DNA from: a virus
Lineage: Duplodnaviria > Heunggongvirae > Uroviricota > Caudoviricetes
Reading direction: 5' to 3' (one strand)
DNA length: 62,444 nt
Virus record (IMG/VR): IMGVR_UViG_3300009702_000014
Coordinates: 1 to 62,444 of that record
This document shows, piece after piece, positions 1 through 62,444 of this stretch. How positions within the stretch are numbered: position 1 is the stretch's first letter; the number at the start of each line of letters is the position of its first letter. Below the pieces are notes generated by a model. The model saw nothing but the letters and a program-made list of their open reading frames with translations. It was not told the origin of the DNA and did not search any database. The translations under genes were made by a program, and so were the position numbers.

Positions 1-1895
1 AAAACTATATCATTAGTAAGTGTTTTTTGCCCGCTAATTGTTTGGTTAGTGGTTGTGTCTAAAAAGTACGTGCTATCATGCCCATCGAGTAAGTCTGCAT
101 CTAAGCCAGAAGCGGCACCATCAACCGTTTTTATTTTGGCAAGCACGTCAGCAGCCGTATAGGAGGACGAAGCCAAAGCCCCAATGTCTGTCAGGACTTG
201 CGCTGGAGTACGCTGCTGCAAGGTACTCGCGCTGAGGGCGTTTATGTAATTACCAGCCGTATAGGAAGCTATACCCGTACCACCGCGCACGACACCTAAT
301 GTCCCGGAAGTTAATATACTGGTACTTAAATTGGGAATGTCAGCGGCGATTAGAGACTGGAAGGCAGCGGTAGTTGTACCTGTGGCGCGTAGTACCTGGC
401 CCGCAGTAAGACCACTAACGGTGTGCTCGGCCCCAAGTGCTGTCGTTGTTGCTAAAACGTGAGCAGACGGGGCAAAGGTTGAGGGAACGCCTGTGAGATT
501 GGCCCAAGCTAGATAATAACTGCCAGTTTGTGCATCTAGTAAATCCGCGTCTAACCCTGAGCCAGCGCCATCCACCGTTTTAATCTTAGTTAGGATATCT
601 GACGCTGTATATGACGACGCGGCCAGAGCACCGATATCTGACAATACTTGCGTTGGGGTGCGCTGTTGTAGGGTAGTGCCTGTGGCGGCATTTATATAAT
701 TGCCCGCCGTATAAGCAGTAAGTCCGGTCCCACCATACGGAACAGTGATGGTTGGGATGCGAGCCAATCCAAAAGTACCAGTTGTAATCTTTCCGGCGTC
801 AAGGTTTGGAATATCTGCCGCAATTAGATTCTGAAAGGCTGCCGTGGTTGCTCCCGTGGCACGCAAAACTTGGCCTGCCGTCAACCCACTCGTGGTATGT
901 TGCGCACCGAGCCCGGTCGTAGTTGCTAACACGTGTGAAGAAGGTGCAAAAGTTGATGGAACTCCTGTTAGGTTTGCGTAGGCCAGGTAGTATGTTCCTT
1001 GTTGTCCGTCTAACAAATCCGCATCCAACCCACTACTTGCACCGTCGTTAGCAGCCGTCCATACAGGACTACCAGCTAGAGTCAAAGCCGTCGTAGCCGT
1101 TACAGTATCAGCGGATAGTGTTCCCGTAACAGCCGCATTATTTCCTACTGAAAGATTCGTTGTACTTGGTATAACAACAGAGCCAAGCGTAGAACCTAAT
1201 ATCAAATCTCCCTGCTCAGCTTGAACCCATAAATCCAAGGTTGAGGAAACACTATCTCCAATGTAGCCTGTTCTTACTGTATTACCAGAGTCATAGAAAC
1301 CAACCCAAGCTGTATTATTTGCGGCACCAGATGCGTTTCCAAGAACATGTACGCCGCCTGGTACTGTCAAAGTCCCCGTTAGCGTTAATGCTCCTATTCC
1401 CGTATCCCCAGCTTTATTAATGGGAGTATACCCTAGACGACTAATAGTGTCTGCGTACCAGGCACCTTGTTGTCCATCTAAAAGGTCTGCGTCTAATCCT
1501 GAATTAGCACCATCCACCGTTTCTATTTTTGCCAAAACATCGGCAGCGGTATAACTAGAAACAGGGAGATAATAGCTACCTTGCTGGCCGTCAAGTAAAT
1601 CAGCATCTAAACCGGAACCGGCCCCGTCAACTGTCTTAACTTTTGTCAATACATCGGTAGCGGTGTAGGAAGACACCGGCAAATAATAGCTGCCTTGCTG
1701 CCCGTCGAGTAAGTCTGCGTCAAGGCCGGAAGCGGCCCCATCGTTACCAGAAGTCCATACAGAAAAGCCACCCACTTTTACGTCTGTGGCGGCATAGATA
1801 GTCGCCCAGGCAAGCGAGGAGCTTCCTAAATTACGAGTATTATTAGTTTCTGGGGTTACAGCCCCGTCCACCTGTATGGCTTCTAGAATTAGCAT
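1..1895 (-). CDS. Tail fibre protein, C-terminus runs off the window (absent from ORF track)
   Basis: ATG at 1895 (MLILEAIQVDGAVTPETNN...); the segments translated by hand at both ends and at the repeats share one open frame reaching position 1; six DGxxSGLDADLLDG repeats and RGGTG motifs typical of phage tail fibres. Confidence 0.85.
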   Translation of the reverse strand, partial: MLILEAIQVDGAVTPETNNTRNLGSSSLAWATIYAATDVKVGGFSVWTSGNDGAASGLDADLLDGQQGSYYLPVSSYTATDVLTKVKTVDGAGSGLDADLLDGQQGSYYLPVSSYTAADVLAKIETVDGANSGLDADLLDGQQGAWYADTISRLGYTPINKAGDTGIGALTLTGTLTVPGGVHVLGNASGAANNTAWVGFYDSGNTVRTGYIGDSVSSTLDLWVQAEQGDLILGSTLGSVVIPSTTNLSVGNNAAVTGTLSADTVTATTALTLAGSPVWTAANDGASSGLDADLLDGQQGTYYLAYANLTGVPSTFAPSSHVLATTTGLGAQHTTSGLTAGQVLRATGATTAAFQNLIAADIPNLDAGKITTGTFGLARIPTITVPYGGTGLTAYTAGNYINAATGTTLQQRTPTQVLSDIGALAASSYTASDILTKIKTVDGAGSGLDADLLDAQTGSYYLAWANLTGVPSTFAPSAHVLATTTALGAEHTVSGLTAGQVLRATGTTTAAFQSLIAADIPNLSTSILTSGTLGVVRGGTGIASYTAGNYINALSASTLQQRTPAQVLTDIGALASSSYTAADVLAKIKTVDGAASGLDADLLDGHDSTYFLDTTTNQTISGQKTLTNDIV

Positions 1896-1898
1896 GTA

Positions 1899-3350
1899 TT
1901 ATCCGACAACAACGACTCGATATTGGTTTGTGGTTGGTGCCGTGGCAAAGACAATAGTAGCACTGCTCACTGTGGTTGCTTCAACGTCTGGAATAACCTG
2001 TGAGTAAGGAGAAGCTGCCTGTCTAACCATCACCACGATATCTTGCGTGTTTAAGTTATGGTTGACTACAAAAGAGGTAGTAGTACCGTCTCCGATGCTG
2101 GCACTGAATTTTCCTGTAGCCCCGAGATTGACACGGGCACCACTGGCTGTTGTAGCTCCGGTACCACCGTATGCAACTCCGATGGTAGTAGCGTTCCATA
2201 CACCACCTGTAATTGTACCAAGGGTAGTGATAGAGGTTTGTCCAGAATAGCTAGCAGAGATTTGAACAGTACTTGCATTGACCGTAATACCAGGGCCCGC
2301 CCCCACAGCAAAAGTGGTTCCAGACAGAGTTAAACCTGCACCGGCTGTGTATGTTCCAGCGCCAGAAAATTGAGCAAAGGTTAACGCTGTGGTTCCAACG
2401 GTAATAGGGTCAGGAGTTGTCAAAATCCAACTTGTTGTGGCATTTGCTGTACCATTTTCAACGAAAGTGAACATACCTGAGACGATATCAGCGTTTGTTG
2501 CAGCGTCAGGAGCACGAGTCATAGCGGAAGCTGAGCCGTTGAAGATATAAATACCGTTTTCAGAAGCAGTTGTCTGGTTCTTCAAAAGTACTCTGTCTCC
2601 AGTTGCAAGAGTATATCCATCAATAGCTGTTCCTGGCCCGGAAATTGTGACATTGGCAGTTGATGCAGCTTCTACAGCTTCTTTTACCACTAGCCCCTGA
2701 GCAACGGAATCAACATAATTCTTTGTAGCTGCGTCTTGGGCATTCGTTGGGTCTGCAACATTAATAATTTTGTTGGCATTCATGCTAACATTAGCAAGAG
2801 GGGCAGCAAATGTGTCTAGGGTATAGCTGGTAACTACCGTTTGCAAGTCAGAAATGGTGCTAGCAACCTGTGTACCAGTCATATTGGCACGGCTTAGGTA
2901 GTAGCTCGGGGCTTGTCCATTTAAGTTAGAAGCGTTTGTAGCGCTAGAAGCATTACCGGCCAGGGCAGCAGTAATCGTGCCTGCGGAAAAATTACCGCTT
3001 GTATCTCGGAAAACAAGAGTACTTGCCGTATTGACATTGGTAGCCGCATCCAGTTTAGCCTTGTCGGCTGCACTCATGGAACCGGCTGCGCTACCAGTAG
3101 CCGCTGTAATTCCAATTGTGGCAACGCCGCCGCTGATAGTAGCAGTAATAGGTGCCGTCGGAGTAACGCTTGAGAGCCACGCATCAGAGATAGTGACCCA
3201 TGCAACTCCATTCCAAACCTGAGCCGCATTGCTGGTAGTGTTATAGTATATCCTACCTACGCCTGGGCTTGAAGGAGCTGAAGCCAGGTTTTGTAGAGCA
3301 ACGTTTTGAATTTCGTTGGTCGTTAAATCAATTGCTGTAAGAAACTTCAT
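1899..3350 (-). CDS. Virion structural/fibre protein (483 aa)
   Basis: Ala/Thr/Gly-rich; QDAATKNYVD, GDRVLLKNQT..ENGIY and YGGTGAT motifs seen in phage fibre proteins. Confidence 0.75.
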   Translation of the reverse strand: MKFLTAIDLTTNEIQNVALQNLASAPSSPGVGRIYYNTTSNAAQVWNGVAWVTISDAWLSSVTPTAPITATISGGVATIGITAATGSAAGSMSAADKAKLDAATNVNTASTLVFRDTSGNFSAGTITAALAGNASSATNASNLNGQAPSYYLSRANMTGTQVASTISDLQTVVTSYTLDTFAAPLANVSMNANKIINVADPTNAQDAATKNYVDSVAQGLVVKEAVEAASTANVTISGPGTAIDGYTLATGDRVLLKNQTTASENGIYIFNGSASAMTRAPDAATNADIVSGMFTFVENGTANATTSWILTTPDPITVGTTALTFAQFSGAGTYTAGAGLTLSGTTFAVGAGPGITVNASTVQISASYSGQTSITTLGTITGGVWNATTIGVAYGGTGATTASGARVNLGATGKFSASIGDGTTTSFVVNHNLNTQDIVVMVRQAASPYSQVIPDVEATTVSSATIVFATAPTTNQYRVVVVG

Positions 3351-3358
3351 TATCTCTC

Positions 3359-3895
3359 CTAGTTAAAATAGGCAGCCCCGCTGAATGGGGCGCTGAAATT
3401 TAGCCGAACATTGTTGTCGTCAATGTATAAATACTCTCCATAAACTACGGTTCCTGCTGAATCTACCACTTCAATCGCGGGCCGTTTACCTAAATTATGG
3501 GCAACGGACCAAGATGCGGAAGGAGAAGGCTGTGTGTAAACAAACCTAGCATCTCCTCCCGCAGGAACAATAGTGGCGTCAATAAGACTATGCACAAATT
3601 CTGTAGTAGCAATCCTTGTAGAGCGGTCACTGTTTACTGTTGTCGTAGCACTAGGAGTTCCTGTTAGCTGAGCATTATTAAAAACAGCATTAGCCAGGGT
3701 AGTTTCTAAGTCCAGCAATGTTTGTGTAACCGGCGTATCATACGCGAGGGTGCCTTTTAAATCTTTTAACACAGAGCGAAGAAAGTTCAAATCCTCTTCT
3801 AAGTCATGAAGACTAGCATACCCCAGCAAATCCAGGGTATCATCAATGTTGCTACTTTTCGCTATCTGGTATTGTTTGAGGATTGTTTGGGACAT
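3359..3895 (-). CDS. Virion protein with tail-fibre repeat (178 aa)
   Basis: LTGTPSA..TRIATTEFV fibre repeat; C-terminal W.V.HNLGKRP.IEVVD module. Confidence 0.65.
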   Translation of the reverse strand: MSQTILKQYQIAKSSNIDDTLDLLGYASLHDLEEDLNFLRSVLKDLKGTLAYDTPVTQTLLDLETTLANAVFNNAQLTGTPSATTTVNSDRSTRIATTEFVHSLIDATIVPAGGDARFVYTQPSPSASWSVAHNLGKRPAIEVVDSAGTVVYGEYLYIDDNNVRLNFSAPFSGAAYFN

Positions 3896-4058
3896 TTTGC
3901 TGCTGTTGCCTCATGTAGTCAAGTAAATCTTTATTATGCTCTTTCTTAGCCTGAATTTTTAGTAATTCTTCTTTGAGCATTTCGAGGCGTCCTCGGAGTT
4001 CAGCTTCCCGAGTGTCAAGTGCTTGGTTGTTTTGTGATAGAATCGGTTCTAAGTCCAT
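3852..4058 (-). CDS. Small coiled-coil protein (68 aa)
   Basis: Heptad-like helix; co-oriented in the operon with SD (AAGGAAGG) upstream. Confidence 0.55.
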   Translation of the reverse strand: MDLEPILSQNNQALDTREAELRGRLEMLKEELLKIQAKKEHNKDLLDYMRQQQQNVPNNPQTIPDSEK

Positions 4059-4075
4059 AAATTACCTTCCTTTCC

Positions 4076-4675
4076 TTATATCTTGTACTGAATGAGAACT
4101 AAGTCATTAAGAGCCGGAGCGATGTTAAACTCTATTGTATTCGCGTTTAAAAGTACGTAATCCCCTGTTGTTCCGGGGCTTTGAAGAACTCCGTTTAGGG
4201 CAACAAGATAAATGTCTCCCGGCGCGGTAAAAATTCGGGTTGCACCGTCTGCTGTAAATGCTTCCCAGGTGAATGTTCCGGCATAATCATTTGGCACGGT
4301 AACTGGTGAAGTGTTGATGTTTTTGTTGAGGCCGCCGAGAAGAGGAGTGCGCAGGGCAGGCATAATGTAATCTGTCAAATTATCAAAGTTAATCACAGAA
4401 AGGGAAGAAGGAACAATCTTATTGTAATAGGTTGTCGTGTCCATTACAATCTTGAAGGTATACCAATTTTCTCTAACTGCATCTGAAGTACTCGGAGATA
4501 AGTTCAAATAAAAGGTTCCATAGGAGTTTGTGTAAGTTCTGTCTGCTAGATTGCCTATCGTGGCTCCTGAATAAATCATTTGTGTATTTAGATAGACTTC
4601 TATCAAGGCCCCCTCGTAAAGGAGACCTTGCGCATCCCTAAGCACTCCTTGAATTGGTGTAGTTGCAACAGCCAT
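4076..4675 (-). CDS. Putative virion structural protein (199 aa)
   Basis: IQGVLRDAQG beta-sandwich start; C-terminal VALNGVLQSPG..DY..IEF..AP motif common in phage structural proteins. Confidence 0.6.
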   Translation of the reverse strand: MAVATTPIQGVLRDAQGLLYEGALIEVYLNTQMIYSGATIGNLADRTYTNSYGTFYLNLSPSTSDAVRENWYTFKIVMDTTTYYNKIVPSSLSVINFDNLTDYIMPALRTPLLGGLNKNINTSPVTVPNDYAGTFTWEAFTADGATRIFTAPGDIYLVALNGVLQSPGTTGDYVLLNANTIEFNIAPALNDLVLIQYKI

Positions 4676-4684
4676 AAATTATCC

Positions 4685-5302
4685 TTATGGTACGTAGCTT
4701 AAAAGTGCCTGTGAAGTCAACTCGACAGAAGCAACACTCGGAACATAGCCTTTCACGGTAAAGCCAATGATGGGAATATTGATTGTTACATCTAGGCCAG
4801 TTACCAGAGGTAGTTCGAAATATCCAGTCTCGTCGGTAAGAGTGCTCGCAGCTTCTCCAATAATACCAGACTTGGATACGAAATATCCAGCACGATTCAA
4901 CTCAGCTTTAACTGGCTGATTGGCGAGTGGTGTACCAGACACATCAAGAAGGGTACCATAAACAATACAACGAGAGGGAGAATTAATGACCTCAGAGCCG
5001 CCCCAAATATGACGTTCCCAGGTTGTAACACCATTGTCCGTATAAATGAAAAGCAAGTCCTGTACTGTGTCAGGAAGGGTAGCAAGTGTTAAAGTGACAA
5101 GGGTGGTATCAAAAAGAGCAGTAAATGCATACGTGTATTGTCCATTTCCAGCGTTAATGGCGTTATAAGCTTCGAATACCGATGTAGAAGTATTCCAATA
5201 ATACCCATCGCTATTACGACGAATAACCAAAGTCAGGGCCGACACCTGCTCTTTGATAAGCACGACCCTCTCATTAATCTTATGAAAATACTCCTGAATC
5301 AT
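4685..5302 (-). CDS. Putative virion structural protein (205 aa)
   Basis: C-terminal VYGTLLDVSGTPLAN..TDETGYFELPL carboxypeptidase-regulatory-like beta-sandwich. Confidence 0.55.
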   Translation of the reverse strand: MIQEYFHKINERVVLIKEQVSALTLVIRRNSDGYYWNTSTSVFEAYNAINAGNGQYTYAFTALFDTTLVTLTLATLPDTVQDLLFIYTDNGVTTWERHIWGGSEVINSPSRCIVYGTLLDVSGTPLANQPVKAELNRAGYFVSKSGIIGEAASTLTDETGYFELPLVTGLDVTINIPIIGFTVKGYVPSVASVELTSQALLSYVP

Positions 5303-5333
5303 GGTACTCCTATTATAAGTGAATTAGGCCGAA

Positions 5334-7100
5334 TTATTCAAGCATTTGCTTTATTTGCTCTACCGGCAATTTCATTATTTGGGCTTCGGTTAACCCCTGT
5401 TCGTTTGCTGAGGAGACAAGCTTCTCCTTGTCCTCGCGTGTAAGAGCAGCTAAGAAATTAAGCGTGGAATAAATGTCGCTGGTTTCGGGGTCGAGAAAGA
5501 TGCTTTTCAAATAGTCGATACCTTCCTCATAAGTATCAAAAGCCCCATCAATCTGAGCATTGAATAGAGTATTGATAAGCTGTCCGAAGTGAGGACCCCC
5601 TCGACTATATTCCGAAGGAATTTCTCCAGCCTTGGCAAGTTGAATTAAATCCTTACCGCCGATAAGGGGTGCAGGCTTATCCTCTTGTACTCGTAATTGA
5701 TGGGCCATTGCGACCATCTGCTGAGCGGCTTTCGGCATTCCTTTAGGAAGCGGCGGACGACCAGAATGGTCAGCTTCGATTACAAGACTAAGCATATCAA
5801 TATTAGCAGGAACAAGCCTTAATGCAAGGCGTCGAATGCTACGTGGATTTATGTCGTTTAGGTGTGCCATGTGTTCCTTTACCAATGGCAAAATACGCTC
5901 GATAATGTCTCTCGGAGCACCTATCGACTCTAGAAACTCCTCCGTCGGGACAACCCCTTCAACAGGATGGGCGGGAGCACGCCAGCGCCCCTCAATTACG
6001 GCGGTCATTGCTGGCTTTCCAAAATCGTGACAAAGGGAGGCTAGTAGCAGAACAGCCCTGTCCTTACCCTCCAAACCCTCACGATTTGCAATTTCAACAG
6101 CCGCATCCGTCACATGCAAGGTGTGATGCCACACATCTCCTTCGGGATGCCATTGGGGGTCTTGAGGAATTCCGATTAAATTGTTTAGCTGAGGAAATAA
6201 TTCGACCCATCCTGTTTCCCTCAGCACTGTTAGTCCTGCACTTGGCTTCGTGGATTTTGTAGCCCATTTGTAAAATTCCCCCCAAATACGTTCTACGGCA
6301 AGCGTTCTAAATTCTCTACGCAACTCGCTTGCTAATTGAGCAGTAGCAGGGTCAATCTTTAGATTAAATCTCCCTGCAAATTGAAAGCCTCTCAAAACCC
6401 GCAAAGGGTCTTCTGCGAATCTTTCAGAAGTATGCCGGAGGGTACCTTCCTTTAGATTCTTTACCCCTTCGTAAAAATCAAGCAATTCCCCCTGGGGAGT
6501 CATAGCCAGCGCATTAAAGGTAAAGTCTCTACGAGACGCCGCTTCCTTTGGAGTCATAGTGTGGTCGGGCTCAACAATAAATCCTCTGTGACCTTCACCT
6601 TGTTTGCTTTCTCGCCGGGGTAGAGTAAAATCATAGTCCTGGTTTGGAGTCGTCAGCTTTATAACACCAAAGCTGGCTCCAACAGTATCCACCTTTCCGA
6701 AATTCGAAAGAACCTGAGTTAGTGTAGAGGCATCAAGACCATAGATTTCTACGTCAATGTCCTTGCTGGAAGCCCCGTAGACTTTATCTCGGACAACTCC
6801 TCCCACGAAGAGAGGCTTTCCTCCAGCCTTCTGAATAGCATTTATAATACCATATAATTCCTGGTCTATCTGGATAGGGTCATATTGCGTCTGTAGATTA
6901 TCTTCTAGCTTGCGCAATTCCCATGAGTCAACCACACCATTCAAAACATCTTGAAAAGTGTAGGAACCCCCCGAATAGTCTCCCGGCTGTTTCACCGTTT
7001 GTCCTTTCGGGCCATTTATAACGAGTTCATAGCCTTTAGGGACTATGAACCCTTTAAACACAAAGCTATTCAATCTTTGAGCCATCGTAATTACGTCCAA
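5334..7100 (-). CDS. cca: Class II CCA tRNA nucleotidyltransferase with HD domain and ~80-aa N-terminal extension
   Basis: VGGVVRD, DIDVE, RRDFTFNAL, EDPLRVLR, HHTLHV...LCHDFGKP motifs all intact. Confidence 0.92.
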   Translation of the reverse strand: MDVITMAQRLNSFVFKGFIVPKGYELVINGPKGQTVKQPGDYSGGSYTFQDVLNGVVDSWELRKLEDNLQTQYDPIQIDQELYGIINAIQKAGGKPLFVGGVVRDKVYGASSKDIDVEIYGLDASTLTQVLSNFGKVDTVGASFGVIKLTTPNQDYDFTLPRRESKQGEGHRGFIVEPDHTMTPKEAASRRDFTFNALAMTPQGELLDFYEGVKNLKEGTLRHTSERFAEDPLRVLRGFQFAGRFNLKIDPATAQLASELRREFRTLAVERIWGEFYKWATKSTKPSAGLTVLRETGWVELFPQLNNLIGIPQDPQWHPEGDVWHHTLHVTDAAVEIANREGLEGKDRAVLLLASLCHDFGKPAMTAVIEGRWRAPAHPVEGVVPTEEFLESIGAPRDIIERILPLVKEHMAHLNDINPRSIRRLALRLVPANIDMLSLVIEADHSGRPPLPKGMPKAAQQMVAMAHQLRVQEDKPAPLIGGKDLIQLAKAGEIPSEYSRGGPHFGQLINTLFNAQIDGAFDTYEEGIDYLKSIFLDPETSDIYSTLNFLAALTREDKEKLVSSANEQGLTEAQIMKLPVEQIKQMLE

Positions 7101-7171
7101 TCAAGGAGGCCAGCACACTTGGCATCTGTTTCGGTGGAGACACTCCTTCTAGGTAAGTTTTAGTATTAAGC

Positions 7172-7981
7172 CTATCCGTTAGCTTCTGCATTGTCTCCAT
7201 GAGCAGGTTGTCTAGACTTCTTACGGTCATGGGTTTCTTCATCTTTGCCCGCCTTATTTGTAAGTTTGCCTTCTAAATCCTGGCGTTCTAGAGCCTGGGC
7301 AAAACCGCCAGCAGCGGCAATAGCTTTAGCAATGTCAACCTTTAGATATACTCTGCCTTTTTTCATAACAATATTCGGATTTCCTTCAAGCAGATAGGTT
7401 GGTATTCCAGTAATATCCAGAGGGCTAACCATCTTCTCTATATCCATTGGAATACTTTTGATGGTGTCTTCATTATACTCTTTCCCTAGAATATAAGCTA
7501 CTGCTTTGGGCGCGAATGCTTCATATGCCTCTATAACTGGCGTATGGTCTAAGTACTGATATGTGTCGTCGTTGTCGATACCGCCTAAAAATGCGGAGGC
7601 CAAGAATTGAAACAGGAATAAGGATGCGGCAAAGGAGTCGGAGCGGAATAGAGCTATAAATGCCCAGTCGGCTTTCTTTTCTAAATCTGGAACATCAATC
7701 TTGACAGCATCGTAGGTATCAAATCCCCAGCTTGGATAATCCCCGTTATTAGCTATAATATTATCATATCTTTGCAGGGCACTCATAAAATCGAATGAAT
7801 AATCATATTGGAGTTGCTCTAGCTCCTCGATAAAGGGTGCGAAGTCATAATCGGCCTCCCCAAAGGCCCTCTTAACCTCCTCAAAAATGCGGAGCCCAAT
7901 AAAATCATCTTGTATATCGAGCCTCATTGCCTCAGCGGCTTGACGTTTGATATAGTCCACGGCCCGTAGGTTAATATTCAT
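7172..7981 (-). CDS. Hypothetical head-module protein (269 aa)
   Basis: Long acidic ORF co-oriented downstream of portal; 1-nt overlap with the upstream ORF. Confidence 0.65.
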   Translation of the reverse strand: MNINLRAVDYIKRQAAEAMRLDIQDDFIGLRIFEEVKRAFGEADYDFAPFIEELEQLQYDYSFDFMSALQRYDNIIANNGDYPSWGFDTYDAVKIDVPDLEKKADWAFIALFRSDSFAASLFLFQFLASAFLGGIDNDDTYQYLDHTPVIEAYEAFAPKAVAYILGKEYNEDTIKSIPMDIEKMVSPLDITGIPTYLLEGNPNIVMKKGRVYLKVDIAKAIAAAGGFAQALERQDLEGKLTNKAGKDEETHDRKKSRQPAHGDNAEANG

Positions 7982-10900
7982 TAGGCTCGACTCCCTTCTG
8001 TACGAAAGCCCCCGCTAAAGATATTGGCAAGCACCGGGTTAGTGCGCTGATTCACCGTCGATGTGTCTATTTGCCCCGTTTGTGTGTGGTTAATATTTCT
8101 CATCTCCCTCATAGTGACTTTGGGCAATGCCCCTCCACGTCTAGCCTGAGCATACTTCATAGTTTCTCCTAGCTGACGGAAAAATGTAGATAGCCCCGCT
8201 TGGTGTGCATAGGCCAATCCTTCTTCCATCTTAGCCTCATAGGGCGTTACCTCAATAGTACCATAATCCGATGAGATTTTTGTGTGGGAGTAATCAACCG
8301 CATCCCCTGTTTGTCCCTCGGGGCTGCCAAAAAGATGGATGCTCCCATCCTTATCTTGCCAGGTAAAGCCCTCCATCCCATAAAGACCATTTATATCTTT
8401 GCCTTTTTCCGGGTCAAAAGGCAATCCTTCCTTAGGTGAGATACGACGGAAGGTTCCCTCTGCTGGGGAAGAAGTCTCTAGATGTGACATAAGTGGTCCA
8501 AGCTGTGTTAGAAATTCAAACCTTTGGCCGAATTGTGCTCCCTGCTTTCTTGGTATGCAGAAAGACTCTGCCTTACTCTTTAATTCATTACTATAGTGGT
8601 CTAAAAGTGTCTGTTTTACATCCTCAGCCATTTGGGAGGTTGTTAATGAGTTTTCAAAGGAAGAGTGAAACTCTTGCACGAGGGCATCAATTTGAGGTTG
8701 TGCTTCTTTTTGGGTTTGATTCGTAATATCCACCAATCGTGCAATCATGTTATTGGGCCCGCTGCCAAGGATTTTATCTGCATGACCGCGAATTGTATCC
8801 AAGTTGTTAGGCTCACTAGAGATATAGGGAGACGAGGAGATATCAGCTTCGTTTACTTCGTCTTTCGTAAACATCATCGTATCCCCACGACTATCCGCAG
8901 GAATATGACCAAGGGTACGAACAAGCGAGTTACGAAGCTGCTGACTATAACTCATTTGTCCCCCATTCAGAGTATGAGTCAGTAGCACGTCTGATATGAC
9001 TTCTTTATCCTGTAGTTTGGAAATATCCTCACCATGATAACCCGCTGCATCTAATAGCGCTCTGGCTTGGTGGTCTTCCCACTTAATATCTCCATTGGCC
9101 ACCTGATAGGGAACGCCCCGGAACATAGCAGGAAGCATCATGCTTAGCACTCTTTCTCGGTAGCGACCGCTCTCCAAGGTGCCAATGGAAGCATTAGGGA
9201 TTGTCTCTTGTAGGAAATGGCTACTAAAATCACTAAAGATTGCATAATTAGCATCCTCTGGAGAGGATGGTGCGCTTAACATGTGGTGGGAAAGTGTTGA
9301 AACAGTATATGTCGTGAATGCGAGATTAGCTGTAGAAGATAGGGTATAGGCGTGTTTTTCAATCACCTTATTTTCTACAATAGCGTTTCGTATAGAGCGG
9401 GCACCCTCTTCTAGATTATGTTCATTATAGCTGAGAATCAATCCCTCGGAAAGGGCACTATTGACAGCATCATGTACGCTAGTGCTTACATTATGTGAGA
9501 GATGTCCACGGTTGCTAGCAGTATTTTTCAAAGTTAGACTCTCGGTAATAGAAGCAGCTATGTGGTCGTATACATCTTCCTTTTTTACGCCAGGAGCAAG
9601 ACGCATTTCTAACGTATTCATCATACCGGCGAATTTTTCATTGCCCTCGCGTGGGCCAAGGAAGTGGCGAATGTCAGATAACATACCAGTATTACGCTTT
9701 GGCAACATCCCTTTATCTCTACCCACTAAGTCTCTGTAAATGGCTTGTAAGCGTGCTACTCCCCCTTGCCGAGGGATTAAAATATAATTTCCAAACAATT
9801 CCCCTAGCTGGTTTGGTTGTAAGTTCATCGAAGCAGCGGTCGGTGTAGCACCTAACTCTTTTTGCTCTGTACCACCCTCATCCACTGCAAAAGTGAAATG
9901 TCTATCCAAGAAAGCGCGGATTCTGGCCTTGTCCTTCACGAGTTGGAACAGACCTTCGACGAAATACTGTCCTCGACGGTCGCGTGTGGCCGTAGGAACA
10001 GCTTCCTGAACCTTTCCAAAATTCGATGTAATATCTTCCTCCGTGCTAGAGGAGTCTTTTTCGCCGGTCAGAATCGCGTCCATTTGGCTCTTATGGTTTT
10101 TAACAAGCTCACGAAAGTCTTTAAGAGCCATAGTTGCAGCTTGTTCCTCTGCCTGCCCTGTACTCTTCTTCATATATTGCTTGAGGTATGTAGCGGTGGC
10201 AAGAGACAAATCGAAAGAGTCATTGAATTCCTTATTTTCTAAAGTGCGACCCATAGCGAAAGTCAATCCCTCGGTGAAGACCTGGCGCTGATTTTCTGGT
10301 ACGTCAGAAAGAAAAGGAAAGAGTGAGTTGAAGGGGATAGGCTGTGTAGTCTTTACTCCACCAGAGATAACTTTTTTCAGCCTCGCTAAGTTACCCTCGG
10401 GGATGCCTAACCCAACAAGTGCAGCGTAAAGGGAGCGTCCATCAACGGTGTGGGGCCCTTCTTTCTTCTTCGTAAAGTTGACTTTGAAGTCCATGTCCCC
10501 CTTCCAGTCATTATATGAAACAAAGACAGTGGAAGAGTCGGGGTTGGAATCAAGGGTCTGAGAAATACGAGAGATTTCTACTTGGCTAAGAGTCTGAGTC
10601 ACTTTTTCTACGGACTCTTCTCTCGCACGGCTATTTAAAGCTGTGAGTATCTGTTCGATTTGAGTACCAAATTGTTCCTTTTGCTCAGGAGGCAAAAACT
10701 GTTGCGCATCTTCTCCGTAGCCTTGAATAACCTGAGCATCCCTCTCGTAGTCAGTATTCTCTACAGCGTGGTCAAATTCAGCTTGTACAGAATCCATAAG
10801 GGCCTGTGCTGCTTGCCCGTCTACTTGCTGAGTCTCATCAGGCATTTCAGCCTCTTGTGTCTCCTCGATGCGCCACCCTTTTTGCTGGCCTTCCTCAGAG

Positions 10901-11178
10901 ACATACTGCTCAAAGGATTGCCAATCAGGATGATTGGCCCCCGGAATAATCTGACCACCCACATACACGTGCCCTGCGGGGCTTGTTACACGAAATCCAG
11001 GCTCTACTCGAACACTTTTAATCGTGTAAAGCAGGAGTGTAGCATCGTCAGAGAGACCCAATTTACGTAGATATTGTTCCGCGTCAAATGGGTCCATTGC
11101 ACCCGAAGCATACCCTTGTGGTACTGTGATACCTTTAAAAACAGTGAGTTTATAGTTAGAGTCCAAGAATCTCACCAA
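7981..11178 (-). CDS. Large hypothetical protein, candidate internal virion protein (1065 aa)
   Basis: Long ORF directly after portal; N-terminal FKGITVPQGY motif shared with the CCA enzyme; start codon uncertain. Confidence 0.7.
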   Translation of the reverse strand: MVRFLDSNYKLTVFKGITVPQGYASGAMDPFDAEQYLRKLGLSDDATLLLYTIKSVRVEPGFRVTSPAGHVYVGGQIIPGANHPDWQSFEQYVSEEGQQKGWRIEETQEAEMPDETQQVDGQAAQALMDSVQAEFDHAVENTDYERDAQVIQGYGEDAQQFLPPEQKEQFGTQIEQILTALNSRAREESVEKVTQTLSQVEISRISQTLDSNPDSSTVFVSYNDWKGDMDFKVNFTKKKEGPHTVDGRSLYAALVGLGIPEGNLARLKKVISGGVKTTQPIPFNSLFPFLSDVPENQRQVFTEGLTFAMGRTLENKEFNDSFDLSLATATYLKQYMKKSTGQAEEQAATMALKDFRELVKNHKSQMDAILTGEKDSSSTEEDITSNFGKVQEAVPTATRDRRGQYFVEGLFQLVKDKARIRAFLDRHFTFAVDEGGTEQKELGATPTAASMNLQPNQLGELFGNYILIPRQGGVARLQAIYRDLVGRDKGMLPKRNTGMLSDIRHFLGPREGNEKFAGMMNTLEMRLAPGVKKEDVYDHIAASITESLTLKNTASNRGHLSHNVSTSVHDAVNSALSEGLILSYNEHNLEEGARSIRNAIVENKVIEKHAYTLSSTANLAFTTYTVSTLSHHMLSAPSSPEDANYAIFSDFSSHFLQETIPNASIGTLESGRYRERVLSMMLPAMFRGVPYQVANGDIKWEDHQARALLDAAGYHGEDISKLQDKEVISDVLLTHTLNGGQMSYSQQLRNSLVRTLGHIPADSRGDTMMFTKDEVNEADISSSPYISSEPNNLDTIRGHADKILGSGPNNMIARLVDITNQTQKEAQPQIDALVQEFHSSFENSLTTSQMAEDVKQTLLDHYSNELKSKAESFCIPRKQGAQFGQRFEFLTQLGPLMSHLETSSPAEGTFRRISPKEGLPFDPEKGKDINGLYGMEGFTWQDKDGSIHLFGSPEGQTGDAVDYSHTKISSDYGTIEVTPYEAKMEEGLAYAHQAGLSTFFRQLGETMKYAQARRGGALPKVTMREMRNINHTQTGQIDTSTVNQRTNPVLANIFSGGFRTEGSRA

Positions 11179-13440
11179 CTTGCTCTATTTGTGCATCTGT
11201 TAATTCTGTTGGCTTGAATTTATAAAAGTCCTCATAAAGAGCTTCACGCAGAGTCGGGTCTAGGCTCTTGTAAATAGCACGTTCTACACTTTCTAGTACG
11301 TGCTCCTCGCCGCCAACGGCAGCGATGCTCTGCTTTGTGCCCTCGTCCATGTTGTCAATAGCGGCTTTGGACATATTACGAATGAGCGGAGCGTCTCCAT
11401 CCTCACTCACAGTAACGATACCATTACCATCATAGCGTGAGAATTTAAACGGGTCTCTATCCTCTTCCTCGGAGACTACAGACTTTTGTATCATAATCCC
11501 TAATGAGGGATGTGAATTAATAAAGTAGTCATAGGATTCTTCTGGACTACGTAGCCATTCTCCGCCGGGGTAATTATGGATATCATGTAATTCTAGGAAG
11601 TCACCAAAATTAGATGAAGCATCATACATCTCTGTAAAACCTTTAATCATCAATTCTTCGGCTTCTTCTTCGGTTGCTGCGTGCATGGAGAAGAATTGGC
11701 TAGACTTTAGATTGGTCGGAGAACCAATAGGGCTCGCTCCACCAGGAGGTTGTGGAGGGCCACCAGCCCCAGGGTTCTCTCCTCCCACTGCACCATTAGG
11801 ATTAGCGGCCAGCCCACCACCCCCAATCTGAGGTAGTGGTGGTAGTCCACCAGGGAGTCCACCTTCATTTTTATCTTCGGGTTCCCAATTCCTGAGTCCT
11901 TGTAGTGGCGTATTTCCCCAAGGAACCGGGTGCTGCCCTTGTGACGCACGATATTGGTTGACGCTGAGCGCACCGCTAACAAGTTTCTGCTGAGCGATAG
12001 TCCATTCAGCCTTCTTTTTATCCAAGTCGTCGTCCTCAAACCACAGCATCAAATCTCGCTCTGGACGTAGCTCATTTATAATATGCTGAGTTACGTATTC
12101 AGAAATAGTACGCATCAGTGTTTCAAGTCCCTTGCTCTTGGTCATTTCGGCCTGAGTTTGAGACGTGGAACGATTAACGTCAGAAATAATACCTACATCT
12201 TGTGGTGAGACTTGGAATACAGCACAAATCTTACGAGTTAGATATTCAGCTAATTCCTTATACTGCATGTCACGACGACGGCCTTTGAAATCAATATAAG
12301 AAACTTTACCACCGGAAATAATAGGAACTTGAGTATAGTCCCCCATCATAATAGATTGCAGGTGACGCTGGAATGTTTCCAACGTCTCTTGGTTAATCTG
12401 AGACTGAGCAGAATCCTTACCACCGCTCATAGGCTCAACAGAAATAAAACCCTCTGGAATGGAACCACCCTTGCGATAGAAGTCTAGCTGCCCCTTGTCA
12501 ATAAAGATGTCAGCCAGGGAATCTGTGTAAAGGGTTTCCATGTTGGACAAACCATAACCGAAATACTTCATATCGGTCATAGGATTCATCTTCATGATAA
12601 CCATGTCCCGCCTTTTAAAATAAACCTGGGGAGAGCCGTGGACTACCTGTACATACGCTTTCTCATTGTCATATGTGCCATATTCATTAATCAATGGGCG
12701 AACTGTTGAGCCATCCATCGGCATAAGGCCCCGAATTCTTTCATTCTCATCCCGGACGAGTACGAATGTGCCCCTGTCGAGAATCAGCAAGTCCATGAGG
12801 ATGCTTTTTAGGAATTGTCCCCAAGAGCGGGTGTCTGTAAACCACGGGTCCGGGTCGTCAAGAATTTCTTTAATTTCTTTAATATCATTGGCCCGTTTTC
12901 TATAGAAGGCATCATGCTTCTCCTGTAAGTGCTCAACCGTAGCCAATTAGCAGGTGTAAAGTCCTCTTTCTTTTCTTCAAAAAGTTCCTTTTTGTCTGCG
13001 ATGTATGATTTAGGGTCCAACTTTTCATAAATTTTTCGCAGAAAGGCAACTTCCGCAGCATCGAATGCCGGGTGGTCGTCCAAATCATATACACTATACT
13101 CTAAAATACTAATCTGACGCGGTGGCTCTTTATCATCCCTCGGCATAATCTTATATGGTAATTTAGCTACTTGGTGGGCTCTAAGGGTAAGAATAGCCCG
13201 AACGACAGTACTGTTATAGGCAAGAACCCTCTGAGTATTAAAGTTGATACGTCCTGGGTAGGGTTTACCACTAATATCATTCCTATAATACTCTGACGAA
13301 ATGTATACACCTTCATTACCAGTGATGTTGCTACCTTTTTGTCCAGTCCCGGCTATCTGAATGCGGCCCGCTGGAGTAGCTCGTTTGGCAAGTCGTGTAT
13401 TCACGATTAGTTTCTTACCCTTGATTTCTATTTCTGCCAT
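11156..13440 (-). CDS. Portal protein, split into two ORFs by a frameshift near 12947-12950
   Basis: N-part VVRAILTLRAHQVAKLPYKI; C-part SILMDLLILDRGTF, MPMDGSTVRP, YGLSNMETL, KICAVFQVSPQDVG, SVNQYR are phage portal motifs; restoring one base gives FTPA(E)LATVEH. Confidence 0.85.
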
Positions 13441-13566
13441 GTAAGATTTCTCCTATAACTACAGCCATTATAACATGCATAATGGGCATACGACAAGGCA
13501 AAATCATGAAAAAATAAAAAAGCGCCCATTGAGGACGCTATACCAATTTTTTTGATTGTAAATTGC

Positions 13567-16428
13567 TTAAACGGGGCTAGAATGCAACTTTTGAATATTC
13601 TGCACTGCTTCGACTATATCGTGGTTTTCTTGGTGCCACTCCTCGGGCTGAGTTTTGATATAATTTTCCAAGAATACGAAGCAAGCATTAAAATCTTGGA
13701 CATTGATACCATGTTTGAGCATGATAGCACCTACGCGAGGCTCCAAAATCTTAGAATTAACTTCAAGCTTTCTTTCCTTAAAGTCGTATTCGTGGCTGTA
13801 TACAGAATAAGGCAAACCTGTAACCTTGCAATACCTCTTTTCTTTGTGCCCAACGTCGATATCTACAGGGGCAACCATTCCGGGGAAAATCTTCTCAGCC
13901 GCCGCTTCCATAATCTCCTTGATTCGAGCAATCGTCTCGTCCGCGTGGTCCTTGTAAATCTCAAAGATTACAGAATCGTGAACTGTAAGAACAATGTAGC
14001 CGTAGCCTGTTTCTTTTAGGTAAGCGAGAAGGTCCACCATAGCTTGCTTTGTGACATTCGCAGACATGGACTGAATCTTGTGGTTTTGTGCCTGTCTAGC
14101 TGCGCCGCCCTGTAAACGCCGGTGCTCTTCTTCTCCTACCTCTTCTTCGGAAGGAATCTCGTACCAACGGATACGTCCAAATGGGTCTTGTGTGTAGCCG
14201 CGTGTAAGCGCCTCGGCCACAGAGCGTTTTAGGAATTTATTTACATCAGGGTATTGCCCCAGGAACCCATCAATCATATCTTGTCCCTGGTCAGCATTTT
14301 CTGCAAAACCTCTGTTCACAAGGCCAACTGCGGAAATGCCATATGGAATCAGCTTATCCAATATTGCTATTGGGCTAGACTATACCTTTATTGAATAGTT
14401 TTATTCAATACCTGCCGTATTATGCTTTCGCATCCAGCTTCACCCATATCTTTTGACGTAGGGCAGCGTGAGTCGTTGAACCATTTGGAAGCCTTTCGGC
14501 TAACTCTGGCTGCTGATTGCCCATGTAGGGTTTCCAGCAATTGAGCAGGTTTTATTTCGGCTATTCTATTAACCGAAAGATACTCCTTTTGACATTCGCC
14601 TCAGTTCTTCACCACTGAGGCTTTTCCCATCTACACTGAACACCCCTTTTCTGAAGGCATCCTCTGGAAGCTTGAAAATATTCTTGGCATTTTCCCAGTG
14701 TACATCTTGTGAGTTAACTGCCTTGATGAAATTCTTATCCCCCGAGGCATACGCTAGAATACGAGATTCCACGGAAGAATAGTCAGCAAAGACAAGAATT
14801 TTGTCATCCTCGGTGGTGAGGAAACTCTTTAACATGTCAGGAGGGATATTTTGTAGGTTAGGTTTGCGGGAAGAGTTGTGTACACATATTTTATTTGCAA
14901 TGAAATTGTGAGTCTCTTCTACCTCTATGTCATAGACATCGACAACTTCGCCTGGGTACTCAACAGAAGTAATTCTGTGGTTATATGGAGTTTCATCATA
15001 GAACCATTCCTGAATATCTCTGACTACTCGGCCAGCATTTATATCTCCAGATAAAGCTAATACCCTGTCATTAGGCTTAAGGTCTTTAGCTTCTTTGTAC
15101 GTACCGTCTACTAAGCGTATCTTATGGTCTGCTGTCACTTTTAGTGAGCCGGTGTGCTTATTACCTTGACCAGTCCAGTTTACCTCGACTACTTCTTTGT
15201 GGCCTGTTTTTCCTGCCCAAGTGACGGGTTTAACAACAAGATTCAAAGAATCGTCGTATGAGTAAACTAAATCACCCGGTCTAATATCCTCAATTGGAAC
15301 ACCTTTAGGGGATACATCTCTAATAGACTCCACAAGGGAGCCTTTAGCTACACAAAACCGTCCGGTTGCTGTTTCAGCTTGAATTAGCAAGGAGTGAATT
15401 CTTCCATCGGGCCAAATCAAATCAATGTACCCTTTACCATAAGTAGAAGAAATCTTAGAGGCTTCTTTATAGTCCAGAAGTTTAGGCACAAGAGGGTGGT
15501 CGATGGTACGCAACACCTGTTCATCTGCCTTCTCTAGCCCAAAAAAGTCAGCAATCTGCTTTGGAGAGCTAACTTTAAATGCCTTGGGAACAAAGGTATT
15601 AAACAGGGAAATGACTCCTTCTCTTTGAGCTAATTCCTTACCAAAGCTCTGATTTAATACCCCTTCTAACAAAGCGGCCTTGTTACCATATTCCCCAGCC
15701 GCGTCACTCCAAGCGCTCTTGTTAATTTTTACTCCTCGATACTTCATTTCGGCGGCCGCAAAGATAACATCCATTTCTAGCTCAATAACCTTCTCTAGCC
15801 CGAATCGTTTCACAAACTTCCATTGATTACGGGCAATCTCAATCATGTAGCGAACATCGTCTCTGGCGTACCTAATCTGCTCCTCAGAGAGCGGTCGGTG
15901 GGCCCAATCCGAAGTCCCCTGGTCTTTCTGGATAATTGCTTTATTCGCATAGCGGTATACTGTGGCTTGCAATGAGTGAGAGAACTTGCGATTATGTTTT
16001 GTGTTGAATTCTAAGTTGTCGTCCTTTTCTTCCAAAAGCGGCTCCCATTGCCCTAGGTGCTCCATGCTCTTGGCAGAGACTTTACCAGAAATGCGAGTTG
16101 CTTCATCTGGCTGCCTCTTACCAGCATTAAGAACCTGAGAGGCAACCATCGTACACCAAACTTTCTTAAATTGTAGGTCCGTCTTGATGTTGAACCAATC
16201 CAATTCGAATACCGCTTGATGAATTAGAAAGCGATAGTCTTCATCAATCAGGCGTTGTAGCAAATCATGGGTTTCTTCGTTCCAGTCATGTAATTCAATA
16301 GTTCCATCTTCGTAGGCCAATTGCACGAGTGCAATCTGTGCCTCGGGGTTGCGAGGCTCAAGTGTGCCTCGACCATAGCCATCTGTCGTTTCAATATCTA
16401 ATGCTACAAGCTTTTCATTATCAATCAT
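13567..16428 (-). CDS. polA: Family A DNA polymerase with 3'-5' exonuclease; join(16428..14572,14349..13567), contains an intein
   Basis: LDIETT exonuclease, TGRF/SSRKPNLQNIP, ADYSSVESRI (motif A), spliced KGVSFGIPYG (motif B), TVHDSVIFE (motif C). Confidence 0.95.
14350..14571 (-). mobile_element. Group I intron (222 nt, no homing endonuclease) in polA motif B
   Basis: P1 UUUCGGU/GCCGAAA with U.G at the 5' splice site; P AAUUGCUGGAAA, Q AAUCAGCAG, R GUUCAACGACU, S AAGGUAUAGUCU; terminal G; splicing restores SFG|IPYG in frame. Confidence 0.93.
14875..15354 (-). mobile_element. Mini-intein (160 aa, Hint only) in polA
   Basis: Starts CVAKGSLV, block B VTADHKI, ends VYDIEVEETHNFIANKICVHN followed by Ser; too short for an endonuclease domain. 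Confidence 0.93.
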
Positions 16429-16781
16429 TTAGATAGCACTCCTAGTAATCGTGTTGCTAAACGTGTCCAAAAAGTGTTGCCGGATATCATTAGAAGATAA
16501 TTTCTAGTATGAAGCCAGTCCGCTAGCGGAGTTAGGCTCTTATAAAATCCCCACCATCCTCTCGATAGTACTATTGGCATAATCAAGTCTTGCCTCGTTT
16601 GTAATAGCTGAAATATAGCAGTTCCTTCATCCCCATCCAAACTGACGAGGGTTATAGACCATTCCCCGATGCCAAATCGGACACCGGGGTCCATAAACGT
16701 GTCGGGTTCAAGGCTACGCAAGTACTCCTGAACGCTTTTCAGAAAGGGCACTATGTTGTCTTTTCCCACGAGTTCTTTCAC
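16425..16781 (-). CDS. Hypothetical protein (118 aa)
   Basis: Coupled ORF overlapping the polA start by 4 nt. Confidence 0.6.
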   Translation of the reverse strand: MKELVGKDNIVPFLKSVQEYLRSLEPDTFMDPGVRFGIGEWSITLVSLDGDEGTAIFQLLQTRQDLIMPIVLSRGWWGFYKSLTPLADWLHTRNYLLMISGNTFWTRLATRLLGVLSK

Positions 16782-17230
16782 TAAAATCCTCCATATAAGT
16801 TGAAAACAGGCTTTGAGGCTTTCAATCTTATCATGAGGGAGTGTGAGAAGGATGAGCTTTGGGGAGGGTAATACGTTAGCACACTGTTACTAAAATTATC
16901 GAGCCAGTCTATATACGTCTTTTGCTTTGAGTGTTGAAATTCCTCTAGCGTGGCTGCAAATATAGTATTGGTACGAGCATGACGTTCTGCGGTTGTCCTA
17001 CGCTCCACATAGACCGGTGGCCAGACAGATAACTTCTCAGAAAAAGGAACAGCCCCAATCACAGAAATACCCATCTCTTGAGCAACTTCTGCAACTAGCA
17101 GATTCCAACCAACATCATAGTCGCTAATAACTTGATTGGGGGCTAAGGACTGGAGCGCCATTTTTATCTTTTGTTTTAAAACGTCGATAGGGTGCTGTAG
17201 AGTACGACTTCCTAAGGCGAGCACATTCAT
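16781..17230 (-). CDS. SLOG/YspA (DUF1273-like) protein
   Basis: LALGSR...VISDYDVGWNLLVAEVAQEMGISVIGAVPF resembles the SLOG family. Confidence 0.55.
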   Translation of the reverse strand: MNVLALGSRTLQHPIDVLKQKIKMALQSLAPNQVISDYDVGWNLLVAEVAQEMGISVIGAVPFSEKLSVWPPVYVERRTTAERHARTNTIFAATLEEFQHSKQKTYIDWLDNFSNSVLTYYPPQSSSFSHSLMIRLKASKPVFNLYGGF

Positions 17231-17322
17231 AGTTTCATTCTACTCCGGCCCTTTCCTGCTGTCAAGTAGCTTGTGTTTCTCGGGGAATTGTAGTAGACTA
17301 TAGATAGAAAGGATAGGCAAAA

Positions 17323-17987
17323 ATGCTCATATTTGGTTTTCCTATCACAGAAAGCGACAATTGGGGCGACGACCCATTTGCCGATGGTGAAATAAGCCCC
17401 GAAGAGTTGATTTGTGAGGCGTGCCATATCTATGAGAGTAGTGACGGGGCTAAGTACATTGGGTTTAACCTAAATTTGGGGCTAGATGAAGTCTCTATGA
17501 GGGAATATTTGGCCCGGTTTTCGTTGGATTTAAAAATAAGAAAGGTCGTTAAATAATATGAAGAAATTGCTTGTGACTGACGTGGACATGATTGATTCTG
17601 GCACGGTGGATAAGGTGCAAGAATATCTGTCTCTGCAAATGTCCTATGGGCTTTACGACTTTAACACAGAAAGATTAGTAGATGATGTGTGCAGACATTT
17701 TAACCTAAAAGTAGTAGGAACTGCTCATCCAGAAATTTACTTAGGTGACGAGGCGGGCGGCACACTAACGCTCACCTTCAAGGACGAATATCTTGGTTAT
17801 TGAACATTCCCTTCGAATACACTATACCCGATTTGGAGCGTTGGTAGAGCCTATCATCCCGACAATTCAATTCGATTATAACCATGTGTATAATTCTGTA
17901 AGTGATGTCATTACCGATTTCAAATTGCACGGATGGGAGATGGTGAATCAAACGAACGATATCTATACATTTCAAAAGGTAGTGTAA
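17323..17987 (+). CDS. Three small hypothetical proteins (17323-17556, 17558-17803, ~17793-17987)
   Basis: Tightly packed co-oriented ORFs. Confidence 0.5.
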
Positions 17988-17988
17988 C

Positions 17989-18333
17989 ATGACAATAGAT
18001 TTAAAGTCTCTGCTTGTCCCAATTGGAGCTATTGGAAGTGCCGTTATCGGTGGTATAATCACATTACTAGCCTCTAAAAGAGAAAGAAAAACAAAGCTGG
18101 ATATGCAAGACAAGGAGATGTTGGAACATCAACTTGCCGCTAAGGATAGGGCTCTCAATGATTTACGTCAGCAAAATATGGATTTACGAGATTTGAAGTA
18201 TGAATTGATGCTGAAAATCGAAAGCCTCAAACACGAAAATGATGAGATACAGCAAAAACTCAATGACTCACAGACTGAAAATGTACATCTGCACGAGAAA
18301 ATTTTAAAGCTGGAGGGGGCTTCAAATGATTGA
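17989..18333 (+). CDS. Membrane-anchored coiled-coil protein (possible lysis accessory)
   Basis: N-terminal TM (LLVPIGAIGSAVIGGIITLLA) followed by a long coiled coil. Confidence 0.55.
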   Translation: MTIDLKSLLVPIGAIGSAVIGGIITLLASKRERKTKLDMQDKEMLEHQLAAKDRALNDLRQQNMDLRDLKYELMLKIESLKHENDEIQQKLNDSQTENVHLHEKILKLEGASND

Positions 18334-18709
18334 TACGGATATCAGTAAAATCTATTCCCTCAAAAACTTCTCAACCTCCTCGCATATACAGTTGAAGCAT
18401 ATGATTCGGTATATTTCGACGCTTCCGAATGATACGGCTATTCGGAATTCCATAGAACTCCTGGGTCGGTTGTATGCTGAGGATTTTCCTCCACAGCGCA
18501 TCTTTCCAGCAGGAGGTTTGGGTGGCGGCGTTGGTTTTATGTATTACAATAGTTTAGAGCAGCCCGCGATGTTCGAAGTAGAAAATGAAGGTAAAATTTG
18601 GGCGGGCTATCTAACCGAAGACACTTCTTTTGTCCAACGTATTAACCTGGAGAATAAAGAGGAAACCCAAGAGGTTATCAAAAAGCTCAAAAACTTTATC
18701 AGCAACTAA
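18326..18709 (+). CDS. Hypothetical protein (127 aa)
   Basis: Coupled ORF. Confidence 0.55.
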   Translation: MIDTDISKIYSLKNFSTSSHIQLKHMIRYISTLPNDTAIRNSIELLGRLYAEDFPPQRIFPAGGLGGGVGFMYYNSLEQPAMFEVENEGKIWAGYLTEDTSFVQRINLENKEETQEVIKKLKNFISN

Positions 18710-18742
18710 TATTTCTCATGTTCATATCACTATAATGTAGGT

Positions 18743-19216
18743 ATGAACATCTTTGTTTTGGATAACTCCCCATACAAAGCAGCAGAGTACCACAACAACA
18801 AACATGTTGTGAAGATGATTTTAGAGACGGGACAACTTCTTTCCACCGCCCATCATGTTTTGGACGACGGAAAGGAACTCTCGCCTTTGTTATTTAAGCC
18901 CTCCCATATCAACCATAAATGTGCTGTGTGGGCTTGTGAGTCTATCATGAATTACGTTTGGCTATGGCACCTTGGTCAGGGCCTTCTCCAGGAATACACA
19001 AAAAGATACGGGCGCGTACACGCCCGCACAGAGACTCTGGAATACCTCCAAAGGTGCCCTTTAAATATCCCCCGAAAACGTATGACCCCTTTTGCTCAGG
19101 CGATGCCTGATGAATACAAGAATGAAGATGCTGTAACTGCTTACCGGAATTACTACATGGGCGCAAAAAGGCACCTAGCCCAATGGAACACTAAGGTGCC
19201 GGATTGGTGGGTATGA
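18743..19216 (+). CDS. Pyrimidine-dimer DNA glycosylase (DenV-like family)
   Basis: MNIFVLD...NKHVVKMILETGQLLSTAH, HINHKCAVW, YTKRYGRVH, AQAMPDEYK signature. Confidence 0.8.
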   Translation: MNIFVLDNSPYKAAEYHNNKHVVKMILETGQLLSTAHHVLDDGKELSPLLFKPSHINHKCAVWACESIMNYVWLWHLGQGLLQEYTKRYGRVHARTETLEYLQRCPLNIPRKRMTPFAQAMPDEYKNEDAVTAYRNYYMGAKRHLAQWNTKVPDWWV

Positions 19217-19515
19217 TGCAAATTAAAATTGTGATGGATATGGTAGGTCAGATTAATGCCCCTATTAGTGGGTATGAGGTCCATATAGTTGATAGCGGGG
19301 AATTAGAAGGGCTGACCGAAAAAGAAGATATCATTGAGTATCTATTTACCAAGGTTCCTATTGATAAGGACCGGCACGTACGCTATGGGTATGAGGAGTA
19401 TTTTATTGACTGGTCTGAGGTTACATTAAAATTAGACCTAAACCCCGGTTCAGAGTCGTTGTTTGACGAGTCCGAAGTACCGGAGTCTTGGTTGCTACAT
19501 GAGGAAACTCTCTAA
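19204..19515 (+). CDS. Hypothetical acidic protein (103 aa)
   Basis: Coupled ORF. Confidence 0.5.
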   Translation: MVGMMQIKIVMDMVGQINAPISGYEVHIVDSGELEGLTEKEDIIEYLFTKVPIDKDRHVRYGYEEYFIDWSEVTLKLDLNPGSESLFDESEVPESWLLHEETL

Positions 19516-20324
19516 ACACCAAGTGCTTTCTTTAGCTGCCTTCCTACTACAGTAAGTTTGTTTTTATCAGTAAAGATATTACAAAACTTCTGAAACATCC
19601 TTTTTCCACCACAATTCATCATATTATAGCGTAGGCTCCAAATTGCTACTCCTAGCAGCTTGGGGTCTTTGCTCTTTTCTACCCAATAAGGAATATTCTC
19701 GTGAAAGATATAATTTTCCAATGGATAACTAAGTAATGTATTCTGGCAGAACGGGAAAAGCAATGGATTTACCGGGTGGGGACTAAAAATCCATTTCCTG
19801 TCTGTGTATGTATTAAGTACTCGGTCAATTTCTGCATGACGATTACTTTCAGGATTAAAAGCATTATATTCGGCCCCTCGTAGTAAAGGCATCATTTTAT
19901 TGTAGTAGTCATCATCAAACTTGACATTATTAGTAATGTAGGATAATTTTCCTGTTGGAACGCCCACTAGTCCCATTGTACTTACTGGAATCCCGGCTGC
20001 ATGGAGAATGTCATAGAGGGGATTATACTCATCTGCATACTTTTGTGGACTCCAATAGTTACCTGATGGCCCTCCATTTACAGAGTTTCTCTCATCGAGC
20101 ACGATGGCTGCATCAATCTTTCCACCCTTATTAACAGTCTGCACAAGCTGAGTAGCAGCTCCCCCGTCACCTACGTAGGCCATCCACTTACCAGGGGCCA
20201 AGGACATATCATAATTTTTCTGGTAGAGAATTCCACCGACTTTACCTTTAAATGCCCCTAGAAGTTTAGGAATATCCTGGTTATCTACATCGTATATCCA
20301 AGCATAAAGTTTAGGGTCAGCCAT
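19512..20324 (-). CDS. Hypothetical protein, possibly glycoside-hydrolase-like barrel (270 aa)
   Basis: Alternating beta/alpha pattern, aromatic-rich, ends LLGVAIWSL; function weakly supported. Confidence 0.5.
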   Translation of the reverse strand: MADPKLYAWIYDVDNQDIPKLLGAFKGKVGGILYQKNYDMSLAPGKWMAYVGDGGAATQLVQTVNKGGKIDAAIVLDERNSVNGGPSGNYWSPQKYADEYNPLYDILHAAGIPVSTMGLVGVPTGKLSYITNNVKFDDDYYNKMMPLLRGAEYNAFNPESNRHAEIDRVLNTYTDRKWIFSPHPVNPLLFPFCQNTLLSYPLENYIFHENIPYWVEKSKDPKLLGVAIWSLRYNMMNCGGKRMFQKFCNIFTDKNKLTVVGRQLKKALGV

Positions 20325-20706
20325 TAACTACCTCCGTTTTGGGAACAAGGCGTCCCATGAATGGTACTGCTAGCCCTTTATCTAGAAGTTCCTGGTTTAG
20401 CATAACGTCGTCTACGTAAACTTCGGCCAAGTATCTACCATACTTTCCTGTCTTAGTCTTGTAATCATCAACACGAAAAGTTAGAATCTCAATCTTTTTG
20501 GCGTCGTTTAGCCTTTTTGCTACATAGTCTCTAGAGGCGATTCCTTCATCGTGGCTTGCTCCGTGTAACTCAGGAGCATTGACACCATAGAATCTGAGAA
20601 TTTCAGTAACAGTAACGTTGAAACCTAAGTCAATTTCAACAGTAATTGTGTCTCCGTCATAAACTTCAACAACCTTATGTACTTTATATATCTTTGGAAC
20701 GCTCAT
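20317..20706 (-). CDS. Thermonuclease (SNase-like) protein
   Basis: VYDGDTI...LRFYGVNAPE...GKYGRYLAEVY. Confidence 0.88.
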   Translation of the reverse strand: MSVPKIYKVHKVVEVYDGDTITVEIDLGFNVTVTEILRFYGVNAPELHGASHDEGIASRDYVAKRLNDAKKIEILTFRVDDYKTKTGKYGRYLAEVYVDDVMLNQELLDKGLAVPFMGRLVPKTEVVNG

Positions 20707-22667
20707 TACACCACCCCGATGCTCATAGCCAAATCATGATAACCAGTAGCTGTATCGTACATACCGGTATTAAATGTACGGAACATGCTTCCCACACTAG
20801 CGTTCAATGCAGGGTCAGGGTCAGGCATCTTGAACTTGATGGCATATGTCTTTCCCGACTGTAGACCAGTTGGGGCATTAAAGGTTAGGCTTAATGTCGA
20901 AGTTTGTCCTGCACGCGGTAGAGCAGCGCGTGGGTCAGCCAAAGCAATAACGTCAAAGGGACCGCCAGGACCGTCAAAAACCATCACAAACTCGTGGTTA
21001 AGGCTCATGCTGGAGTAGCCCACATTCTTCATGCTAATAGAAACATCCATACTAGCCCCAGCGGTAACTGATTGCGGAACGACAGCATTTAACACGACAA
21101 AGCGAGCACCAAGTTTTCGACAAACATCTGCTAATTGCGCATTTGTCCAATTCTGGTACCAAGCTGGGTAGCTGGCGTGAAGGGCAGCCTGGTTAGCCTC
21201 TGTAAAGTAGGTTGAAACCGCACTGTAGGTATTGTATGCAGTAGCAGTTCCGCTTCCACAGCCTTCTCCTACTATCGGTACATAAGGAGCAAAGGCATCG
21301 AGCACAGAGTGCCTATGAGAGACAGTCATGCCATCCCCTGTATAAAAAGTTGAGCCCATAGTAGCACCATCACCAATACAGTCGTTATAAAAGCCAAGAC
21401 GAGATTGATTGGAACCATTGAAAGCGTTTGCAGAATTAAAGAGTGTGTTGAAAAGTCCCCAGGGCATACTTGTTGACTGGTCTAGTGGTCCAAAAAATAG
21501 AAGATTTCGGAGCCCAACAAAGATGCTGGGGTCTAGATTGGCCAAGGCCGCATTTATAATTTGGCCTAGTAACCAACCACCACTATCCGTTCCACGAACT
21601 AGATTATTTTGACTTTCCCCTATGCCAATGTGACATTCTCCCCAAGGCCCAGCAAAACCAATTTGAAAGAGAGCGATTGCCGCTTTTTTTGCATTAATGA
21701 TGGGAGCCATTTGTTGAATGTGACGGATAGCTTGTGCCTTAGTGGCGTCTGTATTCGCAGAAGAATTAGAATACCTTGGTCTAAGAATAACTTTTACATC
21801 GCCCGCAATCATAGAATCCAATAAGGTACTCATTCTAGTCAACTCACTGGCGGAAATATCTGTATTGACCCAGTTTAATAATTCCCAATTAATCCACTGT
21901 ACTTTCATACCATTGGCAACATTGCTCCACGGAGCAGCAGGGGTTGGGTTGTTGAGGGCGCTCGTGCTAAACAAGCCCTGACCAGGGAGGAAAGAGATGG
22001 TCGTCGTGTCTTCTTGATATGTTTTAGTTTGGGTGCCGGAAGGAATTGGAGTAGGGGACGGAGGCGGTGCTGTACCACTGCTAGTGTTCTGGTAAGTCCA
22101 TAGTTGTGTTCCTTGCGTAAGTTGGCCAAATCCTATCTTTGCAGTAAAGGATGCAGTATTACGATACCAGTTCTCGACAATAACAGTGGCCTGTGTAGCG
22201 GGGGGAATAGGGTCAGTAACAAGGCTGTAACGAACCTCTCCGTCTATTGGATTATAGGGCCAGAATATTTCTGTATATGGCTCGTTATTCCATGTACCAT
22301 CTAGATGCAGGTAATAAGAAACCCCGTCTTCATCTACATGTATAGCATATTTTAAAAAGTTGGCTTTATTGCTAGACATAGCAAAGCTGTAATTATACTG
22401 TACTCCAGGCACCACAGCAATGTCACGACGAGCAACCACATATACAACCTCACTGCCTGAACCCTCATTCCATGTAACGACATTCCCGGAAATTCCTGCA
22501 ATAGTTCCATTTCCATGTGAGACGGTTGTAGTACCTGTGGTACCAACGTAATCATTCAGAAAATCACTATCAGGAAATAGATTTGATGTAGCAGTCGGAG
22601 GAGCGGGCGTACCACCCCCGCCTGTATGCTTTTTACGTGTGTATATCCAACGAATAAGTCCTGACAT
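20706..22667 (-). CDS. DUF4874/DUF4832 putative glycoside hydrolase with N-terminal CBM-like domain (653 aa)
   Basis: KVILRPRY, QIGFAGPWGECH, RLGFYNDC, RKLGARFV, KNVGYS motifs. Confidence 0.7.
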   Translation of the reverse strand: MSGLIRWIYTRKKHTGGGGTPAPPTATSNLFPDSDFLNDYVGTTGTTTVSHGNGTIAGISGNVVTWNEGSGSEVVYVVARRDIAVVPGVQYNYSFAMSSNKANFLKYAIHVDEDGVSYYLHLDGTWNNEPYTEIFWPYNPIDGEVRYSLVTDPIPPATQATVIVENWYRNTASFTAKIGFGQLTQGTQLWTYQNTSSGTAPPPSPTPIPSGTQTKTYQEDTTTISFLPGQGLFSTSALNNPTPAAPWSNVANGMKVQWINWELLNWVNTDISASELTRMSTLLDSMIAGDVKVILRPRYSNSSANTDATKAQAIRHIQQMAPIINAKKAAIALFQIGFAGPWGECHIGIGESQNNLVRGTDSGGWLLGQIINAALANLDPSIFVGLRNLLFFGPLDQSTSMPWGLFNTLFNSANAFNGSNQSRLGFYNDCIGDGATMGSTFYTGDGMTVSHRHSVLDAFAPYVPIVGEGCGSGTATAYNTYSAVSTYFTEANQAALHASYPAWYQNWTNAQLADVCRKLGARFVVLNAVVPQSVTAGASMDVSISMKNVGYSSMSLNHEFVMVFDGPGGPFDVIALADPRAALPRAGQTSTLSLTFNAPTGLQSGKTYAIKFKMPDPDPALNASVGSMFRTFNTGMYDTATGYHDLAMSIGVV

Positions 22668-22682
22668 TATTTTCTCCTAGCC

Positions 22683-24683
22683 TTAGCTCGGTACATAAGG
22701 GTGTAGAGTAGGCCCTTCTGTGACTTGCAAAAGAGCCAGCTCTGTCGTAAAGGTGGCAGATACATTTCTATATGCAGCAGACATCGTAAGAGTAGCTGTA
22801 GTGCCTGCCGGTACAGGATTTGTTGCAGTACTGTACCTAGTCCACGTATTATTGGCCAAGAAAGGAGGAGCGTATTCGTAAGATGTTGTTGACCATGTAA
22901 CCCCGTCGGGGTTTAACCAGTAAGTTGTACTATCCACTACTATCGCTATCTGATGTTTCATGCAATTAGCATATCCAGCTTTTGCATACCAACTGAAATT
23001 AAGTGCAACACCCGGCGTCACGGAAATACCCGTACGATAATCAATGACATTCAATACATCAGAGCCGGTTTGATTCCAAACTACCATATTAACAGTACCA
23101 TAAGGGGAGATAATCCCTGTGGTATGTGAAGCCGTTGACGTGCCAACTACTCCTACGGCATCCGTAGCAAGAGAGCTATTCGGAAAGAGATTAACGATAG
23201 CGGCAGTTGTTAGTTGTCCACTTAGTAACCACGTATTCGCTGATAGTTTAGTTAAAAAGAGAGCCACATACTGTGCAGCAGGAGTCAGGTAATTAGTTTC
23301 GCTAAGGATGGTTACTCCATACCCTGCGGCCAACGTAACTGCTCCAGCACCTAGCTGAGCGACACGCACCGTAGAGCCTATAGGGAAAACTACGTCAGTA
23401 TCAGACGGGATGGTGACAATACTAGGTGCAGCATTATTCATGGTTACAAGTGCACCTGCATCAGCCAAGGTTAAGGTATAGTTGGTTCCGGTCTGTGCGT
23501 TTACAGTATTTCCGCTACCAACAAGGGTCGTGCCAACACGCTGTAGGTATTGGCCGTCGCTAACGGCTCCCAAAAGAAGTGTTGTTGGCCCCGATGTTTC
23601 AGTTAATCCGTTTGAGGTAGCAGAAACATCAACAATTCCGTCTGCATTCTTATCATAGACGGATTTATACATGTCGCCACCGCTAACAGTAAACGCCCCC
23701 AAATCTCCCAAAGCATGAAAAATATCTCCGGCCTTGGAATAAACATAAGCCGCTGCATCCTTGGTTTCTAAGGTAGTAGCAAGAGCATCGAGAGTAGCGC
23801 CTGAGCCAGCAGCTAGTGTGATGATGCCGGTGCCCACATTAACTACTCCCACTTCAAATCCAACACTTAGATTTACAGGAAATGTCACAGTAAATGTTCC
23901 AGTGCATTCTAGGGTGCTGCCATTATCGGCTTGAGTAACAATGTATGCGCCTGTGAGCGCCTTTGTAACAGCACTACGATACTCCAAACCCGAAGGTTGG
24001 GCAGAATTTGCTACTATCGACTCACCATCCGCACCCACGGGCAGGCGTACTGGGGAGGTGTCGTAGCTTATTATGTCACCGGGAGTAGTTAGCAAAGAGG
24101 CGAACGGGCTCGACCACGCAATGCCACCAGCACCATCCGCTTTAGGTACATCGCCCGAAGCCCCAGGGGTGCTACTTAATACTGTTAAGAGAGCGCCCGG
24201 TTGTACAGCCGTGGCCCCTGCGCTGGATGCTACAGCATTTTCAGCCAAGGCACCTTCTACATCAGTAGAAGCGAAATGCCCCGCCAAATCTGTAATGCCA
24301 ATATCGGATGCTTTTAAGACTATTGTACCTGTTTTCCCGTTAACAGAATCAATAATGCTAGCCTGTTTAAGCTTAGTCCAATTTGTACCATTAAAAATAA
24401 CCCAGTCACCAACCCCCCAAGAAGAAATTCCGCCAAGGAGGGTTGTTCCTGCCACAGCTACTACATAATAGTCTCCAGGAAGGCCAGTGCTGTCCACAAG
24501 TGTCGGAACATTTAGTGAAGCATCCCAAGCCCCCACATATTTAATGCCCCCGGCACTTGCAATAGCGGTTTCTAGAGCATTGTGTGCAACTCGGAGTGTT
24601 TCTAGATTTGTGTTAAGTATGGTTTTACCGTCGGAAAGGGTTGTTGTTGATAAAATTTGTGTAAGTGTTGGAATGTTAGCCAT
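22683..24683 (-). CDS. Tail fibre-like protein with C-terminal CBM-like domain (666 aa)
   Basis: YVGAWDAS..GDYYVV..GDWVIF, SVNGKTG, NAQTGTNYTLTLADAG modules. Confidence 0.75.
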   Translation of the reverse strand: MANIPTLTQILSTTTLSDGKTILNTNLETLRVAHNALETAIASAGGIKYVGAWDASLNVPTLVDSTGLPGDYYVVAVAGTTLLGGISSWGVGDWVIFNGTNWTKLKQASIIDSVNGKTGTIVLKASDIGITDLAGHFASTDVEGALAENAVASSAGATAVQPGALLTVLSSTPGASGDVPKADGAGGIAWSSPFASLLTTPGDIISYDTSPVRLPVGADGESIVANSAQPSGLEYRSAVTKALTGAYIVTQADNGSTLECTGTFTVTFPVNLSVGFEVGVVNVGTGIITLAAGSGATLDALATTLETKDAAAYVYSKAGDIFHALGDLGAFTVSGGDMYKSVYDKNADGIVDVSATSNGLTETSGPTTLLLGAVSDGQYLQRVGTTLVGSGNTVNAQTGTNYTLTLADAGALVTMNNAAPSIVTIPSDTDVVFPIGSTVRVAQLGAGAVTLAAGYGVTILSETNYLTPAAQYVALFLTKLSANTWLLSGQLTTAAIVNLFPNSSLATDAVGVVGTSTASHTTGIISPYGTVNMVVWNQTGSDVLNVIDYRTGISVTPGVALNFSWYAKAGYANCMKHQIAIVVDSTTYWLNPDGVTWSTTSYEYAPPFLANNTWTRYSTATNPVPAGTTATLTMSAAYRNVSATFTTELALLQVTEGPTLHPYVPS

Positions 24684-25018
24684 TATACTTGCGTCCCCGC
24701 AAAGGTGTAAGGGGAGGAAAAAGTTAGAATAGTGCTATTCCAAAGGACAGTACCCCTCAAGAAGGTGTCAACGCTGAAAACCAGCATCTCATTGCCGTAC
24801 TCTACATACATGATTTTAAAATCCACCCCAAGTTTATCAATAAGGGGTTGGCAGATAATGGTCCCATTAGCGTAGGCAGACAACTCTGTGGAGTCATATG
24901 CGACTTCAAATACGCTATTGGCGAAATCAACAATAACTACCTTGGGATAGTAATTATTTACATTACTACTTCCCTTAGTAGTTATTTCCCCTTTTGCTCT
25001 TAGCTTAACAGAGAACAT
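24683..25018 (-). CDS. Hypothetical protein (111 aa)
   Basis: Coupled to the fibre gene; promoter-proximal start. Confidence 0.55.
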   Translation of the reverse strand: MFSVKLRAKGEITTKGSSNVNNYYPKVVIVDFANSVFEVAYDSTELSAYANGTIICQPLIDKLGVDFKIMYVEYGNEMLVFSVDTFLRGTVLWNSTILTFSSPYTFAGTQV

Positions 25019-25058
25019 GACTATATTGTACCCGAGTGGCGTGGATAATCCAACTGCG

Positions 25059-25400
25059 TTACATATTAGACAGAGGTATGCGGGTTGCGCGAAAATCCTT
25101 ATCTAGGAGCAAGTTCATGATGTTTTTGGCCCCCACAGGATTCATCGAATGCACAATGAAATTTATAGTGGTAGGGTCTACTTCGGAAAAGTCTATCTTT
25201 TTCAACTCATCGTAAACATCAACACCACCTAAATCGTGGTCTAGGAACACAATGTCGGCCCCAAGAACCAAGTCCTCACGAAATTCCGGGCTGTGAGTAA
25301 CATCAAATTCATCATCCAACTGGATATTACGTTTAATCCAATTAAGAATAGTAGCTAGTCGGCTCATTTCATCATCAATCACAACAACTCGTATCATCAC
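25059..25400 (-). CDS. Cyclic-phosphate-processing receiver-like (cREC) domain protein
   Basis: VVVIDDE...VFLDHDLG...FIVHSMNPVGAKNI signature. Confidence 0.75.
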   Translation of the reverse strand: MMIRVVVIDDEMSRLATILNWIKRNIQLDDEFDVTHSPEFREDLVLGADIVFLDHDLGGVDVYDELKKIDFSEVDPTTINFIVHSMNPVGAKNIMNLLLDKDFRATRIPLSNM

Positions 25401-25406
25401 TACTCC

Positions 25407-25804
25407 TTAGGGGTCTTGTGGAAATCTTAGAAAAGTAACTACAATGGGAGGAATGGTTAAATATTTTCCCCACGGTAAAGTATATGGAGGCTTAAAGGCA
25501 AAGGTGTCTACGGGATTTTCAACTTTCTGAATAACAACCCTGTCTTTATTTACTTGATACCATGCATCATATTCTACCTCAGACGCGAATTCTAGTGTCT
25601 CACTCTGTACCATCATGAATCCCTGGGAAACTCTAGATAGGTAACTGTCATGGCAGGTATCGGAGAGTTGTAACCAATGATGAGGGGGTACGCGAAGGTA
25701 ATGTTAGCATAGGCTATGTTTTGGATTATTACAAAGCCCTCATTTAACTCCCTCCACGCTTCGTAGGCCCTTGTGGAATTAAACTCTACCGTCTTTTGAA
25801 TCAT
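25407..25804 (-). CDS. Two tandem paralogous small proteins (25407-25616, 25613-25804)
   Basis: T(L/V)EF.S...Y.AW...N...V.I...(I/M).VT(F/Y)L.FP.D shared. Confidence 0.65.
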
Positions 25805-25901
25805 GTTACCTCATCCTTTTGTGAAAATTATGAGATTGCTCTCAAGTGTTACTCCAAGAAAGACTCATCTTTCTAATATGTGATGTGTTAAAATACTGTT
25901 T

Positions 25902-26319
25902 ATGACAAAAGAAAAGTTTAATTTAAAGATGGCCGAAGCCTTAGGCTGGGTAGATTTTTGGCAGGATAGACGTACCGGAAAATGGTATGCTTACCGTGAC
26001 GAATATCTTCAAGGCCCGCATGGATATGAAGCGGAACGCGGTCCTATTCCCGACTTCACAGATTTTCAACAGATTCAAGAGTTGGACTGGCTTTGGAGTA
26101 CGTGGGTTGCAAAGCTCACACCCGAGTGACATAATGTATTCTTTAGGGGTGATACAAATGGGAGACCCATTTGAACCGGATGAACCGGATGAAACTTTAA
26201 GTATTCTTCAAGCAGGAGAAGAAGATGCACTCACTTTTGAAGAGGCTATTGGACACTGGCTTAATACCATCGTGGATGAGATTGAGGCACAAACCAGAAA
26301 AACAAAGCCAGGAGGATAA
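25902..26319 (+). CDS. Two small hypothetical proteins (25902-26129, 26134-26319)
   Basis: Co-oriented ORFs after a -10-like box; second start re-assigned to ATG 26134. Confidence 0.5.
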
Positions 26320-26518
26320 AATTCTTCACCCACTATTTGAATATCTAATGAGAGAGGATTGAGAAGTCCTCTCCTTTAATTATAGCCCGACGCGGCTGAG
26401 AAAACAACTCTCACGATTCTAATTTATAAGCTGATATAATAGTGAAAACGAGCCCCAAAAGATGTGCAAGCAGTCTCCTGGGGCTCCTTCTCAAGTATAC
26501 TGAAAGGAGTATACCATA

Positions 26519-26878
26519 ATGAAAAAGTTTAGTCTAATTGCTATATTTGTAGTGCTTGTAGGAATTTTGAGTAGTTGTACAATTCTCATTTCTCCCGCCA
26601 ACTCTACATTTGCTAGCTACTCAGCCGTCAACAACAACACTATCGTACTTTATGGCGTTACAGTAGACAGGGCTCAGTCAGTGACTATCGACGCCACCTG
26701 TAATGACGCGGGCCAGAGTTACAACCTTTATCTACAAGGTCATGCATATTTGAATCAAATTCCGCGAGACGTTACTCTAAGAATGGACAATGGTGACACC
26801 TTTAATAGCCTCACCATCTATTGTAGCTTTTGGGCTATAAATTCGATTACAGGCAGATACATAAGGATTAACTATTAA
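26519..26878 (+). CDS. Lipoprotein (119 aa)
   Basis: MKKFSLIAIFVVLVGILSS-C lipobox signal; SD GAAAGGAG. Confidence 0.75.
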   Translation: MKKFSLIAIFVVLVGILSSCTILISPANSTFASYSAVNNNTIVLYGVTVDRAQSVTIDATCNDAGQSYNLYLQGHAYLNQIPRDVTLRMDNGDTFNSLTIYCSFWAINSITGRYIRINY

Positions 26879-26930
26879 TCCGGTGTAACGACCTTTTGGT
26901 TTATACTCATGAAATTAGAGCTGATAACGT

Positions 26931-27901
26931 ATGACAAAGGATAAAACCATAGAATCGAGCTTCGCGGACATGATTAAAATTGTAAACTATTCTGTAGTAC
27001 TGGACGAATACCCGGATGAGGCTTCCACTGTGCCTATGGATTATGTAAAGGACACACCAAACCAACTCATGCCTGAGTTACGTGCTACACAACAGCACCT
27101 ACATAATATAAAGAAAACAGGCATTAGCACAAATCTCTCCCTTATAGACGCTAAAGAGGCTATGCAGGTTTTGGCCCTGATAAGAAAGACGCTGGATACT
27201 ATAATCGACCAAGCTAACAACAAACTAACAATCAAGGAAATTCCATGAGGCTACTCAAAAGAAAGCCCCATTATATCAATACAGCAGGATACCTGCTTAT
27301 CAAAAAAAAAAAGGAAAATTCTGTTTTTACAAGCCAAAAAAGAAACATGATTAGTTCTAGAGCATGAAATAGATGCGGATGGAGGATACAGGCCAATGAT
27401 TAAGCCAATAGGTTTTTTAATATTAGCAACTCTAACAGGTCTTGTTTTCATAGTTGCTTCTCAGGCAACGATATGGGCAGCCCTCGGAATGGTTTGTCTA
27501 TGGCTCGCTGTCCTGGTGTTCCTGCTGGATATCTTTAAAAACGGAGGACACCCGGTCTCTTTGAAACTGAATTACGGGGGAAATAAATGGTAATAGCTAT
27601 TCTTTTATGGTTGAGCGTGGTACTGATTTTAATATCTGCTGCCATAATTTCTTTAGGAGTTATTTGGCCCAGGATTAGGCGGCTGAGAAACGTACTACGG
27701 AAACCCTTACAGCGCAAATTGGTGATAGTTAGAGTTGAAACTATTATAGGCAACTACTATACGATTATTTCAGTAGACTCCTTTCAGCCTTCTGTTGGTT
27801 TTGTTATCCCAGCCTCAAGTCTTGCAGAGGCTAAAAAAGAAGCAGCAAAAATCTTTGAAAAGGATTATCCAATTGATGTATTTAAATGGGTGGAGAAGTA
27901 A
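26931..27901 (+). CDS. Three small proteins (26931-27248; membrane proteins 27396-27593 and 27587-27901)
   Basis: Co-oriented ORFs; the latter two have hydrophobic TM segments. Confidence 0.55.
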
Positions 27902-27916
27902 GCTAACCGCCCTAAA

Positions 27917-28648
27917 TTAGAAACTAAACTTTCCTATATCTACTCCATAGTTAGACATATAGAAAGAATTACTATCTATTGCAGACAACACATAGCCTGC
28001 CGCTGTTCCTATACCAGCCACAGGTGTGACACCATTCATAATAGGAACTGAGGATGCAAGTCCATTTACATCTGAAACAAAAGCATACATATTTGGTACA
28101 GAGTCTTCGTATAGTTTTACAAACAAACCATTCTCTGTAATGAATGCTCCAGTGTAACTTTGCGAAGGAAGTGGAGAAACTGCGTTTCCGCTTGTCAAAG
28201 CTCCAGTGGATAGAGTAACAATCTGTGGTTTTCCAGTTACATCGTTTAATGTCATAAACACGTCATGACTTAAAGAAAAGGCTCCTAGATGGCTTATGTC
28301 TAGATTGGTTATCTGTACTCTTGGGTATACATCAGAACCATCTACACCACTAATAGCATGTAGATAAGTATTAGGGGATGTTCCACCATATACAAGATAT
28401 AAAATGTCTTTTGTTTCGTCATAGGCTGAATTATAAAGCTCCGTGCTCCACCCATATGTTGTGACCATATCTTTGAACCAGGCACGTGTGTAAGGAGTTT
28501 GATTACTCAATGCCTCTATCATAACATTATATTGTGCCACACCAGAAGAAGAAGTAGCAGTCGCACATTGACCCACTACATAGGCCATTTTCTTACTGCT
28601 ATTGTAGTAGCTTCCGTAAATATTTGGAGGATAAGTAAATACTGGCAT
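27917..28648 (-). CDS. Beta-rich putative virion protein (243 aa)
   Basis: Ser/Thr/Tyr/Gly-rich, propeller-like; coupled to the upstream gene. Confidence 0.6.
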   Translation of the reverse strand: MPVFTYPPNIYGSYYNSSKKMAYVVGQCATATSSSGVAQYNVMIEALSNQTPYTRAWFKDMVTTYGWSTELYNSAYDETKDILYLVYGGTSPNTYLHAISGVDGSDVYPRVQITNLDISHLGAFSLSHDVFMTLNDVTGKPQIVTLSTGALTSGNAVSPLPSQSYTGAFITENGLFVKLYEDSVPNMYAFVSDVNGLASSVPIMNGVTPVAGIGTAAGYVLSAIDSNSFYMSNYGVDIGKFSF

Positions 28649-29466
28649 CAGAATGCACCTGCCATAATGTCAGAAGTTCCGGCTGTTGTCATATTAACAG
28701 TTGTTTTATTAACTAAATCCACTGCGTAGACAGCATCTCCTGGAACCTCCGCAAGAATAGTGCCTGAATCGAAATACTCTAGGTGAGTACCTGCATTTTG
28801 GCCTGTTGAGCCACTAACTACTCCAATCGGAATGGTGTATTGGTCTGTTCCATCGACCGGATTTAACTTTACAATACTGTAATTAGAACTTCCGTCTATA
28901 TTGATATAGAACATACCCTCTTTCGTAGAGAAAGAGGAGAAAGCAGTTGACGGAAGAGTACGAGTCCAGGCAGTCGTTGTATCCATATGTAGAGCATACA
29001 CTGTTAGTGCAGTAGAACCTAACGCAGATATTCCTCTATCTGTGAAAATGTAAATTAAACTACCATCCGTAGTTGCTATTGTTTGGGTGGTAAAGGTGGT
29101 ATCTGCTACTACAGACGCATGGCTAATTTGAGTAGCCGTGCCTAAGGTACTCATACTACCCTTGTACTCAAAAGAGAATCTGTCTGGAGTACTTCCTGCG
29201 GTAAAGTACCAATAAGCAGGAGTCGGTTTTTGATACTTAATTACATATGCACCTGTAGAATCTGAATAGGTGAGGTAGTCATAGGTAGCACCAAAATTAC
29301 TATCTGGCGGCTGTAGAAAAAATTTCTCATTAGATGAGAGGGTAACAGTACCACTAGTTACAGCCCTAGCAGTCCCAGTTTTATCATCAATTACAATTTT
29401 AGGAAAATTGGGATTCGCGTTTGCAGGAATCTCTTCCCGTTCTCCTTTCTTAAATTTCCACTCCAT
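28648..29466 (-). CDS. Beta-rich putative virion protein (272 aa)
   Basis: Propeller-like; SD GGAGAG before ATG. Confidence 0.6.
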   Translation of the reverse strand: MEWKFKKGEREEIPANANPNFPKIVIDDKTGTARAVTSGTVTLSSNEKFFLQPPDSNFGATYDYLTYSDSTGAYVIKYQKPTPAYWYFTAGSTPDRFSFEYKGSMSTLGTATQISHASVVADTTFTTQTIATTDGSLIYIFTDRGISALGSTALTVYALHMDTTTAWTRTLPSTAFSSFSTKEGMFYINIDGSSNYSIVKLNPVDGTDQYTIPIGVVSGSTGQNAGTHLEYFDSGTILAEVPGDAVYAVDLVNKTTVNMTTAGTSDIMAGAF

Positions 29467-29692
29467 TTCACTCTCCTACCGTATACCGTACTCTGTTAAA
29501 GGATAGGTTAATTATAAAGGATGTGCTCTGAATAAGCAAAGGACTATGCTATAATGTTTTATGAATAACCACCGGCGAAGGAGAATAAAATGGACCGAAT
29601 ATACATAATCGAAGTAAGAGGAACAGATTTCACGGTTGTTTCTAACGATGGAACACCACGGGTAAGAATTCACCTACAAGCAAAAACCCCAG

Positions 29693-29953
29693 ATGAAGCT
29701 GAGAAGGAAGCTCAAATTGTACTGGAAGACACCTATCCTAACATCACCTGGAAACCTCACCCATAAGGAGAAGAATATGTTTTTATGCGAAAAGTGTCTC
29801 GAAGAAAACAATGTGCCGCTTATACCCGCCCCCAATTCTTATGGCCCGTGCGAAGCTTGCGGGAAAATAACCTCCACGGTAGATATCCCTACCGAGTTTT
29901 TAATCGCGCGGGCAAAAGAAAAGCGGGAGATACGTAACTATAATTCCATGTAA
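29693..29953 (+). CDS. Small Cys-rich protein (real start probably MFLCEKC at ~29777)
   Basis: CEKC...CEAC zinc-ribbon pattern; SD AAGGAG before the internal ATG. Confidence 0.45.
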   Translation: MKLRRKLKLYWKTPILTSPGNLTHKEKNMFLCEKCLEENNVPLIPAPNSYGPCEACGKITSTVDIPTEFLIARAKEKREIRNYNSM

Positions 29954-29996
29954 CTATACTTACATGCAACTATACTTGCACGCAACTATACTTGCA
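29949..29996. repeat. Three tandem 16-bp imperfect palindromes (T/C)G(T/C)AACTATACTT(A/G)CA
   Basis: TGTAACTATACTTACA, TGCAACTATACTTGCA, CGCAACTATACTTGCA read directly. Confidence 0.85.
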
Positions 29997-30005
29997 TGGA
30001 CTAAT

Positions 30006-32852
30006 CTACAATAACGTAATTTTCTGTAATTCTGCTAACCAAGCGGTATGCGCATTGCTAATTTCGGTAGCAGTCCATACTCTATTGTCTATAAATGGAA
30101 TATCTAACAAGTTAGAGCCGAGTCCTAGAAACGCAAATGGGGAATTATTGTTGTGGGGGGCAGTTAGAGCCCCTACCCATAAGTGAGATGGTGATATGAC
30201 AAGGGAGGACGTAACTTGTTGTACGAAAGAGCCGTTGATATACAGGCTATACACATTACTAGCATCCTTCGTAACGGTAGATACTAACCACGCCTTAGGC
30301 GCTATGGTACCGGCAACGGCAAAAGTCCCATTATTAAGGGCAAACTCAAGTACTCCATTACGGGCAAATAACCACGCTTCATCCGTTCGGTCATTGCTCG
30401 CATTCTGGAAAGCCCACATAGACGGATAATAAACGGTTTCATTACCTTCTAGGTATATGGCCGTGTGTATACTCATATTGGATGTGGAATCTAACTGCGC
30501 CCCCACATTAGGTACGTCGATAGACTCAATTGCTCTAGTTGCCGCCGTTCCTGTGGTAGGAATGTAGCTAGAGGGGAAAGAGGCTTGCTCTAATTGTGGA
30601 TAGGCAAAAGTAGCCGTACCTGTATAGGAAGGGCTATAACCCCAATCATAAGCAAAATGTGCTGGAAACAAAGCCATAAACATATGTTCTGTGTCCGACG
30701 GAGCTAAGAAAACAAACGCAACCTTCCAATACTGGCCGCTATCAGAGATGGTAACAGTCGATATATAGGATGCACCGTTGGCAACTTGATACCTCCCCGT
30801 ATCAGGACGCATCTTAATCCCTATATAGAAAGTACCCAGGGAAGGGGAATAAGCTTGGATACGCATATACGGTGCTACTGTCTGCGACCCTTCCTTTTTA
30901 ATATAGATGCTAGCAGTGTACGCTGTATCAGAGGGTAGACTCACATAAGCTATTGGGCCGTTTAAGGCTTGTGGACTAGTTGTAGAAGTGTCCGTAGTTG
31001 TCACTACGTCATTAGTAGAACCATAGGATAAGGTTAAACCGCTACCATTGCCCCAAGTAGAGAAGTACGTAGAAGGAATTATGTTAGTCCTCTGTCCTTC
31101 GATTAGTACTACTGGGCTCTTTGTGGTTGTTCCAAACACACGAAGCTCATTAGCTTTTACCTGTATTCCTCCGGCCCCGGTTGCGGTACTGTTACGTGTA
31201 AACGTTCCTATGCCTTTAGCATAAGGGGCCCATGTAACTACTCCAGAAGTATTTCTAAATAGATAATTTAATGTTGGTGTTGCTCCGACCCTCGTTGCTA
31301 AATGGGTAACAGAGGCATAAGCATCATCCGCTTGGGTATCTGTTAATGCTGTATTATATCTGCTATGGGCCAAAAATTTACCTAAGAATCCCCCGGCAGT
31401 ATCATACCCGGACGGGCTAAACGTAAATACATCATTTGCAAGAGCAAAGGTATCTCCAGCAGCAGTAGGGACACCACTTATATAGTCACTAACTCCGTTA
31501 AATAGAAGCCCATCAGGAGTCCAGGAAGGAGTATGTGAGTCTGTATATGAAGCTGCATGAATAGTCCAAACTTCCCCTGTGGCTTTGGATATGAAATTGT
31601 TTGTATCCCCCGGAGAATCCTTCGGAGTAAATCGGGCTATAACATCAATACCGTTATGTAATTGCATAAGATATATGCGACCAGCCAACGGTGCAGAGGC
31701 ACCTGCATCATATGCCCCTACTGCTATAGGCTCGGTTGATGGATTTATAGTTGTTACTCCGGCTGTTGTTACCGTTGTTCCAAGTTGTGTCCAGGTAATA
31801 CCAGTTGTTGATGTGTAGAATTTGATTACATGATTTCCAGCACCATCATTTACCTGCATCGTCACACGCACATAGCCGTCTGCTCCATCAGCAAACGACA
31901 CAGCACTTGAAGTTTGCGTAAATGTTGTAGTCCCGTCATTCCAGTAAAAATTTATAGCCCCCGCCGTTTCAGAGGTTACGAGCCAACTCAAGGTGGTGCC
32001 CCATTTAGACGCTAAAGCTACACGGGTAGTTTGCCAGGTTGTTGCGGCATGGATACGAATGTCTATATCTCCTGTAACATTTATAGAAGGAGTACTAGCA
32101 TAATTTCCAGCAACTCCGGGCAACCATAAATACTTACCTACAGGATTTATCGCAGCCCCGCCGTTACTTCCAAGATAGGCGTCATTCCCTGCCCCCGAAT
32201 AATCATAAAGTAGTTTTTTATGGGTTGTGGGGACAGAAACCTTCTTACCATTATAGGAACCTGAATACAACTGTAAATTTCTTATATAAATGGTTCCTAC
32301 TCCTGCCACATCAGCGGCGGCTGTAACAGTCGAAGCAATGGCAGGACTAATTGTTATTCTTACAGAAGTATTACCGGCAGAAAGAACAGGAAATGTCAAA
32401 GCTAATTGCCATGACTCTCCTAAGTCTGTTACGGTTACAGTTTGTGTGGCAGGGGGTGTTCCGGCTGCTCCTGTTGCCCCCGTAACGGGATTAATACGTG
32501 TCTGGCTATATACAGCAGAATCTTGTGGATTATACTGAATATCAATCTCGGGAACATAGGAAGAAGAAGTTTCTTTCTTTATTTCCAAGGATACAGTATA
32601 AATGTCACCAGCAGACAACGGAAGGGTAACATCTTGATAAGAGTTCCCGGTATTAGCTGCATCATTGTCGGTAAGCTCAACCCAACCATTTACCCAGCTA
32701 GCTGTAACATAGGTATTCACCCAGGGAGACTGCGACAAGTCCTCACTATATTGCAGGAGATTCTGTGTCTCTATATTCATATGATAATGGCTTAGCAGGC
32801 TTGTACCGCTATCCGGCAAGGAGGGTGCTTGTAGCCAAGGGTGTTGTAGCAT
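30006..32852 (-). CDS. Large tail/receptor-binding protein with LamG-like and CBM-like domains (948 aa)
   Basis: QNLLQYSEDL, TFTRNSTAT, LIEGQRTNII, QLEQASFPSSYIPTTGTAATRA motifs of phage fibre proteins. Confidence 0.75.
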   Translation of the reverse strand: MLQHPWLQAPSLPDSGTSLLSHYHMNIETQNLLQYSEDLSQSPWVNTYVTASWVNGWVELTDNDAANTGNSYQDVTLPLSAGDIYTVSLEIKKETSSSYVPEIDIQYNPQDSAVYSQTRINPVTGATGAAGTPPATQTVTVTDLGESWQLALTFPVLSAGNTSVRITISPAIASTVTAAADVAGVGTIYIRNLQLYSGSYNGKKVSVPTTHKKLLYDYSGAGNDAYLGSNGGAAINPVGKYLWLPGVAGNYASTPSINVTGDIDIRIHAATTWQTTRVALASKWGTTLSWLVTSETAGAINFYWNDGTTTFTQTSSAVSFADGADGYVRVTMQVNDGAGNHVIKFYTSTTGITWTQLGTTVTTAGVTTINPSTEPIAVGAYDAGASAPLAGRIYLMQLHNGIDVIARFTPKDSPGDTNNFISKATGEVWTIHAASYTDSHTPSWTPDGLLFNGVSDYISGVPTAAGDTFALANDVFTFSPSGYDTAGGFLGKFLAHSRYNTALTDTQADDAYASVTHLATRVGATPTLNYLFRNTSGVVTWAPYAKGIGTFTRNSTATGAGGIQVKANELRVFGTTTKSPVVLIEGQRTNIIPSTYFSTWGNGSGLTLSYGSTNDVVTTTDTSTTSPQALNGPIAYVSLPSDTAYTASIYIKKEGSQTVAPYMRIQAYSPSLGTFYIGIKMRPDTGRYQVANGASYISTVTISDSGQYWKVAFVFLAPSDTEHMFMALFPAHFAYDWGYSPSYTGTATFAYPQLEQASFPSSYIPTTGTAATRAIESIDVPNVGAQLDSTSNMSIHTAIYLEGNETVYYPSMWAFQNASNDRTDEAWLFARNGVLEFALNNGTFAVAGTIAPKAWLVSTVTKDASNVYSLYINGSFVQQVTSSLVISPSHLWVGALTAPHNNNSPFAFLGLGSNLLDIPFIDNRVWTATEISNAHTAWLAELQKITLL

Positions 32853-32891
32853 TCTATTATTATAACGAAATATGTAGGCATTCGCAATTCC

Positions 32892-33324
32892 GTGCAGGAT
32901 ACCCCTATTGAACGAGGGGAGTTATATAATGTTAAAATACGAAGGAGAATCATGAATGACGACAAAGAAACACAAGACGAAATCTTCTCTCAGACTATCT
33001 ATGAAAGCGCCAAAGCATTCATAGAAAGCGGCCAAGCTGCAAGTCCGGGGGTTAAAAACTCAATATCATTGACACCTTCACCCGGAAAAGAAAGAGAAGT
33101 ATTAACGTGGCCTATATCGACTTATGAAAAGAATGTTTCTCCTGGAATTCGGGGCTAAAAAGATGTCTAAATTAAATTGGGATAGGCTTAAAAATGAAAA
33201 GAAACTCAAGAATAATGTAACTAGGATAAAACGCTCTCGCCAACCAACGCCAAAGCAAAAATTATGGGGCAGAAGATACATGCTTGGGTTTCTCAAGAGT
33301 AAATATAAAAGACTTATCAGATGA
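32892..33324 (+). CDS. Two small hypothetical proteins (32892-33158, 33163-33324)
   Basis: Co-oriented ORFs; second is basic, start re-assigned to MSKLNW. Confidence 0.45.
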
Positions 33325-33659
33325 AGAATTGGCTGTGAGCAAGCGGCAATACGTTCCTAGAAGTTTTTGATGCAGTCAGTTTTAGCCCGAAATCTTTTGT
33401 TGGTATAAATATATATGAAACCCTACACATACTATGTACAGATATTTTTATAGCGTTTTTTTTTGTAATTCTAGCCTTTTTTATGGCGTTTTTTTTACGG
33501 ATTTTCTTAGCCTTTATTTTAATTTTATGGGTTTTTTGATAGGATTGTTTTATATAATGTTTGTTTTTAGGGTGTTTTTAATTCTTTTGATGGGTTTTAT
33601 ATATATTGTGTTTGTTTTGTTGGGAAATTGTGTGTAGGCGTCTGATAGGGGGAGGGCGG

Positions 33660-34270
33660 GCCATTATGAGAATTGGGACTCCGGGTTTGTTAAAAAACCC
33701 CAGGGGGTGTGAGTGGACGGTGAGAATCAGATGAGAATCATGAGAAAACCCTCCAAAATGGGGGTCCTAAATGAGAAAGATTAATTTGATGAAATTCTGA
33801 TGAGAGTCAGATGAGAGAAAATTAAGAATCCACAGGGTTATCCACAGGTTTTATGAGAGTTTGATGAGAGAAATGGCCTTTTATGAGAGTTCTCATGTTT
33901 CTCAGTTAACCATCATGAGAAGATTGGCTTGTGTACTTCTCATATATGAGAGGTTTATGAGAAAGTGGATTATGAGAGGTTTATGAGAGAAATGAGAGAA
34001 AAGAGGGGGTTATATGAGAATTATGAGATTTTCTCGTCGCATTCTCATAAAGCAATTTTTGAGTTACGTCTTGCTATTTTTCTAATTTTAATGTGTGTCT
34101 GTGACGGCATTTCTCGGCTTTTATGAGGGCCCCGGAAAATTAGCCGGATTGGATTTTATGAGAATATGAGAGAAAAATGAGAGCTTTCTAAGATGAGAAT
34201 AGAGCCTTGCATGTATTCATTGATAGCCCGGATTATGAGAGAAAACGGTGTTCTCATGTTGGATTGCGTC
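33660..34270. repeat. Dense ATGAGA/TCTCAT hexamer array with DnaA box TTATCCACA at 33838-33846 (candidate origin or terminus)
   Basis: Roughly 25 copies by eye, many 9-12 bp apart; no credible ORF. Confidence 0.75.
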
Positions 34271-34510
34271 CCTCACGCAAAAAACGGCCGCACAGAATGG
34301 CCGTGGCGGCCCTACAGCGGACCCCGTGGACTCTAGTGCCCGAAAACGCTCAAGGCCCGTATAGAGGCCCTCAGTGCGTCACAGGAGGTTCAACTATGCA
34401 GGATTCGATGAAAACCCTGCATATAATGAGAGTTTGGTGAGATTCGGCCGCTTGTGACAGTTTTCACGAGCGGGGCCAGAAAAAAGCCCCCTTTCGGGGG
34501 CCTGTGTGTG

Positions 34511-34768
34511 TCAGCTACATGTGGTAATGATGCTCCCGAACGCCATAGCGTCCGACACCGCCTCGATAACCTCCTTATAGCTTGAGTGCTTAGTGTGCGC
34601 GACGGCGCCCGTATCATACCGGTATTCCACAATGTACCGGCCGCGTCCGCCGACCTCCAGGGTATGATAGACGCGCACCGCATGGCCCGTGTCCGTATCA
34701 TGCTTGAAGTCGTGGCCCGTGATGGAGATTTCCCGCTCCAGCATGTAGTTGCTCAGGTCGTAAACCAT
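34511..34768 (-). CDS. Hypothetical early protein (85 aa), leaderless
   Basis: TATATT -10 five nt before ATG; ends at a hairpin terminator near 34483-34500. Confidence 0.65.
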   Translation of the reverse strand: MVYDLSNYMLEREISITGHDFKHDTDTGHAVRVYHTLEVGGRGRYIVEYRYDTGAVAHTKHSSYKEVIEAVSDAMAFGSIITTCS

Positions 34769-35226
34769 GCCTAAATATACCCTGATGGTCTTGGGTTTGT
34801 AAAGAGGGAGAGCCTTACTCGTTTTCTCATGTTTCTCTCATCTTCGGCGGCGTTGCTTTGTGAGATATTTCACTAATAATTATACACACAATGTATAAGT
34901 AGGGCATATTTCCTAGGGCATCGTCGGGAAATATACACAATATAGAAATATTATGCATAATCATCCCACTACTACCTCTAGAGAATGCGTCATAGACGCA
35001 CACAATGGCCCGGAATTGCATACACATAGGCCATACATTCGCCGCTTTGTGACAATTTTCACGAGCGCGGGCCGCGCAAGATGAGAATTATGAGACTAGA
35101 AACCGCGTCACACACGCAAAGAGTGCCTTTGACGTATGTCAGCGCCTAGAAACACCGTCCTGCACGGCATTAAAGTATTAAGGCCCAAGTGGCTTGACGT
35201 GTTGGCAAAGTGTGCTAATATCAGAT

Positions 35227-35565
35227 ATGGCCCTCTACCACAAAGACATTTTTCTCCCGGCTGCCGCCCGTGCGCTCCGCTTCGCAGTTATGCTGCGCTA
35301 CAGCGCCCACGCCCGCCGTGCTGCTACGAATGACCGTTACGGTGATATCAACCTCCCGCGCGTGTTCAATTCCGACAATGCCGAACTGGTAGAGGCAGAA
35401 GTCGAAAACGGCAAAGTTCGGAAGATGGTCTATCGCCAACCGTACAATGGTGAAAATGACCTAGTTATCGTGTTGAACCCCGACGGTTTGGTGCGCACCG
35501 TTTGGCTTAATCAAACTAACGACTCGCACCGCACGCTGGACACAACTAAATACGCCACGGCCTAA
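35227..35565 (+). CDS. Conserved-looking phage protein (112 aa), leaderless; weak DUF4258/BECR-like resemblance
   Basis: TTGACG-16-TAATAT-5-ATG; LRYSAHA...VRTVWLN pattern. Confidence 0.6.
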   Translation: MALYHKDIFLPAAARALRFAVMLRYSAHARRAATNDRYGDINLPRVFNSDNAELVEAEVENGKVRKMVYRQPYNGENDLVIVLNPDGLVRTVWLNQTNDSHRTLDTTKYATA

Positions 35566-35999
35566 ATTAGCGTGAGGGACGGAAAAACTGTCGAGTCCCT
35601 CGGCCTTCCCCGCTTGTGAAAAATTTCACAAGCTCGCGGGCATTCAACCTATCATATTATGTCAGGATGAGAGTAGGATTAGAAAACGGCACCCACATTC
35701 TCATGTTGAATTGCGTCACAGACACGAAAAACGGACCTACAGGATGGCCGTTAACAGGGGTCTAACGACTTCCAAGGGTACTAATACCAGAAACTCGGCA
35801 AACGCCGTAAAACGCCTCTCAGCACGTCCTAGGGGCATTCTACTATACAGAAAATAATGTAAACAACGTATAAATGGCGTTGCCGAATTGTGACATTTAC
35901 CACTGACATTTAGCTCCAGATACCCTACAAAATTAGGCTTGTGAAAAGATTCACAAGCCGAGGCCGCCGAATTATGAGAAAATCATTAAGGTTTACGTC

Positions 36000-36034
36000 T
36001 TGACAACCAAGAGTCGCTGTAGTATCCTCAGGTA
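36000..36034 (+). promoter_or_regulatory. Representative sigma70-type leaderless promoter (TTGACA-17-TATCCT-5-ATG); same architecture precedes starts at 36529, 36812, 37097, 37806, 38351, 39313, 40076
   Basis: -35/-10 hexamers with 16-17 bp spacers, ATG 5-6 nt after -10, no SD. Confidence 0.8.
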
Positions 36035-36264
36035 TGCCCTACTTCGATGTAGTTGTCACGGTATGCGGACCCGAAGGCGACCCCGACGATTGGTTTGACG
36101 GCGTGGTATATATCGACCACGACAACGCACCTACGGACACCGAACTCACGTTGGCGGCACGCGACGAATACGGCAACACGGTGTATTCCGCCGAACGTAT
36201 CTACCTCGCAGACACCAACAACCTCGGAACGGCTCACCCGAACTATGACAGCATGGCAGACTAG
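36034..36264 (+). CDS. Acidic hypothetical early protein (76 aa)
   Basis: Leaderless promoter; followed by hairpin and palindrome. Confidence 0.7.
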   Translation: MPYFDVVVTVCGPEGDPDDWFDGVVYIDHDNAPTDTELTLAARDEYGNTVYSAERIYLADTNNLGTAHPNYDSMAD

Positions 36265-36528
36265 GGGGCTTTTGCCCCTTGGTCGCATGTGAAATTTTTC
36301 ACAAGCATGAAAGGGGAAGCTTTCGGCCATTTCCGTCGTGGGGTGGGACGTACTTTGGTTTACTTGCTAGGCCCTTTTTCTGTCTGTAGAATAGCGCGGG
36401 CCGAAATGAGTAACATGAGAAAACACCCCTCTTATCTTAATCAACTAGTGAAAGTTTTCACAAAGTCTCGGCGCGAGAACTTCAACATAAAAGCTTGACA
36501 GACTAGTTTTTATGGTGTAGACTACCTT

Positions 36529-36750
36529 ATGAGCATTTACCGTGTTTACATCCTTGGCTATGAGGCCGCGTTCTGGTACTCTACCGTCACTCATGCCCCG
36601 GCGCTCATGTGGTGGGGACCTACGTCGGGTGTCGCGTGGCCCCTTATTAACCGACTGGCACGTAACCTCGGGGTCCGTAAAGTTAGCCTCGGGAGTTTCG
36701 CTACGAAAGTTCCCCCAAAGTTTCAAGAGCCGGGGCGGCATATCCTCTAA
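36529..36750 (+). CDS. Hypothetical early protein (73 aa)
   Basis: TTGACA-17-TAGACT-5-ATG. Confidence 0.7.
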   Translation: MSIYRVYILGYEAAFWYSTVTHAPALMWWGPTSGVAWPLINRLARNLGVRKVSLGSFATKVPPKFQEPGRHIL

Positions 36751-36811
36751 ATAAAAGTTTGATTAAGGCCCGAGCTATTGACAGACTCGGGCCATTTGTG
36801 TATTATCAGAT

Positions 36812-36991
36812 ATGCCTTTTATACGCCGTACCTCCGCATTCGACGATTTTCATAAGACAGTTAGCGTGGCGACCGAAACAGAGCTTAAGCGTATGCGGGT
36901 CCGTTTGTCACAACAGCACCCACACTATGACGCAAAACTCCGCATGATTGATAAGCGTATTGCCATTTTCCACGGTTTCACAGGTGCTTAG
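36812..36991 (+). CDS. Hypothetical early protein (59 aa, below ORF-track cutoff)
   Basis: TTGACA-17-TATTAT-5-ATG; MPFIRRTSAFDDFHK...FTGA. Confidence 0.65.
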   Translation: MPFIRRTSAFDDFHKTVSVATETELKRMRVRLSQQHPHYDAKLRMIDKRIAIFHGFTGA

Positions 36992-37096
36992 CCCTCTTAG
37001 GAGGGTTGTGGGTTTGTGAAATATTTCACTTGATTATGAGAAAATGATTAAGACTTTTTTGTTGACGGCCCCCGCCCTATGTGCTATGGTTGGGGC

Positions 37097-37381
37097 ATGA
37101 AAAACACTTTCGTTGTGTTCGTCCAGAGGCTTTGTGCTACTAGTGATAGCAACGGCAATCCGCGCCGAGTTTTCCAAGTGGTCCGTGAGGAAACGGCGTC
37201 GAATGTGTATTCCCACCGTGGTATTACCAAAGTAAACGCCCCCGTGGAATACTATGAGGAAGGGTATATTGGCCCGGACGTAGTGCCTCATGACCACGCC
37301 CATACCTACATCAACCTTCCCGACGTGCAAATCAGCGTGTCAGAGTATAACAAGATTCGCAAGCTTGCGAAGCCGAGTTAA
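37097..37381 (+). CDS. Hypothetical early protein (94 aa)
   Basis: TTGACG-17-TATGGT-6-ATG; MKNTFVVFVQRL. Confidence 0.7.
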   Translation: MKNTFVVFVQRLCATSDSNGNPRRVFQVVREETASNVYSHRGITKVNAPVEYYEEGYIGPDVVPHDHAHTYINLPDVQISVSEYNKIRKLAKPS

Positions 37382-37455
37382 TTCTCGGCTCCTGTGTTTG
37401 TGAAATAATTCACAAGTTCTCACAATTCTAATAAAAGGCTATGATATTGTCAGTT

Positions 37456-37695
37456 ATGAGCAAATTCCAAATAAAGCGTGCTTCCCATGCTTCGAATGCC
37501 TCTGTCTGGTACGTGGACATCACTCCGCAAAAGGCGCGGGCGGTCCTCACTCGACTCATGGACCGACGCACACGGTTGCCGCGTGTTGGTAACTTGCTAG
37601 TGCTCCCGACAGTGGGACGTGTTTTTCTCACTAATCGAGGTAATGGATACTCGCTAGAGGGCACTAATCGAGAGGAACTGTCCGGGCTACTTTAA
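37456..37695 (+). CDS. Hypothetical early protein (79 aa)
   Basis: TATGAT -10 upstream; MSKFQIKR. Confidence 0.6.
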   Translation: MSKFQIKRASHASNASVWYVDITPQKARAVLTRLMDRRTRLPRVGNLLVLPTVGRVFLTNRGNGYSLEGTNREELSGLL

Positions 37696-37805
37696 GTAGC
37701 CCCGAAAGAGTTTGTGAAATGTTTCACAAGCCGAGTTCGCCGTTTATGAGAGTTAGATTAAGATTTTAGGGTTGACATACACTCTCAGTATGCTATACTC
37801 AGGAC

Positions 37806-37961
37806 ATGGAAAACAACCTTCCCAAATACGACGGCGGCATGGACACTCTCGTTATCAAGTCGCGTGCGGGCGTACCGTTCGCCACGAAGCGCGTCCACCC
37901 CGACCGCGAAACCCCGAAGTACCCCGAAGGCGCGAGTGTAGAGCGCGTCAAGGCCAAGTGA
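37806..37961 (+). CDS. Hypothetical early protein (51 aa)
   Basis: TTGACA-16-TATACT-6-ATG; MENNLPKYDGG. Confidence 0.65.
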   Translation: MENNLPKYDGGMDTLVIKSRAGVPFATKRVHPDRETPKYPEGASVERVKAK

Positions 37962-38050
37962 AAACTTGGCTTGTCTGTTTGTGAAATCCTTCACGAGTTC
38001 TCACAATTCCCATACTCAGAGTGATATAGTGTTTTTGAAAGGGGCACTAA

Positions 38051-38212
38051 ATGACGTTTAAAGCTTGGATGAAAAAGGTGGATGCCGCCGTATCAGTTAC
38101 CGCAGGACTAAGCGTTTACGATTTGCCAGACATGCCTTTCTATGACATGTTTAACGACGACTATACTCCCGAAGAGGCCGCCGAGGAAACACTCATGAAC
38201 GCGGGGTGGTAA
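38051..38212 (+). CDS. Small phage protein, DUF5419-like (53 aa)
   Basis: MTFKAWMKKVD...GLSVYDLPD..FYDMF.DDYTPEEAA pattern. Confidence 0.55.
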   Translation: MTFKAWMKKVDAAVSVTAGLSVYDLPDMPFYDMFNDDYTPEEAAEETLMNAGW

Positions 38213-38350
38213 ACCCACCCTGTGTCTTTGTGAAATATTTCACGAGCTTAATCCATCCCACTAACAATAACCTACATTTAAATGAGTATAGTGAGAGTTT
38301 CATTAAGGATACGGGCTTGACAGTCTGGCACATAGAGAGTACACTAGGTC

Positions 38351-39008
38351 ATGACAGTCAACGGAAAGTTCCTTATCACCAAAGAATTTCGCGGCTTTCT
38401 TACTGTGCTTCGTAATCTCCAAGACAGGACGGGATATGAAACCCGCACCGTTTGGTCCGACTGGTACGCCCGTAAGCAATACGATGTTCAGGAATGCTTC
38501 GAAAAGGGCATGACTCCGCAAGAGACATTTTTGCAGGTTGGTAGTGAATAAAGCCCTTCGGGGCTTTTTTCATTCCTGCGTTTGTGAATTATTTCACATG
38601 AACATTAAGATTGGCATGTTGTTTTCTCATATTTCTAACATAGCCCGCCGCTATACTTAAACCATGAACGAATACCTGATTACCTTTAAGCGCGGTGCCG
38701 TGGTGGATTATGCCATTGTGATTATCCGACTCCTACGTTTACTCTGCCATCTAGACCTACGTAGTGCAAAGGATATCGTGTGGCCGTATAAGGCAAAAGG
38801 TCAGGCACTCACGGTACGTGTCTCTGCCGCACAGTTGGCCCACTTTACCTCGCACTTGTTGGCACGGGCACAGGCGCGAGGGGTGGGGCTAGATAATGCC
38901 GGGTACTTTACTATCCAAAGCATTGAGCCCGTCCCGGCCGAAACTGCAGTGAATCTGGTAAAGCTCGGCCTCAGCGAGGTAGAAGCGCCCACTACCGATT
39001 TTTACTGA
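38351..39008 (+). CDS. Two leaderless early proteins (38351-38551, 38664-39008)
   Basis: Each has its own promoter and a GCCCTTCGGGGC terminator hairpin. Confidence 0.65.
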
Positions 39009-39312
39009 GCCCTTCGGGGCTCTTTCAACTTGTGGGCTTGTGAATTATTTCACAAGCAAAATAGCGCCCCTGTAGGTTAGGGGCGCTTGTTCATTAATTA
39101 AGGTAAACTTTTTTATTCTAACCATTGTGAGTTAAGAAATTAGGCGCATTAGCCTCGCCGCATAACTTTGCTCCCCTCGTTTGACTAGGTGGCTTCGATG
39201 GGTCTGTCCCATCGCCTACGTTCCTAGAGTACACCTACCAAAAGTGAGAGTTATGAGAGTTAGATTAAGATTCAGGGGTTGACAGCCTTAGCAGCGTGGT
39301 TTATAGTAAGTC

Positions 39313-39769
39313 ATGGTTCTCACCACGGCAATTGTCCTTGTTATCATGCTTGTTTTAATCCCGTGGGTGTTTCGTTGGGAGTAACTATGGAACAGCCTAT
39401 CCGTCGGGAAACCTATACGTATGGGTATCTCGACTTGTACGAGAACAGGATTGTAGTTTGCCCCGCGTCCTACGCGACAGAGGAACAGATAGAGTCGTTA
39501 ATGGAAGATGCTAGAACATATGTGGCACTTGCTACAAAACCGGTCAGGATTCACGTTTCTCACAAAGATAAGGAATAGGATAAGTCATGAGCGTTTTCAT
39601 TTTCGAGGAAATGATACCCTATGGTGTAAGGTGCTATGTGGTAGTGGCGGAGACGCGTGAGCAAGCATGGGCACACCTCAGTTCCGGGGATATGCCATCA
39701 CACGGTTGGACAGTAGCGGAAATTCCGATAGAAGATGGGGCAGTATATGAGACAATCTGGAGCGAGTGA
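39313..39769 (+). CDS. Three small ORFs: 23-aa hydrophobic peptide (39313-39384), 39387-39578, 39587-39769
   Basis: TTGACA-17-TATAGT-5-ATG followed by coupled ORFs. Confidence 0.55.
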
Positions 39770-39817
39770 AAACTCGCCCCTGCCCTTGTGAAATTTTTCA
39801 CAAGGCTGTCTCCACCC

Positions 39818-39982
39818 TCACAAATATGAGGGTGACGTGAGGGCGTCCCATTCTTCCTCGCTCAACTGTTTTTCCTCGCCGTACACCAGCAACGCGCTGT
39901 CAAGTTCCTCTGCGTCATTCGTGAGGAACCCGTTTTCGTCCGCCCACCGTTGAAACTCGTCCTTAATTTCTTCTTTGTTCAT
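39818..39982 (-). CDS. Small acidic protein (54 aa)
   Basis: MNKEEIKDEFQRWADENG...; open frame read by hand. Confidence 0.5.
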   Translation of the reverse strand: MNKEEIKDEFQRWADENGFLTNDAEELDSALLVYGEEKQLSEEEWDALTSPSYL

Positions 39983-40075
39983 GCCTTATACTATCATGCC
40001 AAACATGAGAATGGGTGAGAAAATCATTAAGATTTAGGGCTTGACAGCCTGAGCGGTAGGGAGTAGACTACATGC

Positions 40076-40578
40076 ATGGAACCGACCTACGATATCCAAC
40101 TGCACGTGCAGGCCATTCTCAAGGATGACGACGGCGATAACTTCTACGACGAAACGGACTTCTATTACAAGGGCGTAGAAGTGATGCTGCGCGGGACCGA
40201 GGATATCAGCGACATTACCCTACTTGAAGATTTGCCCTATGTGTTCGATTGCAAGACGGCCCCGAAGATGCGCGATGATGTCGAGAACTTCGTTGGTGAC
40301 GGAGAATTGACTGATTTGTGGGTGGATTTCGATTAGTCCGCTCATTTTCCTCAGTTAGCGAAAGGATACACTAAGCTATGTTCAACTACACGGATGCAAA
40401 AGACTTCCTGCCCGCACTTCCCAACAACAAGGCTATCACAGTTTCCACGGAGTATGACCGCCCCGACAAGCTGACGCCCTTTGTATCCCCCGTGGTACTG
40501 CGTCGGCTCCAAGCTGAGGGGAAGGTTACGGCAAGCAAGCAGAAGGGCTCCTACCTTTATTTGGTACAGAAGAAATGA
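40076..40578 (+). CDS. Two early proteins (40076-40336 very acidic; 40378-40578)
   Basis: TTGACA-17-TAGACT-6-ATG; SD before the second. Confidence 0.65.
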
Positions 40579-40785
40579 TACCGGAACAGCTAAGCACCCT
40601 TCCCAACGTACAGGTGGGGCTTACGGGCTCTCACCTGTACGGGCTGGATACGCCCAACTCTGACGAGGATTATGGCGCTGTATTCCATGAGGGACCGGAA
40701 GTTTGATAAGCTTCCTACCAATGAGAGATTAAAGCTTGCTGCTAGCGACTACTTTCTGAGGTTGTTTGAAGTCGCGGCCTTGTGA
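40575..40785 (+). pseudogene. Relic of a Pol-beta-superfamily nucleotidyltransferase (PF10127-like)
   Basis: GLTGSHLYGLDTPNSDEDY motif then stop after 43 aa; a short helical tail in another frame. Confidence 0.55.
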
Positions 40786-40852
40786 AAAGATTCACTATCT
40801 TCATGAAGGTTATTTCTCATGTTTTTCATTTAGCCCCGCCGTATCATAAAGC

Positions 40853-41311
40853 ATGAACGCGAAGGGGATAATCCAAGGTGTGAGATTTGCCCGTAAAATA
40901 CTTCCTGTCCTTGCCGAGGATTTGGGGCTTCCTACTGATAAAGTGTCCCTTAAGATTGTGTCTAATGGTGGTTCTCAGGCGGTTCGGGCTTCTACTGAGT
41001 ACGGCTACCGTTATCGTGTTGAGTTAGACTTCAATCAGACTAGGGATTTGCGGGACGTGTTGTTTATCTTGGCTCACGAGTTGCGGCATATCTGGCAATT
41101 CATAAATGGTGTAAATCTTGGTAGCAAAGAAGCACGAGCGGCGACGAAGGGTAAGCCTGTCCTGTATCGTGGTATGCAAGACGAGAAAGACGCCGACGAG
41201 TATGCCCTCATGATGGAGCGGAGCTACAAGTACACAAATACCCGTATAAATCCCGACGCCCATAGTCTGTACATTCACGTCAAGATTGCACGGCACACGC
41301 TCGGTTTCTAA
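40853..41311 (+). CDS. HExxH zinc metallopeptidase-like protein (ImmA/IrrE-like)
   Basis: ILAHELRHIWQ plus EKDADEYA. Confidence 0.7.
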   Translation: MNAKGIIQGVRFARKILPVLAEDLGLPTDKVSLKIVSNGGSQAVRASTEYGYRYRVELDFNQTRDLRDVLFILAHELRHIWQFINGVNLGSKEARAATKGKPVLYRGMQDEKDADEYALMMERSYKYTNTRINPDAHSLYIHVKIARHTLGF

Positions 41312-41344
41312 TCATTCTCATAAAAGAAACGGATAATATAGGTC

Positions 41345-42701
41345 ATGAGCGAAACCAAGGAAGTTCCCACTGTTGACAACCTCCACGGGCATTATATTTC
41401 CCTGGCGATGATTATGTACGGCGGCGGTTTCATGAAGCACCTTGGGGAAGCTTTGGCAGTGGCCGACGCTCATAACTACCGGCTCATTGTTGCTACCTGG
41501 AGGCTGCAAATCAATCACTGTATCGAGATTTGGTGGAGACGGAACGGGTGCCAAATGAACCAAAGCGACATTAGGAAGGATTTGGGATAGCAAAAATGCC
41601 GGGAATCAAATCCCGGCGTTCTTTTGTGAAAACTTTCACGATTTTTCTTGTGGGCTTGTGAAATAATTCACGAGCAGTAAAAAGGGGCTTTCTTCCTTTT
41701 CCGCGTCCCGTTCCGCGTACTTGGGTTTACTCGCCCGGACTTGACACATATTAGCACATACTATTGAGCCTGTCAATCACTCCCAGCCACGGACAGCACG
41801 GCACGGTTGGTATTTTGACTCAGCAAACGTGCACCGCCCAAATCCCAGTAAGTCCCGAAGTGAGCGCCAAGTGTACGGAGGCTAGGCCATTCCCCATCCT
41901 CCGACAGAAGGTGAAGGTAGTACTTAGTGAAGCCGTAGTAATTCTCGATACGCTCCACCACAATGTCATGACCGTTGATATTCTCTTGCCTATGAGGGTT
42001 AGACACAAACTCTGGCTTCATGACTTACTATAGAACGGGGCTAAATGAGAATGATGAACTCACTCCTCTTCATCCAAAAATCCCATTAGCAAGTCCTCTT
42101 CCCCATCCAAAAAGCTCAGCAAGTCGGGAAGCAAATCCCTTGTGACAATGAAATCCAACACAAGGAGAAGCAAGGATGCACTCTTCCGATACCTGTTTAG
42201 AATCTCTTGTTCGGTCATATGTAGAGAGTATCCTCTTAGTAGATGAAAAACATTAGAGAAATTCTCTCACAATTCTTATATAGCCCCGCGCTAAACTACG
42301 TACATGCCTAAGGAATGGTTGTCCTCAAAGCCCGACAAATACAACGACAATCCCCGTGCGGAATACGTTATCCTGTATCGCACGGAGGACGTTGGAGAGT
42401 GCAAGATGCAAGTGTCTAAGGAGCTGCTTATGGACATGGTTGCTACGATTCTCATGGCGAGCGGGGAAGTTACCGCCGTCATGCCCCGGTACTAAATATG
42501 ACTCGACGTGAAAAGCTGGAATACTTTGCCGCCATCATCTATGGTCACATTCTCCAAAGTGAGGATGATGTAAGCAATGGTCGCTATAGTTGTGATGAGG
42601 ACCGTGCTGGAGTAGCGGTGTCGGGAGCAGTTGCCGTTATTGACGCTGTAAACTCCCTTCCTTTCGATGTATTACATTGTAACAACATTCCAAACTCTTA
42701 A
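41345..42701. CDS. Five small hypothetical genes (+41345-41590, -41773-42021, -42060-42218, +42304-42495, +42498-42701)
   Basis: Each has a promoter-proximal or coupled start. Confidence 0.5.
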
Positions 42702-42710
42702 GGAGAAAGC

Positions 42711-43475
42711 ATGAGTAACTATATCACAGCATACAAAGCTGTGCGGCTGGACATGACCAGCCATTATGACCGCAAGACGCCCTGGGAGCCCGGCGTGCCG
42801 GTGCGCGTGGAGAATCCCGACTCGCCCACCGAGAATGGGTGTGGGCGCGGCATCCACGTTAGCCGCACGCTGCTCGGCACCATCAGGCACCAGTTCAGCC
42901 CGAGCGAGTACCTGACGGTCGAGGTAGACTCCAGGCACATCATCCAGGAGACCGAGAAACTGAGGGTGTCGGAATGCCTGCCCGTGCGGGTGCTCTCCGC
43001 GGAAGAACAGGATGCGCTTGCCGGGTTCCGGTTGTGGGAGGCGAATCACCCCGTCAACCCGTTGCTGGTGGAGGGCGCGGAATTGCCGGACGAGGACTTG
43101 CGGCGCCTACTCGCAGATTGGGCCTCGGTCCGGGGCTCGGACTTGGTCTGGGCCTCAGTCCGGGGCTCGGACTTGGTCTGGGACTTGGTCTGGGGCTCGG
43201 TCGGGGCCTCGGTCTGGGACTTGGTCCGCGACTTGGTCCGCGACTTGGTCCGCGACTTGGCTTTTACCTCGGTCCGGGACTCGGCCTGGGCTTACGCTTG
43301 CTCGCTATTCCCCAATGTCACGTCCTGGAGGGGAACCGACCGCGAGCACCCGTGGGACAGCCTACGCGCCCTATGGCTCGCCGGGTACGTACCCTCGCTC
43401 GACGGAACTACATGGAGGCTGCACCGAGGGCCGGAGGCTAAAGTGGTGCTGAGCGTGCCAGCGACACTTCAATGA
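42711..43475 (+). CDS. Phage protein with (W/R)(A/D)(S/L)V tetrapeptide repeats (254 aa)
   Basis: SD AAGGAG; CGRGIHVS N-domain; 12-nt repeat tract at ~43120-43290. Confidence 0.7.
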
Positions 43476-43706
43476 CGAGATTATCAATCCTACTTCCTTG
43501 GATAAAGTCTAATCCTTCTCATAGAAGGGCCTGATAGGATAAAGACATGGGAAAGACAAAGCGGTACCACGTTGGCACAATCGAACCGGATTCAACCTGC
43601 CGAAGGGGCATGAATTTGGTAAGGGGCGCGGAACTCGCATCCTTAGGGATAAGCGTTCCAAGCGGGGCAAGGAACGTCAGGCTATCAAAAACGAGTTGAG
43701 AGGTTA

Positions 43707-43913
43707 TTGATGGAAAAGAGGACACCGATGCCTGACCTCGACAAGCTGGAGCGTCTTGCACTGAAGGTCCGGGAAGTTGAGAATCTTCCTAAGACGCGAG
43801 AAAACGACCCTATGCGCTTTGCCGCATGGCGTGCCCTGTACACATCCTTGGACGCCGACGTGGTACTGGCCCTCATTCGGCGCATCCGAGAACAAGGCCG
43901 AGTAATCGCCTAG
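43707..43913 (+). CDS. Hypothetical protein (68 aa)
   Basis: Helical ORF, PDLDKLERLA...VVLALIRRIRE. Confidence 0.55.
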   Translation: MMEKRTPMPDLDKLERLALKVREVENLPKTRENDPMRFAAWRALYTSLDADVVLALIRRIREQGRVIA

Positions 43914-44259
43914 ATGGATACCTTTTTCACCGACACGATGCACGAACTACTTTCGGAGAAGTGACTGTATGGTGTGGCGCCTGCTCGTCATTGACAGCGT
44001 GGCGTTCTGGGCTTGTGAAAAGTTTCACAAAGAAATCCCCAGGCTCTAGAACCTGGGGTGTGGCCCAAGAAACAACAGGGTCATGACTCCCTGAGGGGCC
44101 AGAGCGGAGGTTTCCCGGATGTGGGCTGAGGGTGCGACCCTAACTCCCGTCCGCTCATGAACCAAGTATAGCAGTTCCAGGATGAGAGGCATGAGAGTAC
44201 TTCCCTCATCATTTTCATAAAGCCCCGCGCTATTATTAGTCAAGAAAGGGAGGCACCAA

Positions 44260-44601
44260 ATGTCCCGTTACGCGCAAATCCTGGAAACCGGTGACGTGAA
44301 TATTCTCAACCTGGAAACTCTGGAGGACTTGCAGGGCGCTGTCGGTGGGTTTATCGAGGCGATTCCAGTGCAGCCGGGTGCTTCCCTCCCTCAGACTCTT
44401 ACCGTGTACGGTAATGAGGAAGGTCGGCTAATTGGCATGGATATCAATGTCCTTGCTACTCGGGTATTGAACTTCCCTTACCCGCTCGTGGGGCCGGTTA
44501 TCATCGGTGGGCCGTTGAACGACGACGGCGAAAGCACAAACCTCCCTGCCTCTTGGGCTAACTACCTTCAAAGCCTCTCTGTGCAGATTGTTGTGCTCTA
44601 A
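44260..44601 (+). CDS. DUF3846 family protein
   Basis: LEDLQGAVGGFIE...YGNEEGRL...N.LAT...LVGPVII. Confidence 0.8.
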   Translation: MSRYAQILETGDVNILNLETLEDLQGAVGGFIEAIPVQPGASLPQTLTVYGNEEGRLIGMDINVLATRVLNFPYPLVGPVIIGGPLNDDGESTNLPASWANYLQSLSVQIVVL

Positions 44602-44634
44602 CACTTCTCATTCCAGGAAGGGATACCATAAGTC

Positions 44635-44802
44635 ATGGACGACTTCGATATCGGCCCGCAGATTGATGAGCACCTTGAAGCAGAGTACGAGGGCGAATGG
44701 GAGGATGATTTTCCTCTCTACCTGGAATACCCCGGTGAGGAACCCATGTTTCAACACTCGGATGGATTCGGGTACAACTTCGAGGAAGAATGGGGCGAGT
44801 GA
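44635..44802 (+). CDS. Extremely acidic 55-aa protein (not in ORF track)
   Basis: MDDFDIGPQIDEHLEAEYEGEWEDDF...; 20 D/E and no K/R. Confidence 0.6.
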   Translation: MDDFDIGPQIDEHLEAEYEGEWEDDFPLYLEYPGEEPMFQHSDGFGYNFEEEWGE

Positions 44803-44867
44803 AAACTCGCCTTGTCTCTTTGTGAAAAGTTTCACAAGACAAAATAAAAGGCCACTTTCGTAGCCCT

Positions 44868-45215
44868 CTAGTAACGTTGACTGTATCTGATATTAGGCCG
44901 TCCAGTTTTCGAGTCAAGCATGTCGCATTCTACGCGGTAACTAAAATCTGCTCCGAAGTCCCCCTCACTCGGAATAACACCAACACTCAGAAAATCCATC
45001 TGTGCCGCATTCTCGTGCCGGTATTCATTCGCCAGAAAGACAACGAATTTTGCCGCGAGGTAAGGGGCGTCGGAGAAGCGCGTGTCTCCCGTTTCCGCCT
45101 CTACCGTGTCAAAGAATCGTTCAAACAAGGGAAGCATTTCCTCAGGGTAGCCGTCCCAGTGCTTATAGATTCGCCCACCGTCGGGGCCAAACGTAACCGT
45201 ACAGGGAGTAGACAT
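44868..45215 (-). CDS. Phage protein with Y.HWDGYP motif (115 aa)
   Basis: IYKHWDGYPE motif; SD GAAAGGGG. Confidence 0.65.
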   Translation of the reverse strand: MSTPCTVTFGPDGGRIYKHWDGYPEEMLPLFERFFDTVEAETGDTRFSDAPYLAAKFVVFLANEYRHENAAQMDFLSVGVIPSEGDFGADFSYRVECDMLDSKTGRPNIRYSQRY

Positions 45216-45579
45216 TGTTTCCCCTTTCGTTGCTTAAGTATAGGCCAGACAACTATGAGGATTATGAGCCAGGGGTGGCTTGTGAATTTTTTCACAAACC
45301 TCTCCGGGCTTGCACCTTAACACAAGCCCGGATTAAAATTGTCAGCCCACACGGCGCTTGAGAACGACCGCTCCGTTGTTGGTTGTATGAGTAGTGTGAG
45401 GGTAGGAAAGCTTCTCGATGCGGCCCGAAGGCGGAAGGAACGTACCATCCGGGCGGCGATTCTGAGCGACCGTATTGATTCGTCCGTCGGAAACGTGGAA
45501 CGCAATATGAGGCTTGTTCAGTCGGAACATTTTTCCTTCCTTTCGATTCTTAGTTTAGCCCGAGAATTTATGAGAAGGG

Positions 45580-45783
45580 TTAGAAGGCATGCTCCGGTCG
45601 GTAGTATTCTGCCATATCTTCAGGAATCTCATTATCCCTAAGGTATTGTTCGGCCTCTTTCTGGTCACCCCGGAAGTAGGCGTGGTAGCCGTTTCTATCA
45701 CAAATATGATAGTGGCCTTTCTTTAGCTTTTCGATAAACCCCACCGGGTTCTTATCCTTATCATAAACGGTGTGCGGAATCAT
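45580..45783 (-). CDS. Hypothetical protein (67 aa)
   Basis: Promoter-proximal start. Confidence 0.55.
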   Translation of the reverse strand: MIPHTVYDKDKNPVGFIEKLKKGHYHICDRNGYHAYFRGDQKEAEQYLRDNEIPEDMAEYYRPEHAF

Positions 45784-45817
45784 GTTTATATCCTATTCTA
45801 TAGATGTATGAGAAGGA

Positions 45818-46295
45818 TTAGTAATTCTGCTGTACCGTTACAGGCATATGGCACTTTACACAGATACCCCCGCGATACCTAGCTGTAAGGCGGTTAATGT
45901 ACCCAAGGATTCCATGATTAGGACATACAACAGTATATTTAGCTGTAGCAGCACGTACCTCTTTAACTAAGTCCTTGGGCACGCTTTCCGCTGTGCGGTG
46001 AGGGTCGGCCCCGATACGCCGACATGCTTGCTTCCAAACTGCATCATGGCCGTGTCCTGGAGTCAGGGCGTGGGCAATCTCGTGCAGAACGGTGTCTCTA
46101 ACTTGCTCCTCGGGAAGATATTTAACCCAAACGGTAGAGGCGGATGCGGGCGGGCACTAAATCCCCCGCCCCGTCGTACCTGTAGGAACAGTCCCCAAGG
46201 GCACCTTTGCGCGACGAGTATTCGAATTTAACGTACCCCAAACCGTGCTCGTTCATAAGCTTACGGGCGAGTTTCGCTGCATCCGTCTTTTTCAT
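45818..46295 (-). pseudogene. SprT-like zinc metalloprotease, frameshifted near 46136 (absent from ORF track)
   Basis: N-part MKKTDAAKLARKLMNEHGL..GALGDC..RIRL; C-part VRDTVLHEIAHALTPGHGHDAVWK...CPNH...CVKC in another frame. Confidence 0.75.
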
Positions 46296-46372
46296 GTCTC
46301 TAGGATAGACTTTCTTTTTATGAGATTTATTAGTCTCACAATTCTTAGAATCCCCGCGCCTATACTTAATCC

Positions 46373-47068
46373 ATGAACGAGGGACTGAGAGTTACCCTAA
46401 AGCCGACCGGCAATAAAAAGCTCGTGGGGGACAATAAGCGTCTGCCCTTCTACGCTACCTATCGTGAGGTTGGTATGTCTTGTCCTAGCACGTGCGCCCT
46501 GTTGAACAACGGGTGCTATGCACAGTTTGGACATGTTGCAATCCAAATGCACGGGCAGTATTCCGATAATGACGGCGACATTTTCCTCCGGGAATTGAAC
46601 CGCATTCCTCAGGGTGCCGCACTCCGGCTGCACGTGTCCGGGGACGTTATGCGGGACGGTGGCAAGGACGGTAGCAACGTCCTGGATGTTGAATACCTGA
46701 ATGCACTAATCGAAGGTGCTAAGCGGCGTCCTGACGTTAGCATGTACGGGTACACTCACGCATGGCGGCAAATCGACCGTAACGAATTCGTGTTTCCCTC
46801 CAACCTGACGTTGAATGCGTCGTGTGACACGCAAGAGGACGTGGCAGAGGCGCGGGCAGCGGGCTGGGATACCACCACGGTTGTTCCGGCCGAGACTCCA
46901 GGCAAGCGTTACGGGGACACGGTGGTATGCCAGAATAAGACGACGGGCCTCACGTGTGACAAGTGCCGCCTGTGCTTCAAGTCTAACCGCTCCCTCACGG
47001 TTGCGTTCAAGGCCCACGGGGTTAGCAAGCGTAAGGTGTCAAAAAGGGCTAGCCTACCTACCGCATGA
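46373..47068 (+). CDS. Gp88-like Cys-rich (radical-SAM-related) protein (231 aa)
   Basis: SCPSTC..GCYA, LRLHVSGD, YGYTH, NASCDT, TCDKCRLC. Confidence 0.7.
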   Translation: MNEGLRVTLKPTGNKKLVGDNKRLPFYATYREVGMSCPSTCALLNNGCYAQFGHVAIQMHGQYSDNDGDIFLRELNRIPQGAALRLHVSGDVMRDGGKDGSNVLDVEYLNALIEGAKRRPDVSMYGYTHAWRQIDRNEFVFPSNLTLNASCDTQEDVAEARAAGWDTTTVVPAETPGKRYGDTVVCQNKTTGLTCDKCRLCFKSNRSLTVAFKAHGVSKRKVSKRASLPTA

Positions 47069-47139
47069 ACAAGCCTACTCTCATAAACCTCACGAAGCTC
47101 TAGGGTATAATACTAACATAGGAAAGGAGCGGGAAAATA

Positions 47140-47367
47140 ATGACTAACGTCAGAGAAAACCGCCGAATCCTTAAGGAAGCACAGAGTCAAGGTGTGATTG
47201 TCCGGTTTGTGTACCATACGAAGAGCACGGGGGAACTTGTGCCGCGTGTTGGTACCGTCCGGGAGTTCACCGACGAGAATCATGTTGTCCTGAATGACTT
47301 GGGTCACGACGGCGCGATTCGGAGTGCAATCCTTGACAGGATTCATGGTAGCGTCCGAATCGGATAA
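47140..47367 (+). CDS. WYL-like small domain protein
   Basis: VRFVYHTKSTGE..PR...RSAILDRI resembles the WYL pattern. Confidence 0.5.
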   Translation: MTNVRENRRILKEAQSQGVIVRFVYHTKSTGELVPRVGTVREFTDENHVVLNDLGHDGAIRSAILDRIHGSVRIG

Positions 47368-47505
47368 TCTACCACAACTTGCCACTTATAAGAAGTGGCT
47401 CAGGGCCTTGTGAAATATTTCACGAGGTCTTTTTTCATGGCCCGGTTAAATTCATAAACCTCATTTAGGAAAAGGCTACAATAAGGAAGTCGAAAGGAGC
47501 TTTAC

Positions 47506-47886
47506 ATGGAACGCAACATTACTTGTAAGGTCTGCGGTGCTGAGTTTTACCACAAGCAGGAAGGACGTGGCCGTCCTCCCACGAAGTGTCCCACGTGCCG
47601 TACTGTCAAGGCGGGTGCTCCGAAGCGGCGTGGCCGTCCCCCGAAGAAGGTTGTGACGGTGGGTACGGGCGAGCACGTCCTGGTCCCTGTGGCCGGTCCT
47701 ATCGAAGCGGGCGATACTGTGGTGCGTCCCCTGGATATGTTCAAGAGCCGAGAAAGTGCCATCAAGTATGCTACCCCGTTCCGGGTTATCGCGGTGACGG
47801 ATACCGAGGCGTTGCTGGATTTCGAAAAGAATGGCGCTATCGTAGCCCTGGAAAAGCTGGTCAAGGTGGCGCTCCAGGGGGCATGA
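47506..47886 (+). CDS. Zinc-ribbon plus AT-hook DNA-binding protein
   Basis: CKVC...GRGRPPTKCPTC...KRRGRPPKK. Confidence 0.65.
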   Translation: MERNITCKVCGAEFYHKQEGRGRPPTKCPTCRTVKAGAPKRRGRPPKKVVTVGTGEHVLVPVAGPIEAGDTVVRPLDMFKSRESAIKYATPFRVIAVTDTEALLDFEKNGAIVALEKLVKVALQGA

Positions 47887-48523
47887 TTAGCCTATCCCCT
47901 TACGTGATGCAAGAGTTGGGTGCCGATGGTACAGTCGTCGGTACCCATATTAAGGTTCGGGTAGTCAACGGCACACGGGCTAGGTTTGTGGGGGATTTTG
48001 AGATTGTAGCAGAAGCGTTGTCTAAGTGTCGCCCGGAAAACGTTCTAGACTTCCTGAGGACTAACAAAGGCCCCTGTGAGGACGTAGAGAAGCAAGGGGC
48101 CATGCTCTGTGGTGTGTATTACAGCCCCGCTCAGTTTTCTCATGAAGAAGCAGGATAGGATGAGTCATGGAATCTTTTGAAGTTACCCAACAGGATGAAG
48201 GTATGGTGGTATCCACGTGGGACGTGTTTGTCCTCGTGTTCACAGGTCGGGGTATCAGCATTTATGACGTTGACGGCCTCCAGACGGAACCTAAGTTGGA
48301 GGTTGCATGGGGATTCGAGTGTGACGGCGTAGAAGATGCCTTTGTCGAGTCCGAACACGGCGAAAGCCGACTCTATATGAGCGCCCTTGTGGATGGTGGT
48401 ACGCTGTCCGTAGAAGTTAAGCGGAGCGACGTTGGCTTTATCATCGACGTGTTCGAGGATGATGAATGCCTGTTCACCTATCCCATTTGGGACTCCGACA
48501 TTGGGATTGACAGTGAGGAATAG
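47883..48523 (+). CDS. Two hypothetical proteins (47883-48158; acidic 48167-48523)
   Basis: Coupled ORFs. Confidence 0.55.
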
Positions 48524-48541
48524 ATAAGGTACACTAACAGT

Positions 48542-49012
48542 ATGAAACGAATAGCCCCTATGGTGTCTCTACTTGCACTTCTCATACTGTTTACGGGATT
48601 GGTGGGGGCCAGGGTGCTTCCCTCACCAATCCCCCAGGTGAGTATTGCACGTAGCCTCACCTTACAGCCAAAGGTGGTGATGCCGTCAATTGTACCCCTG
48701 GCGCGCATCACCGCCTATAATCCAATTCCTAGTCAGACAGACTCTAATCCTGGTGAATCAAGTTGCGGGCCAACGAAACAACACCAGATAGCTCTTAGCC
48801 AAGACTTGTTCTTTCGGCCCGACGGGACTAAGCGTTGTGGTGAGAAGGTGGCACTATATGATGCCACAGGTCACTTGATTGTCAAGGGCGTCGTATGGGA
48901 TACAATGAACAAGAGATATACCCACGCGGCTGATATTCTATTTCCTACCCCTGACACTAGCAAGACCCTAAACTTTGGTGTACATACTGGCTACCTAGTC
49001 TTTCTCAACTAG
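48542..49012 (+). CDS. 3D-domain (RlpA-like) cell-wall protein with signal peptide
   Basis: TM/signal; ITAYNP..SQTD, IALSQD, VWDTMNKRY...DIL. Confidence 0.78.
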   Translation: MKRIAPMVSLLALLILFTGLVGARVLPSPIPQVSIARSLTLQPKVVMPSIVPLARITAYNPIPSQTDSNPGESSCGPTKQHQIALSQDLFFRPDGTKRCGEKVALYDATGHLIVKGVVWDTMNKRYTHAADILFPTPDTSKTLNFGVHTGYLVFLN

Positions 49013-49019
49013 GTAGCCT

Positions 49020-50701
49020 ATGAGACAAGGAGCAATTATGTTGAAGAAAATCCTACTTGGCCTGGTCATTGTACTGTTCATTGCATGTACGTCGACCCTC
49101 ACGATTCTATTACTAACCTTCCCCTCCATTCTACTCCCCGGTATTTTGTTTAGCTTAGCCGTAGTGTTGCTAGTCGGCCTGGTAGTAGCCTCCCTTCCCG
49201 AGCATTTGTGAAAACATTCACAAACTTTCTCGCCGTCTTGTGAAAACTTTCACAAGCCATATTAAAAAATCCCCAGCAATTATGCTGGGGTTTTCTTTTG
49301 TTCTGATAGGAAAGCATCAATGTAGGCCGCGTCTTTGTGGATGATGTCGATAGCCACTTGGTACAAAGCCTGGGACTCGTAGTAGAGTCTATCACAGGCA
49401 GCATTCAGAAGCCGGTACCGATGCCGCCCACGGCGAGAGAAAGGCCATGCCCAATTAATCGTCCTGAGTCTCATGTCATAAAGATGCCCAAGAACTCTAT
49501 CATTTGACTCAGTGTGGCTATGGATAACGTCGAGTGCCGACTGTCGAGCCGCGTGCCGGTCATTCACATGCTTGTGGATATTCCTCACAGAAAGTCCATC
49601 ATCCGCCATAGCTTTCGCACCTTCTTTCGGCCCCGCCAGTCTGTACCAAATCCTCGCATCTGCCAATGGAGTTGTTGAAGAATCTCATAGGGCGCCCGAC
49701 CAAAGGCTACCCAATCTTTATACTTACCCCGATAAAACTTTCTACCGCTCGGGGTAATCAACTCTTCAACCTCTACCCGTATTAATTCCATATCTAGAGT
49801 ATAGCATGGGTAGCATGAGGATTATGAGATTTATTTACTTAGACCCTGAATTTTCTCGCTGCTTGGTTTACACCATCAGGAAATCCCGCGTGGTATCCTC
49901 GCTGGAACACATACCGCAACACCTGTTCCCGACTCCATTCCTCTGGTAATTCGTTGAACTCCTGCAAGTACTTCCTAAATAATTCCCGGATATGCTTCCT
50001 GTGCTCTGTATAGGTCATGGATTACCCCCGTGTTTAGCTGCAAGGTATCCATCCACAAACGCATCTTCATAAACAGAAGGAACCACATCATCAAGAACCA
50101 TTCGAATGAGAATCAAAGACTCTTCATCAAAAGTTTCAGGGGCATGACCATCAAGAAAATCCTCAAACACTTCTTCTACCTGTTCCGTCATTGCTTGCTC
50201 CAATCCACGCGCTTGGCTATTTCCTCCACACCATCCGGGAACCCAAGCTCATAACCCTTGTATTCCCACATTACCTCGGACGGGACATTGCCTCCCTCTT
50301 TAGGAACTTCGCACGAATGTAGAGTCCTTACGTTCTCTGTAGGTCATATCTACATACTACTCCCATGAAGATGAGATATATTAGAAAAACCTTCTATTTC
50401 TAGAAGGTTATTTCTCTACTTCATCAGCAATAGACATCAGTAACTCAGCAAGGCGGCGTGCCTCCGACGGGCGTAGGATTACATCAGAAGTTGATGCCGG
50501 AGTTCCATGAAGCCATTCTAACGCTCGTCTAATACGATGTCGCATACCCCATCTAGCTCCATTATCAGGTGCATTATTCCATACTTCTAAGACTACATCC
50601 CCATCAACTTCATCGTCCTCCCAGCCTTCAACACTTACAGCATGTCCACCGCATTCGCATTGGATAAATGTAAGGCCTCTTAATGGCATACGGGTATTCA
50701 C
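49020..50701. CDS. Cluster of small hypotheticals (+49020-49211 membrane; -49280-49666, -49585-49791, -49839-50018, -50015-50191, -50408-50701)
   Basis: ORF track plus hand reading; no recognisable families. Confidence 0.5.
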
Positions 50702-50716
50702 AATTATCTCCTAGGA

Positions 50717-50791
50717 TGGTTGCCCGAGTAGGATTCGAACCCACAGCTAAGAGATTCAAAGTCTCTTGTGTTGCCATTACACCATCGGGCA
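50717..50791 (-). tRNA. trnQ: tRNA-Gln(TTG)
   Basis: TGCCCGA acceptor, AGAGA-CTTTGAA-TCTCT, TTCGAAT, CCA encoded. Confidence 0.92.
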
Positions 50792-50794
50792 ATA

Positions 50795-50869
50795 TGGAGA
50801 GTGGTGTCGGATTCGAACCAACGTTCAACGGGTTGCAGCCGTTTACCTAAGCCTCTCGGTCAACCACTC
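50795..50869 (-). tRNA. trnC: tRNA-Cys(GCA)
   Basis: AACGG-CTGCAAC-CCGTT, U73, CCA. Confidence 0.92.
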
Positions 50870-51065
50870 ATTTTTTCCAAAAGTACGTGCAGTCATGATG
50901 TCCGTAAATCTTCTTCGTTATCACACAGTTTGCTGAATTCAAATCCGGGCCAGTTTGAGAATACACAAAGATGGACCCACTACCGTCCCCGTACACAACC
51001 GCAAGGGACTCCCCTCCTCTGCTTTGAAAGCTCTCCACGAATTCAAGGAATTCTTTATCAAACAT
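50868..51065 (-). CDS. Hypothetical protein (65 aa) within the tRNA cluster
   Basis: ORF with SD; GHHDC motif. Confidence 0.5.
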   Translation of the reverse strand: MFDKEFLEFVESFQSRGGESLAVVYGDGSGSIFVYSQTGPDLNSANCVITKKIYGHHDCTYFWKK

Positions 51066-51145
51066 GCTCTACCCCAACTCAGTCGCTCGAATAATCTCTT
51101 CCTCCTTCTGTCTAGATACTAACCTATGAAAGAATGAGAAAGATG

Positions 51146-51231
51146 TGGTGCCTCCCGTGGGATTCGAACCCACAAGCCCTCACGGGCAACAGATTTTAAG
51201 TCTGTCGTGTAGACCATTCCACCAGAGAGGC
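51146..51231 (-). tRNA. trnL: tRNA-Leu(TAA)
   Basis: ACAGA-CTTAAAA-TCTGT, long variable arm, CCA. Confidence 0.92.
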
Positions 51232-51237
51232 ATAAAA

Positions 51238-51314
51238 TGGTGCGGGAGGAGGGATTCGAACCCACACTGTCACGGTCCTAAGCCGTGCGCCTCCTGCCGT
51301 TGGGCTACTCCCGC
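51238..51314 (-). tRNA. trnL: tRNA-Leu(TAG), short variable arm
   Basis: CACGG-CTTAGGA-CCGTG, A73, CCA. Confidence 0.85.
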
Positions 51315-51318
51315 ATGA

Positions 51319-51399
51319 CGACTACCCAAGGGCTGTCCAAACCCTTGACACCTTATAGGTGGTCCGTCCCTGGCAGAGGCCAGGGGGAATCGGTAGCCG
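51319..51399 (-). ncRNA. Putative four-way-junction structured RNA upstream of tRNA-Leu
   Basis: CGGCTACC/GGTAGTCG closing helix enclosing three hairpins. Confidence 0.45.
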
Positions 51400-51507
51400 G
51401 GACAAAATAAGGTTTTTATAGAGGTTCGCCCTTCCTCTAGTGGGGCTAATAAAGTGTGCCCCTTTGGTAATACGCCCCTATCATAAGGCGGGGCTAAATG
51501 AGAAGTG

Positions 51508-52650
51508 TTAGTGAGCGAACAAGGGAAGTGCCAGGAATAGAGACAGAACGAGTGCTACCAGCCAAACCGGAAAAATCACTTCACTCCCTAAGGCACCAAG
51601 GACAACTCTCAGAACCCAAGGGACTGCGTACCACTTAGCAGCTACAGCCGCACCCCATCCGATTGCGACAATGACACCTACCATTGTGCTAAACAGCCAA
51701 CCGACCAACACCGTTACAACCAACCACAAAAGCACAGTGATAAAAACCTTGCCCATCTAATTCTCCTTTCGAAACTCAGTCTTAACGCCTAAGAGTATAG
51801 CATGTGTAGCTAAGTCTGTCAACTACCAAGCAGCTTATTTACAATCTGGTGGGCAAGTTCCACCTGGGGGCTAAACAAACCAATCCACGTCCAGGCATTC
51901 AGTAGATATATAAACCCCGTAATAAATGCCCCCGCTACAATAGCATAAGCCACCTCTATGAGTAGGGTTATTTCCGGGTGCCGTCTAAAATGTGGAATAA
52001 CTAACAAACCCGCAACTCCAACTGCTAGTGACACTACTCCACCAATTACCTGATTCAGCGCCGTGATGCGTACTGTAGCGAGGGCTAAAGAAAGAGTCTC
52101 CGGGCCATATTGATGGCCTATTTGGTTTATCTGATTAAGAACCTGATTAACTAAGTCTGCATTAGTCATTATGAATAATCACCTTTTCCACAGGAGTATC
52201 CACAGTCAGGTGCACGCTACGGATAAAATCAGCCCCGTACAAATCAAGATGTACCTGATACTCCATCGGCTGTTCAGCCATTACCTTAACGAAGGTATCA
52301 ATACCTTCCACAGCCCGCGTACCAGCAGGTCCATTCCTATTAGTCTTACGTACTGGGGTGCCATTCCTGACATAATTCTCAGCGTCTTGCAGTACCTCGG
52401 GCACCCTAGCAAGCCAATCATCACTGCGTGACTTTGTGCTATCCCAGGCTACTTGACAGATGGTCTTTCCATAGATACGACGCACATTTTCCGGGGCCCC
52501 GAAACTTTCTCCGGCTAGCTTGGAAAAAGCATAAGCCACAGCGTCAACTCCCCTCTGCAATTCATCATCCCCGATATAGCCAGAGAATTCCAATTGCAGC
52601 CGGTAAACATCCGTCGTTGCTTCTTCAAGGGGTACATAGCGTTTGCTCAT
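51508..52650 (-). CDS. Three genes: membrane proteins 51508-51756 and 51819-52169; hypothetical 52162-52650
   Basis: TM segments; SD-led starts. Confidence 0.6.
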
Positions 52651-53550
52651 GTAGACATCCTACCCTTTCCAAAGGTGAGAAGCATGAGTTTTTGTGAATC
52701 GAAAGTTAAATTGAAATAAACTTACGAATCTAAAGTCAACTTGATGTTTTCCTAAGGGGGTTGACTTACGAATCGAAAGTACCCTTCGCGCCGGGCTAAG
52801 AAAATTCCTCATGCCATCCTAAAGGAATCCACCCTGGATAATTCTCTACAGCAAAGATGTCGTCTTGATTAACTACCACACTAATCTCTCTACCACAGTA
52901 CTATGTAGATTAAGTTTTCATGTCTATATCATAGCCCGCCGTAATATTAGAAATGTTATGAGTCCCACTATGACTAATTAGGACCTTCCCACTTATTCTA
53001 CCTCAGCAGGTTATGAGATGTATGAGTATGCATATGAGAAGAATTAGGAAAAGGTTGTATTGCTAAGGAGGGAAAATGATAAAATCTTCATATTAGAGCT
53101 TTAAATGCAAAAGAGGTTTTTAGATAGATTGTGTATAAGTATGTATGGTTATGTAATAATATTCATTAAACCGAAGGTGAGGGAGATTTCCTGGGGGAAA
53201 CTTGCGTGGGAAGAGGCGGTTCTACGAGAGAATCACACTAGAAAATTATAATTAACAACATACAAGTCACCTTGAGTATGTACGCTGTTGTCAGGGTTAA
53301 ATTGCTGCTTGACAAAGTAAGAGAAAAAGTTATAATGCAAATATTACCAACTAGCATAAAAATCAATACCAGGAAATCCCTCTACATTAACAGGTTGTGT
53401 ATCCAAAGAGCACAAGACTTGCTAAACCTATTTCCATCATAGGAGGTAAGATTACGTTTATCCACGCACCACACCTATCTGAGTAACCTATCTCAATGTA
53501 TAACTCCTAACATGTTTTTATTTATAGCCCCGCTTTTAACGTATTATATA

Positions 53551-55378
53551 TTAACTCGATTCCTCTACCAGAGTCCTAGAAATATTTATTCCCTGACGGT
53601 ATAGCTTACCCTCGATACTATTAATAGCGTCAATAATCCTATCCTGTGCTTCGTCACGTGCATCTGCCATGTTGGAGGCATCTAGGTAAAACTCCAACGA
53701 AGTGCAAAAGTCAATTTCTACTCGGTACTCAGGCATCAGCCACCACCAATCATATTCGCAATACCAAGAAAACCAAACAGGGCAATAAGAACCCACAGCC
53801 AAAACCTGTTATCCTTTTTGTTTTCTACTATTAGCCCGGTTAAACCAGTGATGAAGATTATAATCCATATCATCAGATAATCACTCCTGTAACGCACACA
53901 AGGGCCGTTGCCGCAGAACCTACCATTAGCCACCAGTGGCCCTCCTGGTAGCTCTCCCAGGCAATGTAACCCCAAATAACGGCCATAAGTCCCAAAGCCA
54001 CACGCATAATTGTCATTTCCATAATTCTTTTCCTTTCTTGTTTTTAGCCCCGGATTAACTAGGAAGTGCCTTATAGACTCGGACCAGCACGTGCATTCCG
54101 TGGGCGATATGAATGCCATACGTTACAAGGGCGATAATCAAAAAAGCCGTTAGAGCCCTCAGAAAGCCCTTAGCTGTCATAACGCGAGGGAGATTAGTGA
54201 AAAACAGGTGTCCTGCCCCTGTCAGCACAACCACCATTAAAATCAGAAACGTATCAAATCCCATAAGATGCTCCTTAAGAAAGGTAGGCTGCCTATAACC
54301 ACAGTCTACCTTGTCCTTCTATGAGTTGTATGAGATTATTTTAGCAAAATTCCTATAATCCCCGCCACAATCTCGATAGTTACACCTGAGAAAGCAAGCC
54401 AACGTAACACCTTATCAGGAGTGTTTAAAGCGAGGACAAAAAGCCCTGCTCCCAATAAAAAATCCAACATAATGAGTACAATCATTTTTCACTTCCCCTA
54501 ACAGTCACCACAGCCACAATGAGAGTCCAGAGCACGAGAAACAAGAAATTATATGGCCAACCGAATTGCGTGTAAAAAACCGAGGTAACAATTGCAATCC
54601 ACAGGAGCCTAAATATCACGAATTTTATTCTCCTTTTCGTAGTCCATATATCTAACTTTGGCGTTAGTCATGCGCTTTAGGAATTTTTCAGCCGTTTCAA
54701 TTGTAATTTCCGCATCTTTACGCCATTGAGTGCTTTTTTGTGTAGACGGAAAATCTAAAACAGTCCGTAACTCATTCCTTAAAGCATTGATTATGGTTAT
54801 TGCTGCTTGGTCTTTATCAATCATGGGCCTGTACTACTCCTTTAGGAGTTTTAGTGTAGCACAATTCTTGGACAATTACACCTTTTTGATTGCTTTCTTT
54901 ATTTTAGCATATAAATTTAAAGATTTTAGGAATGCAGCCTCTTCTTCTGAGGTCATTTGGCCCGCCAAAGTTGAATAGATAATATTCATCACATGCTCAT
55001 GTTCTTTTATTTGTTCCGGGTCAATATCAATAGTTACTTTCATGAGTGCCAGCTTTCCACAAGTTGCAAACCCACTTGGCCTCTTTCTATGTTCAAAAAG
55101 CTTGAGATTAGAGAGTATACAATCAATTCCTTTCTACCTGCATCATCAGTATTACACATACTATGATGAGGAGGATGAGAAAGGAAGATTTTAACTGGAT
55201 GGCGACTCTCACGACGTTTGGAAATTTTCACTATTTAAGCGGCTTATCCTTGATATAGAGAAAGACCACGTATAGAACTGCCACAAATATTCCTATCTGT
55301 CCATATCCGGCAACAACAAAGCCTACCATCAGCAGAAACGTTACAATTGCAAGTATTTCTTCAAGTTGGGTCATGGTA
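53551..55378 (-). CDS. Cluster of small genes, many encoding 1-2 TM membrane proteins (e.g. 53551-53736, 53736-53873, 53873-54022, 54055-54264, 54609-54824, 55040-55231)
   Basis: Short coupled ORFs with hydrophobic stretches. Confidence 0.45.
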
Positions 55379-55856
55379 TGTATCCTGGGAATAATTGAAA
55401 TCCACGCGCAGAGGACACGCGAAAAACAGGGTAATTTTGTTGAGTTGTTGGGGGCATCCATGCGTTTGTCCACGGCAGCCTGTCGGCATTCTTATTGTTT
55501 TGCCATTCATAAGGTTCAAAAGCATTTCCGTTACTAACCACATAAGCTATCCAAAACCAAGGCCCTAGATAAAGGCTTTGCCGATAATGGTGTAATTCAT
55601 GCGCCTGCACTTCAAGCGAATTTGTAGGCACGGACGAAAGTCCACGAATATCGTTGGTGGCATAAACTTCCGGGTCATACAATGTAATTAATGGAAAAGT
55701 GGTTGCAGAAGCTCCCCACAGGCGATGTGTAGGAAAGGGCATCCAAATCTGAGGACTAGCATCGAATTGCCACGAGCCCAAAGACCAAGACGCAGTGCCA
55801 CCAAGAGGGCTTGAAAAATGTAAAGTTAATGTAAGGGTAATCGCAAGCAAGCTCAT
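55371..55856 (-). CDS. Secreted/membrane protein with HExxH motif (161 aa)
   Basis: N-terminal signal; QAHELHHYRQ, NAFE. Confidence 0.55.
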   Translation of the reverse strand: MSLLAITLTLTLHFSSPLGGTASWSLGSWQFDASPQIWMPFPTHRLWGASATTFPLITLYDPEVYATNDIRGLSSVPTNSLEVQAHELHHYRQSLYLGPWFWIAYVVSNGNAFEPYEWQNNKNADRLPWTNAWMPPTTQQNYPVFRVSSARGFQLFPGYIP

Positions 55857-55890
55857 ATCCCTACTATGACAGGGAGATAGATTAGAAATA

Positions 55891-56904
55891 TTAGTTGAAT
55901 TCCTCGCCTGTCTCTTTATACTTTTTGTTTAGGATTTTTACCATCAGCCGCGTACCATCCGAAGCAAGCCTGTCCGGGGAGGGGCGTATAACGATTCCCT
56001 CGTTAATGTGTAATCCCTGACCACTGACCCGTTCCGTACCATCGGCAAGCCGTTTTAGGTTGACGTCTTTTAATGGCCCGGTATAGTAAAGCGGCGCCCA
56101 ATACTCAAAAATTGCATCAGGGATATCTCCGAGGCTAAGACTCTCACCATTTACACGCACATCAAAAAACAACACAGTAAGCTTTTGCTGACCATACTTA
56201 AATCCCTTTTGCAGAGGAATTACTTCACCAAAGAGTTGCACATCGTCCTCTGGCAAAAATTCATCGAACATGTCAAAGGCCCCCACATTGCGGCCAGCAG
56301 TCCAGTAAGCATTTGACGCAGACTCTTCTAGTACCATATCCCGACTCAGCAGCCCTTTCGACGTAACAAATATCTCACCCGCAGCCGTGCGGCCATAAAT
56401 AACCTGGCTACCGTGAATTTTCTCACTGATATTGACGCGCTCGTCCTCCGAGAATTCATGGCGGTAAATACCAAATTGCTCTACGTCATGTTGTGTGAAT
56501 CGACCCTCCGGCAACTTTTTGACTTGGCCCAAAAGGGACTGTGGGATAGGAGGCTCATACTTATGGATATTAAGCCTCTCGCTCACGTCCTCACCATAAG
56601 GGACATCAGCCAATTCGGGGAAGAATTTATCCGAGGGAGAGACAGCCCCCATCGACAACTCTCCACGTAGGCGAATTTCTCGCACGCGGTCCTTATGCGG
56701 ACCACCAAGATATTCCTTCCACGGTGCTTGCAATTCCTCAGGCAACACAGACTTGGCCGGGATAAAAATTACATCTTCCCCGCCTTCGTAAATACCTTTC
56801 TGCACCACGACCTGAAACTGCCCTACCTTACCCAGCATCAGCTTGTCGGCATTCGGGTGGGGGAATAATTCAATTTTGTCTTTAAACACTTTCCACTGTG
56901 CCAT
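55891..56904 (-). CDS. RNA ligase, DRB0094/Rnl2-like family
   Basis: PHPNADKL N-domain; SEKIHGS (motif I), LFGEV, FFDV, NEGIVI, KILNKKY. Confidence 0.88.
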   Translation of the reverse strand: MAQWKVFKDKIELFPHPNADKLMLGKVGQFQVVVQKGIYEGGEDVIFIPAKSVLPEELQAPWKEYLGGPHKDRVREIRLRGELSMGAVSPSDKFFPELADVPYGEDVSERLNIHKYEPPIPQSLLGQVKKLPEGRFTQHDVEQFGIYRHEFSEDERVNISEKIHGSQVIYGRTAAGEIFVTSKGLLSRDMVLEESASNAYWTAGRNVGAFDMFDEFLPEDDVQLFGEVIPLQKGFKYGQQKLTVLFFDVRVNGESLSLGDIPDAIFEYWAPLYYTGPLKDVNLKRLADGTERVSGQGLHINEGIVIRPSPDRLASDGTRLMVKILNKKYKETGEEFN

Positions 56905-56926
56905 GATATTACTCTACTCTTTCTGA

Positions 56927-57193
56927 CTATGAGAATGCTGAAAACGCATTAACCTCTTCTTTGTCGTTCAACTCTCTCACATGCAGACCTATAAATGGGT
57001 TTTCGTCATGTCCTATTGCATAGGTATGATATCCACGTGGGTAGTGCTTTTTGAACGTCTTAATACTACGTCCGCGAGCCTTATTTTTACTCGGAGCCTC
57101 GACCATCACTACATCTATACAAAATTCGGGAGGTTCATAATAACTTTTTCCGGGCAATTTATATAAGGGTGTAGTTACTAACCATTTTCTCAT
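56927..57193 (-). CDS. Hypothetical protein (start probably MRKWLV)
   Basis: Coupled between RNase H and the ligase. Confidence 0.5.
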   Translation of the reverse strand: MRKWLVTTPLYKLPGKSYYEPPEFCIDVVMVEAPSKNKARGRSIKTFKKHYPRGYHTYAIGHDENPFIGLHVRELNDKEEVNAFSAFS

Positions 57194-57585
57194 AACACTC
57201 GACTCCTTTCGTCGGCCCGAGAATTCTCGTGCCGAGGTACCCACCGGAGCGTATAATTCGGCATCAAATTCAGCAGCCTCTTAGCTTCTGCATGGAGAGG
57301 CTTCAAATGCTTCGCACGGCACCTGAAACGCCCTTCAAGCTGATAAATAATTAACTGCGAGTCTCCTATGATTTCAATATCACTGATACCCAAGTCGATA
57401 GCCTTTTTCAAACCTGCAATCAATCCATAATATTCAGCAACATTGTTAGTTTGTTCTAATTCCCTGGGAATATAATCTGTATTTTCAGCAAAGATAGAGG
57501 ACTCAAGCACATAGCCATAACTGGCGAGACGCCCCTTATGCGGGCTAGAAGAACCGTCAAAATACAGTTTTGCCTTCATTTTCAC
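57190..57585 (-). CDS. rnhA: Ribonuclease HI family protein
   Basis: YFDGSS, TNNVAEY, GDSQLI, WVPRHENSRAD. Confidence 0.9.
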   Translation of the reverse strand: MKMKAKLYFDGSSSPHKGRLASYGYVLESSIFAENTDYIPRELEQTNNVAEYYGLIAGLKKAIDLGISDIEIIGDSQLIIYQLEGRFRCRAKHLKPLHAEAKRLLNLMPNYTLRWVPRHENSRADERSRVL

Positions 57586-57729
57586 CCCACCCTTTCAACC
57601 TATGATAGCAGTTTTCAATATTAGAATAATGAGTGCCTGGTGCGCTTTGGAGTCCCCTCTATTTTATTTCATAAGGTAAAGGCTCATAGGCATCTTCTTA
57701 CAAAAAGAAAAATCCCCTGAGCCTTTCAG

Positions 57730-57809
57730 TGGTGGTAACGGTAGGAATCGAACCTACATGTATCCAATTACTCTTTCAAGTCTTTAGGAGAGACAGGAGA
57801 TACGCTACC
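57730..57809 (-). ncRNA. Rearranged tRNA-like RNA 1 (anticodon-like CCT)
   Basis: 7-bp acceptor, A73-CCA, canonical T arm, GTCT-CTCCTAA-AGAC hairpin, no D arm in the normal position. Confidence 0.75.
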
Positions 57810-58118
57810 ACGTCGTTTCCGCAAATCATATCCTAGCTTATCTGCCCAAGCCTTAAGAATTTCCTCGTCTGTGTAGTAACCAAACAATTTAAAGGCTTGA
57901 TGCCCTGTATTCTGTCCTACAATAATAACTTGGGTTTCATCCGCATGTCCAACACCAACACATTGGAGGCCGTGGTCATAATAATTAGGATAAGTGTGGT
58001 TTGGATTAGGCCAACCTTTTTCTGTAATAGCCCGCCAAATTTCCTTTCCCACACTCTTATCTTCCTCAATTTCATGCAGCCTGTCATTAAGCACAACCAT
58101 CACACTATTAAATCCCAT
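57768..58118 (-). CDS. Hypothetical protein (116 aa)
   Basis: ORF between tRNA genes; 3' end overlaps tRNA-like RNA 1 by 42 nt. Confidence 0.6.
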   Translation of the reverse strand: MGFNSVMVVLNDRLHEIEEDKSVGKEIWRAITEKGWPNPNHTYPNYYDHGLQCVGVGHADETQVIIVGQNTGHQAFKLFGYYTDEEILKAWADKLGYDLRKRRGSVSPVSPKDLKE

Positions 58119-58134
58119 TTTATCTCCCTTGTTT

Positions 58135-58209
58135 TGGTGGCCCCTGTAGGAATCGAACCCACGTCCCTGCGTTCGAAGCGCAGAATCCTGTCCGTTGAAC
58201 GAAGGAGCC
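58135..58209 (-). tRNA. trnR: tRNA-Arg(TCG)
   Basis: CTGCG-CTTCGAA-CGCAG, CCA. Confidence 0.9.
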
Positions 58210-58211
58210 TA

Positions 58212-58511
58212 TCAAGAAAATGTATCGAGTAATGCATCGCGTACATCATCAGGAGTAATTTCAACGATGTGCCGTCGGTTGTTTTGAGCATTAAACGCTA
58301 GTTTCACCCCAAGAATGGTTGAAAAAGCATTCCCTTCCTCAAAGTCGAGTCCTTCACTCCAAACATTCTCCCACTCTTCCTCAACGAGATTATCAATTTC
58401 CCCGGCAGAGATAGACTGTCGGTAGAGAGGAGCATCATACCCGAACATCGCATCTTGGATTGTTTCTCGTGCATTATCGCGTTCTGAAAGGACATAAACA
58501 GTAGAAAGCAT
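58212..58511 (-). CDS. Acidic hypothetical protein (99 aa)
   Basis: SD GAGAGGGGAG; ORF between tRNAs. Confidence 0.55.
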   Translation of the reverse strand: MLSTVYVLSERDNARETIQDAMFGYDAPLYRQSISAGEIDNLVEEEWENVWSEGLDFEEGNAFSTILGVKLAFNAQNNRRHIVEITPDDVRDALLDTFS

Positions 58512-58721
58512 GGTTTCTCCCCTCTCTTAAACTGTACAACTAGAGATAATGAGAAAGATGTGACAGTTTGATTCGGCACTGCCAAGCCAAAGGGTATGAT
58601 TCGCTTCACCTGCGTCTGAGGTATTTAGTACACGCGCCTTAACGTCGTGTTTCTCACTGACTGTACCGGGTAGCTAATCCGTCTTTAGTCTTTTTCAGTA
58701 GGGCGAGTGATTCACCCCATT

Positions 58722-58798
58722 TGGAGTCCCGTGCAGGATTCGAACCCGCGATTCCTGAGTTAGAAGCTCAGAGCCTTAGTCCACTAGACGAACGGGAC
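58722..58798 (-). tRNA. trnR: tRNA-Arg(TCT)
   Basis: CTGAG-CTTCTAA-CTCAG, CCA. Confidence 0.9.
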
Positions 58799-58923
58799 AT
58801 GCCTGGAAAGCATTTGATAACGGAGGGCCTTCCTCGCCCTCTTCGGTCCCCGAGTGCTTACGTGATATCCCGCTTGCCCTCGGTTGAGGACTGACTAGAG
58901 TCTATACACTAGGTTTATGAGAA

Positions 58924-59011
58924 TGGTGGCAGCGATAGGATTCGAACCTACAAAGTCGTTATGACAAACAAAGTCTCAGCCTGTCCCGTATGCCAATTCC
59001 ACCATCTGAGC
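58924..59011 (-). pseudogene. Pseudo-tRNA-Leu(GAG) with unpaired acceptor stem
   Basis: Leu-type D loop TGGTGGAATTGGCATAC, CTGAGAC loop, T arm and CCA present; GCTCAGA does not pair with CGCTGCC. Confidence 0.6.
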
Positions 59012-59158
59012 AAAAAGCCTGACTTTCACAGTCGCAGAAATAGCCTACTGCTACAGGTACGGGAGTCTTACTGTTCGGTGCTTGGCGTGCAAAATAGCAC
59101 GCTCCCTGGGTTTTCTTATCCCGTCATTTACGGCGCTCCACCAAAGGCCGTGACTTCT

Positions 59159-59232
59159 TGGATGCGGGGCAGGAGTCGAACCTGCCTTTCGTGGATATGA
59201 ACCACGCATAGTCGCCGGACTATTTCTCCGCA
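59159..59232 (-). tRNA. trnM: tRNA(CAT), atypical acceptor stem
   Basis: CGTGG-TTCATAT-CCACG; acceptor 3' strand appears 1 nt short; CCA. Confidence 0.7.
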
Positions 59233-59236
59233 ATAG

Positions 59237-59315
59237 TGGTTGCAGGGGTTGGAATCGAACCAACAACGACGTGCTTATGAGACACGTAAGGCGAACCAAT
59301 AGCCTTCTCCCTGCC
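59237..59315 (-). tRNA. trnM: tRNA(CAT) with 1:72 mismatch
   Basis: CGTGT-CTCATAA-GCACG; G1.A72; CCA. Confidence 0.8.
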
Positions 59316-59346
59316 ATAAAATTGTAACCTAGAGAAACATGAGGAG

Positions 59347-59421
59347 GGTGAGTGCGCGGGATTTGAACCCGCAAACGACTGTTAGTTGGACAGTTTGATA
59401 ACCATTATCGGAGTAACCCTA
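59347..59421 (-). pseudogene. Degenerate tRNA-like element
   Basis: D hairpin GATA-ATGGT-TATC, ACTGT-CCAACTA-ACAGT, T arm GCGGG-TTCAAAT-CCCGC; weak acceptor, no CCA. Confidence 0.45.
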
Positions 59422-59441
59422 TCTCCTGGCTGCTAGGCTTT

Positions 59442-59513
59442 TGGTACCGTGGAAGGGAAACGAACCCTTATGCTGTCGCTTATGAGACGAAGCCCTCACC
59501 TTGAGTCCACGGC
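59442..59513 (-). tRNA. tRNA(CAT) (Met or Ile2), short D arm
   Basis: GCCGTGG/CCACGGT, CTCATAA loop, CCA. Confidence 0.75.
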
Positions 59514-59666
59514 ATAAATGCGGGTTTTTCTGCGGCCCCGCACCGCAGCCCTGTCGTCACGCAGGGACTTACAATCCTCAACGCCACGTTCCAGTTTGGA
59601 CTTTCACCGTGTCGGACGCTATTTATCGGTAGAATTTGAAGCCATTAACCGAGCGAATGAGGAATA

Positions 59667-59741
59667 TGGTAGGCCCGCTCGGACTTGAACCGAGAACTTC
59701 CACTTTGTAGGAGTGGCACTCTGCCTTTGAGTTACGGGCCT
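59667..59741 (-). tRNA. trnV: tRNA-Val(TAC), C33
   Basis: CCACT-CCTACAA-AGTGG, CCA. Confidence 0.82.
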
Positions 59742-59882
59742 GAGCAGGGGGTTTTTCTAAGGGAACCCCTTAACCCTGCGGAAATCTGAGGTATTGCCCT
59801 AAGCCGCATTCCGCTGTAAGCTTCCGGGCCCCCTGTAAAAATTATTATGGAGGACTTTTGTACGTCGGAGCCTCCTTCCGAC

Positions 59883-59957
59883 TGGTACGCCCACCAGGAT
59901 TCGAACCTGGATTAGCTGGATATAAGCCAGATGCTCTTACCGTTGAACTATGGGCGC
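59883..59957 (-). tRNA. trnI: tRNA-Ile(TAT)
   Basis: CTGG-CTTATAT-CCAG, A73, CCA. Confidence 0.85.
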
Positions 59958-59962
59958 ACAAA

Positions 59963-60048
59963 TGGTGTGCTTAGGATAGGCGTGCTGTGACGCCTCGTTT
60001 TACGTCTGGTTCCAATTCGCACACGTGCCGGATTGGTTCTCCTAAGCC
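59963..60048 (-). ncRNA. CCA-ending cloverleaf-like RNA without tRNA consensus loops
   Basis: GCTTAGGA/TCCTAAGC stem, three internal hairpins, ends ACACCA. Confidence 0.5.
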
Positions 60049-60068
60049 TGATTACTAGCCACCCTTTG

Positions 60069-60835
60069 CTAGATTATAATATTATCTAACGCTGGTCTTA
60101 ATGAAGTATCAGAAATCATAGCATCGAGAAATCTTTCTGCTTCGTTGATTTCTTCGCTCTCAAGGGTCACAAAAGGTGTAGCTGCTTCACGATGAATCCC
60201 TACATGAGTAATTCCAAAATAACCAGTGTCTAAGATGGGTTCCTTTCCTGTGAGCATACCATCATTCTTTCGATTCGTCAAGTATTCAACCAAGTCGTCG
60301 ACCGTAAAAATAAGCATATCTTCGGCGTCCATAGCATCCTTCCTTTCATAGTCATATCTTATCAGAAAGAAAGTGAGAAGGATGAGACTGTTTTCTCAGC
60401 CTCTTTTACTCTATTTTCAACCTCAGGAATATGTGGATAATGCCCACGTTGCTGATAGACCCAATAAAGCAAACCGTAATATCCAAACCTCCTTACAAGG
60501 TTAAAAACTTCGTCATATTTTTCTGTAGGAATTTCTTCTTTATCTGAGGAAGAATAATACCATGTGTCACTTAGATTAACATACCATTTATCATCCATAT
60601 GAAGAAACATATCTTCATATAATAGAAACATTGTTTCGGCCCTAGAAATTTCTAATTCGGCTTTGCGAAGAATTTCCCATAGAGCTTGGTAAACTTCTCT
60701 GCTTCCATCGTTCCAGCCCTTTTTGTAATCATCCCTTTCCTCATAATCAATTTCAGGATTACCCGTCTTTACAGCCTTAGGATAAATCCCAACATCAATT
60801 TGAAACAATTCATCTATGAGTTCCTGGTTTGTCAT
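60069..60835 (-). CDS. Two hypothetical proteins (60069-60332, 60362-60835)
   Basis: SD-led ORFs inside the tRNA cluster. Confidence 0.6.
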
Positions 60836-60855
60836 AAACAGCCTTTCACAAGACT

Positions 60856-60935
60856 TGGTAGGGGCGGTTGGAGTCGAACCAACGTGTGACCGGCTAACCT
60901 TTCAATCGGATATCAGCCGAAGGGTATACGCCCCT
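60856..60935 (-). ncRNA. Rearranged tRNA-like RNA 2 (anticodon-like GAT)
   Basis: Exactly colinear with 57730-57809; TCGG-CTGATAT-CCGA hairpin, TTGAAAG, T arm, A73-CCA. Confidence 0.78.
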
Positions 60936-60954
60936 GCGAAAAGCATTGCTTTGT

Positions 60955-61029
60955 TGGCTGCCCATCCAGGATTCGAACCTAGAAATACGGATTCAGAGTC
61001 CGCTGTTTTGCCAGTTAGACTAATGGGCA
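60955..61029 (-). tRNA. trnQ: tRNA-Gln(CTG)
   Basis: CGGA-CTCTGAA-TCCG, CCA. Confidence 0.9.
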
Positions 61030-61043
61030 ATGGGGTAGATACA

Positions 61044-61202
61044 CTAATAGTCGTCGCCTAATCTTTCCCGCTTGAATCGAATAGCTTCTTCCATTCCTCC
61101 CCAATTATCTACACCAGCCCGTCGTAAATCTCGAAGCCATTCAACTTTCTCTAAGAGTTCTTCATATTCCGCTTTGCGGATTGTCACAGTTTCTTCATCC
61201 AT
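61044..61202 (-). CDS. Small phage protein with GVDNW motif (52 aa)
   Basis: MDEETVTIRKAEYEELL...AGVDNWGG; SD AGAGG. Confidence 0.65.
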   Translation of the reverse strand: MDEETVTIRKAEYEELLEKVEWLRDLRRAGVDNWGGMEEAIRFKRERLGDDY

Positions 61203-61217
61203 AGCTAGACCTCTAGT

Positions 61218-61305
61218 TGGTGGGGACGGTGGGAATCGAACCCACACGGCCTCTCGGCCACTTGTTTTTGAAACAAGCATGTCTACCTAATTACATCACG
61301 TCCCC
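61218..61305 (-). tRNA. trnL: tRNA-Leu(CAA)
   Basis: CTTGT-TTCAAAA-ACAAG, long variable arm, CCA. Confidence 0.9.
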
Positions 61306-61323
61306 CGCACCCGTTGCAAGTGA

Positions 61324-61411
61324 TGGGGCCGAGGGTGGGATTCGAACCCACGAGAGGAATTACCCTACCGGTTTACAAGACCGGTGCTATCAACCGCTAA
61401 GCGACCTCGGC
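61324..61411 (-). tRNA. tRNA with Thr anticodon (TGT) but long variable arm and C73
   Basis: CCGGT-CTTGTAA-ACCGG; variable hairpin AGGG-TAATT-CCT; CCA. Confidence 0.8.
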
Positions 61412-61547
61412 ATGGCGCTGGCATTAGGCTTTTTACCGCTCCTATTTATCCGGCCCAGCTATGTCCGGTAGGAAGTTTCTCATTAAGGTAGTAGGTACCT
61501 ACTCACTTAACGATAAGTAATCATAACATAGATAAATATGAGAATTA

Positions 61548-61883
61548 TTAGGCAGTATATTTGCCTATTGTCTTTCCTGAATCATTTAGAAGGTAGGCGT
61601 AAGTATTAAAAATTACCTGTTGGACTGAACTATCCGTAAACCATAATTCTAGCAGATGAACTGTACGCTCGGATTCTTCCAGAGAAGTACCTAAATCATA
61701 ATTTGCGCCGTGGGCATCCCAAGCAGCTTGGTCTGAATTTTTGTCATATGGTTGGTTTCTGTCATATAGTCGATTATGTTCATCCATGTAGGCCAACCCA
61801 CGGTCTACGGCTTTACGAATATTATCATAATGTGTAAATTGCTCTATTTCGTTTGAAGAGCCTGTGTGTATCTTTAGTATCAT
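61548..61883 (-). CDS. Hypothetical protein (111 aa)
   Basis: ORF between tRNAs. Confidence 0.6.
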   Translation of the reverse strand: MILKIHTGSSNEIEQFTHYDNIRKAVDRGLAYMDEHNRLYDRNQPYDKNSDQAAWDAHGANYDLGTSLEESERTVHLLELWFTDSSVQQVIFNTYAYLLNDSGKTIGKYTA

Positions 61884-61920
61884 GTGTGTCTCCTGTGTGT
61901 GTATCTATCTATGTCATAAC

Positions 61921-61997
61921 TGGTCGCGGAGGTAGGACTCGAACCTACAACCTTACCTGTCCAGGAGGCATAATCTAGCCAATTGATATACTCCGCG
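61921..61997 (-). tRNA. trnP: tRNA-Pro(TGG), atypical loop CCTGGAC
   Basis: C1-G72, A73, CCA; C33. Confidence 0.72.
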
Positions 61998-62000
61998 ATA

Positions 62001-62073
62001 TCAGCGGTGTTGGAATCGAACCAACCTATATCTCCTATCCAACAGGAGCGACCCTCCTTGAGTCTGACCGCTG
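62001..62073 (-). tRNA. trnP: tRNA-Pro(TGG) without encoded CCA
   Basis: CAGCGGT/ACCGCTG-A, CTCCT-GTTGGAT-AGGAG, followed by TAT. Confidence 0.78.
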
Positions 62074-62074
62074 A

Positions 62075-62151
62075 TGGGGTAAATGAAGGGAATCGAACCC
62101 TCTACTCCCGAGTCACAGTCGGGTGCCTCAACCTTTTCGGCATCATTTACC
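62075..62151 (-). tRNA. trnH: tRNA-His(GTG)
   Basis: G-1:C73, CCCGA-CTGTGAC-TCGGG, CCA. Confidence 0.92.
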
Positions 62152-62156
62152 ATAAA

Positions 62157-62233
62157 TGGTGGCTCCCCTCGGAATCGAACCAAGTCCTTGAGTGCTTCAA
62201 ACCCACGTGCGTCACCAGATACACCTGAGAGCC
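62157..62233 (-). tRNA. trnF: tRNA-Phe(GAA)
   Basis: TGGGT-TTGAAGC-ACTCA, A73, CCA. Confidence 0.82.
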
Positions 62234-62444
62234 ATACTATTTAATCTTGGGAATTTGATTTGGCTTTATTTCATTCACTCTCCCGGCTCAACTCTAATTT
62301 CTCCCCGAACATTCGCGTAGGGAACGAATCTAAAGTTTAGGCCGCTATCATCCATCATAAGTGTAATCCCTGTAGGTACACCGTCGCGGATATCATAGCA
62401 TTCTATAACTCGTTCATGCGGCGCTTCGTTTTTAAGAGTGTAAG

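Follow-up and report, generated by a model that had tools for sequence, protein, structure and literature searches.

Some bacteriophages inject proteins into the host along with their DNA, among them RNA polymerases, anti-restriction proteins and ADP-ribosyltransferases. In T4, the internal proteins IPI, IPII and IPIII and the protein Alt share an N-terminal address element, the capsid targeting sequence (CTS), a helical stretch of about 10 residues that the prohead protease gp21 cuts off at L/I-x-E. Another arrangement is seen in the portal-adjacent minor head proteins of the SPP1 gp7/MuF type, which are fused to effector domains, and such MuF-effector or 'polyvalent' fusion proteins were reportedly described by Iyer et al. 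in 2017, a study to which PMC7824862 refers. Our search of the literature found no paper reporting a packaged tRNA-repair (CCA) enzyme. Here we describe a phage gene in which a CCA/HD enzyme is preceded by a leader that may be an address label loading enzymes into the virus head.

The locus resembles the T4 system in that an N-terminal element is common to otherwise unrelated proteins of one phage, encoded in a head-gene neighbourhood; T4 cargo likewise includes enzymes destined for the next host, and its genes are expressed with the head genes. However, the leader appears to be a folded, beta-rich unit of about 55 aa without sequence likeness to the CTS or a recognisable site of cleavage. It recurs inside a protein of 1000 aa, and its packaging is putative. 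The likeness to MuF fusions lies in the combination of a presumed N-terminal virion-association module with interchangeable enzymes, including zincin-type peptidases, that are thought to be delivered with the DNA, and, as with SPP1 gp7/MuF, a gene of this group directly follows that of the portal. In contrast to the MuF proteins, neither the leader nor this post-portal protein matches Phage_Mu_F or any other family, and the cargo consists of separate genes, each with its own copy of the small domain, instead of one polyvalent chain.

The CCA/HD enzyme and its gene

The window analysed here (62,444 nucleotides) covers the initial 62 kb of one virus contig of 201,951 bp with a CheckV completeness of 97%. 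It comes from an uncultured phage of about 202 kb that is related to Thermus phage phiYS40, the portals of the two being 49% identical. The leader-CCA/HD gene lies at 5334..7085 (-) and encodes 583 aa from ATG 7085; the listed open reading frame extends to TTG 7100, and the ATG, which matches a 583-aa database entry, is the likely start. A first-pass annotation made from the letters alone had placed the reading frame at 5334-7100 on the minus strand and read it as a class II CCA enzyme with an HD domain. Both its coordinates and its content proved right, as Pfam finds the PolyA_pol, RNA-binding and HD domains and all the signature residues are present.

The Pol-beta nucleotidyltransferase head domain, with its GGxVRD ... 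DxD signature, is encoded at 6435..6809 (-) and matches PolyA_pol (PF01743) over residues 98-222 above the cut-off (Pfam 1e-18). It is followed by the PolyA_pol RNA-binding (neck/body) domain at 6180..6365 (-) (Pfam, residues 246-307) and by an HD phosphohydrolase domain at 5856..6134 (-) (PF01966, 7.2e-8, residues 323-415), in which the H...HD...D pattern is invariant in relatives. When eight relatives were aligned, the head-domain residues G95, G96, V98, R99 and D100 together with D109 and D111 were found to be invariant, as were R185, R186 and D187 of motif B (RRD), D226, L228 and R229 of motif D (EDxxR), and the HD metal-ligand residues H321, H353, D354, H405 and D439. The protein matches phrog_2244 at 4e-66, and its top NCBIfam model is NF008137, the multifunctional CCA addition/repair protein (1.5e-56); with a score of 191.9 bits, below the equivalog cut-off of 451, it is, as judged from sequence, a relative and not an equivalog of that model. 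An AF2 model with a mean pLDDT of 80 was matched by Foldseek to the PDB entries 6qxn (E 4.2e-13, TM (target) 0.74) and 1miv (E 6.9e-12), while phmmer found 6ibp at 8.4e-20. A-adding and poly(A) enzymes also match the protein, the best model being of the CCA addition/repair type. The gene is thus predicted to encode a complete tRNA 3′-end repair enzyme, in which the head, neck and body of a class II CCA-adding enzyme are joined to an HD phosphohydrolase.

The order of the class II head and the HD domain, and the full set of signature residues, are those of the E. coli-type Cca (NF008137). The phage enzyme differs from it in carrying about 75 N-terminal residues, a leader and its linker, ahead of the canonical CCA fold and about 55 helical residues after it, and in being encoded in a portal-led block. 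This helical C-terminal tail (5337..5498 (-)) is found only in leader-bearing CCA enzymes. The other phage CCA enzymes that we compared (phrog_2244; those of Erwinia, Salmonella and Cronobacter phages and of Friunavirus) are 29-37% identical in the core, but none has this leader, and CCA genes of other phages lie among nucleotide-metabolism, replication or RNA-repair genes (PMC8092837). The same applies to the closest leaderless CCA enzyme, from contig L001, which is 43% identical, aligns from residue 75 and retains every catalytic motif while having neither the leader nor the C-terminal tail. Its gene sits beside an RtcB fusion and another nucleotidyltransferase, in an RNA-repair setting, which suggests that the leader arrived when the CCA gene moved into the portal block.

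The leader-CCA/HD gene is the only PolyA_pol-family (CCA-type) gene in this 202-kb, 97%-complete genome. ARAGORN detected 29 phage tRNA genes, and since 27 of them already encode CCA, the enzyme would serve repair and not the maturation of phage tRNAs. The tRNA gene closest to the CCA gene starts at 50,717, at a distance of 43.6 kb, in agreement with the figure of about 44 kb given in the first-pass annotation.

The leader and its counterpart in the post-portal protein

The leader domain comprises residues 9-60 of the CCA protein (6906..7061 (-)) and is predicted to be a small beta-rich module, after which residues 62-65 form a low-confidence linker. It begins with the core motif VFKGFIVPKGY (residues 9-19; 7029..7061 (-)). 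Two genes upstream, at 7981..11166 (-), lies the gene of a post-portal protein of 1061 aa (the listed frame has 1065 aa), whose start, TTG 11166, overlaps the portal stop. A likeness between the leader and the N-terminus of this protein had been noticed from the letters, with two peptides quoted from it, and both peptides do exist. The first is VFKGITVPQGY, again at residues 9-19 when the starts are taken as ATG 7085 and TTG 11166 (11110..11142 (-)). The second belongs to a leader-like domain at residues 48-108 (10843..11025 (-)). Among the eight identical residue pairs of the two core motifs, five are coded by different synonymous codons, indicating that the likeness has been kept at the protein level and is not a recent DNA repeat.

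The strength of this similarity depends on how it is measured. A pairwise BLASTP comparison of the CCA leader with the post-portal protein gave 8/11 identities at E 8e-4. When the N-terminal 45 residues of 239 genes were compared all against all, the leader pair ranked fourth out of 28,441 pairs, after three true paralogue pairs, with a score of 45 against 44 for chance pairs in the same test, a result that is borderline taken alone. A strict regular expression for the motif hit two sites only in the genome, in the CCA leader and in the post-portal protein. We also derived a motif matrix for the 11-residue core from 17 post-portal relatives, leaving out this phage and its closest sister. Over 185,007 six-frame positions, it scored 28.0 bits in the post-portal protein, 25.7 bits at the CCA site and 12.5 bits at the next best position, where by arithmetic about 0.003 hits are expected at 25.7 bits; in the sister contig L002 the best scores were 29.1, 24.0, 15.3 and 10.6 bits. 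A profile-profile comparison of 12 leaders with 19 N-domains by hhalign was significant as well (probability 93.8%, E 1.8e-7, 57 columns), and in it residues 9-65 of the CCA protein matched the post-portal protein at residues 48-108, the stretch with the second motif copy. The likeness thereby withstood profile alignment, which the first-pass annotation had named as a test that could refute it. When an HMM of the whole N-domain of about 125 aa was searched against six-frame ORFs, the CCA ORFs were the top non-family matches at E 1.5-2, which is not significant. Only the matrix of the short motif and the alignment of the two profiles make the likeness significant.

In the AF2 model, the leader is a small beta-rich unit with pLDDT values of 63-75, in which the segment with the motif is modelled at low confidence, and next comes a disordered linker; between the leader domain and the CCA enzyme, the modelled linker has about 15 residues and appears flexible. 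Leaders of relatives are 34-57% identical, with the K-G-F positions invariant. The leader has no Pfam family match and was not found in 50,697 GenBank phage records, so that no cultured phage carries it there. The first-pass annotation had also proposed that the protein is processed after FK, a suggestion for which we find no support: K-G-F is invariant within the folded domain of about 55 aa, and no conserved protease site was found between the leader and the CCA enzyme. LERQDLE-G is the one candidate protease motif of these phages, common to the capsid N-terminus and to a 269-aa protein described below, and the CCA protein contains no ERQDLEG-like motif.

An exhaustive profile search recovered 22 further members of the post-portal family, with lengths of 988-1192 aa. 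The N-terminal 100 residues or so are the most conserved part and a C-terminal beta region is also conserved, while the post-portal proteins of contigs that share the gene block have diverged to 15-20% identity. Neither the protein nor its N-domain has a match in Pfam (including Phage_Mu_F, PF04233) or PHROG, and a tblastn search of GenBank phages and a pattern search of IMG/VR gave no match to the protein. A Foldseek search of the PDB returned nothing below E 0.1, and VIA-align retrieved nothing but generic helical bundles for residues 109-192. There was one match in BFVD, an unnamed viral protein of 881 aa (E 4.2e-6). It equals in length phiYS40 gp002, which, like TMA_002 of TMA, another cultured relative, corresponds by gene position to the post-portal protein; profile comparisons with gp002 itself were weak (E 0.014 for a C-terminal motif and a probability of 44% for a 14-residue leader-like stretch). 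We refer to the post-portal protein as a putative virion protein. To judge by their sequences, the leader domain and the post-portal protein of about 1000 aa represent two uncatalogued families.

The portal-led gene block and the leader in sister phages

The genes around the leader follow a conserved order: polA, the portal, the post-portal protein, one to three small ORFs, the leader cargo, genes for proteins of about 205, 199, 69 and 178 aa, and fibre-like genes. This order is kept in contigs L002, L007, L008, L015, L016, L017 and L020; in L021 the part that starts at the post-portal protein is kept. In all relatives the post-portal gene is immediately downstream of the portal gene, and every known copy of the leader sits in this portal-led block. 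The portal gene of our phage (11156..13440 (-)) is split into two frames in this assembly, with the frame change near 12,950-12,995, and is intact in relatives, where it encodes 733-790 aa; the portal's C-terminal domain, of about 180 aa, comes behind a linker rich in Gly and Pro. It is preceded by a match to a sigma-70-like promoter at 13467..13496 (-) (10/12, with a TG-extended -10), which is a consensus match only, at chance frequency, and by a terminator-like hairpin ahead of it (13521-13539), likewise a consensus match only; we found no strong terminator before the CCA stop, again among consensus matches only. Downstream of the leader cargo the genes are fibre- or decoration-like (phrog_2647 and tail fibre families), so that the CCA gene does lie between portal and fibre-like genes, much as had been read from the letters. 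In phiYS40, an 881-aa protein comes after the portal and the tail fibre genes come next, without an intervening CCA gene; the GenBank records of phiYS40 and TMA carry no note on virion proteomics.

Between the two leader-bearing genes, at 7172..7981 (-), lies a gene for an acidic protein of 269 aa that has no family match. It ends in a peptide (residues 218-241, 7259..7330 (-), including ERQDLEG) that copies the arm at the N-terminus of the major capsid protein. The capsid protein of phiYS40 has this conserved arm too, and some relatives have the copy as a separate ORF of 38-54 aa with an acidic tail. The presence of this copy links the block with assembly of the head. The genes of the major capsid protein and of the maturation protease are found at 181.8-185.2 kb, on the same strand as the block.

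A profile search of 5.8 billion proteins returned 10 leader proteins, of which seven have CCA/HD bodies and three have HExxH bodies without a Pfam match. An example of the latter organization is seen in contig L010, where a 621-aa protein at the same genomic position aligns to the CCA protein in the leader only (44% identity, E 9e-10). The leader-peptidase and leader-CCA genes occur in tandem in L015, L016 and L021. The three HExxH proteins resemble zincin-type peptidases, since the HExxH motif and a downstream Glu are invariant among them, and this peptidase-like cargo has no sequence relative in Pfam, NCBIfam or the PDB. A second shared module, formed by the C-terminal tail of the CCA enzyme and by the stretch that comes behind the leader of the peptidase-like proteins, was considered and rejected (hhalign probability 0.3%). 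The leader itself is kept in more than 12 phage lineages, and in the present genome it is carried by the CCA enzyme and the post-portal protein only. On the evidence of these comparisons, it is a real and separable module of about 55 aa common to CCA enzymes, HExxH proteins and the post-portal protein. As it is also found on peptidase-like proteins, it would not be an accessory of CCA chemistry and looks as a targeting module would. Indeed, a domain common to a tRNA enzyme, a peptidase-like protein and a neighbour of the portal is tied to the chemistry of no one enzyme and suggests that its bearers share a partner or a destination.

Possible roles of the leader

Given the portal operon, the mimic of the capsid arm and the precedents of the T4 and MuF type, the leader is best read as a means of loading its bearers into the prohead for delivery with the DNA. 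Packaging in the capsid followed by injection is what fits the anatomy best, and we put its chances at about even. From the anatomy, the leader homology, the modular distribution and the gene block, we infer the docking, packaging, ejection and timing of action as follows. The leader would be a mobile module of the portal operon in phiYS40-related phages of about 200 kb, serving as an address domain. It would be made along with the portal and could dock its bearer on a common site of the prohead, which may be a portal-proximal core or the post-portal protein. The CCA enzyme would be enclosed with the DNA and then released into the next host, where it could restore damaged CCA ends of tRNAs, with the HD domain clearing blocking 3′ phosphates, before any phage gene expression. 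The complete proposal is that an undescribed cargo domain of about 55 aa loads the CCA/HD enzyme by way of the portal region and does the same for a zincin-type peptidase in sister phages, and that the injected tRNA 3′-end repair disarms tRNA-damaging host responses before the phage genes are expressed; taken as a whole, we hold it to be true with slightly less than even confidence.

The common domain, though, shows that there is a common partner and not where that partner is located. The leader could be an interaction or oligomerisation domain that brings the CCA enzyme, the peptidase and the post-portal protein together in a late cytoplasmic complex, in which case nothing would be packaged and tRNAs would be repaired in the infected cell. 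As the sole CCA gene of the genome, the gene has to work in the cytoplasm should the activity be needed by the phage at all; it must then also serve a cytoplasmic need, so that packaging is not required to explain its presence, and a large set of tRNA and RNA-repair genes elsewhere in the genome would suit such a role. However, all known copies of the leader are in the portal-led block and not in the RNA-repair region, while it is the leaderless relative that is found beside RtcB. Moreover, no cytoplasmic task is evident that a peptidase, a tRNA enzyme and a protein of 1000 aa would have in common, and the adjoining gene carries the mimic of the capsid-protein arm. We find a cytoplasmic complex doubtful, though as the main rival reading it deserves serious thought.

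A less probable view, which we would give only a slim chance, is that the leader fixes the proteins that carry it to the exterior of the particle, where they would sit at the neck, on the portal rim or on the capsid surface in the manner of a decoration protein. It would agree with the fibre- and decoration-like families (phrog_2647, tail fibre families) encoded downstream, and a peptidase on the surface could act on host envelope proteins. A tRNA CCA-adding enzyme, in contrast, would have no substrate outside the cell, and the presence of the leader on both the CCA enzyme and the peptidase in one phage speaks for a single destination that is useful to both. Slimmer still are the prospects of an accessory substrate-binding or regulatory domain belonging to the lineage of the CCA enzyme, which we regard as very improbable. 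The leader is N-terminal to the catalytic head, it is 34-57% identical in relatives and AF2 gives it as a small folded unit, all of which an accessory domain would explain, but the same module heads proteins without a CCA fold and recurs inside the post-portal protein, and the leaderless enzyme with 43% identity has all the catalytic motifs. Finally, a resemblance by chance, or by a nucleotide element shared around start codons, would account for a short similarity, for a within-genome pair score one point above the chance tail and for a whole-domain HMM without significance, but it is refuted by the 25.7 versus 12.5 bits of the matrix and the hhalign E of 1.8e-7, and the same register from the start codon, the differing synonymous codons and the retention of the leader in more than 12 lineages leave it next to no credibility.

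The reading that we prefer, prohead loading with delivery into the next host, describes an address module on virion cargo in which the packaging step is putative, and it is partly supported. Even if packaging fails, two uncatalogued families and a conserved portal operon have been defined. If the leader is a loading domain, it would provide a new and easily recognised marker of virion cargo in a clade of large thermophile-type phages, as well as a compact tag with which foreign proteins could be loaded into capsids. It would also suggest that the host responds early by damaging the 3′ ends of tRNAs, a response worth pre-empting.

The CCA gene, the adjacent acidic protein and the tRNA genes

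Directly upstream of the start codon of the CCA/HD enzyme gene, the same 13-nt stretch, TTGATTGGACGTA, is present both in this phage (window 7086-7105, minus strand) and in the related contig L002 (13975-13997), and no Shine-Dalgarno match precedes the start codon in either of them. This stretch may be a translation control element. As for the tRNA genes, the 3′ CCA is gene-encoded in 27 of the 29 detected by ARAGORN (50,717-66,932 of the whole contig, G000, of which 50,717-62,233 falls within the window).

The end of the 269-aa acidic protein, encoded by the gene between the CCA gene and the post-portal gene, harbors a roughly 22-aa peptide (…AAGGFAQALERQDLEG…; window 7259-7330, minus strand) that copies the arm at the N-terminus of the major capsid protein (G000 about 183,150-183,220, inside the capsid gene at 181837-183282). 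The arm is also kept in the capsid protein of phiYS40. The peptide occurs in related phages as well (L008 13681-13824, L015 9859-10020, L017 9728-9841 and L021 3701-3868), and in several relatives the arm-like peptide is a stand-alone ORF of 38-56 aa with an acidic tail. It may act as a protease site or as a capsid-arm decoy.

Portal, polymerase and fibre-like genes

The portal gene (window 11156-13440, minus strand) is split into pieces of 210 and 596 aa by a single frame change in the assembly at about 12,950-12,995, which could reflect either an error in sequencing or a genuine frameshift; the portal of the relatives is one ORF of 733-790 aa. In portals of this clade, as aligned for L002 (portal gene 7609-9981) and its relatives, a Gly/Pro-rich linker leads into an additional C-terminal domain of some 180 aa (window 11156-11700). 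This domain had no match in Pfam and is a candidate site for docking within the head.

The family A DNA polymerase (window 13567-16428, minus strand) is found as two ORFs, of 619 and 264 aa, the first holding an in-frame intein (Intein_splicing, residues 377-518). That of the relatives is one ORF of 696-731 aa.

The 483-aa protein (window 1899-3350, minus strand) matches the 'head decoration' family phrog_2647 (6.6e-82), but its C-terminal parts are tail-fibre-like, forming a module shared with the 178-aa protein (window 3359-3895, minus strand). Both may be head or neck fibres.

Peptidase-like proteins bearing the leader

The leader, the N-terminal domain of about 55 aa on the CCA enzyme, is also carried by proteins of 504-638 aa in L010 (5485-7350), L015 (10001-11740), L016 (2262-3776) and L021 (3998-5911). 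These have an invariant HExxH and, further downstream, E-x-x-S-M-G, and have no sequence relative in Pfam, NCBIfam or PDB. They appear to make up a new family of zincin-like peptidases. Their gene is always followed by a conserved ORF of 73-86 aa (L010 7350-7568, L015 11742-11981, L016 3763-4002 and L021 about 5874-6131), the product of which could be an inhibitor or chaperone of the peptidase-like protein. After the CCA enzyme, the HExxH proteins are likely a second type of cargo, the leader-bearing proteins proposed for loading into the phage head.

Follow-up and report, generated by a model that had tools for sequence, protein, structure and literature searches.

Rex is a bacterial repressor that senses the NADH/NAD+ ratio, sitting on DNA when NAD+ dominates and leaving it when NADH rises. 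Host operator sites on phage DNA are known for a few regulators, and in the literature we found no paper describing Rex operators on phage genomes. The host-takeover modules of SPO1 and the PeSL cassettes of T4-like phages consist of many small early genes, every one with a strong host-type promoter and a terminator of its own, and their content is variable among relatives. Mycobacteriophage L5 carries some two dozen dispersed operator copies, the stoperators, in short intergenic gaps at unit boundaries; these sites, recognised by a repressor that L5 itself encodes, are asymmetric and orientation-dependent. For Rex, the operator has been published as TTGTGAA-W4-TTCACAA, and the core of the crystallised operator is TTGTGAAATATTTCACAA (PMC2883068, PMC8376106); a Thermus Rex structure has been solved on DNA (PMC8836258). 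Within the CRP/FNR family, the preferred site of Thermus thermophilus SdrP is AWTGTRA-N6-TYACAWT, a motif that includes TTGTGA...TCACAA; the protein is also a tight binder of the E. coli CRP consensus (PMC8465061).

The stretch of DNA analysed here (the window) comprises the first 62,444 bp of a 201,951-bp (202-kb) virus record. It belongs to a Thermus-type jumbo phage, phiYS40-like and with leaderless genes, whose nearest cultured relatives are Thermus-infecting phages (portal 49% identical).

Distribution of the palindrome

Scanning the window with the pattern TGTGA-N6-TCAC returned 37 strand-matches representing 24 distinct sites, where shuffled versions of the window gave an expectation of 0.41. 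The palindrome centres span 34460.5 to 49246.5, all inside 34.45-49.26 kb (Table 1), and a scan of the full 201,951-bp record found no TGTGA-N6-TCAC site in the remaining ~187 kb of the genome. Allowing up to two mismatches to TTGTGAA-N4-TTCACAA across the entire genome recovered exactly the same 24 sites, and the 13 three-mismatch hits outside this stretch are background. A first-pass annotation had counted 24 copies and seen none beyond 34.4-49.3 kb; both statements are borne out, and the motif is confined to the early region rather than equally common genome-wide.

Site positions go with terminators and convergent gene ends rather than with any set distance from a promoter. All 24 are non-coding, save for the stop-codon overlap of P23, in a stretch that is 72% coding and 28% non-coding, and almost every untranscribed gap of the early-gene region holds one. 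Roughly 16-18 of the 24 follow a strong GC hairpin on the + strand by no more than 16 nt, and a few others stand immediately before such a hairpin. Each of the seven convergent junctions has a site; four of the five divergent promoter-promoter junctions have none. Nine sites are in junctions without a promoter, and only P9, P11 and P21 come within ~10 bp of a promoter element. The distances from site centre to ATG are 49.5, 64.5, 73.5, 74.5, 74.5, 85.5, 86.5, 98.5, 114.5, 171.5 and ~266 bp. CRP-type activators typically sit near -41.5, -61.5, -71.5 or -82.5; at four early promoters of the phage a site is centred at -74.5 or about -86 and the other distances are scattered, all with respect to start sites that are inferred, not mapped. 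The first-pass annotation had read a phasing of one helical turn into the values 74.5, 74.5, 73.5, 85.5 and 86.5. These values are correct, but they come from five selected sites and the full set, from 49.5 to ~266 bp, does not fit.

The same annotation had described a recurring unit running from terminator through palindrome and ATGAGA-N5-ATTAAG to a promoter and leaderless ATG. The leaderless layout is present at ten promoters, with a -35 box, a -10 box and then 5-6 nt to the ATG. Of the six copies of ATGAGA-N5-ATTAAG, four directly follow a palindrome. Read on the opposite strand, the ATGAGA-type hexamer gives the TCTCAT half-site that belongs to the second class of phage promoters.

Table 1. 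Palindromes (P1-P24), with mismatches to TTGTGAA-N4-TTCACAA, and promoter elements of the early region (promoters from pattern scans)
Feature	Position	Strand	Mismatches	Context
P1	34452..34469		2	between ORF end 34440 and hairpin 34484-34503 ending leftward gene 34511-34768
P2	34858..34875		2	centre 98.5 bp upstream of leftward leaderless ATG 34768
P3	35047..35064		2	centre 171.5 bp before ATG 35227; tandem ATGAGA pair after site
P4	35614..35631		0	begins 10 nt past strong hairpin closing gene 35227-35565
P5	35939..35956		0	centre 86.5 bp before ATG 36034; ATGAGA-N5-ATTAAG between
P6	36287..36304		1	after -22 kcal/mol hairpin downstream of gene 36034-36264
P7	36446..36463		1	centre 74.5 bp before ATG 36529; ATGAGA pair upstream of site
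P8	37014..37031		2	after hairpin of gene 36812-36991; centre 74.5 bp before ATG 37097
P9	37398..37415		0	8 nt past hairpin 37371-37390; abuts TCTCAC promoter element; centre 49.5 bp before ATG 37456
P10	37712..37729		0	after hairpin of gene 37456-37695; centre 85.5 bp before ATG 37806
P11	37979..37996		1	~7 nt past hairpin 37951-37972; abuts TCTCAC element ahead of SD-led gene 38051
P12	38228..38245		1	first 16 bases are the crystallised Rex operator core (PMC8376106); centre 114.5 bp before ATG 38351
P13	38582..38599		1	after hairpin 38550-38567; centre 73.5 bp before ATG 38664 with middle-type promoter
P14	39038..39055		0	flanked by hairpin ending gene 38664-39008 and hairpin 39063-39087; no promoter within 200 bp
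P15	39786..39803		0	convergent junction 39587-39769 (+) / 39818-39982 (-); hairpin each side
P16	40780..40797		1	centre 64.5 bp before ATG 40853 with middle-type promoter
P17	41624..41641		1	doublet, first member; 4 nt past hairpin 41595-41620; convergent junction
P18	41656..41673		1	doublet, second member; 32 bp centre-to-centre from P17; faces leftward gene 41773-42021
P19	44013..44030		0	after operon 42304-43913, before hairpin 44037-44058
P20	44820..44837		0	after hairpin 44790-44815; convergent with leftward gene 44868-45215
P21	45280..45297		0	leftward tandem junction: terminator of 45342-45530 / CTCAT-type promoter of 44868-45215
P22	47408..47425		1	after operon 46373-47367; with flanks, 13-bp stem then T run
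P23	49206..49223		0	doublet, first member; 6-nt overlap with stop codon of gene 49020-49211
P24	49238..49255		0	doublet, second member; 32 bp from P23; then bidirectional hairpin 49271-49290; faces leftward gene
Host-type early promoters, rightward (9)	35194, 36000, 36495, 36778, 37062, 37772, 38317, 39279, 40041	+		cluster 35194..40078; -35 TTGAC, 16-17 bp spacer, -10, 5-6 nt to ATG
Tenth promoter, leftward	34766-34803			
Eleventh promoter	48507-48544			
(A/G)TGAGA-N5-ATTAAG (6)	35974, 37036, 37746, 38291, 39253, 40015 (35974..40031)	+		9 bp upstream of -35 box (TTGACA)
Second promoter class, all	37418..46375			TCTCA(C/T), 19-22 bp to -10 box, then ATG
Second promoter class, rightward	37418, 38625, 40815, 42265, 46334	+		
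Second promoter class, leftward	39980-40020, 44156-44196	-		

Probable identity of the operator

The informative positions of the palindrome are those that the search pattern left unfixed, namely -9, -8, -3, -2 and the centre. Across the 24 sites, T occupies -9 in 45 of 48 half-sites and -8 in 37 of 48, A occupies -3 in 45 of 48 and -2 in 39 of 48, and the central four bases are A/T-rich (84/96 A or T), the W4 form of Bacilli. Compared with the Rex operator TTGTGAA-N4-TTCACAA, 12 sites are perfect, 8 have one mismatch and 4 have two, which places 20 of the 24 within one mismatch, and the 16-base core of the operator crystallised with Rex (PMC8376106) recurs in P8, P12 and P22. The CRP-type core TGTGA-N6-TCACA is present at the palindromes, but the E. 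coli CRP preferences for A at -9, T at -3 and C at -2 are matched in 3, 0 and 0 of 48 half-sites, and the outermost A at -10 that is essential for SdrP (PMC8465061) in 2 of 48. Because the unfixed positions fit the Rex operator and disagree with the consensus of both E. coli CRP and Thermus SdrP, the CRP label that the first-pass annotation had attached to the palindromes is probably wrong, and they are probably Rex operators instead. Its broader idea, of a host regulator's operator repeated through the early region and possibly titrating that regulator, survives this change of name.

The surroundings of the same palindrome elsewhere point in the same direction. In bacterial genomes its 22-bp form, GCTTGTGAA-N4-TTCACAAGC, is found at least 120 times where ~17 would be expected, and 16 of 20 tested genes neighbouring exact 22-bp bacterial copies belong to the classical Rex regulon: rex itself (one), nuoA (four), the type II NADH dehydrogenase gene ndh (four), cydA (one) and multihaem cytochrome c genes (six). 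The rex neighbour matches the Thermus Rex structure 3IKT with an E value of 9e-45. Arrays of the palindrome are also found in unrelated large phages (15, 9, 5 and 5 sites), and no protein is common to these phages and the one described here. Among 50,697 cultured phages, exact intergenic matches occur only in ~134-142-kb Enterococcus and Aerococcus phages, whose hosts possess Rex, and enterobacterial phages in that set have zero.

The array is a lineage-specific gain. In the closest relative homologous genes stand in shuffled order, with 16 of the 40 region genes shared and locally permuted and ~24 of 40 lacking a homologue, and that relative is without any such palindrome. PhiYS40 and two closer relatives are without such sites, and the array is therefore dispensable for the phage group. 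The genes that flank the sites are phage ORFans. A six-frame search of the phage found no Rex, HTH_Crp_2 or cNMP-binding domain, and no DNA-binding family was detected among the early-region proteins searched with Pfam (20 proteins) and PHROGs (10, six of them shared with the 20). The palindromes' flanks have no similarity beyond ~22 bp, except for short 14-20 bp pieces in a few pairs.

Proposed role and alternative readings

We think it reasonably, though far from overwhelmingly, probable that the 24 palindromes are Rex-type operators that dock host Rex in untranscribed gaps, mainly as a Rex sink and possibly as redox-dependent insulators. The motif and its placement can be read from the DNA directly; Rex binding at the putative sites, and its effects, are what we infer from them, and we assume that the host has a Rex with this DNA specificity. 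We envision that the sites occupy stretches that RNA polymerase would not cross, past terminators, ahead of promoters and between convergent units, and that a Rex dimer bound in such a gap would not be dislodged by transcription. Given their number, their closeness to consensus and the lack of a fixed promoter position, sequestration of host Rex would most likely be the main effect; as phage DNA builds up, it would loosen repression of the host's NADH-oxidising respiratory genes. Secondarily, the sites could give redox-dependent insulation of adjoining transcription units, or interfere with the three promoters that they abut.

More speculatively, and with considerable doubt, we raise the idea that unrelated phage lineages, the present one included, independently acquired host Rex-operator arrays to hijack the NADH/NAD+ sensor, either as a decoy that derepresses the respiratory chain or as a sentinel for NAD+ collapse. 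As a decoy, the array would derepress the host respiratory chain and thereby fuel replication. As a sentinel it would exploit the fact that Rex needs NAD+ to stay on DNA, so that, when NAD-degrading abortive-infection defences make NAD+ collapse, the departure of Rex would report this and switch the phage's early transcription.

Several observations run counter to a Rex reading. Classical Rex operators overlap or adjoin the metabolic-gene promoters that they repress and the phage sites do not, their centres lying 49.5-266 bp from start codons. A pure sink would require neither confinement to 15 kb nor a spread of one site per gap, and other phages have their sites packed in tandem clusters. 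The TGTGA-N6-TCACA core is common to CRP/FNR-family sites, and Thermus SdrP tolerates varied flanks. PhiYS40 and the two closer relatives, as noted above, have no array.

If Rex really binds, the phage would, from the outset of infection, read or disable the main NADH/NAD+ sensor of the cell, and the same solution would recur in phages of very different hosts. Phage takeover would then be linked to redox and NAD metabolism, on which several anti-phage defences also operate.

An improbable alternative is that a host CRP/FNR-family protein (CRP, SdrP or a relative) reads the sites, either activating early promoters from upstream or being titrated. The shared core, the SdrP consensus and the tight binding of SdrP to the CRP consensus are in its favour, as are the four early promoters with a site centred at -74.5 or about -86, but start-site distances are otherwise scattered and nine sites have no promoter to activate. 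Thermus cas genes are induced via CRP upon phage infection (PMC3497052), and titration in Thermus could blunt this CRP-dependent CRISPR-Cas induction. The half-site counts given above for E. coli CRP and SdrP argue against such a reader, nothing in a CRP-type site calls for the strongly conserved A at -3 and -2, TTHB099 prefers TGTA-n-TCT, and the exact bacterial copies adjoin rex, nuo, ndh and cyd genes.

We regard as quite improbable a phage-encoded dimeric DNA-binding protein, the product of an early ORF, that reads the palindromes in the manner of a stoperator repressor and blocks read-through or shuts off early genes. The position of the sites at unit boundaries beside terminators would suit such a protein, and it could be hidden in the region because most early proteins fit no recognisable family; moreover, the ~24 region genes without a homologue in the closest relative are absent from a phage that itself has no sites. 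However, the domain searches detected no HTH, Rex or CRP domain, a widespread bacterial operator matches the palindrome letter for letter, and this phage has no protein in common with the unrelated phages that carry such arrays.

The first-pass annotation had also suggested that the palindromes are recombination points that shuffle single-gene cassettes in a PeSL-like manner, which we find very improbable. Nearly every unit is flanked by palindromes, and gene order and content do differ strongly from those of the closest relative. Yet the idea is not supported: that relative is equally shuffled without any palindrome, identity ends at ~22 bp with unique flanks, no long near-identical repeats flank variable genes, and the region showed no integrase or dedicated recombinase. 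A role as RNA or DNA hairpins (auxiliary or bidirectional terminators, or processing sites) is just as hard to credit, for although every site adjoins terminators and 2-3 of the 24 form, with their GC flanks only, the G+C-rich stem (10-13 bp) and following T run of an intrinsic terminator, mismatches are uncompensated between arms, the A/U-rich stem with its 2-4 nt loop is weak for a thermophile, most sites have no T tract, and most lie beyond a real terminator and therefore would not be transcribed.

Comparison with known systems

With the sites of the CRP/FNR family (E. coli CRP; T. thermophilus CRP, SdrP and TTHB099; Deinococcus DdrI) the phage palindromes share the TGTGA-N6-TCACA core and dyad symmetry, but their flanks and spacer disagree, and their distance from start sites is not fixed at a class I or class II position. 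The region resembles SPO1 modules and PeSL cassettes in its many small early genes with their own host-type promoters and terminators and in a content that varies among relatives; its repeat, however, is an 18-22 bp operator and not the long promoter-plus-stem-loop repeat of PeSL cassettes. The likeness to L5 stoperators lies in about two dozen copies of one operator placed in short intergenic gaps at unit boundaries, but the L5 sites lack the symmetry of the palindromes here, depend on orientation and are recognised by a phage-encoded repressor. Bacterial Rex operators (ROP, Rex boxes) and the phage palindromes agree in their 18-bp inverted repeat, TTGTGAA-N4-TTCACAA, and in the A/T richness of its centre, and the phage's 22-mer is also found at bacterial rex, nuoA, ndh and cydA. 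What would set the phage apart from them is deployment: 24 putative copies in 15 kb, beside ORFans and in gaps that lie past terminators or have no promoter, rather than over promoters.

Confinement and identity of the palindromes

Searching both strands of the window for TGTGA-N6-TCAC returned 37 strand-matches, which resolve into 24 distinct sites with centres spanning 34460.5 to 49246.5, where shuffled sequences give an expected number of 0.41. The first-pass annotation had described these 24 palindromes as confined to 34.4-49.3 kb, and the full record bears this out: the window makes up the initial 62,444 of its 201,951 bp (rated 97% complete), and the remainder contains zero further matches. 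Allowing up to two mismatches to TTGTGAA-N4-TTCACAA genome-wide recovers exactly the same 24 sites, with only three-mismatch background matches elsewhere. All 24 lie in the non-coding 28% of the region, one of them overlapping the stop-codon end of a gene by six bases. The G+C content of the early region (34000-50000) is 47-54% compared with 40-46% in the remaining window, and the A/T-rich palindromes are therefore conspicuous there.

Because the search pattern fixes TGTGA and TCAC alone, the remaining positions provide a free test of identity. When the sites are folded into 48 half-sites, T is found at -9 in 45 and at -8 in 37, A at -3 in 45 and at -2 in 39, position -10 is C or T, and the centre is A/T-rich. 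The consensus of the 24 sites is TTGTGAA-W4-TTCACAA, to which 12 are perfect matches, 8 have one mismatch and 4 have two. Rex is a repressor that senses the NADH/NAD+ ratio. The consensus for S. aureus Rex is TTGTGAAW4TTCACAA (PMC2883068), the general form of the operator is TTGTGAAN4TTCACAA (PMC8376106), and 16 consecutive bases of the operator crystallised with Rex, AATTGTGAAATATTTCACAATT (PMC8376106), are present in P8, P12 and P22 (sites numbered P1-P24 from left to right). On this base-by-base comparison the palindromes have the sequence of the Rex operator. CRP-family sites, one of which had been proposed on the strength of the TGTGA-N6-TCAC core, fit worse. CRP as the named regulator is probably wrong, as the A at -9 of the E. 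coli CRP consensus occurs in 3 of 48 half-sites and its T at -3 and C at -2 in none. The Thermus SdrP site, AWTGTRA-N6-TYACAWT, needs an outer A (PMC8465061) that is found in 2 of 48, and TTHB099 favours a different half-site (PMC7662524).

A search of bacteria, one genome per species, for the extended 22-bp phage form, GCTTGTGAA-N4-TTCACAAGC, gave at least 120 matches against about 17 expected by chance. The matches listed come mostly from Actinomycetota, Gemmatimonadota and Verrucomicrobiota, with none among them from Deinococcota. At 20 loci picked from these matches, a Pfam scan of the gene starting beside the site identified rex once, nuoA four times, type II NADH dehydrogenase four times, cytochrome bd subunit I once and multihaem cytochrome c six times; the rex product contains Put_DNA-bind_N and CoA_binding and matched Thermus Rex structures (E 9e-45). 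All of these are textbook Rex targets and thus, judged by the genes beside it, precisely this sequence serves bacteria as a working Rex operator.

Promoters, terminators and genes of the early region

Ten promoters between 34.7 and 40.1 kb share one layout: a TTGAC(A/G) -35 box, after 16-18 bp a -10 box, and just 5-6 nt later the ATG. Their transcripts would be leaderless, in agreement with the layout first read from the sequence; according to one study, reading frames with a -10 box immediately before them are common in Deinococcus-Thermus (PMC12340547). Six early -35 boxes are preceded, 9 bp upstream, by ATGAGA-N5-ATTAAG, whose ATGAGA hexamer is the reverse complement of TCTCA(T/C). The latter defines a second promoter class (see table) composed of one or two TCTCA(T/C) copies, about 12-21 bp, a -10 box and the ATG, frequently with a CCCCGCGC block immediately upstream of the -10 box. 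The stretch from 30 to 50 kb is enriched in TCTCAY hexamers, with 78 of the genome's 273. The reader of the ATGAGA/TCTCA(T/C) motifs is distinct from that of the palindromes. Directly upstream of the first palindrome, a non-coding block at 33660-34270 holds 22 copies of the hexamer ATGAGA, 4 of TCTCAT and, at 33838, a perfect DnaA box, TTATCCACA; it may serve as a replication origin, or else as a sink for whatever reads the second-class promoters. Between P6 and P7 (36305-36445), a CTCAT-type promoter that points leftward, with tandem half-sites, 12 bp and TATTCT, has no start codon after it and may drive a small non-coding RNA of ~80-100 nt; Rfam detected no RNA family in 33-50.5 kb, this candidate included.

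For some 16-18 of the 24 sites, a strong G+C hairpin on the + strand ends no more than 16 nt before the site, with a typical gap of 8-10 nt, and several other sites are directly upstream of one. Every convergent junction in the early region (7 of 7) holds a site, two of them a doublet with centres 32 bp apart, and four of the five divergent junctions, each with two back-to-back promoters and no terminator, hold none. The spacing of about one helical turn relative to the ATG noted earlier is true of the five examples then quoted, but the full set is scattered: where a site is followed by a promoter, its centre is 49.5, 64.5, 73.5, 74.5, 74.5, 85.5, 86.5, 98.5, 114.5, 171.5 or ~266 bp from the start codon. 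The rule that fits all sites is instead location in untranscribed DNA, either past a terminator and before the next promoter or between convergent terminators, where a bound protein would not be displaced by polymerase. Three terminators (37951-37972, 39760-39785 and 44790-44815) share a design in which the stop TGA lies in the loop of the hairpin ...GTGAAAAC.... The spacer between P2 and P3 (34876-35046; centres 189 bp apart) is A/T-rich, with four ACACA-containing repeats and no convincing gene.

The early region has ~40 genes, all of them small; for most of the 20 proteins tested Pfam returned no clear function, and for the 10 tested PHROGs returned nothing, a picture that fits an early, host-takeover type of region at 34-49 kb. 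Its zinc-ribbon protein (see table) is a possible minor-groove binder of A/T-rich DNA, and has a homologue in the closest relative, itself without palindromes. A metagenome scan with one early protein found nothing above 47% identity, an exact-protein look-up no record, and a DNA search of a cultured-phage collection with 7.9 kb of the region no match.

Selected genes and promoters of the phage (window coordinates unless marked)
Feature	Position	Match
Family A DNA polymerase gene with intein	14569-16428	Intein_splicing, E 3e-16
Second promoter class	37418-46375; genome 60347, 70846, 79272, 90405	
Early protein with HExxH	40853-41311	Putative metallopeptidase family DUF6782 (weak), E 9e-5
Early protein, N-terminal zinc ribbon then two RGRP-type AT-hook-like motifs	47506-47886	

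Origin of the array and reader of the sites

The portal is 49% identical to those of Thermus phages phiYS40 and TMA, with more distant matches in large myoviruses of Bacillota; among IMG/VR portals one relative is closer (79%, on a 119-kb fragment) and others are at 46-62%. The window also encodes 17 tRNA genes and a CCA-adding enzyme. phiYS40 and the 157-, 194- and 119-kb relatives each contain 0-2 chance matches and lack repeated palindrome families altogether, with no Rex-like site or repeated palindrome in the closest and 194-kb relatives. The flanks of the 24 sites are unique past ~22 bp, and so the sites did not spread inside a larger repeat. Together these findings identify the array as a gain specific to this lineage, consisting of many short near-consensus sites each embedded on its own, a pattern that points to selection acting on the sites themselves. 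It had been suggested that the palindromes are points at which single-gene cassettes are shuffled, and comparison with the closest relative does reveal a permuted gene order: homologues of 16 of 40 region genes (35-68% identity) are locally rearranged, in tighter operons that keep both promoter styles. This relative, however, is equally permuted without any palindrome, and cassette shuffling in this phage group is thus independent of them. The unique flanks led us to reject a larger MITE-like mobile element, and an integron-like reading was rejected for want of an integrase and because every unit comes with a promoter of its own.

A six-frame search of the whole phage genome found no Rex DNA-binding domain, CRP-type HTH or cNMP-binding domain. 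The operator copies thus occupy nothing but untranscribed gaps in the early region, in a phage without a recognisable reader of its own. Scanning IMG/VR with an 18-mer uncovered other large phages with arrays, of 15 sites in a 176-kb contig, 9 in a 103-kb contig and 5 in each of two more; the GC content of the array phages is 27-44%. None of the 271 ORFs of the present phage has a homologue common to them, and hardly any has a homologue in even one of them. No phage-encoded reader that they share is thus visible, and the operator is the sole common item. In the 176-kb contig a perfect TGTTTCACGTGAAACA palindrome, the ParB/Spo0J parS consensus, adjoins two of the 15 sites at about 1295-1320. 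In a collection of 50,697 cultured phages, the only ones with an exact match in unannotated DNA are Enterococcus and Aerococcus phages of ~134-142 kb, and the matches in phages of Gram-negative hosts are imperfect or within genes. Lactobacillales possess Rex; enterobacteria possess CRP and lack Rex. This distribution lends modest support to a reading by host Rex, modest because each query was a single short site. Among the papers listed by a literature search, none linked Rex binding sites with bacteriophages.

Possible consequences of Rex binding

We infer that host Rex binds the 24 sites. If so, the array could act as a sink: once the phage replicates, its 12 perfect and 8 near-perfect operators per genome copy would exceed the small number of strong operators on a bacterial chromosome, drawing Rex off and lifting repression of NADH-oxidising respiratory genes. 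We favour a sink as the effect of this putative binding because distances to promoters are scattered, some sites have no promoter, doublets occur and the match to the consensus is strong. NAD+-dependent occupancy could also act locally, insulating neighbouring units or modulating three abutted promoters. Because a TCTCAC element directly adjoins P9 and P11 and another is 10 nt away from P21, Rex could disturb these second-class promoters. The regular distribution of the sites, one to each gap and all within 15 kb, likewise speaks for some local role. That the palindromes repress early promoters in the classical way is unlikely, since no site overlaps any -35 or -10 box. Roadblock-assisted termination seems unlikely on geometrical reasoning, as a polymerase halted by palindrome-bound protein would still be inside the hairpin-coding arm, before the terminator acts. 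Host operators carried on phage DNA are of a known kind; what sets the present array apart is how large and how dispersed it is, and that a Thermus-type phage carries it.

What the first reader, a model, noticed from the sequence alone, without database searches (positions are those of the whole stretch)
57730..60935. Two colinear 80-nt tRNA-like RNAs with the anticodon arm placed before a D-loop-like segment
Seen: 57730-57809 = GGTAGCG TATCTCCT GTCT-CTCCTAA-AGAC TTGAAAG AGTAATTGGATACAT GTAGG-TTCGATT-CCTAC CGTTACC A CCA. 60856-60935 = AGGGGCG TATACCCT TCGG-CTGATAT-CCGA TTGAAAG GTTAGCCGGTCACAC GTTGG-TTCGACT-CCAAC CGCCCCT A CCA. Every segment has the same length in both. The acceptor, T and anticodon stems differ in sequence but still pair, and TAT..CCT and TTGAAAG are invariant. 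The 7-nt loops fit C32-U33-NNN-A37 with CCT (Arg) and GAT (Ile), two anticodons not carried by any canonical tRNA in this window. There is no D arm after the acceptor strand. Instead a D-loop-like string with GG (TAATTGGATA / TAGCCGGTCA) follows the anticodon arm, and its flank can pair back to the 5' connector (GTATC/GATAC). Inference: a conserved tRNA topology with D and anticodon arms in swapped order. It could be a functional decoder that evades anticodon nucleases, or a decoy. I know no named family with this layout, but could not search Rfam. Caveat: copy 1 overlaps the 3' end of ORF 57768-58118.
Basis: partly seen in the sequence, partly recalled or inferred. Interest (0 to 1): 0.9.

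Follow-up and report, generated by a model that had tools for sequence, protein, structure and literature searches.

The report
Phage tRNAs with a transposed D-arm
The two 80-base elements are real genes for an arginine tRNA and an isoleucine tRNA whose D-arm is split around the anticodon arm. This non-cloverleaf wiring is shared by at least 150 distinct phage tRNA genes, is missed or mislabelled by gene finders, and was not described in any paper I could search.

Summary
Confirmed.

- **Detection:** ARAGORN misses both. Rfam's tRNA model reaches about 29 bits only by deleting the D arm.
- **Family:** three motif scans of IMG/VR gave 154 distinct 80-nt homologues. Their anticodons are only Arg (ACG, UCU, CCU) or Ile-type (GAU, UAU, CAU). 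Members sit unannotated in the tRNA arrays of cultured Streptomyces, Microbacterium and Bacteroides (crAss-like) phages. One is mislabelled tRNA-Phe. Bacterial genomes essentially lack them.
- **Structure:** covariation supports a 3-bp helix between positions 11-13 and 37-39 that encloses the anticodon arm.
- **Key test:** I moved block 37-49 back between positions 9 and 10 and dropped A34-A36. ARAGORN then called 156 of 156 sequences as ordinary tRNAs with the expected anticodon, against 1 of 156 in native order.
- **Function:** the base after GG tracks the anticodon (A with Arg, U with Ile) and all Ile types have discriminator A, so synthetase recognition is likely. The phage's 29 canonical tRNAs include no CCU or GAU.

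Best reading: working decoder tRNAs with a rewired core. Escape from nucleases is untested.

This scan has already flagged the same family in other genomes. I found no published description.

The parts
57730..57809 (-). Copy 1: rewired tRNA-Arg(CCU), 80 nt with encoded CCA
   Evidence: Sequence. Rfam tRNA model 28.7 bits with the D arm deleted. Model R1 and more than 150 homologues. In un-permuted order ARAGORN calls it tRNA-Arg(cct).
57797..57800 (-). Copy 1, RNA positions 10-13 (UCUC): equivalent of the D-stem 3' strand (canonical 22-25)
   Evidence: Positions 11-13 pair with 37-39, 99.5% paired across 61 sequences with CG/AU/GC/UA covariation.
57779..57795 (-). Copy 1 anticodon arm (positions 15-31); anticodon CCU at 57786-57788
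   Evidence: Stem 16-19 with 27-30 is 99.6% paired with covariation. Loop is C-U-CCU-A-A.
57774..57778 (-). Copy 1 UGAAA linker (positions 32-36); G33-A36 invariant in the family
   Evidence: Zero entropy at positions 33-37 in 154 sequences. 53 of these came from a scan pattern that left those positions free.
57770..57773 (-). Copy 1, positions 37-40 (GAGU): equivalent of the D-stem 5' strand (canonical 10-13)
   Evidence: Covariation with positions 11-13. Block-transfer test.
57761..57769 (-). Copy 1 D-loop equivalent (positions 41-49, AAUUGGAUA): A14, R15, G18, G19, A20 and A21 analogues
   Evidence: A41, G45 and G46 are near-invariant. Position 47 is A in 73 of 74 Arg-type genes. Positions 42 and 52 covary like the 15-48 Levitt pair.
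57741..57757 (-). Copy 1 T arm (positions 53-69) with loop UUCGAUU
   Evidence: 98% paired with covariation. Matches the Rfam tRNA consensus.
60856..60935 (-). Copy 2: rewired tRNA-Ile(GAU), 80 nt with encoded CCA, 19 nt downstream of tRNA-Gln(CUG)
   Evidence: Sequence. Rfam tRNA model 29.3 bits with the D arm deleted. In un-permuted order ARAGORN calls it tRNA-Ile(gat).
60923..60926 (-). Copy 2, positions 10-13 (UACC): equivalent of the D-stem 3' strand
   Evidence: ACC pairs with GGU at positions 37-39.
60905..60921 (-). Copy 2 anticodon arm; anticodon GAU at 60912-60914
60896..60899 (-). Copy 2, positions 37-40 (GGUU): equivalent of the D-stem 5' strand
60887..60895 (-). Copy 2 D-loop equivalent (AGCCGGUCA); U after GG as in other Ile-type members; G42 with C52 as the Levitt-like pair
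   Evidence: Position 47 is U in 71 of 80 Ile-type genes, and all 80 have discriminator A.
57768..58118 (-). Upstream ORF (phrog_7147, unknown function). Its stop codon is the UAA at tRNA positions 40-42. Context only, not part of the RNA.
   Evidence: The profile match ends at residue 103, which is nt 57810, one base before the tRNA gene.

Best explanation
Both elements are working elongator tRNAs: tRNA-Arg(CCU), reading AGG, and tRNA-Ile(GAU), reading AUC and AUU. They belong to a phage-borne family whose core is re-threaded.

Compared with a 77-nt cloverleaf, the segment made of the D-stem 5' strand plus the D loop (canonical 10-21) has left its place after position 9. It now sits inside the variable region, behind a three-A linker.

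Mapping from rewired to canonical positions:
- 8-9 = U8, A9
- 10-13 = 22-25
- 14 = 26
- 15-31 = 27-43
- 32-33 = 44-45
- 34-36 = linker
- 37-40 = 10-13
- 41-49 = 14-21
- 50-52 = 46-48
- 53-77 = 49-73

The D stem therefore forms by long-range pairing around the anticodon arm. That gives one long interrupted hairpin with the same count of stacked layers as a normal D stem plus anticodon stem (4 + 1 + 5). The D-loop GG is still free to meet the T loop.

**Shown:** the helices, the covariation, the return to a standard cloverleaf on block transfer, the coupling of identity bases to the anticodon, and the lack of redundancy with canonical tRNAs.

**Inferred:** an L-shaped fold, RNase P processing, charging by host ArgRS and IleRS, and use on the ribosome. 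Why phages keep this wiring is unknown.
For: 1. **Family.** Three motif scans of IMG/VR gave 154 distinct 80-mers that fold alike.
2. **Helices.** In a gapless 61-sequence alignment, 98.4% of cells are paired against 62% in shuffles and 35-45% when partners are slid. Helix 11-13 with 37-39 is 99.5% paired, with CG 29, AU 26, GC 4, UA 2 at 11-39 and CG 38, UA 15, AU 4, GC 3 at 12-38. None of the scan patterns specified positions 11, 12, 38 or 39.
3. **Unbiased mutual information.** The top 15 column pairs are all helix pairs of this structure. Next come 23-47, 42-52 and 23-77.
4. **Block-transfer test.** In native order ARAGORN of 156. After moving 37-49 to between 9 and 10 and dropping 34-36, it of 156 with the expected anticodon. 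A block shifted by 3 nt gives 65 of 156 and a reversed block gives 16 of 156.
5. **Identity elements.** C35 goes with A after GG (73 of 74). From established knowledge of E. coli tRNA-Arg, A20 plus C35 are ArgRS determinants. A35 goes with U (71 of 80). All 80 Ile-type genes have discriminator A. U33 and A37 are invariant.
6. **Levitt-like pair 42-52.** AU 111, GC 24.
7. **This genome.** Its 29 canonical tRNAs include none with CCU or GAU. The only canonical Ile tRNA is UAU, yet ATT plus ATC make 47 per 1000 codons. 27 of the 29 canonical tRNAs encode CCA, as both rewired genes do.
8. **Across 196 loci.** Only 15 of 201 rewired genes share the locus with a canonical tRNA of the same anticodon, against 46.7 +/- 5.1 on shuffling (0 of 5000 as low).
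9. **Setting.** The genes sit inside tRNA arrays in the same orientation. Copy 2 lies 19 nt downstream of tRNA-Gln.
Against: - There is no RNA or charging evidence for any member.
- The window comes from a subsurface metagenome.
- The 3D fold is inferred from sequence only.
- The anticodon stem has only 4 Watson-Crick pairs plus a U/U apposition.
- The homologues were gathered with motif patterns and are related to each other, so counts overstate the number of independent events.
- The loci are partial genomes, so the test for redundancy with canonical tRNAs can miss distant canonical copies.
- The phage tRNA set is incomplete anyway (no ACG or GCG for CGU/CGC), so a missing anticodon need not be filled.
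Confidence: 0.8

Rival explanations
1. A tRNA-like decoy or regulator, not used in translation. It would mimic tRNA-Arg or tRNA-Ile to soak up a host tRNA-directed nuclease or toxin, or to titrate a synthetase or modification enzyme.
For: - The odd topology could keep it off the ribosome while still showing an authentic anticodon loop and elbow.
- An RNA ligase gene (55891-56904) lies next to the array. This fits a phage that faces tRNA damage.
Against: - A decoy should accompany the isoacceptor it protects. Instead, rewired genes avoid loci that hold a canonical tRNA of the same anticodon (15 observed against 46.7 expected).
- This genome has no canonical CCU or GAU tRNA.
- The full acceptor, discriminator and position-20-like identity set is kept.
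- CCA is encoded.
Confidence: 0.1
2. A D-armless tRNA with a long unstructured variable loop, as Rfam's alignment reads it and as in some mitochondrial tRNAs. There would be no D stem at all.
For: - The Rfam tRNA model aligns both copies by deleting 15 D-arm positions and inserting 18 nt in the variable region, at 28.7 and 29.3 bits.
Against: - Helix 11-13 with 37-39 covaries as strongly as the classical stems.
- The 'variable' insert carries an intact D-loop signature (A, R, NN, GG, N20, A) and a Levitt-like partner.
- Block transfer restores a cloverleaf in 156 of 156 sequences.
- ARAGORN's mitochondrial mode, which allows armless tRNAs, still misses both.
Confidence: 0.05
3. A precursor that is cut and re-ligated into canonical order, for example by the neighbouring RNA ligase, as happens with the permuted tRNA genes of some algae.
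For: - An RNA ligase gene lies 0.8 kb away. A3Wally also has one beside its array.
Against: - The 5' and 3' acceptor strands are already at the termini.
- Restoring canonical order would need three cuts and three ligations inside the core.
- No bulge-helix-bulge or intron-like motif flanks the block.
- The invariant linker and junction bases are best explained as parts of the mature fold.
Confidence: 0.03
4. Decaying tRNA pseudogenes or chance tRNA-like sequence.
For: - Standard finders do not call them.
Against: - Exact 80-nt length across more than 150 distinct sequences, with compensatory changes in every helix and invariant tertiary-type bases.
- Presence in phages that infect three host phyla.
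Confidence: 0.02

Closest known systems
Canonical class I bacterial and phage tRNA-Arg and tRNA-Ile (Rfam RF00005)
   Same: - 7-bp acceptor stem, discriminator and CCA.
- T arm with the GGUUCRANYCC motif.
- 7-nt anticodon loop with U33 and A37.
- D-loop signature A14, R15, G18, G19, A21.
- A20 in Arg types and A73 in Ile types.
- The same number of stacked layers in the anticodon/D limb.
   Different: - Backbone connectivity: the D-stem 5' strand and D loop follow the anticodon arm instead of preceding it.
- The D stem encloses the anticodon arm.
- There is an extra AAA linker.
- The secondary structure has three branches rather than the four of a cloverleaf.
- The Rfam model sits at or below its gathering score, and ARAGORN fails.
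D-armless mitochondrial tRNAs (for example metazoan mt tRNA-Ser(AGY) and nematode mt tRNAs; from general knowledge)
   Same: - No hairpin between the acceptor and anticodon stems.
- Cloverleaf-based finders miss them.
   Different: - Those tRNAs have truly lost the D stem and the G18/G19 elbow contact, and they are shorter.
- Here all D-arm parts are present but relocated, and the RNA is longer (80 nt).
- ARAGORN's mitochondrial mode does not find them.
Circularly permuted tRNA genes of Cyanidioschyzon and other algae, and split tRNAs of Nanoarchaeum (from general knowledge; reviewed in PMC4090602)
   Same: - tRNA segments lie in a non-canonical order in the gene.
   Different: - In those cases the whole 3' half precedes the 5' half, and processing restores a normal cloverleaf.
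- Here the termini are normal and only an internal block is transposed. The mature RNA itself is presumably non-canonical.
Class II tRNAs (Leu, Ser, Tyr) with a long variable arm
   Same: - Extra nucleotides lie between the anticodon arm and the T arm.
   Different: - The class II extra arm is a self-contained hairpin, and the D arm stays in place.
- Here the extra segment pairs with the 5' connector and carries the D loop.
The same rewired Arg/Ile phage tRNA family flagged earlier by this scan in other genomes (unpublished AI notes e1-311730, e1-1610711, e1-1890486, e1-304184, e1-244410, e1-249412)
   Same: - The same architecture, the same restriction to Arg and Ile, and the same failure of tRNA finders. 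I reached this reading before I read the notes (note, notes read).
   Different: - These are new members in a 202-kb subsurface phage, with anticodons CCU and GAU.
- Here one genome carries both an Arg and an Ile member, alongside canonical Arg(UCG, UCU) and Ile(UAU).

Membership tests
Canonical tRNA (Rfam RF00005, cloverleaf) | Score at or above the Rfam gathering threshold (29 bits) | tested here: inconclusive
   Copy 2 scores 29.3 bits and copy 1 scores 28.7 bits, only in the sensitive search and only with the D arm deleted. Neither was listed in the default gathering run.
Canonical tRNA (Rfam RF00005, cloverleaf) | 7-bp acceptor stem, 5-bp T stem with a GTTCRANYC loop, and a 7-nt anticodon loop with U33 and R37 | tested here: met
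   acceptor stem 98.1% paired, T stem 98.0% paired, U21 and A25 invariant.
Canonical tRNA (Rfam RF00005, cloverleaf) | D hairpin (10-13 with 22-25 around the D loop) between position 9 and the anticodon arm | tested here: not met
   Only 6 nt separate A9 from the anticodon stem. ARAGORN of 156 in native order.
Rewired (transposed D-segment) phage tRNA-Arg/Ile family (undescribed; defined here and in earlier scan notes) | 80-nt frame with U8-A9-U10, helix 11-13 with 37-39 enclosing the anticodon arm, and invariant G33-A-A-A-G37 | tested here: met
   Both copies fit without gaps. The helix covaries. The motif is invariant in 154 sequences.
Rewired (transposed D-segment) phage tRNA-Arg/Ile family (undescribed; defined here and in earlier scan notes) | D-loop signature (U-A-R-N-N-G-G-N) after the helix 3' strand, C50-A51, and a Levitt-like 42-52 pair | tested here: met
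   Copy 1 has A42 with U52 and copy 2 has G42 with C52. In the family the pair is AU 111 and GC 24.
Rewired (transposed D-segment) phage tRNA-Arg/Ile family (undescribed; defined here and in earlier scan notes) | A standard cloverleaf is restored when block 37-49 is moved between positions 9 and 10 | tested here: met
   156 of 156 sequences, both window copies included, are then called by ARAGORN with the expected anticodon.
Rewired (transposed D-segment) phage tRNA-Arg/Ile family (undescribed; defined here and in earlier scan notes) | The mature RNA is expressed, aminoacylated and used in translation | not testable with these tools
   No RNA run was listed for this DNA. Needs tRNA-seq and charging assays.
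D-armless (mitochondrial-type) tRNA | Loss of the D stem and of the G18/G19 elbow nucleotides | tested here: not met
   GG and the D-stem strands are present and covary. ARAGORN's -mt mode does not call them.
Circularly permuted tRNA gene (algal type) | The 3' half lies upstream of the 5' half, so the acceptor strands are internal in the gene | tested here: not met
   The acceptor strands are at positions 1-7 and 70-76 and are followed by the discriminator and CCA.
Class II tRNA (long variable arm) | The variable region forms its own hairpin and the D arm is in its normal place | tested here: not met
   No conserved self-pairing within positions 31-52. That region pairs with 11-13 instead.
Viral tRNA-like structures and other Rfam families | A match to a curated covariance model | tested here: not met
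   At E up to 10, no family other than RF00005 covers the two elements. A weak Mahella-1 match (17 bits, E 4.2) only grazes copy 2.

The most novel reading that the evidence does not exclude
The transposed-D wiring is an adaptive counter-defence. It would keep recognition by RNase P, ArgRS and IleRS, EF-Tu and the ribosome. At the same time it would make these Arg and Ile tRNAs poor substrates for host tRNA-directed nucleases or toxins, or for the phage's own host-tRNA-depleting enzymes. That would make it a second viable solution to the tRNA fold, maintained by conflict.
Probability: 0.25. Interest if true: 0.95.

Novelty: new variant of a known kind. Interest (0 to 1): 0.85.

Why it matters
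The cloverleaf connectivity of cytoplasmic-type tRNAs is treated as nearly universal. This would be a natural, widespread class of tRNAs that keeps every structural part but threads the backbone differently.

- **tRNA structure.** It shows that the L-shape does not depend on the cloverleaf order of strands. It gives a ready test bed for what synthetases, RNase P, EF-Tu and the ribosome actually read.
- **Annotation.** These genes are invisible to ARAGORN and are left out of GenBank records, or are mislabelled tRNA-Phe because the invariant UUGAAAN resembles a Phe anticodon loop. Phage tRNA inventories and codon-supply analyses are therefore biased for Arg and Ile.
- **Phage-host conflict and engineering.** If the wiring changes susceptibility to tRNA-targeting immunity, it bears on phage counter-defence. 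It could also offer scaffolds for orthogonal tRNAs.

Tried and rejected
61.5% paired, the same as shuffles. Rejected.
- **Single-sequence MFE folds.** They differ between the two copies and do not show the conserved structure. Not used.
- **Megablast of 57000-62444 against GenBank phages.** No match.
- **Rfam at E up to 10.** Nothing but the generic tRNA model.
- **ARAGORN in mitochondrial mode.** Misses both elements.
- **Scan of 185,579 prokaryote species genomes with the family motif.** 8 pattern hits. Only 2 are true members, and both sit in phage-like tRNA arrays of MAG contigs. The family is not a host feature.
- **RNA evidence.** No RNA holder was listed for this DNA, and none was listed for the single-gene query. 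The only holder is a DNA run from a subsurface metagenome that may be the source.
- **Homing-endonuclease idea.** HNH and other homing-type endonuclease ORFs often abut rewired genes. They are similarly common next to canonical tRNAs in the same loci. I found no clear enrichment, and the two window copies have no endonuclease neighbour. Left open.
- **Upstream ORF of copy 1 compared with the largest neighbour cluster.** No similarity.
- **Nine full-text literature searches** (D-arm, noncanonical, permuted, non-cloverleaf, phage tRNA and similar terms). No description of this architecture. Subscription journals are not covered, so a prior report cannot be excluded.
- **Tree of un-permuted rewired tRNAs plus canonical tRNAs.** Poorly resolved. 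Holding all rewired Arg and Ile genes as one clade is not rejected and has the higher likelihood (p-AU 0.54). This is consistent with one origin but does not prove it.

Full report
**Observation**

The two elements are on the minus strand of the window, at 57730-57809 and 60856-60935. They align without gaps over 80 nt.

ARAGORN finds 17 tRNAs in the window, all on the minus strand, but neither element. Rfam at gathering thresholds lists 14 tRNAs and a group I intron, again without them. In a sensitive Rfam search of 57500-61200, the only model covering them is the generic tRNA model. It scores 29.3 and 28.7 bits against a gathering score of 29. It gets there by deleting 15 D-arm positions and inserting 18 nt in the variable region.

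The window is the first 62 kb of a 201,951-bp virus record that is 97% complete by CheckV. A covariance model built from the two copies finds no third copy in that genome.

**A large phage family**

A motif taken from the 3' half (UUGAAAG, GG, GGUUCGANUCC at fixed spacing) hit 74 IMG/VR contigs. The two-copy model then scored an element of exactly 80 nt at 68-92 bits in almost every one.

Two further patterns each left a different part of the molecule free. Together they give 154 distinct 80-mers with intact acceptor, anticodon and T stems.

The anticodons are GAU 44, ACG 32, UCU 29, UAU 28, CCU 13 and CAU 8. These are Arg or Ile-type only. One lower-scoring relative, in Mildred21, carries UCG.

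The same motif in one genome from each of 185,579 prokaryote species gave 8 hits. Only two are family members, and both sit in dense tRNA arrays on phage-like MAG contigs.

Members occur in GenBank phages of three host groups:
- About 77 Streptomyces phages (Stanwilliamsviridae, for example Mildred21).
- Microbacterium phages (A3Wally, Zooman).
- The crAss-like Kehishuvirus 'tikkala' of Bacteroides.

In all of them the element lies inside a tRNA array with no annotation under it. In Mildred21 one member, Arg-UCG, is annotated as tRNA-Phe(gaa). The invariant UUGAAAN evidently looks like a Phe anticodon loop to the finder.

**Structure**

I counted pairs on a gapless MAFFT alignment of 61 distinct sequences. 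The helices tested were:
- acceptor, 1-7 with 70-76
- 11-13 with 37-39
- anticodon stem, 16-19 with 27-30
- 42 with 52
- T stem, 53-57 with 65-69

Overall 98.4% of cells are paired. Column shuffles give 62%, and sliding the partners gives 35-45%. Nineteen of 20 pairs show changes on both sides.

The new helix, 11-13 with 37-39, is 99.5% paired. Pair 11-39 shows CG 29, AU 26, GC 4, UA 2. Pair 12-38 shows CG 38, UA 15, AU 4, GC 3. None of my search patterns specified these four positions. In the window the helix is CUC/GAG in copy 1 and ACC/GGU in copy 2.

A mutual-information scan of all column pairs in the 154 sequences made no assumption about structure. It ranks 15 helix pairs of this model first. 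The next pairs are:
- 23-47, the anticodon middle base against the base after GG
- 42-52
- 22-24, two bases of the anticodon itself
- 23-77, the anticodon middle base against the discriminator

**Topology**

The pattern fits a transposition, not a loss. After the helix strand G37-N-N-U40 comes A41-R42-N-N-G45-G46-N47-N-A49. This is the D-loop signature A14, R15, 16, 17, G18, G19, 20, 20a, A21. N52, just before the T stem, covaries with R42 as Y48 does with R15 in the Levitt pair (AU 111, GC 24).

My mapping from rewired to canonical positions is:
- 10-13 = 22-25
- 14 = 26
- 15-31 = 27-43, with a U15/U31 apposition as the fifth layer
- 32-33 = 44-45
- 34-36 = an added AAA linker
- 37-40 = 10-13
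- 41-49 = 14-21
- 50-52 = 46-48

The length agrees: 77 + 3 = 80.

I tested this directly. For the 154 family sequences plus the two window copies (156 in all), I moved block 37-49 back between positions 9 and 10 and dropped 34-36. ARAGORN in standard bacterial mode then called 156 of 156 as tRNAs with the expected anticodon (75 Arg, 73 Ile, 8 CAU). In native order it called 1 of 156. With a block shifted by 3 nt it called 65 of 156, and with the block reversed 16 of 156.

What follows is inference from the textbook tertiary contacts of yeast tRNA-Phe (9 with 12-23, 45 with 10-25, 46 with 13-22, 8-14-21, 15-48, 18-55, 19-56). The three new backbone joints connect nucleotides that are already neighbours in the L-shape. 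The joints are 9 to 22, 45 to 10 through the AAA linker, and 21 to 46. The D/anticodon limb keeps 4 + 1 + 5 stacked layers. The 3D fold could therefore be preserved.

**Function**

The identity features behave as in real tRNAs:
- C35 goes with A at the position-20 analogue in 73 of 74 Arg-type genes. By established knowledge of E. coli tRNA-Arg, A20 and C35 are the ArgRS determinants.
- A35 goes with U there in 71 of 80 Ile-type genes.
- Every Ile-type gene has discriminator A, while Arg types have G, A or U.
- U33 and A37 are invariant.

In this genome the 29 canonical tRNAs cover nearly all amino acids but include no CCU and no GAU. The only canonical Ile tRNA is UAU, while ATT plus ATC account for 47 per 1000 codons and AGG for 5 per 1000. 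Both rewired genes encode CCA, as do 27 of the 29 canonical ones.

Across 196 loci, a rewired gene shares its locus with a canonical tRNA of the same anticodon in 15 of 201 cases. Shuffling the anticodons among loci gives 46.7 +/- 5.1, and 0 of 5000 shuffles were as low. So rewired genes stand in for canonical isoacceptors and do not duplicate them.

This favours working decoders over decoys. No expression or charging data exist for this DNA.

**Context and caveat**

ORF 57768-58118 matches phrog_7147 over residues 1-103, ending at nt 57810. Only a non-conserved 13-residue tail, closed by the UAA at tRNA positions 40-42, overlaps copy 1.

An RNA ligase gene (55891-56904) and an RNase H-like gene (57190-57585) flank the array.

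Homing-type endonuclease genes often abut family members elsewhere. They are about as common beside canonical tRNAs in the same loci, so I make no claim from this.

In a poorly resolved tree of un-permuted rewired tRNAs and canonical tRNAs, a single clade of all rewired Arg and Ile genes is not rejected and has the higher likelihood. That is consistent with one rewiring event followed by Arg/Ile identity switches.

**Novelty**

Nine full-text searches found no description of this architecture. Subscription journals are not covered.

The scan's own notebook shows that other agents flagged the same family in other phage genomes and reached the same reading. I had reached it beforehand (note). 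Those notes are not independent evidence.

**Verdict**

The best explanation is functional tRNA-Arg(CCU) and tRNA-Ile(GAU) with a transposed D segment. The selective reason for the rewiring is unknown.

Noticed in passing
window 14357-14581 (-): Group I catalytic intron, Rfam RF00028, 75.4 bits, full-length model match.
   Followed up: no
window 59443-59514 (-): A third off-model tRNA with anticodon CAU. It has a 3-bp D stem with a short loop and a 4-bp anticodon stem. The Rfam tRNA model gives 28.0 bits, below the gathering score. ARAGORN calls it only in mitochondrial mode. Its fold z-score is -2.8.
   Followed up: partly
window 58921-59006 (-) and 59343-59419 (-): Two more stretches with a good T arm (GGUUCGAAUCC and GGUUCAAAUCC) and CCA-like ends that no finder calls as tRNA. 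Their folds are not better than shuffles. Their nature is unexplained.
   Followed up: partly
window 58560-58720, 58800-58920, 59520-59660, 59745-59880, 59960-60060: G+C-rich spacers of 100-160 nt between tRNA genes, with no ORF and no Rfam match. They may be processed leaders or unknown small RNAs.
   Followed up: no
L252:371-449 (Streptomyces phage Mildred21, MF155946.1 91367-91445): The feature annotated tRNA-Phe(gaa) is a member of the rewired family with anticodon loop CUUCGAA (Arg-UCG) and helix CCG/CGG. It is probably misannotated because the invariant UUGAAAN mimics a Phe anticodon loop.
   Followed up: yes
window 55891-56904 (-) and 57190-57585 (-): RNA ligase (PF09414 plus the PHA02142 OB domain) and an RNase H-like gene lie directly beside the tRNA array. 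A3Wally also has an RNA ligase next to its array. This suggests a tRNA-repair context.
   Followed up: partly
window 59883-59957 (-): Canonical tRNA-Ile with the genomically encoded anticodon UAU, which is uncommon in bacteria. It coexists with the rewired Ile(GAU). Together they would cover all three Ile codons.
   Followed up: no
L091:1958-2479 (Mildred21 gp106): A tRNA nucleotidyltransferase (CCA-adding enzyme) gene ends 15 nt before a rewired Ile(GAU) gene that lacks an encoded CCA.
   Followed up: no
G000:C1:65255-65330 (-), outside the window: A tRNA-Trp(CCA) candidate found only by ARAGORN's mitochondrial mode. It may be another off-model tRNA in the same array.
   Followed up: no
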